Assembly (NCBI GenBank): GCA_005191425.1
Contig: SUPR01000027.1
Location: forward strand, 1 to 32,000
DNA from: Candidatus Helarchaeota ASGARD archaeon Hel_GB_B
Lineage (GTDB): Archaea > Asgardarchaeota > Lokiarchaeia > Helarchaeales > HEL-GB-B
Reading direction: 5' to 3'
Length of the DNA: 32,000 nt
In this document: positions 1 to 32,000 of the stretch, in pieces
Position numbering within the stretch: the stretch's first letter is position 1
Layout of the letters: every line of letters starts with the position of its first letter
Translations under genes and position numbers: made by a program
Notes under the pieces: generated by a model
The model's input: only the letters and a program-made list of their open reading frames with translations
What the model was told of the DNA's origin: nothing
Database searches by the model: none

Positions 1-792
1 CTTCACTGCAGCTTCAATAGCATCCATTACATCTTGGAAAGACCCCAATAAATTTAAGCCCCACTGTATTATCATGTTTATTAAATTGACTATGAAGTTT
101 GCAATTGCCACTATAACATTATAGAGCAGCTGAATTACATTCTGCCAGAACTGGACGAACGCCTGCCATAAGGTTTTTGGCATTAGTCCTTGTGGCGAAT
201 TTTTCATTATAGAGCCGTCAAATGGTATTAATTCGAGCACTTCGGGGGCGACTCCGGACAGCTCTGCTACCACCCTCGTATAATTGTATATGACACCTTC
301 TGTCTCGTTGGCACTGATCTGGCATAGTTCTAATATTTGCATTGCTTCAGAAACTGGCACTGCCTCTTTTGTTATTATCGACTCCACGTATTGGTTAATG
401 CTTTCAGAACCACGGTCAATTCCCGAGAAATTAGCTGCCTTCAAGTAGTCTGAGAGTTTATTTAAGCCTAATTGTCCCGTAGTATCATTTACCGCTTGTT
501 CAATTATCGCGTGTAGTTTTGTGTCGGCGAAGAGTGGGACTGGTACCATTATTACGTTAATTCCGCTATCAAATACCTCATTAGACCCGTCAACGTCCCG
601 TATTATTAAGTTCATGCGCTCAATTGACGGGTAATGCCCATCATTAAAAGACACATTGGAATATACCGCGATTGTATTTACTTTCGGTAGTGGTATGGTA
701 TCCACTTTAAATTTAAGCCAGTTATTACCCGCAATGCTCGTGAAATTTTGGGAATTGTTGTTATTATCATTAGTAATCAACTTCCGATGCTT
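1..792 (-). pseudogene. Apparently 5'-truncated fragment of a secreted/surface glycoprotein-like gene, running off the left edge
   Basis: Not in the ORF track; translated by hand. Stop-free frame from 792 to 1 (KHRKLITNDNNNNSQNFTSIAGNNWLKF...PKTLWQAFVQFWQNVIQLLYNVIVAIANFIVNLINMIIQWGLNLL...EAAVK). Possible TTG start at 780. About 7 N-x-S/T sequons, no signal peptide, preceded in frame by TAG TAA (798-793). GC about 40% by eye. Confidence 0.6.
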
Positions 793-1223
793 TTACTACC
801 TGGAACTCTCCACACAAACAGTCCCCGACTTTAATTTCTCACCACTTTTTAATACCCTCCAGAATAAATTTTCAGACCTCCCTGCGATTATCGGGCCTGC
901 TTTTATTTCCTCTACTACATCTTCGACCAGATCAGGAAACCGACGAACTGTAAAATGAAAATCTAAAATTAATTTCAAGGACTATACAGTTCAATTATCA
1001 TTTAAAATCGAATAGCTTCTTGAACATACTAAACTTTTGTTCAACAAGGTGTCTAAGTCGGAATGTTTTTATTCGAGGAGTAATATTTTTCATCAGTAAA
1101 AGAAGAATTTGTAAAAAGTTAAAAATAGTCATTTATTAGTAATTTCATGTATTTAATTTTATTAACTTTAAAATTATATTGAACTAATTAAATTGTAAAT
1201 TGTTTTATAATAAATTTTAATGG

Positions 1224-1892
1224 ATGATATCAATGTATAACGCAGAGCAAATGAATTATCAAATTAAATTTAGTAATCAAGAACTTAAGGATTTATTTAT
1301 AGCAGTTGGAGCTTTAACACTGATGTTTACGTTAATGAATATAAATATATTTAATTTGTTTCTTTATTTTACATTAGACAATATAGTAATTTTTCTTTTT
1401 GTAATTTTTGAATGTTTTGTTGGTGCATTTACAGGTTTTTTTTTACATGAGTTAGGACACAAGTTTACTGCCCAAAAATTTGGGTGTTGGGCTGAATTTA
1501 GGGTAAATTATTCGGGATTATTATTGGGATTATTATTTTCGTTATCGGGGTTTTTTATATTTTTTGTACCTGGTGCGGTTTACATTAAAGGAGATATTGA
1601 TTTAGAGAAAAATGGTAAAATTTCATTGATGGGTCCTCTTACGAATTTGATAATTGGTGGTTTATCATTTGGGGTTTATTGGCTTATTCGCATTTTTAAT
1701 TTAACGTATTATTTTTTATTTCTTTATGATTTAACCTATTTTGTTTCTACTATAAACATATCACTAGCACTTTTTAATCTTATACCTTTTGGACCTTTAG
1801 ATGGAAAAAAGATTTTTAATTGGAATAGATCGCTTCTAATTTTCTTGCTAATTGGTTCGATTGTTTTAATGATATTAATTTATATATTTTAA
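1224..1892 (+). CDS. Site-2 protease family (peptidase M50) membrane zinc metalloprotease
   Basis: HELGH zinc motif in a hydrophobic segment, GPLTN, and NLIPFGPLDG (NxxPxxxLDG third ligand); multiple TM segments. True start may be a downstream Met. Confidence 0.9.
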   Translation: MISMYNAEQMNYQIKFSNQELKDLFIAVGALTLMFTLMNINIFNLFLYFTLDNIVIFLFVIFECFVGAFTGFFLHELGHKFTAQKFGCWAEFRVNYSGLLLGLLFSLSGFFIFFVPGAVYIKGDIDLEKNGKISLMGPLTNLIIGGLSFGVYWLIRIFNLTYYFLFLYDLTYFVSTINISLALFNLIPFGPLDGKKIFNWNRSLLIFLLIGSIVLMILIYIF

Positions 1893-1931
1893 AATAAATA
1901 TGTAAATTTATAAAAGTTTTAAAAGATAAAA

Positions 1932-2591
1932 ATGCAAGATATTATTGTATTATCTGATCAAATCTTAGTTTATGTAAATTCGATAGTATTTTGGGTATGT
2001 GCTATAGTATTCTGGGCTAAATCAAAGAAATCTGAATTAAAATCGCAGAAGAGATTCTTTATTGGGATTTCATTTTTTTTCATATTTTGGGGTATTATGA
2101 GAATAATGTTTATATTTTCTAATTATTATTATGAAATCGATTTATCTTTATATTCATTTTATTGGAAAATTGCTTCTACTATAGGGATTGGTGGACTACT
2201 TTCGATTTTAATTGTATTAGAAATATATATGGTCAAATCTAAATTTATTTTTTCGATAATTACATTTATTGGGTTATTACTTGCAATAATCCTTCCAATA
2301 AATGGAACTGAAATTTCTGGCGCCAGACTTGCAACTTACATTTTTCTCCCTACGGGAGCTCTTTCCATCCTTGGGCTTTATATATATCTTTATATCAAAT
2401 TATCAGGTAGAGCTCGACATGAAACTGGTATAATAGCTTGGGGACTAACCTTAATTTTTTTAGGTTATACTTTAACTATCGAATTAATTAAACACATATT
2501 TAATACAGAGTTAATAAGCCCAATAGCTTCAGTTGTAATGATTTGTGGCGCTTTACTCTACACAACTATGTACTATTTTAAGAAAGCCTGA
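1932..2591 (+). CDS. Polytopic membrane protein with about 7 predicted TM helices, unknown function
   Basis: Seven hydrophobic stretches of about 20 aa separated by short charged loops; no soluble domain. Confidence 0.75.
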   Translation: MQDIIVLSDQILVYVNSIVFWVCAIVFWAKSKKSELKSQKRFFIGISFFFIFWGIMRIMFIFSNYYYEIDLSLYSFYWKIASTIGIGGLLSILIVLEIYMVKSKFIFSIITFIGLLLAIILPINGTEISGARLATYIFLPTGALSILGLYIYLYIKLSGRARHETGIIAWGLTLIFLGYTLTIELIKHIFNTELISPIASVVMICGALLYTTMYYFKKA

Positions 2592-2598
2592 AATCTAT

Positions 2599-3816
2599 TT
2601 AATATCGAACGATTTCAATTGTAAAGTCATTATCTGACTTCTTTAGCATTTTAGATATACTACCATGTTTTGAAATTACTCTTAACATCCTTTCTATTTT
2701 TTTAATTTCTATTGTTGATATTGATCTATCTGCATATATAATCCATTTTTTCAAAGGCTCGTTAAATCCAACGTAGGCACCCGAAGTAGGTAAACTTTTC
2801 AGTTCAATCAAATTATTGTTTCTAATTTTAAAATAAATAACTTTATGACCATTTTTTTTATCCCCATATTTCGGTCGTTCTGGGATAACTGAATAATTCT
2901 TATTTTCTATTCCGTATTTTATAAGATTTAAATTATCAAGTTGCTTTTCATAACGTTCTTTCATAAATATAATTTCATCATTCAGTTCGGTATTTTCTTT
3001 CTCTAGTTTTTCGATTTTTTGTTCTAATTCTTTGATTTTTCTGATGCTTTCCTTCTTAATTTCAAAATTTTGTTTTTCAAGGTTTTCAATTTCAGTTAAT
3101 AATGTATTTTTTTCCTCCAATAATTTGGAATTTTCATTTTGAAAGGATTTTGAAATTTCATTTAATTCTGATTTATATGAATTTATTTCATTTTTTAGAA
3201 AAGAATTTTCTTGAGTTAATTTTTCGATCTCTTTTTGTAAATTTTCAATCTTTTTATCTTCTAAAAAATTTTTATTATTTTCTAATTCGTGTATTTTCTT
3301 CAAATAATATTCCTTTTCTTTAGACAATTTCTCTATGTATTCATTTTCTTGTTTTTTTAGTTGTTCCTTTAATTCATTAATAATTTTTTCATAGGATTTT
3401 TTTTGGTCATTAAGTTGCCTATCTTTTTCAATTTTTAGATATTCGATCTTTTTTTCATAATCTACACTAATCTCTTCAATTCCAGAAATAAAACCAGAAT
3501 GATCCACCGATTTCTTTTTCAATTCTAGGATTCTTTTTTGCAGAAACTCAGTAGATTCTTTAAGTTCTTGTTTTTCTTTTTCAAGTTTTTTAACTTTTTC
3601 TTCTATTTCACTATTTTTTATTTTGAGATCGTGAATATTATTTTTATATTCTGCAATAGTAGAATTTAAATTTGATATTTGTTGATTTTTTTCATTAATA
3701 ATTTTATTTAGTTCTAAAATTCTTTTTTCAGTAGTTTGTTCTAAAAATATTAATTTTTGGTTTAATTCTTCCAAATTATTTATCAACGCATTACCTCTAA
3801 CATTATTTGAATTCAT
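2599..3816 (-). CDS. Long coiled-coil protein with small C-terminal alpha/beta domain (possibly gelsolin-like)
   Basis: About 300 aa of E/K/L/N heptads, then a globular tail VIYFKIRNNNLIELKSLPTSGAYVGFNEPLKKWIIYADRSISTIEIKKIERMLRVISKHG. The CDS is well supported; the domain call is tentative. Confidence 0.75.
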   Translation of the reverse strand: MNSNNVRGNALINNLEELNQKLIFLEQTTEKRILELNKIINEKNQQISNLNSTIAEYKNNIHDLKIKNSEIEEKVKKLEKEKQELKESTEFLQKRILELKKKSVDHSGFISGIEEISVDYEKKIEYLKIEKDRQLNDQKKSYEKIINELKEQLKKQENEYIEKLSKEKEYYLKKIHELENNKNFLEDKKIENLQKEIEKLTQENSFLKNEINSYKSELNEISKSFQNENSKLLEEKNTLLTEIENLEKQNFEIKKESIRKIKELEQKIEKLEKENTELNDEIIFMKERYEKQLDNLNLIKYGIENKNYSVIPERPKYGDKKNGHKVIYFKIRNNNLIELKSLPTSGAYVGFNEPLKKWIIYADRSISTIEIKKIERMLRVISKHGSISKMLKKSDNDFTIEIVRY

Positions 3817-3934
3817 TACATTTTTTCATTTTTTAATAATTTTTGTAAAAAATATATCTAATTTATTAAGAATTGAAAAATTAGGTTAAAATTTTTATAG
3901 AAAAATCAGACAGCAAAAGTTTTTTTTAAAATTT

Positions 3935-5776
3935 TTAGTGAGTTTTCTTAATTTTGCCATATAATTTTTCAATACCATTTTTAAAAGTCAATAACATTTG
4001 ATAAAAATCTTTTCTTTCCTCTTTATCTTCAAAAATATGCTTAATTTTAATATATTTATTAAAAATTGATGAAAAATTTTTAAGAATAATGATATAATCT
4101 ATTAAAAATAAAATGGTCTTAGGTGGTACTTTTTCAAAATCAGTGAAATTCTCAATATATTCATTAAAACTTGAGCATTTATCTTTAATTTTTGTGATAA
4201 CTTGTAAAATTAACGGAGATTTCTTAAATAATAATTCCAATTCGATTAAGTCGTTATTGATTTCGGCATAATTGTAATTTTTGATAATAAAATCTTTAAA
4301 TTTAATATAATTTTCAACGATAATCTCTTTATTTTTTAAAATCATCTTTTTGATTTCAGAATAAAGTTCATTTATAATATAATTATCCGTTAATTTTTCT
4401 AAATAGATCGGGATTTGTGGAAATAAGATTTTAGGATGTAATTTTAAGATGTTCCTTATTATTTCAATAATATCAGTACGGGAACTTTCATATTCTAATA
4501 AATTAAAAAGGTCAAGAATATATTCATATAATAAATGTGGATATCTCAGTGAAATGTTTAATAATATATCTGTAATATCAGCTCTTATTTCGTTAATGGA
4601 GAAAAAATCCAATAATAATTCTATATTATCCTTAAATAAATCTGGATTTTTGCGTCCTATAATTTTTAATAATTCAATTGCCTCGAATTTTAGGTTTTCA
4701 TTTTTTATTAGATTGATAATTTCTGAAATATTATTTTTAATTAATTCAGGCTCATCATATGTAATATTTCTTAATATCCCCCATAAATTTAAGCGATAAT
4801 TAAAATCTTTATCGTATAAAAGTTTTATTAAATGAGCAATTTCGTCTTTAAAAAAGGACGGATTTGTTTCACTTATATTCCTTAGCAATCTTGCTAAATC
4901 TAATTTAACTTCCTGGATATTTAATTTTTCAATAATAAAATGGACGTGCGATTGAAATAAGCGCGGTATTTGGACAAGATTCATTAGTATTTCTACAATA
5001 TCAAATCTAAATATTTCTAAATCTAGAAAAGAAATTAACCTATGAATATATTTTTCAAAATATAGTGCATTAGATTTTGAGATATTTTTAAGAATATCAA
5101 TAATATACAATTGAATAGATTCATTTTCTAATGAATCGATCAAATATCCCATCGAATCTCTAAAAATTTCAGGAGCATTTTCACTAAAAGATGTTAATAA
5201 ATCAATTGGATCTAAATTGTCTTTATTTATATCTTTTTGAATTATTTCCTTATAATTAGATAGTAAGTTATCATAAATATTTACGATATTTATATCTTGA
5301 TTTTCTATTTCTTTAATTAATGATTCAATTGGATCTAAAATTTTTTCTGGAAATTTGCTTTTTAAATCCTTATAAATTCCAATTAAATCTGGTTTAACAA
5401 TACTCCCATTCAATTCATCAATAACTTTTTTGAAATTTTCAATTTCATCTACAAAAACATGTGGATCTTTCTCTAAAATATTTTCAAGAATAGAAAGTAT
5501 GTCTAATTGTATATTTTCGATTTTTAAACATGATAACAATAGTGTTATAGAACCCTCAAATACTTCAGGATTATTAACAGATACTTGATCAAAAATATCC
5601 AGAATGTATAATTGATAATCTGGAATATTTAATAAATCAAAAAAATCCTTTAAAAAATCTGTCAAAAGAAGAGGATTCTTTAAAACAATTTGTTCTAATT
5701 TCTTAAAAAGTTCTTTTATTTCATTAAATTTTAAATTTTTCTGTTTTAAATTATCAATAATTGAATTTATGTCCAT
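3935..5776 (-). CDS. HEAT/ARM-like alpha-solenoid repeat protein
   Basis: Recurring ~35-aa helix-pair units of the form P..F...I..LI..L....I...I..IL.NIS..NP (e.g. NPSFFKDEIAHLIKLL, NPDLFKDNIELLLDFF, YPHLLYEYILDLFNLL). Confidence 0.8.
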   Translation of the reverse strand: MDINSIIDNLKQKNLKFNEIKELFKKLEQIVLKNPLLLTDFLKDFFDLLNIPDYQLYILDIFDQVSVNNPEVFEGSITLLLSCLKIENIQLDILSILENILEKDPHVFVDEIENFKKVIDELNGSIVKPDLIGIYKDLKSKFPEKILDPIESLIKEIENQDINIVNIYDNLLSNYKEIIQKDINKDNLDPIDLLTSFSENAPEIFRDSMGYLIDSLENESIQLYIIDILKNISKSNALYFEKYIHRLISFLDLEIFRFDIVEILMNLVQIPRLFQSHVHFIIEKLNIQEVKLDLARLLRNISETNPSFFKDEIAHLIKLLYDKDFNYRLNLWGILRNITYDEPELIKNNISEIINLIKNENLKFEAIELLKIIGRKNPDLFKDNIELLLDFFSINEIRADITDILLNISLRYPHLLYEYILDLFNLLEYESSRTDIIEIIRNILKLHPKILFPQIPIYLEKLTDNYIINELYSEIKKMILKNKEIIVENYIKFKDFIIKNYNYAEINNDLIELELLFKKSPLILQVITKIKDKCSSFNEYIENFTDFEKVPPKTILFLIDYIIILKNFSSIFNKYIKIKHIFEDKEERKDFYQMLLTFKNGIEKLYGKIKKTH

Positions 5777-6331
5777 AAATTATCATTATACTTATTATTC
5801 TTTAAAATAAAAAACTTATCTTTTCTATTAAAATGTAGTCTAACGATAATCAAAAAATTGCTCTAAGTTTCTATTGAACTATTTATGGTTTAAAAATTTA
5901 GAAGAATTTTTACGTAAATGATGTATCTATTAGAAAGATAAAAGAAATTAAATAAATTTTATTAAAAATACATTAAAATAAATTAAAAATATACAAATAA
6001 ATTAAGATGGTAATAATATTTTGAATAAAAATTGGTTTTATTTAATTGATATGATTAATAGAATCCAATAAATTCTAAAATTTAAGATTATAAAAATAAT
6101 AAATCAAATTGGCTGGTTATTTCTCAATAAATTTAACAAATTTTTGTCCGAATTTTAAAAATTTGCAATTCAAAAAAAGATTTTCAACAGATATATTTTA
6201 AAATATTTCAATAAATTAATTTGCCTAAAAATTTTTATTAAAAAATTTAATATCTCCTTTAGAATTACATTTATAAAATTATGAAAAGTTTATTTAAATT
6301 AGAATATTAAGTTTTTATTCGAGAATTAATT

Positions 6332-8062
6332 ATGTTTAAAATTCGGTGGTATAAAATCGAACTAGATGGCATTCTTGAAGATCTAAGAAAAGATGACCTC
6401 CAGAAAATAGAGGAGGCAACAAAAAAATTATTAGATTTAGATAAAGAAGATTTTGAAAATTATGGTTTTGATGATGCTATCAATAAGATCTTTGAAATTA
6501 TAGAATTATTTGAAGATATTGAATCAAAAAGACCGGAATTTTGGAAAAGGCTTAAAGATAAAAAAAAGATAGAGAAATGGGATAAAATAATAGAAAATAT
6601 TCGAGATAAATTGCGCGACCTTGATTTAACTTCTTATGATTTAAATGATAAGGGAATTGAAGCTCAAGATAAAGATGATGATGACCGGGCTTTAATTTAT
6701 TATAAACAAGCAGTATTATTAGACCCAAATTATCGGTGGAGTTGGTACAACCTTGGTAATGTATATCGAAATAAAGATAATAATGAAAAAGCAATAGAAT
6801 GTTATAAAAAAGCGGTGAAAATTTACCCTGACTATGGAGATGCTTGGAACAATATGGGTAATGCATATAGCGATTTAGATAAATTAAATGATGCATTAGA
6901 AGTCTATGAAAAAGCTGCAAGTATTGAGTCATATGAAAATAGGAATTTTCCGATATATAATATAGGGCTTATTTATGAAAAAAAAGGCGATAAACATAAA
7001 GCATTAGAGTATTTTAAAAAAGCATTGGAAGTTAAAGGAGACTATGCTAAAGCCCAGTATAATGCTGGTAGAATTTTATATGAGATGGGAAATATTTTAG
7101 AGGCCCAAAAATATTTTACTTTAGCATTAACGAATGATTTTGAAAATTATTATAAAGATATTGCTGAATTTAATATAAATGTATATAATTTACTTGCTAA
7201 ACATTTAATTAACGATTTTATTGATTTCAAGAACTTAAATGTTGACATTATCCAAAAAGATGTCAAAGAGATAATTAAAAATATTTTTTCAAGGAATTAT
7301 TTTGGCGAAAAAGAAATCAATTTTTTATTAAATGATCCAGAATATATTAAAAATTGGAAAAAAAGCTTTACCACAGGGAAAGCTGAAATTATTGAAAATT
7401 TTATAAATAATTGTCTTGCTTCTATTTTTATTAGTAAGGATGAAGATCTTTTAAATGGTTGGATAAATGAAGATATTAGTAAAATGTTAAATAATAATGA
7501 AATTGATTATGAGTTTTTAAGAATAGAACTGATCTTAAAATTCATTAATAATTTTCCTGGAGATGAATTATCTCAAAATATTAGAGATAAATTAAATTCT
7601 GTAATTATTGAGAGTTATGATTATTTTAAAAAGACATTTAGACTTATCCGGAATTATATTTTATCTCATAATATTAATTCAGCTGAAGAATATATTGATA
7701 AATTTTTAGATCAAATAGAAAATGAAGAGATAAAGACAAAATATAGGAAGGAATATGTAGCAACAACTATAAAAATTTCTGAATTTTTAAGAGATTACGC
7801 ATTAATCAATAATAATTTACTCTTTATAAATTTAAATGAAAAAATAATTTTGTGGTTATTGGAGAATTTAGATAATAGAGATGCTTCAATTGAAGTTGCA
7901 TTTTTTTTATTAGAATCGGTCGACTTATTTTATAAGAATAAAAAATTTGAGACCAGTTTAAAATGCGCAATAAAAGCAAAAGAATTTTTTAACAAGTTGG
8001 AATTTATTAAGGATTCTCAAAAAGTCGAAAAAATTATTAAAAAAATTGAGATATTAAATTAA
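6332..8062 (+). CDS. Tetratricopeptide repeat protein
   Basis: About five 34-aa TPRs (WYNLGNVY...KAIECYKKAVKIYP; AWNNMGNAY; YNIGLIY...KALEYFKKAL; YNAGRILY), flanked by helical N- and C-terminal regions. Confidence 0.9.
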   Translation: MFKIRWYKIELDGILEDLRKDDLQKIEEATKKLLDLDKEDFENYGFDDAINKIFEIIELFEDIESKRPEFWKRLKDKKKIEKWDKIIENIRDKLRDLDLTSYDLNDKGIEAQDKDDDDRALIYYKQAVLLDPNYRWSWYNLGNVYRNKDNNEKAIECYKKAVKIYPDYGDAWNNMGNAYSDLDKLNDALEVYEKAASIESYENRNFPIYNIGLIYEKKGDKHKALEYFKKALEVKGDYAKAQYNAGRILYEMGNILEAQKYFTLALTNDFENYYKDIAEFNINVYNLLAKHLINDFIDFKNLNVDIIQKDVKEIIKNIFSRNYFGEKEINFLLNDPEYIKNWKKSFTTGKAEIIENFINNCLASIFISKDEDLLNGWINEDISKMLNNNEIDYEFLRIELILKFINNFPGDELSQNIRDKLNSVIIESYDYFKKTFRLIRNYILSHNINSAEEYIDKFLDQIENEEIKTKYRKEYVATTIKISEFLRDYALINNNLLFINLNEKIILWLLENLDNRDASIEVAFFLLESVDLFYKNKKFETSLKCAIKAKEFFNKLEFIKDSQKVEKIIKKIEILN

Positions 8063-8090
8063 TTCAGGAGCAATTGAGTTTGAACCAAAT

Positions 8091-10727
8091 ATGACTGATA
8101 AATGTAAGTATTTAGATGAAAAAGATATTTTGGGCGAAATCTTCTATTTATGTAACATCCAAAAAAAAGGTATTTCTACCGATTTTGTTTTGGAAACATG
8201 TTTATCTCCAAACTGGAAAGATTGCGAGTTTGTATTTAGTCCATCGAAATCGCATTTAAAAGGCAAATGGAAGGAAATAATTGGATTAGAGGATATCAAA
8301 AAAGAGCTCATCCAGAAGGTCCAACATCCCTTCATTTTATCTCAGATTAAAAATATGAAAATAGAACCAGTAAAAACGCTTATTCTTTTTGGTCCAGATG
8401 GGTGTGAAAAATTATCATTGGTCCATGCATTAGCTGAAGAGAGCCATGTTAATTTAGAGACTATTTCATTCAGACAAATTGAAGAATTGAACACAAAAAT
8501 TGATGAAATTGGAGAAAATGACCCGACTATTATTTTAATTGATGAGGTAGACCTAGTTGCACCACCAATAGAATCAAAACAAGTATATTTAGCAACATTT
8601 AGAATCCAAGATCCTATAATTATATTAATGTCTGCTATTCAGAAAATTAAATCTTCTAATAAACCTATATCCTTGATTATGATTACTGATAATCCTGATT
8701 TAGTTTCTCCATTAATTTTAAAACAGGAATATATTTCTGATATAATTTACGTTCATCCTCCAACGGAAAAAGATAGGAAGGAAATTTTAAAAAATTTATT
8801 ACAAAATAAACCGCTGGAGAAAAATATTGATTTTGATTTACTGGCCAAAAAAACATTTAATTTTTCGGTGCAGGACCTTAAAAAACTAGTTAGAATAACC
8901 GAATTAAAATGGGCTGAAGATTCTTATGAAAATGAGCGAAAAATTTCAATGGACGACATACTCAAGGCTCTAAAAGAAGTAATCCCCTCATTGACAAAAT
9001 CAATGATTAAAAAATTTGAGATAACTGCGATTCGTTATGGTGCAATGGAAAAAAGGTTTAGTAAAGAACGATTAACGTGGGATGATGTAGGAGGATATGA
9101 TTCTATTAAAAAGCAATTAAAAAATATTATTTCAATGTTAACATCAAGTGATATGTATAAAAAATATGATGTTAATGCACCAACAGGTGTGCTTTTATTT
9201 GGACCTCCTGGGTGTGGTAAAACTTATATTGCCAGAGTAATGGCTGATATTGCTAATGCTAATTTCATATATGCAAGCGCTCCTGATTTATTATCAAAAT
9301 GGTTGGGTGAAAGTGAACAAAAAATTCACGATTTATTTACAACCGCAAAATTAAACCCACCTACAATTCTCTTTTTTGATGAATTAGACGGAATTGCATT
9401 TGAAAGATCAAGAACAACTGATCATCCGTATTTGACGACTATATTGTCTACATTTCTATCTGAATTCTCTGATCTCCGTCCTGAAGACCATATTTTAGTA
9501 ATTGGAGCTACTAATAGAATTGAAGATATAGATCCAGCATTTCTTAGACCTGGACGTCTTGATGAGCGAATTGCAGTTCCACCACCAGATTTTAATGCAA
9601 GAAAAGAAATTTTTCAAATTTATTTAAGAAAAGTAGAATTGAGTGATGATGTTGATTTTGATTTTTTAGCAGAAAAAACTAAAAATTATACTGGAGCTGA
9701 AATCGCTTATATTTGTGATACCACTAAACGCAATAAAGCTTTTAAGGCTATTGAAAATGGCAAATATACTAAAATAAAAATGAAAGATATTTTAGAAGTT
9801 TTAGATTCAATTAAACCAGATCTATCATCTGAAGATATTGATGAATTTAATGAAATGATTGAAAAATTTGAACGCCGTGGTAAATTTTCCCCTGAAATAC
9901 TTCATGAGCCTATATACTGGAATGAAATTGGAGGTTTAAAAGAAGTTAAAGATTTTTTACAAAATCACGTTATACGGCCATTAATTAATTACAGAGATGC
10001 TCTGGAATTCGGTATTACACCAAAAAAAGGGATAATTATTTACGGTTTACCTGGAACTGGAAAAACATCAATAGCAAAAGCAATTACAACCGAATCCAAT
10101 GCAAATTTCTTTAGATTTTCAGCATTAGAATTATCTAATGTCTTTCTTTATAGAACTGATACACCAAAAAGTTTTAAAGATTTGATACGCGATGCCGAAA
10201 GAGTTGCACCTTCTATTATACTACTCGAAAATGTAGAAGCTATCGATTCATTTGAAATAGCCCTTTTTATTCAAAGTGAAATTGAAAAAATAAAAAAGGA
10301 AATTCCAATTTTAATTATATGTGAAACCAATAATTTTGAAGGAATACCTGAAATTTTAAAAGCAAGCAACCAAATTCAATATGTTGTTATTATAAATCCA
10401 CCTACTTTTGAAGAACGAATCGAAATTTTAAAAATTAAAACAAAAAATCTTATTCTTAAGGACGATTTTGACTTCAAATTTATTGCAAATAGAACTAATT
10501 ATTATACTGGTTCGGACCTTGATAAATTGATAAAAGAAGCTGCTCATATTGCCTTTACAAGGAAATTAAATAACAGTTCAAAAGATTCTGTTAAAATAAA
10601 CGAGGATGACTTTTTAAATGCAATGAAAATAGTCGAACCATCACTATCACAAAAGATAATCGATGAATTCAAAAATTCAATCGACAGAATCCAAAAAAAC
10701 AAAACTCGTATTGGTTATTATGGTTAA
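8091..10727 (+). CDS. Cdc48/Vps4-clade AAA+ ATPase with three tandem AAA modules
   Basis: Three modules each opening W.(D/E)(I/V).G and closing P(S/D)L....I..F. Walker A: GPDGCEKL (8391, degenerate), GPPGCGKT (9201), GLPGTGKT (10044). Walker B: ILIDE, LFFDE, LLEN. SRH ATNR...RPGRLDE only in module 2. GGAG SD upstream. Confidence 0.9.
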   Translation: MTDKCKYLDEKDILGEIFYLCNIQKKGISTDFVLETCLSPNWKDCEFVFSPSKSHLKGKWKEIIGLEDIKKELIQKVQHPFILSQIKNMKIEPVKTLILFGPDGCEKLSLVHALAEESHVNLETISFRQIEELNTKIDEIGENDPTIILIDEVDLVAPPIESKQVYLATFRIQDPIIILMSAIQKIKSSNKPISLIMITDNPDLVSPLILKQEYISDIIYVHPPTEKDRKEILKNLLQNKPLEKNIDFDLLAKKTFNFSVQDLKKLVRITELKWAEDSYENERKISMDDILKALKEVIPSLTKSMIKKFEITAIRYGAMEKRFSKERLTWDDVGGYDSIKKQLKNIISMLTSSDMYKKYDVNAPTGVLLFGPPGCGKTYIARVMADIANANFIYASAPDLLSKWLGESEQKIHDLFTTAKLNPPTILFFDELDGIAFERSRTTDHPYLTTILSTFLSEFSDLRPEDHILVIGATNRIEDIDPAFLRPGRLDERIAVPPPDFNARKEIFQIYLRKVELSDDVDFDFLAEKTKNYTGAEIAYICDTTKRNKAFKAIENGKYTKIKMKDILEVLDSIKPDLSSEDIDEFNEMIEKFERRGKFSPEILHEPIYWNEIGGLKEVKDFLQNHVIRPLINYRDALEFGITPKKGIIIYGLPGTGKTSIAKAITTESNANFFRFSALELSNVFLYRTDTPKSFKDLIRDAERVAPSIILLENVEAIDSFEIALFIQSEIEKIKKEIPILIICETNNFEGIPEILKASNQIQYVVIINPPTFEERIEILKIKTKNLILKDDFDFKFIANRTNYYTGSDLDKLIKEAAHIAFTRKLNNSSKDSVKINEDDFLNAMKIVEPSLSQKIIDEFKNSIDRIQKNKTRIGYYG

Positions 10728-10840
10728 AAAAAATAGTAGTGCAATATACTTGATAATAAAATCTAAATATTTAAATCTAAAAAAATAATTAATATAATTT
10801 AATAAAACATAGTGTTTATTTTCCTTTATTAGGGATTAAA

Positions 10841-11461
10841 TTGGAAAACAATAATTTAAAAGGCGGAACTGAAAAAGAGGAAGAAAAAAATGAGCTTGTC
10901 AACTTCTTAAAAGATACTCGCGAGATTATTTTAAATGGTGTGCGAGATGCCTTTATTGATAGAAAAACTGATAATATTCAAAAACTCTACCAATTAGCAG
11001 CTAAAATCTCGGAAGAATTGGGTGATATCGAATCTAAGAAACGATTTGAAAACAGGTCAAAATTGTTTAATAGAAAAAATGCAAACGAAATTTTAGAAGA
11101 TATTGATTTAACCATTAAAAGCATCATTCAAATTATTAATTATGAATTTCAAGATAAAATTAAAAGGGTACTATACACTATAAATTTGCTAATAAATACT
11201 GCAAAAGAAATAGAAATCGCAGAAAAAACCTTTAGAAGGGCAAATGCCCAATTAAATTTCTCACTTATTCAATATATTCGAAAAATGCGGGCATTTAGAA
11301 ATGAATTATTTAGGTTAATACCTAAGGAATTAATACAAACATCCTTCGAAGAATGGGAAAATGAACATAAAAAAATAAAACTAAACCTTGAAAAATTAAA
11401 GGTAAAATTAGATCTTCTTATTTTAAAGTATAAAAAAGATTATAATGAAGAATTAATTTAG
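10841..11461 (+). CDS. Hypothetical all-helical protein
   Basis: 206-aa ORF with TTG start, host-like codon use, amphipathic helices and a C-terminal coiled coil; no recognisable catalytic motif. Confidence 0.65.
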   Translation: MENNNLKGGTEKEEEKNELVNFLKDTREIILNGVRDAFIDRKTDNIQKLYQLAAKISEELGDIESKKRFENRSKLFNRKNANEILEDIDLTIKSIIQIINYEFQDKIKRVLYTINLLINTAKEIEIAEKTFRRANAQLNFSLIQYIRKMRAFRNELFRLIPKELIQTSFEEWENEHKKIKLNLEKLKVKLDLLILKYKKDYNEELI

Positions 11462-11636
11462 TTATCGTGTTTTTTAAACTTTTTACTTTTCTATTTTAAT
11501 TTTTATTATGGATTTTTGTTTATTACAATTTTTCAATTAAATTTCCGCATTTTTTTCCATTAAAAAATACAATAATAATATAAATAACTTAAATTAATAC
11601 AAATTATAAAATAAATATATGATTAAGTAAGTAAAG

Positions 11637-12743
11637 GTGATTGGTTTACAAGTTTGTGCTTGGGATCTTGAAGGGCCATTATCAATGACTGATTTTGCTG
11701 CTGAAATTTTTAAATATCTAAAAATAAAGATTAAATCTAAAATTAAAGGTAATTTAGGTGATTTATTCTATTTAATCAGTAAGTATGACGATTATCTAAT
11801 AGACTATCCTCTAAATCAGCAAAAATTAAATATTGAACGATATAATCCTGGAGATACATTAAGATTATTAGCCCCATTTTATGTAAATTATTTTTCTAAC
11901 GCAGAATTATTTGAAATTGCTAAAAAAAAGTTAGGTATTATTCCAGGTGCAATTGAAACAATTTCATTATTACAAGACGAATGGGATATTTACGTAATCT
12001 CCACAAGTTATACTTATTTTGCATATCAAGTAACAGAAAAATTAGGAATCTCTAAAGACCATGTATATTGTACATTATTAGATGTAGATAATTTAAAAGA
12101 GTTTAAAGATCAATTAGAAACAAAAATTAATCATCTTTTGTATAAAATATTTCCGAAATATATTGATAATAATAAGAACTTTGAGATTATAGTTGATGAT
12201 CTAAATGATTTTTTCTGGGGCGACCGAAACTCTGGATATTTTCAAATAATGGAAAAAGTAGTTGTGCGGGGTGGCAAACAAAAAGAACTGGCTATTGAGA
12301 GTATTTCTGAACGAACCGGCTGTCCAATTGAAGAAATAATTGTAACTGGCGATTCCATAACCGACATTAACATGTTAAATAGAGTAAAAAATGAAAATGG
12401 TATTGCAATATCTTTTAACGGCAATAATTATTCTATACCGCATGCAAATATAGCAGTAACAACTCCTAATGTCATGGGTATTATGCCAATTTTTTATAAT
12501 TACAAAAAAATTTGGGATTTTATTAAAGACTGGAACGAAAATTTTGAAAAATTTAAGATGGACCCCTCTAAAATTCCAGATGATTTAATTCCGTCTTCTC
12601 TGAAAGCATATTTTATTAAAGAAAATTTTGTCCCACAAATTAATGATATTAGGTCAATCACTAATGAAAAATTAAATGAACTAATAAAAATACAAAAAGA
12701 AATGCGAAAAAAAGTAAGAGGTTGGGTTGGTGGTCTAGGATGA
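11637..12743 (+). CDS. HAD-superfamily phosphohydrolase, EhaR-like (COG4030-like)
   Basis: Motif I variant WDLEGPLS..D, motif II ISTSY, motif III K (GGKQKE), motif IV GDSITD; matches the EhaR-type DxEGPLS pattern. Confidence 0.75.
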   Translation: MIGLQVCAWDLEGPLSMTDFAAEIFKYLKIKIKSKIKGNLGDLFYLISKYDDYLIDYPLNQQKLNIERYNPGDTLRLLAPFYVNYFSNAELFEIAKKKLGIIPGAIETISLLQDEWDIYVISTSYTYFAYQVTEKLGISKDHVYCTLLDVDNLKEFKDQLETKINHLLYKIFPKYIDNNKNFEIIVDDLNDFFWGDRNSGYFQIMEKVVVRGGKQKELAIESISERTGCPIEEIIVTGDSITDINMLNRVKNENGIAISFNGNNYSIPHANIAVTTPNVMGIMPIFYNYKKIWDFIKDWNENFEKFKMDPSKIPDDLIPSSLKAYFIKENFVPQINDIRSITNEKLNELIKIQKEMRKKVRGWVGGLG

Positions 12744-13654
12744 AATTAGATATAATTTGCGAAGGTGCTGCATTAATTGATATGGTCGCATTAGTCGACC
12801 GATTTCCAAACATAGATGATGAAGTTTTTGTACCAAAATTAGAATTCAAATGCGGGGGTTCTGCAGCAAATACTGCTGTTGCATGTTCCAAATTAAATTT
12901 AAAAACAGGTTTCATTGGAAAAATAGGTAAAGATCCATTTGGTTCTCTATTAATTGATGATTTTAATAGAAATTCTATTAATATAGAAAACTTGGTAATT
13001 TCTGAAGTCTTGCCTACTGGAAATTGTTATGCTGCTGTCGATAAAAAAGGTAATCGTATCTTATATGCTTTTAGCGGTGCAGCAAATGAGTTAAATCCAA
13101 ATGAATTAAAAGAAGATTATATTAAAAATTCAAGATTAATACATCTTGCAAGTCTTAAAAATATTCTTCCATTAATAAAATCTGCTGAAATCGCGCAGAA
13201 AAATGATGTATTAATTTCGCTCAACCCTGGTGCATTGATAGCAGACCAACCTTTTGAAAATATTAAGCCTTTAATATCAAAAATTGATATTTTTATCAGC
13301 TCAGAAAGTGAATTGAAAAAAATTTTTGATGATAATTTGGAAAATTCTTTGAAGAAGTTAAAAAAATTTGTGAAAATTTGTGCTATTACTCAAGGTTCCC
13401 GTGGATCTTTGATCAACGATTATGAAAATAATGAGCAATTTGTAATTCCGTCGTACAAAGTAGATGTAAAGGATACTACGGGCGCTGGAGACGCTTATTC
13501 TGCAGGGTTTCTCTCAGGTTTGCTACATAATAAAGATTTATTTACATGTGGAAAAATGGGAAACGCAGCTGCAGCTTTATGTATCCAAAAAATTGGTGCT
13601 CGATTTGGAATACCCAGTTATAATGAATTAATGACTTTTATTGAAGAAAATTAG
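12740..13654 (+). CDS. PfkB/ribokinase-family sugar or nucleoside kinase
   Basis: GGSAANTA substrate motif, GKIGKDPFG, TQGSRG and DTTGAGDAY anion hole. Start placed at ATG 12740, overlapping the HAD stop (ATGA), rather than at 12722. Confidence 0.9.
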   Translation: MKLDIICEGAALIDMVALVDRFPNIDDEVFVPKLEFKCGGSAANTAVACSKLNLKTGFIGKIGKDPFGSLLIDDFNRNSINIENLVISEVLPTGNCYAAVDKKGNRILYAFSGAANELNPNELKEDYIKNSRLIHLASLKNILPLIKSAEIAQKNDVLISLNPGALIADQPFENIKPLISKIDIFISSESELKKIFDDNLENSLKKLKKFVKICAITQGSRGSLINDYENNEQFVIPSYKVDVKDTTGAGDAYSAGFLSGLLHNKDLFTCGKMGNAAAALCIQKIGARFGIPSYNELMTFIEEN

Positions 13655-13663
13655 GAGTTAAAA

Positions 13664-14692
13664 TTGTATCATCTTAATTTTTGTATTACTGATAAATGTA
13701 ATCAAAATTGTATTCATTGCTTTGTGAACCCAAATCAATGTAATTTTAATGGATTAGAAGAAAATTTTATAATTGGATTATGTGAAAAAGCTTTCAGATT
13801 TGGCCTAAAATCAGTCCACATTTTTGGTGGAGAACCATTTTTAAGACCTGATTTAAAAAATATTTGCGAAAAATTAAATGAATTAAAAATAAATATAAGT
13901 ATTGCTACAAATGGTCATTTTCTTAATCCTGAACAAGTTGAATGGATCGAAAAATTCAATATTTTTCTTACTATTTCACTTCATGGGACTGAAAAAATCC
14001 ATGATGAAATTGCGAATATGCAGGGCTCTTTTAAGACTACTTTAAACAACATCAAATATCTTTTAAATAAAAAAATTAAATTTGCTATTACAACCTGCGT
14101 TAATAAATTAAACATGGAAAGTTATCCTAGTTTACTACAAGAATTAACTAAAATAGGAATAAAAAATTTTATAATACTTTATTTTTCTCCAATAGGCCGA
14201 GGAATGGAATTAATTGATTATATAATTTCTAATGAAGAATGGGAGCAATTTATTTTTGATGTCCAGCGTTTTAAATGGAAACTAGACCCGGAAATTGAGA
14301 TTTCATTTGAGCCGAGCATTTTTAATCGTAAATATATTAATTTATTTACTTATAGACAACAATGGGCATCATGCCAAATAAATTATAAAAATAATTTTGT
14401 AATTGATGCAAATGGCGATGTCTATCCTTGCATTTTATTACTACGGGATAAGAGGTACCTATTAGGTAATGTTTTAAAATCAGATATAATTGAAATATAT
14501 AATAAAGACCTTACCTTATCTATTAACTCTGCTTATGATATTCCAAATACTTGTTTAAATTGCAATTTATTTGATTTATGCAAAAGCGGGTGTATTGCTT
14601 ATAAAGGAAAAGGTAATATTGATTTTAGATGTAATCCACAGAATAAAAATTATGCACTTTTATGTCCACTTTTTACTAAAATCCTATATTAA
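13664..14692 (+). CDS. Radical SAM protein with SPASM domain (PqqE/NirJ-like)
   Basis: CNQNCIHC (CxxxCxxC), GGEP, ATNG; C-terminal C...GDVYPC and CLNCNLFDLCKSGC plus further Cys. Confidence 0.9.
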   Translation: MYHLNFCITDKCNQNCIHCFVNPNQCNFNGLEENFIIGLCEKAFRFGLKSVHIFGGEPFLRPDLKNICEKLNELKINISIATNGHFLNPEQVEWIEKFNIFLTISLHGTEKIHDEIANMQGSFKTTLNNIKYLLNKKIKFAITTCVNKLNMESYPSLLQELTKIGIKNFIILYFSPIGRGMELIDYIISNEEWEQFIFDVQRFKWKLDPEIEISFEPSIFNRKYINLFTYRQQWASCQINYKNNFVIDANGDVYPCILLLRDKRYLLGNVLKSDIIEIYNKDLTLSINSAYDIPNTCLNCNLFDLCKSGCIAYKGKGNIDFRCNPQNKNYALLCPLFTKILY

Positions 14693-14839
14693 AACAAATG
14701 TTATCAATATTTCATAAATAATATTGGAAAATATAAATAGATAATTAATTAATTTTTATCTGATTTTAAAATGTCATATAAAAGTAAAATATTAAATTAC
14801 AAATTGCATTAATTTATTAATTTAAGTTGAGGATTTCAA

Positions 14840-17257
14840 ATGCTTTATAAGCGTCAGATATTAGGTACTAAGATTTCTACAAATCAAAATTTTATCAAAA
14901 CAATTTCGGTTTCTCCTGATGGTAGATATATTATATCTGGTCATTGGGATAATATTATCAAAATTTTTGATATACAAACATGCAGATGTACTAAAATTTT
15001 AGAAAATCATTCGGATTCAATATATTCTATTGCATTTTCTCCTGATAACAAATATTTTGCTTCAAGCTCTTTTGATAAAACAATTAAGATATGGGAATTG
15101 GAAACCGGTAAATGTATCAAAAATTTCAAAGGCCATAACGACTGCGTTAATTCTGTAATTTTTTCTCAAAATGGTAAATATCTTATCAGTGGCTCTAGAG
15201 ATAAAACTATAAAAATATGGAATATACAAACAGAAAATTGTATTAAAACATTAAAAGGGCATGTTGGTTCGGTTGAAATAATAATTATGACCCACGATGG
15301 TTCTAAAATAATCTCTGGTTCAACTGATGGTTCTATCCGGTTATGGAACTTTAAAAATGGTAAGTTAATTGGAACAATACATGATTTCGGCGTTATAATT
15401 TATTCATTAAAAATATCTTCTAATGGAAAATTTCTAATATCTAACTCATTAGATAATATAAAAATCTGGGATTTAGAAGAACTTGAGCTGATTTTTACAT
15501 TAGAACTACATAAAGGACAGATAAATTCATTCACTGTTACATCTGATGGTAAATATTTAATTTGTGGCACTGAAAATGGTCATATTGCTGTCTGGGATTT
15601 TAATAATAAAAATATAATTAATGAATTAGAAGTTAGTAATAGTATTGAAGTGATTGAATCAATTGATAACAAAACTTACAATATAATTTTAGATCAATGT
15701 TTCGCTCATTTAGATGAAAATGGAAATATAGTCCAATGGATTAAATTTAAAAATGATATCATTCAAAACTTTCCAATTTTCCACAAATTAGATTATGATG
15801 AATTTAATTCATTTCTATCTAATTTGACGCATTCTAAAATGTCCATAAATAAGTTAGCCGATGAAATCAAACTTGAAAGAGCCGATATAATAAATTTTAT
15901 TTCCTTCTTAGAAGATCATGAACTAATAAGTGGTCAAATTGATAAAGATAATAATTTTCTTTCTTATCTATATATTCAAGAATCAATTAAAGAAATTCTA
16001 AATTTATCAGGAAAAATTGAAATTGAGAAAATTACGCAAGTTATTGGTATTCCACAAGATATATTATTAAGAATTATGAAAAATATGATAAAAGAAAATG
16101 TATTAAATGGTTTTTTTAACGATCAAGAGTCAATTTTTACTACAAATGAAGAATTTATGTCTAATATTGTCCTTGAATTAAAAAAGAATAAAATTCTAAA
16201 CCTAACAAAATTATCTGATGAATTTGGAATTAATAAAGATTATATTTTGAAAATTATTGAAGACTTAAAACAAAGAGGCGATATTCCTCAAGTTAAAATT
16301 TCTGCTGATGTTGTTCAAGTCCTTGAAGAAGAAGTTTTACCACCAATTATAGAACTTAAGCCTGAAGAAATTGTTGAAATTCCTGAAATTAAAGAAATAA
16401 CTGAGCCAATCCATGAAAAAACTCAATCTAAAAAAGAGCTAAAAATTACTGCTAAAGAATCTAAAAAAAAGACAAAAGTTGATATTTATATAGAAGAAAT
16501 TAATGAAATATTTCTCAAATTAATAAAAATATTCGAAATCCTAGAAATACCTGCTTTTTACGAAGAAACTGAAAAGTTTTTTAACGAAATTTTTAACTTT
16601 AACAAATCTACATTAGAAAAATTTACAAATGAAAAGTTTATTTCCGTAATTACTAATTTTCAACAAATTATTAACGAAATTACTTCTAAACAAGATAAAA
16701 TTGAATCAATTCAATGTCATAATTTAGAATTTAAATTTATTTCAATTATTAAGGACTTTTTAAATTATAGTAATAAACAATTAAAAGAGATTATCAATAA
16801 TTTAAAGGAACCCAGTTTTTATAAAGTAATAAATGACGCATTTAATGAATTTGACTACCATTTTATTAAGCAAAATAACTTATATATTGAAAATATTCTT
16901 GATTCCATTATTTTAATTGATAAAAACAATACTATTTTGTTTGATTACAGATTTCGACCAACTTATGATCAAAATTTAACTGAAAAAATATTAGATTTAA
17001 TCAAAAATAAAGAGAAAAATTTAATTCACGAAGAATTTGAAATTTTTGAATTAAAATCTGATACTATCTTTTGTTATCTAAAGAAAATCAATGATATTCA
17101 ATTATTATTAATAACAACTGGACAATTTATACCAAATTACCTCAGTTATATTAATGATCTTGCTTCTGATATTAAAGCAGAATTTAGAGACCTCTCAAAC
17201 TCCGGTAAACAGAAAATAAAAAGTATCATAAAATCCAAATTCTTTTTTAACCTTTAA
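14840..17257 (+). CDS. Multidomain protein: WD40 propeller + tandem winged-helix/PCI-like domains + C-terminal longin-like domain
   Basis: Six clear WD40 repeats (e.g. GH..V.S.....G..L.SGS.D.TIKIW) plus one degenerate; three wHTH-like units at aa ~316-480 (LISGQID, VLNGFF); C-terminal LDSIILIDKNNTILFDY...beta-beta-alpha-beta-beta-beta-alpha pattern. WD40 is secure; the other domains are pattern-level calls. Confidence 0.8.
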   Translation: MLYKRQILGTKISTNQNFIKTISVSPDGRYIISGHWDNIIKIFDIQTCRCTKILENHSDSIYSIAFSPDNKYFASSSFDKTIKIWELETGKCIKNFKGHNDCVNSVIFSQNGKYLISGSRDKTIKIWNIQTENCIKTLKGHVGSVEIIIMTHDGSKIISGSTDGSIRLWNFKNGKLIGTIHDFGVIIYSLKISSNGKFLISNSLDNIKIWDLEELELIFTLELHKGQINSFTVTSDGKYLICGTENGHIAVWDFNNKNIINELEVSNSIEVIESIDNKTYNIILDQCFAHLDENGNIVQWIKFKNDIIQNFPIFHKLDYDEFNSFLSNLTHSKMSINKLADEIKLERADIINFISFLEDHELISGQIDKDNNFLSYLYIQESIKEILNLSGKIEIEKITQVIGIPQDILLRIMKNMIKENVLNGFFNDQESIFTTNEEFMSNIVLELKKNKILNLTKLSDEFGINKDYILKIIEDLKQRGDIPQVKISADVVQVLEEEVLPPIIELKPEEIVEIPEIKEITEPIHEKTQSKKELKITAKESKKKTKVDIYIEEINEIFLKLIKIFEILEIPAFYEETEKFFNEIFNFNKSTLEKFTNEKFISVITNFQQIINEITSKQDKIESIQCHNLEFKFISIIKDFLNYSNKQLKEIINNLKEPSFYKVINDAFNEFDYHFIKQNNLYIENILDSIILIDKNNTILFDYRFRPTYDQNLTEKILDLIKNKEKNLIHEEFEIFELKSDTIFCYLKKINDIQLLLITTGQFIPNYLSYINDLASDIKAEFRDLSNSGKQKIKSIIKSKFFFNL

Positions 17258-17539
17258 ATTAACCAATATATTTTATTTATTTAATTTTTTGACTTATTCA
17301 TTATTTTTAATGTGTATTTTGAACTTTTTTTCAAATAATATACTCAATGTAGCTATTAATTTTTAATTTATTTATTTGTATAATTTTAATTTATTAATTA
17401 AAATCTAAAATTGAAATATCATAAATAACTCATAAATTTATTAAATATAAAAAATATTTTTAACAGAATTTAATTAATTGCCATTATTAATCAATAAATT
17501 AGATATGTTTGGTGCATTAAAATTCCATCTTTTGAGCAA

Positions 17540-18958
17540 ATGGACAAATTTTTCAACCCAGAATCATTAGTAATAATAGGTGCTAGTAGAAAAAATTGGG
17601 GTGCTTCTAATTCTATTTTGACAAGTTTAATCTATAAAAAATATAAAGGAAAAATATATCTAGTCAATGCGAATGCGCGTCATGGTGAGCAATTAAAGGG
17701 ATTTCCGCTTTATAAAAATGTAAAGGAAATACCATGCGTCGATTTGGCATATATAATAGTCCCAGGTCGGTTTGTTAAATCAGTAATTGAAGATTGTATT
17801 GAAGTTGGAATAAAAAATGCAAGTATCATATCTGCAGGTTTTAAAGAGTCGTTGTTATACAACAAACAAAAAGTGGAATTAGAGCAAGAAATTGTAGAGT
17901 TAGCTCGAAAACATGACCTCCGATTTGTTGGCCCTAATTGTAATGGTATTATAAATGTTCCAGAATCATTTTATGCACTTTTTGGCCCCCGTGTAAAGAT
18001 TGAGCCTGGGGCATGCTCTTATGTCTCTCGAGGAGGTACTGCCATCGCAAACATCCTTATACAATCATCATTATCTGGTTTCGGCGCTAATAAATTAATA
18101 AATATTGGTGACCAAGCAGATTTAACTGTCCAAGATTTTATAGAATATTATGATAAGGATCCAACAACAAAAGTTATCGGAGTCTATACAGAAGGGATTT
18201 CTAATGGTACAGAAATGGTTAAAATATTAAAGAATGTCTCTAAACCGGTAATTTTCTATAAATCTGGGCATTCAAATGCAGGAATGCGAGCTGCACTATC
18301 ACATGTTGGTGCTATTGCGAAAAAGGGGACTAATGAAATTTATAAGGGGTTTATTAGACAAACTAAAATAATACCTGTTAATAGTATAATTGAAATGGTC
18401 GATGTTGCAATGGCAATAAGTCTAGCTCCACCACCAAAAGGAAATAGAGTTGGGATTTTCACTTATGGTGGGTCTCTTGGAGTTATGATGTCTGATGCTG
18501 CTGAAGATAATGGACTAATCGTAGGAAAATTGAGTAGAAATCAAATAGAAACTCTAAACAAAATTTTACCTGAATATTGGTCTCATAATAATCCTGTCGA
18601 TGTTACTGATGGAAATGAAGCATATTTACCGCAAAATATTTTGAAAATTTTCAGAATTATTCTTGAAGAATTTGATGCACTTTTTATTGTAGCTCCTGTA
18701 TTTGAAGATGATTCCATTTTTGATGTTTCACCAAATGAAGTTAATTTCAGGAAAATGTATCAACAAGTGGTCAAAGATAATATCAAAAAATATAAGAAGA
18801 TAATCGACGAAGTCCAAAAACCAATTTTTGTCCTTGGGGATCGTGGTGAATTCTCTAAGCTTTTTATTAAAAATAACATACCAGTATATCCAACATTTCA
18901 AAGTCTTGCTAGAGCTTATGGGGCATATTATCATTATATCAAAAATAGAGAAAAATAA
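17540..18958 (+). CDS. acdA: Acyl-CoA synthetase (ADP-forming) alpha subunit / CoA-binding protein
   Basis: MDKFFNPESLVIIGAS CoA-binding start, GPNCNG, NIGDQAD, YKSG...AALSHVGAI (phospho-His), GGSLG, HNNPVD; no fused ATP-grasp. Confidence 0.85.
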   Translation: MDKFFNPESLVIIGASRKNWGASNSILTSLIYKKYKGKIYLVNANARHGEQLKGFPLYKNVKEIPCVDLAYIIVPGRFVKSVIEDCIEVGIKNASIISAGFKESLLYNKQKVELEQEIVELARKHDLRFVGPNCNGIINVPESFYALFGPRVKIEPGACSYVSRGGTAIANILIQSSLSGFGANKLINIGDQADLTVQDFIEYYDKDPTTKVIGVYTEGISNGTEMVKILKNVSKPVIFYKSGHSNAGMRAALSHVGAIAKKGTNEIYKGFIRQTKIIPVNSIIEMVDVAMAISLAPPPKGNRVGIFTYGGSLGVMMSDAAEDNGLIVGKLSRNQIETLNKILPEYWSHNNPVDVTDGNEAYLPQNILKIFRIILEEFDALFIVAPVFEDDSIFDVSPNEVNFRKMYQQVVKDNIKKYKKIIDEVQKPIFVLGDRGEFSKLFIKNNIPVYPTFQSLARAYGAYYHYIKNREK

Positions 18959-18969
18959 TGCAATCTTGG

Positions 18970-19398
18970 TTAATTTTTATTCTCTATGTTAATAATTTGA
19001 ATTAATAATTTTCTATTTCTTGGTCCATCATACTCATTAAAATATATACCTTGCCAAGTCCCCAAGATCAGATTTTTATTTTTTATCATTATTAATTGAG
19101 AAAATCCTGTTATTATTGACTTGGCATGTGCTGCTGAGTTACCTTCAATATGCTGGTAATCTCCAAAATAGGGGATTAATTTATCAAATATTTTTAGAAT
19201 ATCTTTTTTTACTGATGGGTCGGCATTTTCATTAATTGTAATCCCAGCTGTAGTATGTGGGACAAATAAAATACAAAATCCATTTTTAATTCCTGATTTT
19301 AAGATAATTTCTTGCACATCGTTGGTAATATCAATGATTTCTTCTCTTTCTGAAGTTTTAATTTCAATTTCATAAATTTCCATTTCTAAAAACCTCAA
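18970..19398 (-). CDS. yjbQ: YjbQ/UPF0047 (secondary thiamine-phosphate synthase family) protein
   Basis: PHTTAGITINENADPSV, EGNSAAHAKS, LGTWQGIYFNEYDGPRNR signature. Confidence 0.92.
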   Translation of the reverse strand: MRFLEMEIYEIEIKTSEREEIIDITNDVQEIILKSGIKNGFCILFVPHTTAGITINENADPSVKKDILKIFDKLIPYFGDYQHIEGNSAAHAKSIITGFSQLIMIKNKNLILGTWQGIYFNEYDGPRNRKLLIQIINIENKN

Positions 19399-19747
19399 AA
19401 TTAATTTTGCTAATTAATAATTTGTTAATTATTATATTCTATTTTTACTAATTTTCAAATCTATAATTCTCAAACTTATTTTTTGCACCAATGAATTTAG
19501 TAAAATATATTTGTGCAAAGACATAATTAGCAATAACATTTTAAGAAAATCACGAATAAATGTTTAGTTTAAATATTGTTTTTATAATAAAAAAATTATT
19601 ATGACTGTAACTAATAATCTTGATAAGGAAATTGTTGAAAAAATTATAAAGGTAAAAGCATTCAAAGAAAAATTTTATAAATTTATATACAATACTAAAT
19701 TTAATTCATCAAATTGAAAATTATCTGTTTTATATGAAGTATCTATT

Positions 19748-20239
19748 TTAAGTTAAATCTACTTCAATCAGAAAATCGCTCTCTTTAGCAGTAAATCCTT
19801 TATATTCAATGATTTCAAAATATTTCTTAAGAATTAAAAAAGAACCTGCACATATTCCAAGAATACTTCCTATAACAAATCCAGAAGCTGCAAATATATT
19901 TGTTATACTAAATATCAACATTAGAATTCCAATAATAAATGTAGTTATTTTAATATCGAATATTATTATTGTCGTCTTTTTGATTAAACAAACAGTTAAA
20001 AATAATAAAATAAAGGAGAATAATCCTCCCCAAAATAATCTTAAACTCATTACTGAATAGTCCCAAATTGCTGGCCCAATTTGATTTAAATTCGAATAAT
20101 AAATATTTGCTAAAAGTAATCTAAAAAATTGCACTTGGTCTAAATAGATTATAACAAACCAGCTAATAAAATCTAAAATAGTTGCTCCAAATGCTAAAAT
20201 AAATGCATTTCTCACATTAAAGATCTTATTTAAATCCAA
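19748..20239 (-). CDS. Small membrane protein, about 4 TM helices
   Basis: Hydrophobic segments with Gly-rich C-terminal helix pair (FAASGFVIGSILGICAGSF). Confidence 0.65.
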   Translation of the reverse strand: MDLNKIFNVRNAFILAFGATILDFISWFVIIYLDQVQFFRLLLANIYYSNLNQIGPAIWDYSVMSLRLFWGGLFSFILLFLTVCLIKKTTIIIFDIKITTFIIGILMLIFSITNIFAASGFVIGSILGICAGSFLILKKYFEIIEYKGFTAKESDFLIEVDLT

Positions 20240-20292
20240 TTTCTTTATCTCCTTATTTTAAGATTATTATTTTAAATGCACTAAACTGGTAT

Positions 20293-22914
20293 TTATAAAT
20301 TATCATTTTCAAATTTTTTAAAATGATTTTTTCCTTTAATTTTTTTCGTTCTTAGATGGTTATAAAAAGTGTGGTATCTTCTTTTATACCAATTTTCAAT
20401 TTCATTTATATCTTCATTTGATAACTGATATAATTTATATACAAGATAATCTATTTTTGTTTGTTCATAAATAAAATATGGATATTTTTGGTCATCATGC
20501 TGCTTTTGAATGATTTTGTTGACCAAATCTTCAATCTGATACATTATAGATTTATTATCTTTGTCTATTAAAGGGATTGGAATTTGTTTAATTCCACCAA
20601 CTTGCGTGTGAACAGTTGAATTAATATAATTTTTTAAAAGATATTTCACAAGTTTTGAACATAAAATACCTAAACAAAATTCTAAACTATAAAATTCTGT
20701 GAAAATTGTCATTCCCATTACATCAAAAACTGAAGAGTGGTTTAATCTAAAGGTCGGGGCGTAAAATCCAGTATCTGAATAGGTAATTCCTTTTTTAAAA
20801 TAATATTTAAAATTTTGAAGTCTTGAAGCTATTTTATTAGAGGAAAACAATTCAATCTTGTCTTTTTTACCATAATATCTTTCTCGGTCTATTATTGTTA
20901 AATTTTTTAATCTATTTATTGCTTCTTTTGACCAATTAATATAATAGTTTGTTGGTACCCAATAATTTGGAAGCCACCCCTCTTTGATATTTGATTCAGC
21001 ACCTTTATCATATGGAATGTATTTTTTACCACCATAATCATTGTCATCAATTCCCAATATATCTCCAGTCTTTTCATAATATCGTCTATATTTTTTAGAG
21101 AACTCTATCAATTGTTCTCCATTTAAAATTAATTTCTTATCTACGACCTTATAATTTCCATAAACTTTTTCATTACTTTTTCTAATATAATATTTATTAT
21201 CTCCTGTCCCTAATCCTTGTTTTATTATTGATATATCTCCAAATTTTAATAAATTTAAGCGATTTCCATTAAAGATTATTTTATATATTAACAATGATTT
21301 ATTTTTAGATGGAAATGAATGTTTATCACATTCTTGGTCATTCATAAGGGAAAAAATTTTGGGGCTGGCAATAATTATTGGAATTTTCGAATATTTTAAT
21401 AATATTTTTTGCTGGTATTTATAAAAACCCACATTTGTTTTTAAAAAGTTACCATCTAGCCTATCAAAAATTAGTTTACCAAGGATATCTATTAAAATAT
21501 TTTTATTTTTAACTGGAATCCCTGTCAAATCAATTGCTTGAACATCTGAATTTAATCTTAAAAATCTGTTTTTATCACCTGGTAAACTTTTCAGGATAAA
21601 TATCGAAGTGTTTACGGTAGCTTCAAATAACCAAATTGGGAGTGATACAATAAAAATTAATCCACAAGAATTTAAAACTCTCCTTCTTAAAGGTAAATGG
21701 CTCTCAATAGTACGCCAAGTATCACTCGTAAGAAAGGATAAATAACCATTCACTTTTAGAAATTCTAATGATTTGACTATAAAAGCTCCATAAAGATCCA
21801 TACTCATTAATCCAAGCTTTTTTGCAGTTTCTTTAGAAATGCCTCTTCCTCTTGCTGCATAAGGTGGATTTCCAATTATAATATCAAATTTAAATGAGAT
21901 ATTCGAATTATTTATTTTTAAAAAATCAGATCTTAGAAAGTTAAATTTCAAATTTCTAAACTTTAAGTTTCTACTACTTATAAAAAATGGTAGTAATATC
22001 ATTAAAGCTGCAATATCCATTGCCTCTTTTTCTATATCAATGCCATATAGAGATTCGTTTATAATTTTAAATTTTATGCGTAATAATTCATTTTTATCAA
22101 TATTATTTGAATTCATAATTATCTTTTTACAATTTAACAAAATTAATGTAATATCTTCTAGAATTGAAATTAAAAAAGTGCCAGTTCCCATTGCTGGGTC
22201 TAAAACTTTAAAATTATCAAATATCTTTATAATTTTTAAAGCATTTTCTTTATTAATAGTAGAGACATTAACATTTATGTCTTTTGAAAATAAAATTTTT
22301 ATGTCCTCTTTTTCTATGCCTAATTTCTCTTCAATATACCTAATTAATACTTTCTTGGTCAGAAAGTTTGCAATAAATTTATTTGTATAATAAATCCCAA
22401 ATCTTTTTTTCTCCGAACCTTTGTATAATTCATAAATATAACTAAAAATATCTGTACCAATTTTATATTCCTCAAAAATAAAGAATTCCGTAGAAATTTT
22501 ATTTCTGGAAAAAAAGTTTAAAACAGAATTCTTCTTATTTGGGTCAAAAATTTCGTTGGGTATAAAAATATTATTAATAATTTTCCATTCTTCTGGTGTA
22601 AAATCGTCAAATCTTAAATCTATTTGATTGAAAAATTTGATATTTGACCATTCTTCTGAAAAATTATCTAAAAATCTTCTCAAAAATAAATCAAAATAAT
22701 TTCCATTATTTTTATTTACCTTAAATCTTTCAAATATGTCAGAAAAGTGTTCTTTTATTATTTTTCTATCCTTAATGAAATAATATAATGTAATTTTAAA
22801 TAATAGATCTTTTACAAACTTTAAAATCAATTTCTTATTAGATAAATTTGGGTTATACTTTATTATATTTCTTACAATATTATTGTATAGGATTTTAATT
22901 TCTTTATTTGTCAT
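20293..22914 (-). CDS. N6-adenine DNA methyltransferase with fused target-recognition domain (Eco57I/Type IIG or BREX PglX-like)
   Basis: FGIYYTN, SAM-binding DPAMGTGTFL, YGIDIE, catalytic NPPY; TRD segment KQGLGTGDN, YIPYDKG, YFKKGITYS, VFDVMG. No N-terminal nuclease motif seen. Confidence 0.88.
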   Translation of the reverse strand: MTNKEIKILYNNIVRNIIKYNPNLSNKKLILKFVKDLLFKITLYYFIKDRKIIKEHFSDIFERFKVNKNNGNYFDLFLRRFLDNFSEEWSNIKFFNQIDLRFDDFTPEEWKIINNIFIPNEIFDPNKKNSVLNFFSRNKISTEFFIFEEYKIGTDIFSYIYELYKGSEKKRFGIYYTNKFIANFLTKKVLIRYIEEKLGIEKEDIKILFSKDINVNVSTINKENALKIIKIFDNFKVLDPAMGTGTFLISILEDITLILLNCKKIIMNSNNIDKNELLRIKFKIINESLYGIDIEKEAMDIAALMILLPFFISSRNLKFRNLKFNFLRSDFLKINNSNISFKFDIIIGNPPYAARGRGISKETAKKLGLMSMDLYGAFIVKSLEFLKVNGYLSFLTSDTWRTIESHLPLRRRVLNSCGLIFIVSLPIWLFEATVNTSIFILKSLPGDKNRFLRLNSDVQAIDLTGIPVKNKNILIDILGKLIFDRLDGNFLKTNVGFYKYQQKILLKYSKIPIIIASPKIFSLMNDQECDKHSFPSKNKSLLIYKIIFNGNRLNLLKFGDISIIKQGLGTGDNKYYIRKSNEKVYGNYKVVDKKLILNGEQLIEFSKKYRRYYEKTGDILGIDDNDYGGKKYIPYDKGAESNIKEGWLPNYWVPTNYYINWSKEAINRLKNLTIIDRERYYGKKDKIELFSSNKIASRLQNFKYYFKKGITYSDTGFYAPTFRLNHSSVFDVMGMTIFTEFYSLEFCLGILCSKLVKYLLKNYINSTVHTQVGGIKQIPIPLIDKDNKSIMYQIEDLVNKIIQKQHDDQKYPYFIYEQTKIDYLVYKLYQLSNEDINEIENWYKRRYHTFYNHLRTKKIKGKNHFKKFENDNL

Positions 22915-23205
22915 TCTTTTTTCATTTATTTACATCTGTATTAAAAGAAATTATATTTTTTAAGTTGAACTTAAATAAATTTAGCATAATAATTTTAAAT
23001 TGTTAAATTATTTTAATAATTTATCTAAATTATCGCGACCTAATGTTATTTTAAAGGTTTAGATTTTGAATTAAAATTTTCAATAAGAACTTCGAACCAC
23101 TTAATAATTAATTACATTTAAGAAATCTTTTTATAAAATATGATTCATAAATATTTCAGATTTTATTTTTCTAAAAATAATCGAAAAATAACGGAGTTAA
23201 TAACC

Positions 23206-23733
23206 ATGAATGAAAAAACTGAAATTGTTACAAATTCTGGAGATCCAAAAATGTTCTATAAATGGAAATTAAATAGTTTAATTCTTCGAATGGTATATCC
23301 TCAAATATTGAGTAATTTTGTTATAAAGTATAATCATGATATTAGTAAAATTAATAAAGCATTACTTAATATCGGAAAAAATTCAGCCCGTAGAGTTATA
23401 TCTGAATTTCCAATTAAAGAGTTTAATACAAAAATTCTGATCAGAAAAATAACTTGGAGGCATTGGGGGACTAAATCCATTGTAAAAGGTAATATTAAAG
23501 ATGGTGAATTAAAAATAATTGTTAAAAAATGCCCACTTTGTATGGGACTTGCTCCATTGGAGATTGAAGGTCTGCATTATTGCATATCATTTGCAGGTTT
23601 CTTACAAGGTGCTTTTGAAGTTCTTCAAAAAAAATATAAGAAATTAATCCAAAATAAAATGACTTTTGAGACAATAGAATCAAAAGGTTCAAATGATCTA
23701 AATTGCGTCCATTTATGTAGAATTGAGGAATGA
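23206..23733 (+). CDS. V4R-like (zinc-binding) domain protein
   Basis: CPLC, HYC..FAGFLQG, ETIES.G...C. Start moved to ATG 23206 because GGAG lies upstream; the ORF is open from 23140. Confidence 0.65.
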   Translation: MNEKTEIVTNSGDPKMFYKWKLNSLILRMVYPQILSNFVIKYNHDISKINKALLNIGKNSARRVISEFPIKEFNTKILIRKITWRHWGTKSIVKGNIKDGELKIIVKKCPLCMGLAPLEIEGLHYCISFAGFLQGAFEVLQKKYKKLIQNKMTFETIESKGSNDLNCVHLCRIEE

Positions 23734-23736
23734 AAA

Positions 23737-24369
23737 ATGGTTGTTGATAAATTAAATTTTTTTACAAAATTATTAGGTTCATTTGGCGGGAGATATATAT
23801 TTAATACTGCGCAAAAAATTAATTTATATACTTGTGGGTTAATTGTTCAAGAAACTATGAAGATATTTATGGACATATATGGAGATTATGAAATTGGCAT
23901 AGAAGAATTTAATGAAGCCCTCGCAACTGGTGTTAAAGAAATGATTGCCGATATGTTGGACCAATCTTATTTATTTGGAAAAGGATTGGGTGATATTGTT
24001 TCAAGAACTCCTTCTGATTCTTGTAGTGCAATTGAAATAGGGTTCTGGGCTCTGATGGGTAAGGAATCTAAACAATTAATTGAGAAACCAATTTGGGTTC
24101 CTTTTGAACAGCCTAATGAATATATTGGTAAATTGGTAGTTGGAATTAAAAGATGCCCATTTTGCTTTGGAATGGACAAAAATATTGAGTCCAAACTAAC
24201 TAAAGTTCATTACGGAGATTTTTTTGCCATTATGATCGGAGGTATTCTTCAAGAAATAATGGAATATGTTGGAAACGATTTTGAAATGATCTCTAAAGAG
24301 ACTAAATGCTTTATGCGGGGCGATGAAAAAGGTGAATTAACCATCTATTTCAAACAAAGAAAAAACTAA
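23737..24369 (+). CDS. V4R-like domain protein
   Basis: CPFC, IGGILQ, ETKCFMRGD (E.KC...GD V4R signature); 3 bp after the preceding gene. Confidence 0.7.
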   Translation: MVVDKLNFFTKLLGSFGGRYIFNTAQKINLYTCGLIVQETMKIFMDIYGDYEIGIEEFNEALATGVKEMIADMLDQSYLFGKGLGDIVSRTPSDSCSAIEIGFWALMGKESKQLIEKPIWVPFEQPNEYIGKLVVGIKRCPFCFGMDKNIESKLTKVHYGDFFAIMIGGILQEIMEYVGNDFEMISKETKCFMRGDEKGELTIYFKQRKN

Positions 24370-24701
24370 AAAATAGAGAAATTAGGGGTAGTAACTTTTA
24401 CTAATTTTTATACAAATATTATATTTTTAATAATAGAGCTGCTTTTAAGATTAAAAATTATATTTCTAAGAAATATTTCATTTCACAATGATAGAATTTC
24501 CAGAATTAATAAAGGAAATATTTAAAGAGATAACGATCAGTCAAGGAATTGTTGGAGAATCTATTTATCGTTTGTTTAAAATTACAGATATTAATAGTAA
24601 AACCAAATCGGAATGTTTATAATTAAAAATACGCATTTTATAGCAATGCCGGAATTTATAAAAACTCAGAACAAATAAAATCCAATAAAAGAGAGAGATG
24701 A

Positions 24702-25673
24702 ATGAATAAAAAAGACTCCTACTCGAGAAACAAAATATTAAAAAAATTCCTGGGTTTAAAGACCTATTTTAAGTCAGCATTTCAGGAGACCATGTCTGAG
24801 CATAGTCATTTTTCCATGTATTATTGTAATGGGGTTATGCGATTTGTGTCATATCTCAAGAAATATGGGAGAGCAATAGACAAAGGGCTAATTCACGATA
24901 TATTTAAAGTATTTTTTTCACAGTTAAAATATGGAGAGAATGGAGTCGCGATAGAAAAAGAGATGGGTAAAAAGAGGTTAGACCTATATAGAATGGTTGA
25001 GGACGAAATAATAGAAGTAAAAACGATAAGCAATATTTCGTTTAAAAAGATATTCGGGACTGTCAAATCTGTATTCAAACTGGTGCCAAAGGCTGACCGG
25101 TTATGGCTATTTTTCTTTATGAAATTAGGGGCTTCAACTCTAAAAAATAAGAAAAATGAAAAAGATAGTGTGGAAGACTTGAAATGCAAATATTTTTTAA
25201 TATTCCTTGACATAATACTATCAGGTGTAGATGACTTGACCGAAATAAATAAAGAATTAGAGAGCGGAATAAAAGAGTTAATAGAGAGTGGAGCAGAGGA
25301 ATTGGACCTATCGAAGGAAATAATAATTCCATTAGAAAATGTAGTGTTTGTAGAAGATTTAAAAAGGGAGTTGGAGGAAAATAAGAGGGAGTTAGAGGAA
25401 AATAAGAGGGAACTAAAGGAAAATAAGAGGGAGTTGGAGGAAAATAAGAGGGAACTAAAGGAAAATAAGAAGGAATTAAAGAGAAAAGAGAAGGAATTAA
25501 AGGAAAAAGAGAAGGAATTAAAGAAAGAGAAAATGGAAAAAGAGAAGAAATTAAAAGAATTAAAGAGAGAATTAGAGAGAGAAAAATTAGAGAAAAAGAA
25601 AATAAAAGATGAGCTGAAGAAAAAGGAAAAAGAATTACAAGAACTTAGAAAAAAATTAAAAAACACGGAATAA
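24702..25673 (+). CDS. PD-(D/E)xK nuclease-fold protein with C-terminal coiled-coil repeat tail
   Basis: EKEMGKKRLD(94)LY...IIE(105)VK(107) fits the D...ExK motif; tail of (ELEENKR)n heptads. Confidence 0.65.
   Translation: MNKKDSYSRNKILKKFLGLKTYFKSAFQETMSEHSHFSMYYCNGVMRFVSYLKKYGRAIDKGLIHDIFKVFFSQLKYGENGVAIEKEMGKKRLDLYRMVEDEIIEVKTISNISFKKIFGTVKSVFKLVPKADRLWLFFFMKLGASTLKNKKNEKDSVEDLKCKYFLIFLDIILSGVDDLTEINKELESGIKELIESGAEELDLSKEIIIPLENVVFVEDLKRELEENKRELEENKRELKENKRELEENKRELKENKKELKRKEKELKEKEKELKKEKMEKEKKLKELKRELEREKLEKKKIKDELKKKEKELQELRKKLKNTE
25368..25535 (+). repeat. Coding tandem repeat, about 8 x 21 bp
   Basis: gagttggaggaaaataagagg / gagttagaggaaaataagagg / gaactaaaggaaaataagagg / gagttggaggaaaataagagg / gaactaaaggaaaataagaag, then degenerating units; encodes EL(E/K)ENKR. 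Confidence 0.9.
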
Positions 25674-25704
25674 ACGAAAAAGAGGGATATGGATATACAA
25701 GAGA

Positions 25705-26073
25705 GTAGATTTAAAATACAAATATTTTTTAATATTCCTTGATATAATACTATTATGTATAGATGACTTGATTGAAATAAATAAAGAATTGTAGAGTGAA
25801 ATAAAAGAGTTAATAGAGAGTGAAGCAGAGGAATTTGATGTATCAAATGGAATAATAATTATTCTAGAAAATGTAGTATTTGTGGAGGATTTAAAAAAGG
25901 AATTAAAGGAAACAAAGCGAAAATCAAAGGAAATAGAGAGAAGATCAAAGGAAATAGAGAAAGAATTGAAGAGAGTGAAATTAGAAAAAAAGAAAATAAA
26001 AAAAGAACTGGAAAAAAGGAAAAAAGGAAAAAAGGTACAAAAACTTAGAAAAAAATTAAAAGATATGAAATAA
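25705..26073 (+). pseudogene. Degenerate tandem duplicate of the 3' half of the PD-(D/E)xK/coiled-coil gene
   Basis: VDLKYKYFLIFLDIILLCIDDLIEINKEL*SEIKELIESEAEEFD...ENVVFVEDLKKEL aligns with aa ~158-323 of 24702..25673; in-frame TAG at 25792 replaces GAG; nuclease motif absent. Confidence 0.85.
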
Positions 26074-26284
26074 ATGAGAATAAGGAGTATATACTGGTAA
26101 TAGATGATAATCTTGTTCTATTTTTTAAAATTATAACTGAAAGGTAATTCTAATAATGTAATATAAAGAGAAATAGACCTAATACTTCTGTAAAATGCCA
26201 GTCTTAAAAATATTATTGTAGGGATTGTAATAGGTCTTTTTATGTTCAAAAAATATTAAAAAAATAAAATTTAATTAAATATAA

Positions 26285-26755
26285 TTATTCTTTTTCATCA
26301 GTATTCTTTTCTTGCATTTCCTTTTTTTCGTCTAAAGTTTCAATTTCAATTTTTTTAGGTGGTTCTATTTCGGTTTTATTTAATATAATTTTTAGGATTC
26401 CATTTTCCATATTTGCTTTAATATTTTCTTTATCGACATTTTCAGGTAATGTTAAGCTTCTTGAAAAGTTTTGACGAGAAATCTCTTTATATATATAGCA
26501 ACCTTCTTCATCTTTTTCTTCTTTTTTAGTTTCTTTTTCTGATTTTATGGTCAAAATATCATTTTTAATTTCGATATTAATGTCGCTTTTGTCAAAGCCT
26601 GGAACTTCTAATTTAATTTCATAATGATCGTCAAGTTCTTTAATATCCATCTTAGGCATTTCGAATCGAGTTGTTATTTCAAATGGTTCAATAAATAAGT
26701 CATCAAAAAATCTATCTATATCAAACAAACTATGTGGTCTTAATATCAAACTCAT
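26285..26755 (-). CDS. hsp20: Small heat shock protein (Hsp20/alpha-crystallin)
   Basis: PKMDIKE...EVPGFDKSDINI...FSRSLTLPENVD...A.MENGILKI; SD GAGGTGAT 5 nt upstream of ATG. Confidence 0.95.
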   Translation of the reverse strand: MSLILRPHSLFDIDRFFDDLFIEPFEITTRFEMPKMDIKELDDHYEIKLEVPGFDKSDINIEIKNDILTIKSEKETKKEEKDEEGCYIYKEISRQNFSRSLTLPENVDKENIKANMENGILKIILNKTEIEPPKKIEIETLDEKKEMQEKNTDEKE

Positions 26756-26842
26756 TCCACATCACCTCATTTTATCTTAATTATCAATGTTTTGATATTT
26801 TTTTCAAGCATTTTAATCAATTTATTAAAGACACATTTATAT

Positions 26843-26890
26843 GTCACACTTTGTGACTATAGAATGAACGACTATTTATAAATTTTTCGA
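26843..26890 (-). promoter_or_regulatory. Putative hsp20 promoter (BRE-TATA) with downstream palindromic operator
   Basis: Minus strand CGAAAAA-TTTATAAA (TATA 26882-26875); GTCACA-ctt-TGTGAC at 26843-26857 sits where the start site is expected. Confidence 0.55.
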
Positions 26891-27170
26891 AGTTAAATTT
26901 TTAACAAATCTCAATTAAAACACAAAAAAATTAACATTTTTTTCATATTTATTTTAAAATTTGATTAGATAACCAAGTAATTATGAAAATTAATCAATGT
27001 ATGATAAAAAGAAAATTGAAAATTTTTTCTATAAAAATATATTAAAAGATATTTTTCAAATAAATTTAAAATAATTGGTCATAAATATTTATTTTAAATA
27101 AAATAATAAGTAAGAGTAGTTCTATAAGAATTTCCATTAAATATTTAATAAACATTTAAAAAATAGGAAT

Positions 27171-28013
27171 ATGTATGTTAATTTAATTTTTTCAAATAAG
27201 ATGCTTATTCATAGTGGAAAAATAGAGTCTGGATTTATTAAATGGGCTTTATATGGGTTTAGTAATCATCATTTAAATCCAGAAGTTTTTGAAATACAGC
27301 CGAAAGCCAAAATAAGGACAGAAGGAGAGGAAAAAAATACTTTTGCTTATTTTAAGATATCCAAATTGTCAGCTGGGGATGAATTTAATTTCAGGTGTGC
27401 AATTCAATTTTATACAATTCCCCTCAATATTCCTTTAATAAGTTTTAGTTTTAATGAGTATCCAAATCAAATAATTACTAAGTATTGTAGTTATTCAAAA
27501 TATTGGCCAATATACGATAAAGAAATACAAAAAATAGCGGCAGATTTAAAGAAGGAATCAAAAAACGATGTTAAAAAATTTTTAAAGGACACTTATAAAT
27601 TCGTAGAAAAATCAGTCAAATTGCGAGAAAATATGAATGAACGACTTGGGGCGTCAAGAGCTTTACAGGAGAAAATAGGTGATTGTGATGAATTTTCTGA
27701 TTTATTTATAACCATTTTAAGGGCAGCAAAAGTCCCAGCAAGAAGAGTTGTTGGAATATACATCTCAAAAAACAAGCACGAATTTCATGCATGGACTGAA
27801 GTATTTATACCGCATTATAATACATTTATTCCTTTTGATATTGCATTAAACTATTTTTCAAGTATATCTCAATTTCATATTATCCGGTTAAAAATGGCTC
27901 AATCTGAATATCCTCCATTTGTATATGTAAAATATAAAGGTTCTTCAAATGTAAATTTAGAATTTACAGAAAACGATTTAGAAAAAATTGAAATTTTATA
28001 TCCTAACGAATAA
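27171..28013 (+). CDS. Transglutaminase-like (papain-fold) cysteine protease domain protein
   Basis: Cys-His-Asp triad: GDCDEFS...LRAAKVPARRVVG, HAWTEV, PFD; no signal peptide. Confidence 0.88.
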   Translation: MYVNLIFSNKMLIHSGKIESGFIKWALYGFSNHHLNPEVFEIQPKAKIRTEGEEKNTFAYFKISKLSAGDEFNFRCAIQFYTIPLNIPLISFSFNEYPNQIITKYCSYSKYWPIYDKEIQKIAADLKKESKNDVKKFLKDTYKFVEKSVKLRENMNERLGASRALQEKIGDCDEFSDLFITILRAAKVPARRVVGIYISKNKHEFHAWTEVFIPHYNTFIPFDIALNYFSSISQFHIIRLKMAQSEYPPFVYVKYKGSSNVNLEFTENDLEKIEILYPNE

Positions 28014-28098
28014 AAAGTAATTAATTGGATAATATTTAAATTAGTATGGGTAAAACATTTTTCCAGTTAAAATTAGTAATTATAATTTCCTTATAATA

Positions 28099-29904
28099 TT
28101 AAAAATCTCTTTTGTATTTATCGGAATAAAATTTATCTGCCTTTTTTGATTCTAATATATTAACAATATTAATAATTTTAAAAACAAATGTGAAAAAAAA
28201 GCCAAAGGGAATTGCTAATCTAGAAATGAAGGTAAATTTTCGTGTAATTCTCTTTTTTTTAAGAATTTTTGGTAATAATCTTGCAATTAATTTAAATTCG
28301 TTTTTATCAGAAACAATACCTTTTCTATTAAAACCATTTTGATATTTATTGTCTCTAAAGGCACTTTTGAAGTCTCTATAGATCCAAATGAACCAACCAG
28401 AAATCCAATCTTTTGAATTAAAAATTTCTATAGACCTAATCAAAATTGAAGCCTGTTTTTCTTCTGAAAAGCGCTCGAAAATGTTAGAATGATAATTATA
28501 TTTTGCTCCAGCTCCAAATTCTGTAATAAACCAAGGTTTATTATAACATAAAGATATGCCTCGCGTCATCTCAAGTATAAAATTTAAATTTTTTTCGCTT
28601 AACAAATACCAACCGAAGTATTCATTTAAAGTAGCTATGTCTGTTTTAGACCGATAATGATCTGACAAGAAACGTGATGAAACATAGCTAATAGGCCTAG
28701 ATGGGTCTATTTTCTTTGCAAAACTTATTAAATTTAAAATAAATTTGTGGCAATCATACGATTCAATAGGTATTTCATTTCCTACAGACCAAAAAATAAC
28801 TGATGGATGATTAAAATCTCTATATATCAAATCCTGAATCATTTTAGCTGCTAATTTAAATACTTTTGGGCTCTTGAAATTGATATTCCAATAGACTGGA
28901 ATTTCCTCGAGTATCAATAACCCAATTTTATCAGCCAAACAAAGAAGTGATTCATCATGAGGATAATGGGCAGTTCTAATTGCATTAAACCCTAATTTTT
29001 TAATATTTAATAAGTCCTTTTTTCTCAATTCAAATGGAATGGCCCTCCCAAATGGTATTAACTCCTCATGAAGATTAATACCGTATAATTTAATTTTTTT
29101 ATTATTGAGATATAAAAATCGTCCATTAATTTTAATTTCTCTAATTCCAAATTGGATTTTTGTAAAATAATTACTGTCGCTAAAATTTAATAAAATTGTA
29201 TAAATATTAGGAGTATCAGGAGACCAAAACAACGGATTTTCAATGTGGATATAAAAAACCCCTTTTTCAGTATCTGGTTTAACTTGACCTTTTAAAATAG
29301 TCTTATTTGTAAATTTAAGTTCATAATTGAATGATTTTACTTCTGTAATATAATATTTACATATTAATTTTGCAGAATTTTTGCTAATTTGAGTATAAAT
29401 ATGCACCCAATCTATTCGACTCTTAGGTAGAATCTCATAAAATACATCTCTATATATTCCACCCCAGTTATACCAATCAAAAAGTTTGCTAGGGATTCTA
29501 TTTTTTTTCCTAATATTATCAACTTGAACAGCAAGATAATTTTTTTCGGATTTTTTAAGATATGAATTTTTAATTTTAAATTTAAATGGTAAGAAACCAC
29601 CTTCATGCAAACCAATATAATTATTATTTAACCAAATTTTTGTTTGATAATTACTACCGTTGAACAACAAAAAGAATTCCTCGTTATTTTCGTCTAATTC
29701 ATTTATTTCAAAAATTTTAAAATACCAACATATCCCTTCATATTTTTCAAGTCCCTGATAAGAATTCCAGCTTGACGGAATTTGGATTTTTTTAAAATTC
29801 GAAATTCTATTTTTAATATTTGAGATTAAAAACAATTTATTCTTAATTCCATCATTATTAAAATCAACGTAAAATAGCCATTCTCCCGAAAGTAGTTTTT
29901 TCAT
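28099..29904 (-). CDS. Glycoside hydrolase family 2, beta-glucuronidase-like
   Basis: YEGICWY, HEGGFLPF, WGGIYRDV, GINLHEE, RTAHYP, WSVGNE (acid/base), YFGWY, ITEFG (nucleophile), NRKG (GUS N-x-K motif). Confidence 0.9.
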   Translation of the reverse strand: MKKLLSGEWLFYVDFNNDGIKNKLFLISNIKNRISNFKKIQIPSSWNSYQGLEKYEGICWYFKIFEINELDENNEEFFLLFNGSNYQTKIWLNNNYIGLHEGGFLPFKFKIKNSYLKKSEKNYLAVQVDNIRKKNRIPSKLFDWYNWGGIYRDVFYEILPKSRIDWVHIYTQISKNSAKLICKYYITEVKSFNYELKFTNKTILKGQVKPDTEKGVFYIHIENPLFWSPDTPNIYTILLNFSDSNYFTKIQFGIREIKINGRFLYLNNKKIKLYGINLHEELIPFGRAIPFELRKKDLLNIKKLGFNAIRTAHYPHDESLLCLADKIGLLILEEIPVYWNINFKSPKVFKLAAKMIQDLIYRDFNHPSVIFWSVGNEIPIESYDCHKFILNLISFAKKIDPSRPISYVSSRFLSDHYRSKTDIATLNEYFGWYLLSEKNLNFILEMTRGISLCYNKPWFITEFGAGAKYNYHSNIFERFSEEKQASILIRSIEIFNSKDWISGWFIWIYRDFKSAFRDNKYQNGFNRKGIVSDKNEFKLIARLLPKILKKKRITRKFTFISRLAIPFGFFFTFVFKIINIVNILESKKADKFYSDKYKRDF

Positions 29905-30007
29905 GATATTTACCTTATTAAAATCGAATTTAGGATTTGGTAATCAAAAAATAATCTTTAAAAGTATGCTATAATAAATTTTAATATTAATATAACCTCT
30001 ATAAGGG

Positions 30008-31456
30008 GTGAAAAATAAAACGATAGAACCGTCAATACCTAACGAAATTCTAAAAGCACTTGAGCAGAATGGTTTTACTTTATTGATTAAAGGCGATGCT
30101 GGTACTGGAAAAACTACTTTAAGCCTAGAGATATTAAAATTTGCAAAATCTAAAATTTATATTAGTTCTAGAATATCTCCTACAATGATTAAAAAGCAAT
30201 TTCCATGGTTAGAAAATGAAGACATTATTTTTATTGATGCAACACAAACCTTTTTTCAAGAAGACAGTATAACAACCCAAATTGAGCGTGCAATAAAATT
30301 TAGGGAAATGCCTGGTTTTTTACAAAAGTTATACGAAATTGTTAAAAATAAAGATTCCTCTACCATAGTAGTAATAGATTCTTGGGATGCGATTTACAAT
30401 AGTATTTTAGAAGAGTCATTAGAATCTAAAAGAATTGAAACAGTTCTTACTGAAATGGTTCGGTTTTTAAAATTCAATTTAATATTAATCACTGAATCCA
30501 ATCAAACTTCACTAGATTATATTTCTGATGGTGTTGTAGAATTAAAAAGTGAAATTATTTGTAATAGAAGTAAAAGAGTTATAAAAATAAAAAAGATGAG
30601 AGGAATTGAAATTACACAACCTGAATATCTTTTTTCATTACACCAATCCAGGTTTAAGCATTTTCAGAGAATGATGGAATTTATTCCTCTTAAAAAGTTA
30701 AACAATAAACCTCCTTTAATCAAAAATACTAAAAATAAATTATTAAGTTATTCAGAGTCATTAAACAATTTTTTCAATTATGGGTTAAAAAGGGGCACTA
30801 TTAGTTTACTTGAAATTAGTGAGGATGTTGGGTTCGATTATATTTGGGTCCTAATTCCAATAATGATTAATCAGTTGCAACAAAATCACGGGATTACTTT
30901 AATCCCAGATGAAGGATTAGATTTTAAAGTTATATATAATGTACTTTCCAGATATATATCTCAAGATATTCTCGAAAAATATTTAACATTTTTTGATTTT
31001 TCTCCTACCTATACTGAACCTAATGAATTTATCAAATTAATAAGAATACTTGACTATAAAAAAGATATTGAGCATATTTATAACGATATTAAAGAGGACA
31101 TGATAAAAAAGATAACTGAACGACAGAACCTTTCACAAGACCAAATTTATGGTGGTACTGCCTTTTTTGGTAGTAATAGATTCGAAAATCGGTTCGGAAT
31201 CGAAAATATAAAGAAATATCTTATAGTAATTGGTGAATTTATTAAATTATTTAAAACTAGCAGGATGGTCTATATATCTTATTTTAATCAAAAAATCCGA
31301 GAGATTATTTCTCCAATGGTCTCCACTCATTTTAAAATTGAAAAAATTTGTAATGTCATGGTAATCTATGGAGAACGTCCGTTCGCTAATATGCATGTAA
31401 TTATAATAAATTTTGATAAAGGTTATCCGGAAATTAATTTATATCCCATAGTCTGA
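30008..31456 (+). CDS. KaiC/GvpD-like RecA-superfamily ATPase (two RecA domains, second degenerate)
   Basis: GDAGTGKT, VVIDS, DYISDGVVEL, IKKMRG; the second half (GLKRGTISLLE...) lacks Walker A. Confidence 0.8.
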   Translation: MKNKTIEPSIPNEILKALEQNGFTLLIKGDAGTGKTTLSLEILKFAKSKIYISSRISPTMIKKQFPWLENEDIIFIDATQTFFQEDSITTQIERAIKFREMPGFLQKLYEIVKNKDSSTIVVIDSWDAIYNSILEESLESKRIETVLTEMVRFLKFNLILITESNQTSLDYISDGVVELKSEIICNRSKRVIKIKKMRGIEITQPEYLFSLHQSRFKHFQRMMEFIPLKKLNNKPPLIKNTKNKLLSYSESLNNFFNYGLKRGTISLLEISEDVGFDYIWVLIPIMINQLQQNHGITLIPDEGLDFKVIYNVLSRYISQDILEKYLTFFDFSPTYTEPNEFIKLIRILDYKKDIEHIYNDIKEDMIKKITERQNLSQDQIYGGTAFFGSNRFENRFGIENIKKYLIVIGEFIKLFKTSRMVYISYFNQKIREIISPMVSTHFKIEKICNVMVIYGERPFANMHVIIINFDKGYPEINLYPIV

Positions 31457-31496
31457 TAATTAAAATCTTTTAATCTAAATTATAAATTGAACCTAA

Positions 31497-32000
31497 ATGA
31501 ACATCTTTATTTTTGAGTACTTAACTGGTGGCGGATTTATTAATGATAAGCTACCACCATCTCTTGTATGTGAAGGCGCAGCAATGCTTTTAACATTGAT
31601 AAAAGGGTTAAACCCCGATTTTGATGTTAAAATTTTATTAGACTACCGATTAGCCGGGTATAAGGAGTTTTTTAAAAACATTTCCCCTAAAATAATTAAG
31701 AATACAAGCGATTTCAATGAGAATTTCAAAGATTATATTAATAATTCTGATTATTATCTCATAATAGCGCCTGAGTTTAATAATATATTAAGAGATTTAA
31801 CTCTAGAAGCTGAAAATAGTAGCGCAATTAATTTAGGATGTAATTCATATTCTATTGAAAAAACTGGAAATAAATTTGAGACTTTTAAAAAATTATTTCA
31901 TTTAAAAAAGTATTTGCCGGCTACTCTAAAAGCAAATCATAGCAATGCTAAAATTAGCGAAATTTATAAATTTTGTAAAGATTTAGGCTATCCTGTAGTT
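31497..32000 (+). CDS. mfnD: ATP-grasp ligase, MfnD (tyramine--L-glutamate ligase)-like, partial at the right edge
   Basis: Not in the ORF track; translated by hand: MNIFIFEYLTGGG...LPPSLVCEGAAML...IIAPEFNNIL..LT...LGC...GNKFETF...YPVV, open to 32000. Confidence 0.7.
   Translation, partial: MNIFIFEYLTGGGFINDKLPPSLVCEGAAMLLTLIKGLNPDFDVKILLDYRLAGYKEFFKNISPKIIKNTSDFNENFKDYINNSDYYLIIAPEFNNILRDLTLEAENSSAINLGCNSYSIEKTGNKFETFKKLFHLKKYLPATLKANHSNAKISEIYKFCKDLGYPVV

What the first reader, a model, noticed from the sequence alone, without database searches (positions are those of the whole stretch)
8091..10727. Cdc48-clade ATPase with three tandem AAA modules (dead-active-degenerate)
Seen: three complete modules at aa ~59-310, ~328-600 and ~609-870. 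Module 1 has a broken Walker A (GPDGCEKL), no pore loop and no Arg finger. Module 2 is canonical (GPPGCGKT, KWLG pore loop, FFDE, RPGRLDE). Module 3 keeps GLPGTGKT but has Walker B LLEN and no SRH. All three end with the P(S/D)L....I..F helix typical of Cdc48 D2/Vps4. Known: Cdc48, NSF and Pex1/6 have two AAA rings and Vps4 has one. Inference: triplication of a D2-like unit, possibly giving a three-tier ring with one motor ring. I do not know of a characterised example in this clade.
Basis: partly seen in the sequence, partly recalled or inferred. Interest (0 to 1): 0.82.

Follow-up and report, generated by a model that had tools for sequence, protein, structure and literature searches.

The report
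Three-tier AAA unfoldase of Asgard archaea
This is a real, conserved archaeal gene for an ATP-driven protein-unfolding machine built from three stacked engine modules instead of the usual one or two, with only the middle engine functional. No such design has been studied experimentally, although relatives with three to six modules turn out to be scattered through metagenomes.

Summary
ORF 8091-10727 (+) encodes an 878-aa protein with three complete classical AAA modules, at aa 58-322, 328-600 and 608-873.

It is not an assembly artefact. At least 16 full-length orthologues (47-79% identity) come from independent Loki-/Hel-/Promethearchaeota assemblies.

New findings:
- An invariant four-Cys N-domain.
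- A C-terminal HbYX-type tail in 20 of 22 members.
- A sister group with four modules (dead-active-active-degenerate).
- A conserved gene neighbourhood with a TPR protein and a roughly 250-aa helical-repeat protein. These two are fused into one gene in this window.

Each module best matches the D2 domain of the archaeal Cdc48 homologue VAT, and each keeps the D2/Vps4-type C-terminal helix. The protein fails the CDC48, PAN and CdvC family thresholds.

The family is rare, in about 8 of 400 Asgard species genomes. Unrelated proteins with 3-6 AAA modules also exist.

Most likely function: a hexameric, multi-tier, single-motor unfoldase recruited by the TPR partner and docking on the 20S proteasome. 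Ring stacking and docking are inferred, not shown. It is a new variant of a known kind and moderately interesting.

The parts
8091..10727 (+). Gene for the 878-aa triple-AAA ATPase (P0001)
   Evidence: Open frame. Three PF00004 matches. 16 full-length orthologues.
8091..8261 (+). N-terminal domain, aa 1-57, with four invariant Cys (C5, C21, C37, C45; spacing C-x15-C-x15/16-C-x7/8-C). Probably metal-binding. No known family.
   Evidence: The four Cys are invariant in all 21 three- and four-module members. No credible Pfam or PDB match. The AF2 model is of low confidence here.
8262..9056 (+). Module M1, aa 58-322: a complete AAA fold that is catalytically dead. Walker A is GPDGCEKL (aa 101-108, nt 8391-8414). 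The pore loop is deleted, KQEY (aa 211-214) replaces the Arg fingers, and a D2/Vps4-type C-terminal helix is present.
   Evidence: 17% of columns are invariant across orthologues.
9072..9890 (+). Module M2, aa 328-600: the canonical motor. Walker A GPPGCGKT (aa 371-378), pore loop K403-W-L-G406, Walker B D430-E431, sensor-1 N475, Arg fingers R486 and R489.
   Evidence: 38% of columns are invariant. 354 bits to VAT D2.
9912..10709 (+). Module M3, aa 608-873. Walker A GLPGTGKT is intact (aa 652-659, nt 10044-10067). Walker B DE is replaced by E713-N714, sensor-1 reads CETNN, there are no Arg fingers, and the pore loop is non-canonical. Predicted to bind nucleotide without hydrolysing it.
   Evidence: 229 bits to VAT D2.
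10716..10724 (+). C-terminal Tyr-Tyr-Gly: an HbYX-type tail, a candidate element for docking on the 20S proteasome.
   Evidence: 20 of 22 family members end in [hydrophobic/small]-Tyr-X. The pattern and its roughly 4% background rate are taken from PMC3493965.
6332..8062 (+). Upstream partner gene (576 aa, 28-nt gap). It has a TPR half (aa ~79-299) and a TPR-like helical-repeat half (aa ~300-576).
   Evidence: Pfam TPR. Orthologues lie next to the AAA gene in L016, C69, L013, L017, L018, L014 and L019, either fused or as two separate genes. The C-terminal half folds as a helical repeat.
10841..11461 (+). Downstream 206-aa helical ORF (TTG start). Membership in the system is doubtful.
   Evidence: The only conserved counterpart is on contig C69 of the same genome bin (51% identity). 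It is absent from the other orthologous loci. No Pfam match.

Best explanation
The gene encodes a member of a small family of classical-AAA protein unfoldases found in Asgard archaea. Each subunit carries a Cys4 N-domain, three D2/Vps4-type AAA modules, and an HbYX tail.

By analogy with every classical AAA protein, I infer that it forms a hexamer with stacked rings.
- The M2 ring is the only one able to hydrolyse ATP and grip substrate. It alone has a pore loop, the Walker B Glu, sensor-1 and Arg fingers.
- The M3 ring binds but does not hydrolyse nucleotide. It would act as a stable assembly collar, like NSF D2. It also presents six HbYX tails that could dock on and open the 20S proteasome.
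- The dead M1 ring and the Cys4 domain form the entry-side platform. This platform would receive substrates or the conserved TPR/helical-repeat partner encoded next door.

Shown here: the domain anatomy, the motif states, conservation, the gene neighbourhood and the family distribution.

Inferred: hexamer stacking, nucleotide binding by M3, proteasome docking, and partner binding.
For: Anatomy and motif states.

The degenerate modules are under constraint. M1 and M3 keep 17% and 13% invariant columns across orthologues that are only 47% identical overall. These include module-specific invariants: GPDGC and KQEY in M1, CET in M3.

The M1/M2/M3 division predates the split between the three- and four-module forms. 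M1 groups with QUAD-M1 (100/100), M3 with QUAD-M4 (100/99), and M2 with QUAD-M2 and QUAD-M3 (100/100). The four-module form duplicated only the motor module.

The HbYX-type end is present in 20 of 22 members even though the residues before it vary. In archaea this motif decides whether PAN, Cdc48 and AMA activate the 20S, and only about 4% of proteins carry it by chance (PMC3493965). The window's own genome encodes five proteasome subunits.

The closest solved relative of all three modules is VAT D2, from a proteasome-linked unfoldase.

The TPR half and the helical half of the neighbouring gene lie next to the AAA gene in seven further loci, both three- and four-module, either fused or split.

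Complex prediction of the TPR protein with the N-domain plus M1 gave weak support only. The score was 0.42 and the best of 3 controls was 0.00. In calibration, 58 of 80 solved complexes and 2 of 110 mismatched pairs reached the mark. At 0.60 or under, only 7 of those 80 solved complexes passed, as did both of the mismatched pairs that passed. The runs agree in at least 52% of contacts and the partner's pLDDT is at least 68.
Against: - No oligomer could be modelled, so three stacked rings are an analogy and not a result.
- HbYX-like tails also serve other partners. From my own knowledge, the p97 C-terminus binds PUB/PUL cofactors.
- The genome already has PAN (ending FYS) and two Cdc48 paralogues with Tyr-X ends, so a further proteasomal ATPase is not required.
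- A substrate would have to cross an M3 ring without canonical pore loops to reach the 20S.
- The complex prediction passed only weakly.
- One orthologue ends YIG, and one (annotated as partial) lacks the tail.
- The function of the Cys4 domain is unknown.
Confidence: 0.6

Rival explanations
1. The architecture is the same, but the machine is independent of the proteasome. It would be a complex-disassembly or extraction machine in the manner of NSF/alpha-SNAP, Pex1/Pex6 or Vps4. The TPR/helical-repeat protein would be its adaptor, and the Tyr-X tail would bind a cofactor rather than the 20S.
For: The M2 (active) plus M3 (ATP-binding, inactive) pair mirrors NSF D1/D2, and the dead M1 mirrors Pex1/6 D1 (established knowledge; motif states). 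A helical-repeat partner is conserved next door. Its fold matches include Sec17/alpha-SNAP, but only at a level that is non-discriminating for helical repeats (Z 11.3, rmsd 3.7, 136 aligned). In one orthologous locus an Arf-like GTPase gene sits between the partner gene and the AAA gene. The genome already has other proteasomal ATPases.
Against: The HbYX-type end is conserved in 20 of 22 members. The nearest solved relative is the proteasome-linked VAT. No specific substrate system is conserved in the neighbourhood. The alpha-SNAP match is tied with many unrelated TPR-like chains.
Confidence: 0.28
2. The protein works as a hetero-oligomer of two paralogues, the window copy and the 70%-identical copy on contig C69, like Pex1/Pex6 or Rpt1-6.
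For: The genome bin holds two syntenic copies of the TPR / triple-AAA / small-ORF cassette.
Against: C69 is a 6.2-kb contig with 23.6% GC, below the 5th percentile of the bin's contigs, and the bin has 4.9% estimated contamination. It may therefore belong to a co-binned relative. The same-genus genome G126 and the other carriers show one copy with this query.
Confidence: 0.07
3. It is an artefact: a mis-assembled chimera, or a run-on of separate AAA genes. Alternatively, M1 and M3 are decaying relics without function.
For: None beyond the unusual length and the degenerate motifs.
Against: The same uninterrupted architecture occurs in at least 16 orthologues from independent assemblies on contigs of up to 1.4 Mb. 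Contigs from other samples tile the gene without differences. M1 and M3 are conserved, with their own invariant motifs, across 47%-identical orthologues and into the four-module clade.
Confidence: 0.02

Closest known systems
VAT / archaeal Cdc48 (Thermoplasma acidophilum VAT, PDB 5vc7, 5g4g)
   Same: It is the best solved match for every module, always to its D2 domain. It is a classical AAA fold with a D2-type C-terminal helix and an HbYX-type end, and it is a known 20S-activating unfoldase (PMC3493965).
   Different: VAT has a double-psi-barrel N-domain, a D1 module and a D2 module, and both rings are competent. The window protein has a Cys4 N-domain, no D1-type module, three D2-type modules and only one competent ring. 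It fails the CDC48 family cut-off, 462 against 803 bits.
NSF / Sec18
   Same: The division of labour is similar: an ATP-hydrolysing ring followed by a C-terminal ring that binds ATP without hydrolysing it and holds the hexamer together (established knowledge). It also works with a helical-repeat adaptor.
   Different: NSF has two rings, a different N-domain and no HbYX-dependent role. No specific sequence affinity to NSF was seen, and the PDB hits are Cdc48-type.
Pex1/Pex6, and Yta7/ATAD2
   Same: These are type II AAA proteins with one degenerate, non-hydrolysing ring beside one motor ring. Yta7 forms a three-tiered hexamer (PMC9898759, listed).
   Different: The third tier of Yta7 is a bromodomain tier, not an AAA ring. 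None of these proteins has three AAA modules in one chain.
Uncharacterised multi-AAA proteins in databases: Candidatus Altiarchaeum 'CDC48 family AAA ATPase' (P0270, 1019 aa); metagenomic P0123, P0135, P0140 (3 modules); P0125, P0132 (5 modules); P0124 (6 modules)
   Same: They have three or more tandem PF00004 modules in one polypeptide. P0123 is even fused to TPR repeats.
   Different: They arose independently. The modules of each protein cluster with each other and not with the window family. In the one whose motifs were checked (Altiarchaeum P0270) all three modules are canonical. They lack the Cys4 domain and the HbYX tail. The Altiarchaeum protein keeps CDC48_N and a D1-type first module.
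Dynein / midasin (Rea1)
   Same: Many AAA modules lie in one chain, and some of them are inactive.
   Different: These belong to a different AAA+ clade, and their six modules form one ring within a single chain. Here the three or four modules per chain are expected to stack as separate hexameric rings.

Membership tests
Classical AAA (Pfam PF00004) with AAA_lid_3 | A P-loop alpha/beta domain matching PF00004 above the gathering score, followed by a helical lid | tested here: met
   Three matches: 44.6, 125.2 and 63.0 bits against a cut-off of 21.2. The lid is found in M2 (27.4 bits) and M3 (37.0 bits). AF2 predicts three AAA folds.
CDC48 family (NCBIfam TIGR01243) | Whole-protein score above the curated cut-off | tested here: not met
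   461.9 bits against a cut-off of 802.65.
CDC48 family | N-terminal double-psi barrel plus beta-clam (PF02359, PF02933) | tested here: not met
   No CDC48_N match in aa 1-320. A 57-aa Cys4 domain is there instead. The ordinary Cdc48 proteins in the same searches carry PF02359 and PF02933.
CDC48 family | A D1-type first AAA module (no C-terminal helix; groups with D1) | tested here: inconclusive
   M1 carries the D2/Vps4-type helix, best matches VAT D2, and lies outside the D1 group in the trees. However, the AU test does not reject M1 grouping with D1 (p 0.72).
Proteasome-activating nucleotidase PAN (NF003069, TIGR01242) | Coiled-coil and OB N-domain, a single AAA module, and a score above the cut-off | tested here: not met
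   390.6 bits against 500, and 366.1 against 500. No coiled-coil/OB region is present. Only the HbYX-type tail is shared.
Vps4 / CdvC (NF041006) | MIT domain, a single AAA module with a C-terminal helix, and a score above the cut-off | tested here: not met
   286.6 bits against 650. There is no MIT domain. Vps4_C matches M2 (37.7 bits in the full-length scan, cut-off 21.3; 20.7 bits when M2 is scanned alone) and M1 only below the cut-off (17 bits). The genome has its own MIT-Vps4 on contig C128.
HbYX proteasome activators (functional class) | C-terminus matching [LVIMGAPFYW][FY]x> (PMC3493965) | tested here: met
   The protein ends Tyr-Tyr-Gly, and 20 of 22 family members match the pattern (pattern).
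HbYX proteasome activators (functional class) | Physical binding to the 20S alpha ring and opening of its gate | not testable with these tools
   This needs biochemistry. I could show only that the genome encodes 20S subunits.
Type II-like stacked hexameric AAA unfoldase | Hexameric rings stacked along one axial pore | not testable with these tools
   A hexamer has 5268 residues, which exceeds the complex predictor's limit. Only the monomer was folded.

The most novel reading that the evidence does not exclude
A naturally occurring three-tier (and, in the sister clade, four-tier) classical AAA machine that is specific to Asgard archaea. A single motor ring is sandwiched between two catalytically silent AAA rings that have been re-purposed. 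One is a Cys4/metal-dependent receptor ring for a dedicated TPR/helical-repeat adaptor. The other is a nucleotide-locked collar that couples the motor to the 20S proteasome. This would be a distinct, adaptor-guided route into the archaeal proteasome. It would also be a natural experiment in how AAA rings are added and silenced, relevant to how eukaryotic multi-ring and hetero-hexameric AAA machines evolved.
Probability: 0.3. Interest if true: 0.8.

Novelty: new variant of a known kind. Interest (0 to 1): 0.62.

Why it matters
Studied classical AAA unfoldases (Cdc48/p97, NSF, Pex1/6, Vps4, PAN) have one or two rings. A conserved family with three or four AAA tiers, of which one or two are motors, gives a natural system for several questions. 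What do silent AAA rings contribute: assembly, gating or adaptor docking? How are rings added by internal duplication? How is a motor coupled to the proteasome through an inactive ring?

The family occurs in Asgard archaea, the closest prokaryotic relatives of eukaryotes. It comes with a dedicated TPR-type partner, so it may show an early adaptor-guided degradation or remodelling pathway. The proteins are soluble, about 100 kDa, and suitable for cryo-EM.

Tried and rejected
- N-domain. Pfam gave PF13225 (D27-like_C) for the window protein only, at E 5e-4, below the cut-off, in 1 of 21 members. I treat it as chance. A PDB profile search returned only spurious immunoglobulin motifs.
- Helical C-terminal half of the TPR protein. 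There is no Pfam family. Atlas and VIA searches give only generic TPR-like repeats, with Z at most 12.7, below the level that is informative for helical repeats. The matches to Sec17/alpha-SNAP and to a proteasome lid subunit are therefore leads only.
- Phylogeny. The quick tree was sub-optimal, since the constrained trees scored better. AU tests could not decide the origin of M1. The M1+M3 sister grouping carries a long-branch warning.
- Downstream ORF 10841-11461. It has no homologue in the other loci, so I do not count it as part of the system.
- Expression. No RNA holder is listed among the public runs.
- Read laying. The 'joints' that skip 957-2133 nt have flanks of only 20-22 nt and come from other contigs that share AAA motifs. 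I reject them as evidence for deletions. The independent samples gave only 150-490-nt contigs, so they tile the module junctions but do not strongly bridge them.
- Literature. Phrase searches for three, triple or tandem AAA modules and for three-tiered hexamers found no description of such a protein. The hits concern three separate ATPases of ribosome biogenesis, or the bromodomain tier of Yta7. The ESCRT/Asgard paper PMC11188069 does not mention one either.
- tRNA scan of the window: none found.
Full report
**What is there.** The window is 21-32% G+C by 2-kb windows, mostly about 25%, and densely coding. The ORF at 8091-10727 (+) is open and encodes 878 aa.

Pfam finds three separate PF00004 AAA matches at aa 97-220, 367-497 and 648-762. 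All are above the gathering score even when the three thirds are scanned alone, and AAA lids follow M2 and M3. A profile built from the middle module matches each of the three modules over essentially its whole length, with envelopes 58-322, 328-600 and 608-873. AlphaFold2 (mean pLDDT 78) predicts three alpha/beta-plus-lid units.

**Motif states.** I aligned 16 full-length orthologues and 93 individual modules.
- M2 is fully canonical and the most conserved part, with 38% invariant columns. It has GPPGCGKT, the SKWLGESE pore loop, FFDELD, GATNR and RPGRLDER.
- M1 has GPDGCEKL. The Gly before the P-loop Lys and the Ser/Thr after it are both lost. The pore loop is deleted, and an invariant KQEY stands where the Arg fingers should be. 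Walker B Asp-Glu is still present.
- M3 keeps GLPGTGKT. Its Walker B DE has become EN, sensor-1 reads CETNN, and it has no Arg fingers.
- All three modules end with the P-S/D-L...I..F helix. Cdc48 D2 and Vps4 have this helix, and Cdc48 D1 does not.

One refinement concerns M1. Its Walker A is broken only in the window's subclade. The more distant three-module orthologues have GPDGCGKS and the four-module proteins have GPDGCGKA.

**It is a real, conserved family.** Full-length orthologues at 47-79% identity come from independent NCBI, JGI, ENA and Logan assemblies labelled Helarchaeota, Lokiarchaeota or Promethearchaeota. Some lie on contigs of 308 kb, 527 kb and 1.4 Mb. Public contigs from hydrothermal-vent and marine-sediment metagenomes tile the gene without differences, and one 11-kb contig, possibly from the source sample, spans it. 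A chimeric assembly is therefore excluded.

M1 and M3 are not decaying. They keep 17% and 13% invariant columns, including module-specific motifs.

The family is rare. I searched 400 species genomes of the phylum with the N-domain plus M1. Only the window's genome, one congener and six genomes of three other GTDB families (one of these a fragment) gave family-level matches. All other genomes matched only as ordinary Cdc48 modules at about 30% identity. In the library clustered at 50% identity, only two other representatives align along the whole protein.

**New features.**
1. All 21 members examined share an N-terminal domain of about 57 aa with four invariant Cys. It matches no Pfam family or solved structure.
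2. Twenty of 22 members end in hydrophobic/small-Tyr-X (YYG here) although the preceding residues vary. This is the HbYX pattern. In archaeal PAN, Cdc48 and AMA it decides 20S activation, and only about 4% of proteins carry it by chance (PMC3493965). The genome encodes five proteasome subunits.
3. A sister group of 1168-1178 aa has four modules: M1-like, two canonical motor modules, and an M3-like module (Walker B DD), with the same Cys4 domain and tail.
4. The gene neighbourhood is conserved. The upstream 576-aa gene (28-nt gap) consists of a TPR half and a TPR-like helical half. Both halves have homologues next to the AAA gene elsewhere:
   - fused in L016 (51% identity) and on contig C69 (49%);
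   - split in L013, L017 and L018, where the helical-half gene lies directly upstream of the AAA gene in L017 and L018. In L013 an Arf-like GTPase gene lies between them. TPR-half genes flank the AAA gene in L013 and L017; the 4.1-kb contig L018 shows only the helical half;
   - split in the four-module loci L014 and L019.

The helical half is a family of its own, with invariant Trp, Phe, Pro-Gly and Ser positions. It folds as a generic helical repeat.

**Module origin.** Each module's best match in the PDB is the D2 domain of Thermoplasma VAT, at 138, 354 and 229 bits. In the careful maximum-likelihood tree:
- The Cdc48 D1 modules group apart from all family modules, with only moderate support in that tree (UFboot/SH-aLRT 69/93 without the long-branch row C150; 100% SH-aLRT in the quick tree).
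- All family modules, together with the first module of a membrane-anchored two-AAA group, form a clade (UFboot/SH-aLRT 89/98).
- M1 groups with QUAD-M1, M3 with QUAD-M4, and M2 with QUAD-M2 and QUAD-M3, each at 99-100.

So the M1/M2/M3 design predates the split into three- and four-module forms, and the fourth module is a duplicate of the motor. AU tests do not reject either 'all family modules are one clade' (p 0.77) or 'M1 groups with D1' (p 0.72). The triplication scenario is therefore compatible with the data but unproven. The M1+M3 sister grouping carries a long-branch warning.

**Family membership.** The protein is a classical AAA protein but fails the curated cut-offs for CDC48 (462 against 803 bits), PAN and CdvC. 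It lacks CDC48_N, MIT and coiled-coil/OB domains. The same genome has three ordinary Cdc48 paralogues, a PAN, a MIT-Vps4 and a Cdc48N-plus-one-AAA protein, so this protein is an addition and not a replacement.

**Is the architecture known?**
- Structure search: the best PDB matches shown (top 50 of at least 500 hits) are all p97/Cdc48-type two-module proteins, with about 560-630 aligned columns, i.e. two modules.
- Literature: searches for three, triple or tandem AAA modules or three-tier hexamers found no description. The nearest concept is Yta7, whose third tier is a bromodomain tier.
- Databases: independent multi-AAA proteins do exist. They include a Candidatus Altiarchaeum 'CDC48 family' protein with CDC48_N plus three modules, TPR plus three modules (P0123), and proteins with three, five and six modules. 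Each arose by its own internal duplication.

The general idea of more than two classical AAA modules is therefore present in sequence space but uncharacterised. This family is one specific version, with its own pattern of silenced modules.

**Mechanism.**
- Shown: one competent motor module flanked by a dead module and a module with an intact P-loop but no catalytic Glu or Arg fingers; a constrained C-terminal Tyr-X end; and a conserved TPR/helical partner next door.
- Inferred from the behaviour of classical AAA proteins: hexamers with stacked rings. M2 translocates substrate. M3 acts as a nucleotide-locked assembly collar (as in NSF D2) that presents HbYX tails to the 20S. M1 plus the Cys4 domain act as the receptor tier for the partner.

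Complex prediction of the TPR protein with the N-domain plus M1 gave weak support only. The score was 0.42 and the best of three controls 0.00. In calibration the mark was reached by 58 of 80 solved complexes and 2 of 110 mismatches. At 0.60 or under, only 7 of those 80 solved complexes passed, as did both of the mismatches that passed. The runs agree in at least 52% of contacts, and the partner's pLDDT is at least 68.

The main rival is the same machine working without the proteasome, as an NSF- or Pex-like remodeller with a TPR adaptor. I put the proteasome link at roughly 45% and the architecture and catalytic division at roughly 85%.

**Second copy.** Contig C69 (6.2 kb) of the same bin carries a syntenic TPR / triple-AAA / small-ORF cassette at 49%, 70% and 51% identity. 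Its G+C (23.6%) is below the 5th percentile of the bin's contigs, and the bin has 4.9% estimated contamination. It may be a true paralogue or a co-binned relative, and I could not decide which.

**Earlier notes of this scan.** First-stage notes on this same stretch had already pointed to the YYG tail and to the TPR gene. I had reached the tail independently. I tested both ideas by conservation across orthologues.

**Verdict.** It needs three corrections: loss of the M1 P-loop is subclade-specific, the protein is not a bona fide Cdc48, and the architecture is not unique. It is a new variant of a known kind, of moderate to good interest for AAA+ mechanism and for Asgard cell biology.

Noticed in passing
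P0008-P0011, P0013, P0014; loci L014 6001-9507 and L019 5846-9367: A four-module sister family (1168-1178 aa) with the same Cys4 N-domain. Its modules are M1-like (GPDGCGKA), two canonical motor modules, and an M3-like module with Walker B DD. It ends in LYS or FYS. It occurs in one GTDB genus of the phylum.
   Followed up: partly
P0124 (2124 aa), P0125 (1398 aa), P0132 (1631 aa), P0127 (2055 aa): Metagenomic proteins with five or six tandem classical AAA (PF00004) modules in one chain (P0127: 6 matched stretches to the query; not run through Pfam). P0132 adds an FHA domain and lies on a 4.6-Mb contig. P0124 has six modules spaced about 250 aa apart, so it could form a single-chain pseudo-hexamer. 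No names or taxa are on record.
   Followed up: partly
P0270 / P0122 (1019 aa, Candidatus Altiarchaeum hamiconexum): A protein annotated 'CDC48 family AAA ATPase' with CDC48_N plus three fully canonical AAA modules: a D1-type module followed by two D2-like copies. It is an independent triple-AAA lineage, seen on 60 contigs.
   Followed up: partly
G000 contig C69 (6174 bp): 3905-5617(-), 1233-3893(-), 547-1119(-): A second, syntenic copy of the TPR / triple-AAA / small-ORF cassette in the same genome bin, at 49%, 70% and 51% identity. Its G+C of 23.6% is unusually low for the bin. It is either a paralogue or a co-binned relative.
   Followed up: partly
L013 5053-5982 (+), beside P0020: An Arf/Rag-like small GTPase gene (309 aa) lies 18 nt upstream of the triple-AAA gene and directly after the helical-partner gene in a Lokiarchaeota MAG. 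It may be co-transcribed. It was not seen in the other loci.
   Followed up: no
P0123 (1303 aa): A metagenomic protein that fuses TPR repeats to three AAA modules. It is a Rosetta-stone-like parallel to the TPR-plus-AAA gene pair here, but its modules are not orthologous to the window family.
   Followed up: partly
P0044, P0109, P0048, P0067: Two-AAA proteins with an N-terminal membrane anchor (one TM helix, or a polytopic domain of about 350 aa). Their first module is the nearest outgroup to the family's motor module in the careful tree (76/87).
   Followed up: no
window 24001-26000: Strong GC skew (+0.41) and AT skew (+0.25), with overlapping long ORFs on both strands (24702-25673 + and 24893-25846 -). 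This suggests a compositionally biased or repetitive coding region.
   Followed up: no
window 20293-22914 (-): An 873-aa Eco57I/MmeI-type fused restriction-modification methyltransferase (PF07669, PF02384).
   Followed up: no
window 14840-17257 (+): An 805-aa protein with an N-terminal WD40 propeller that closely resembles eukaryotic WDR-type propellers, followed by about 500 aa that I did not examine.
   Followed up: no
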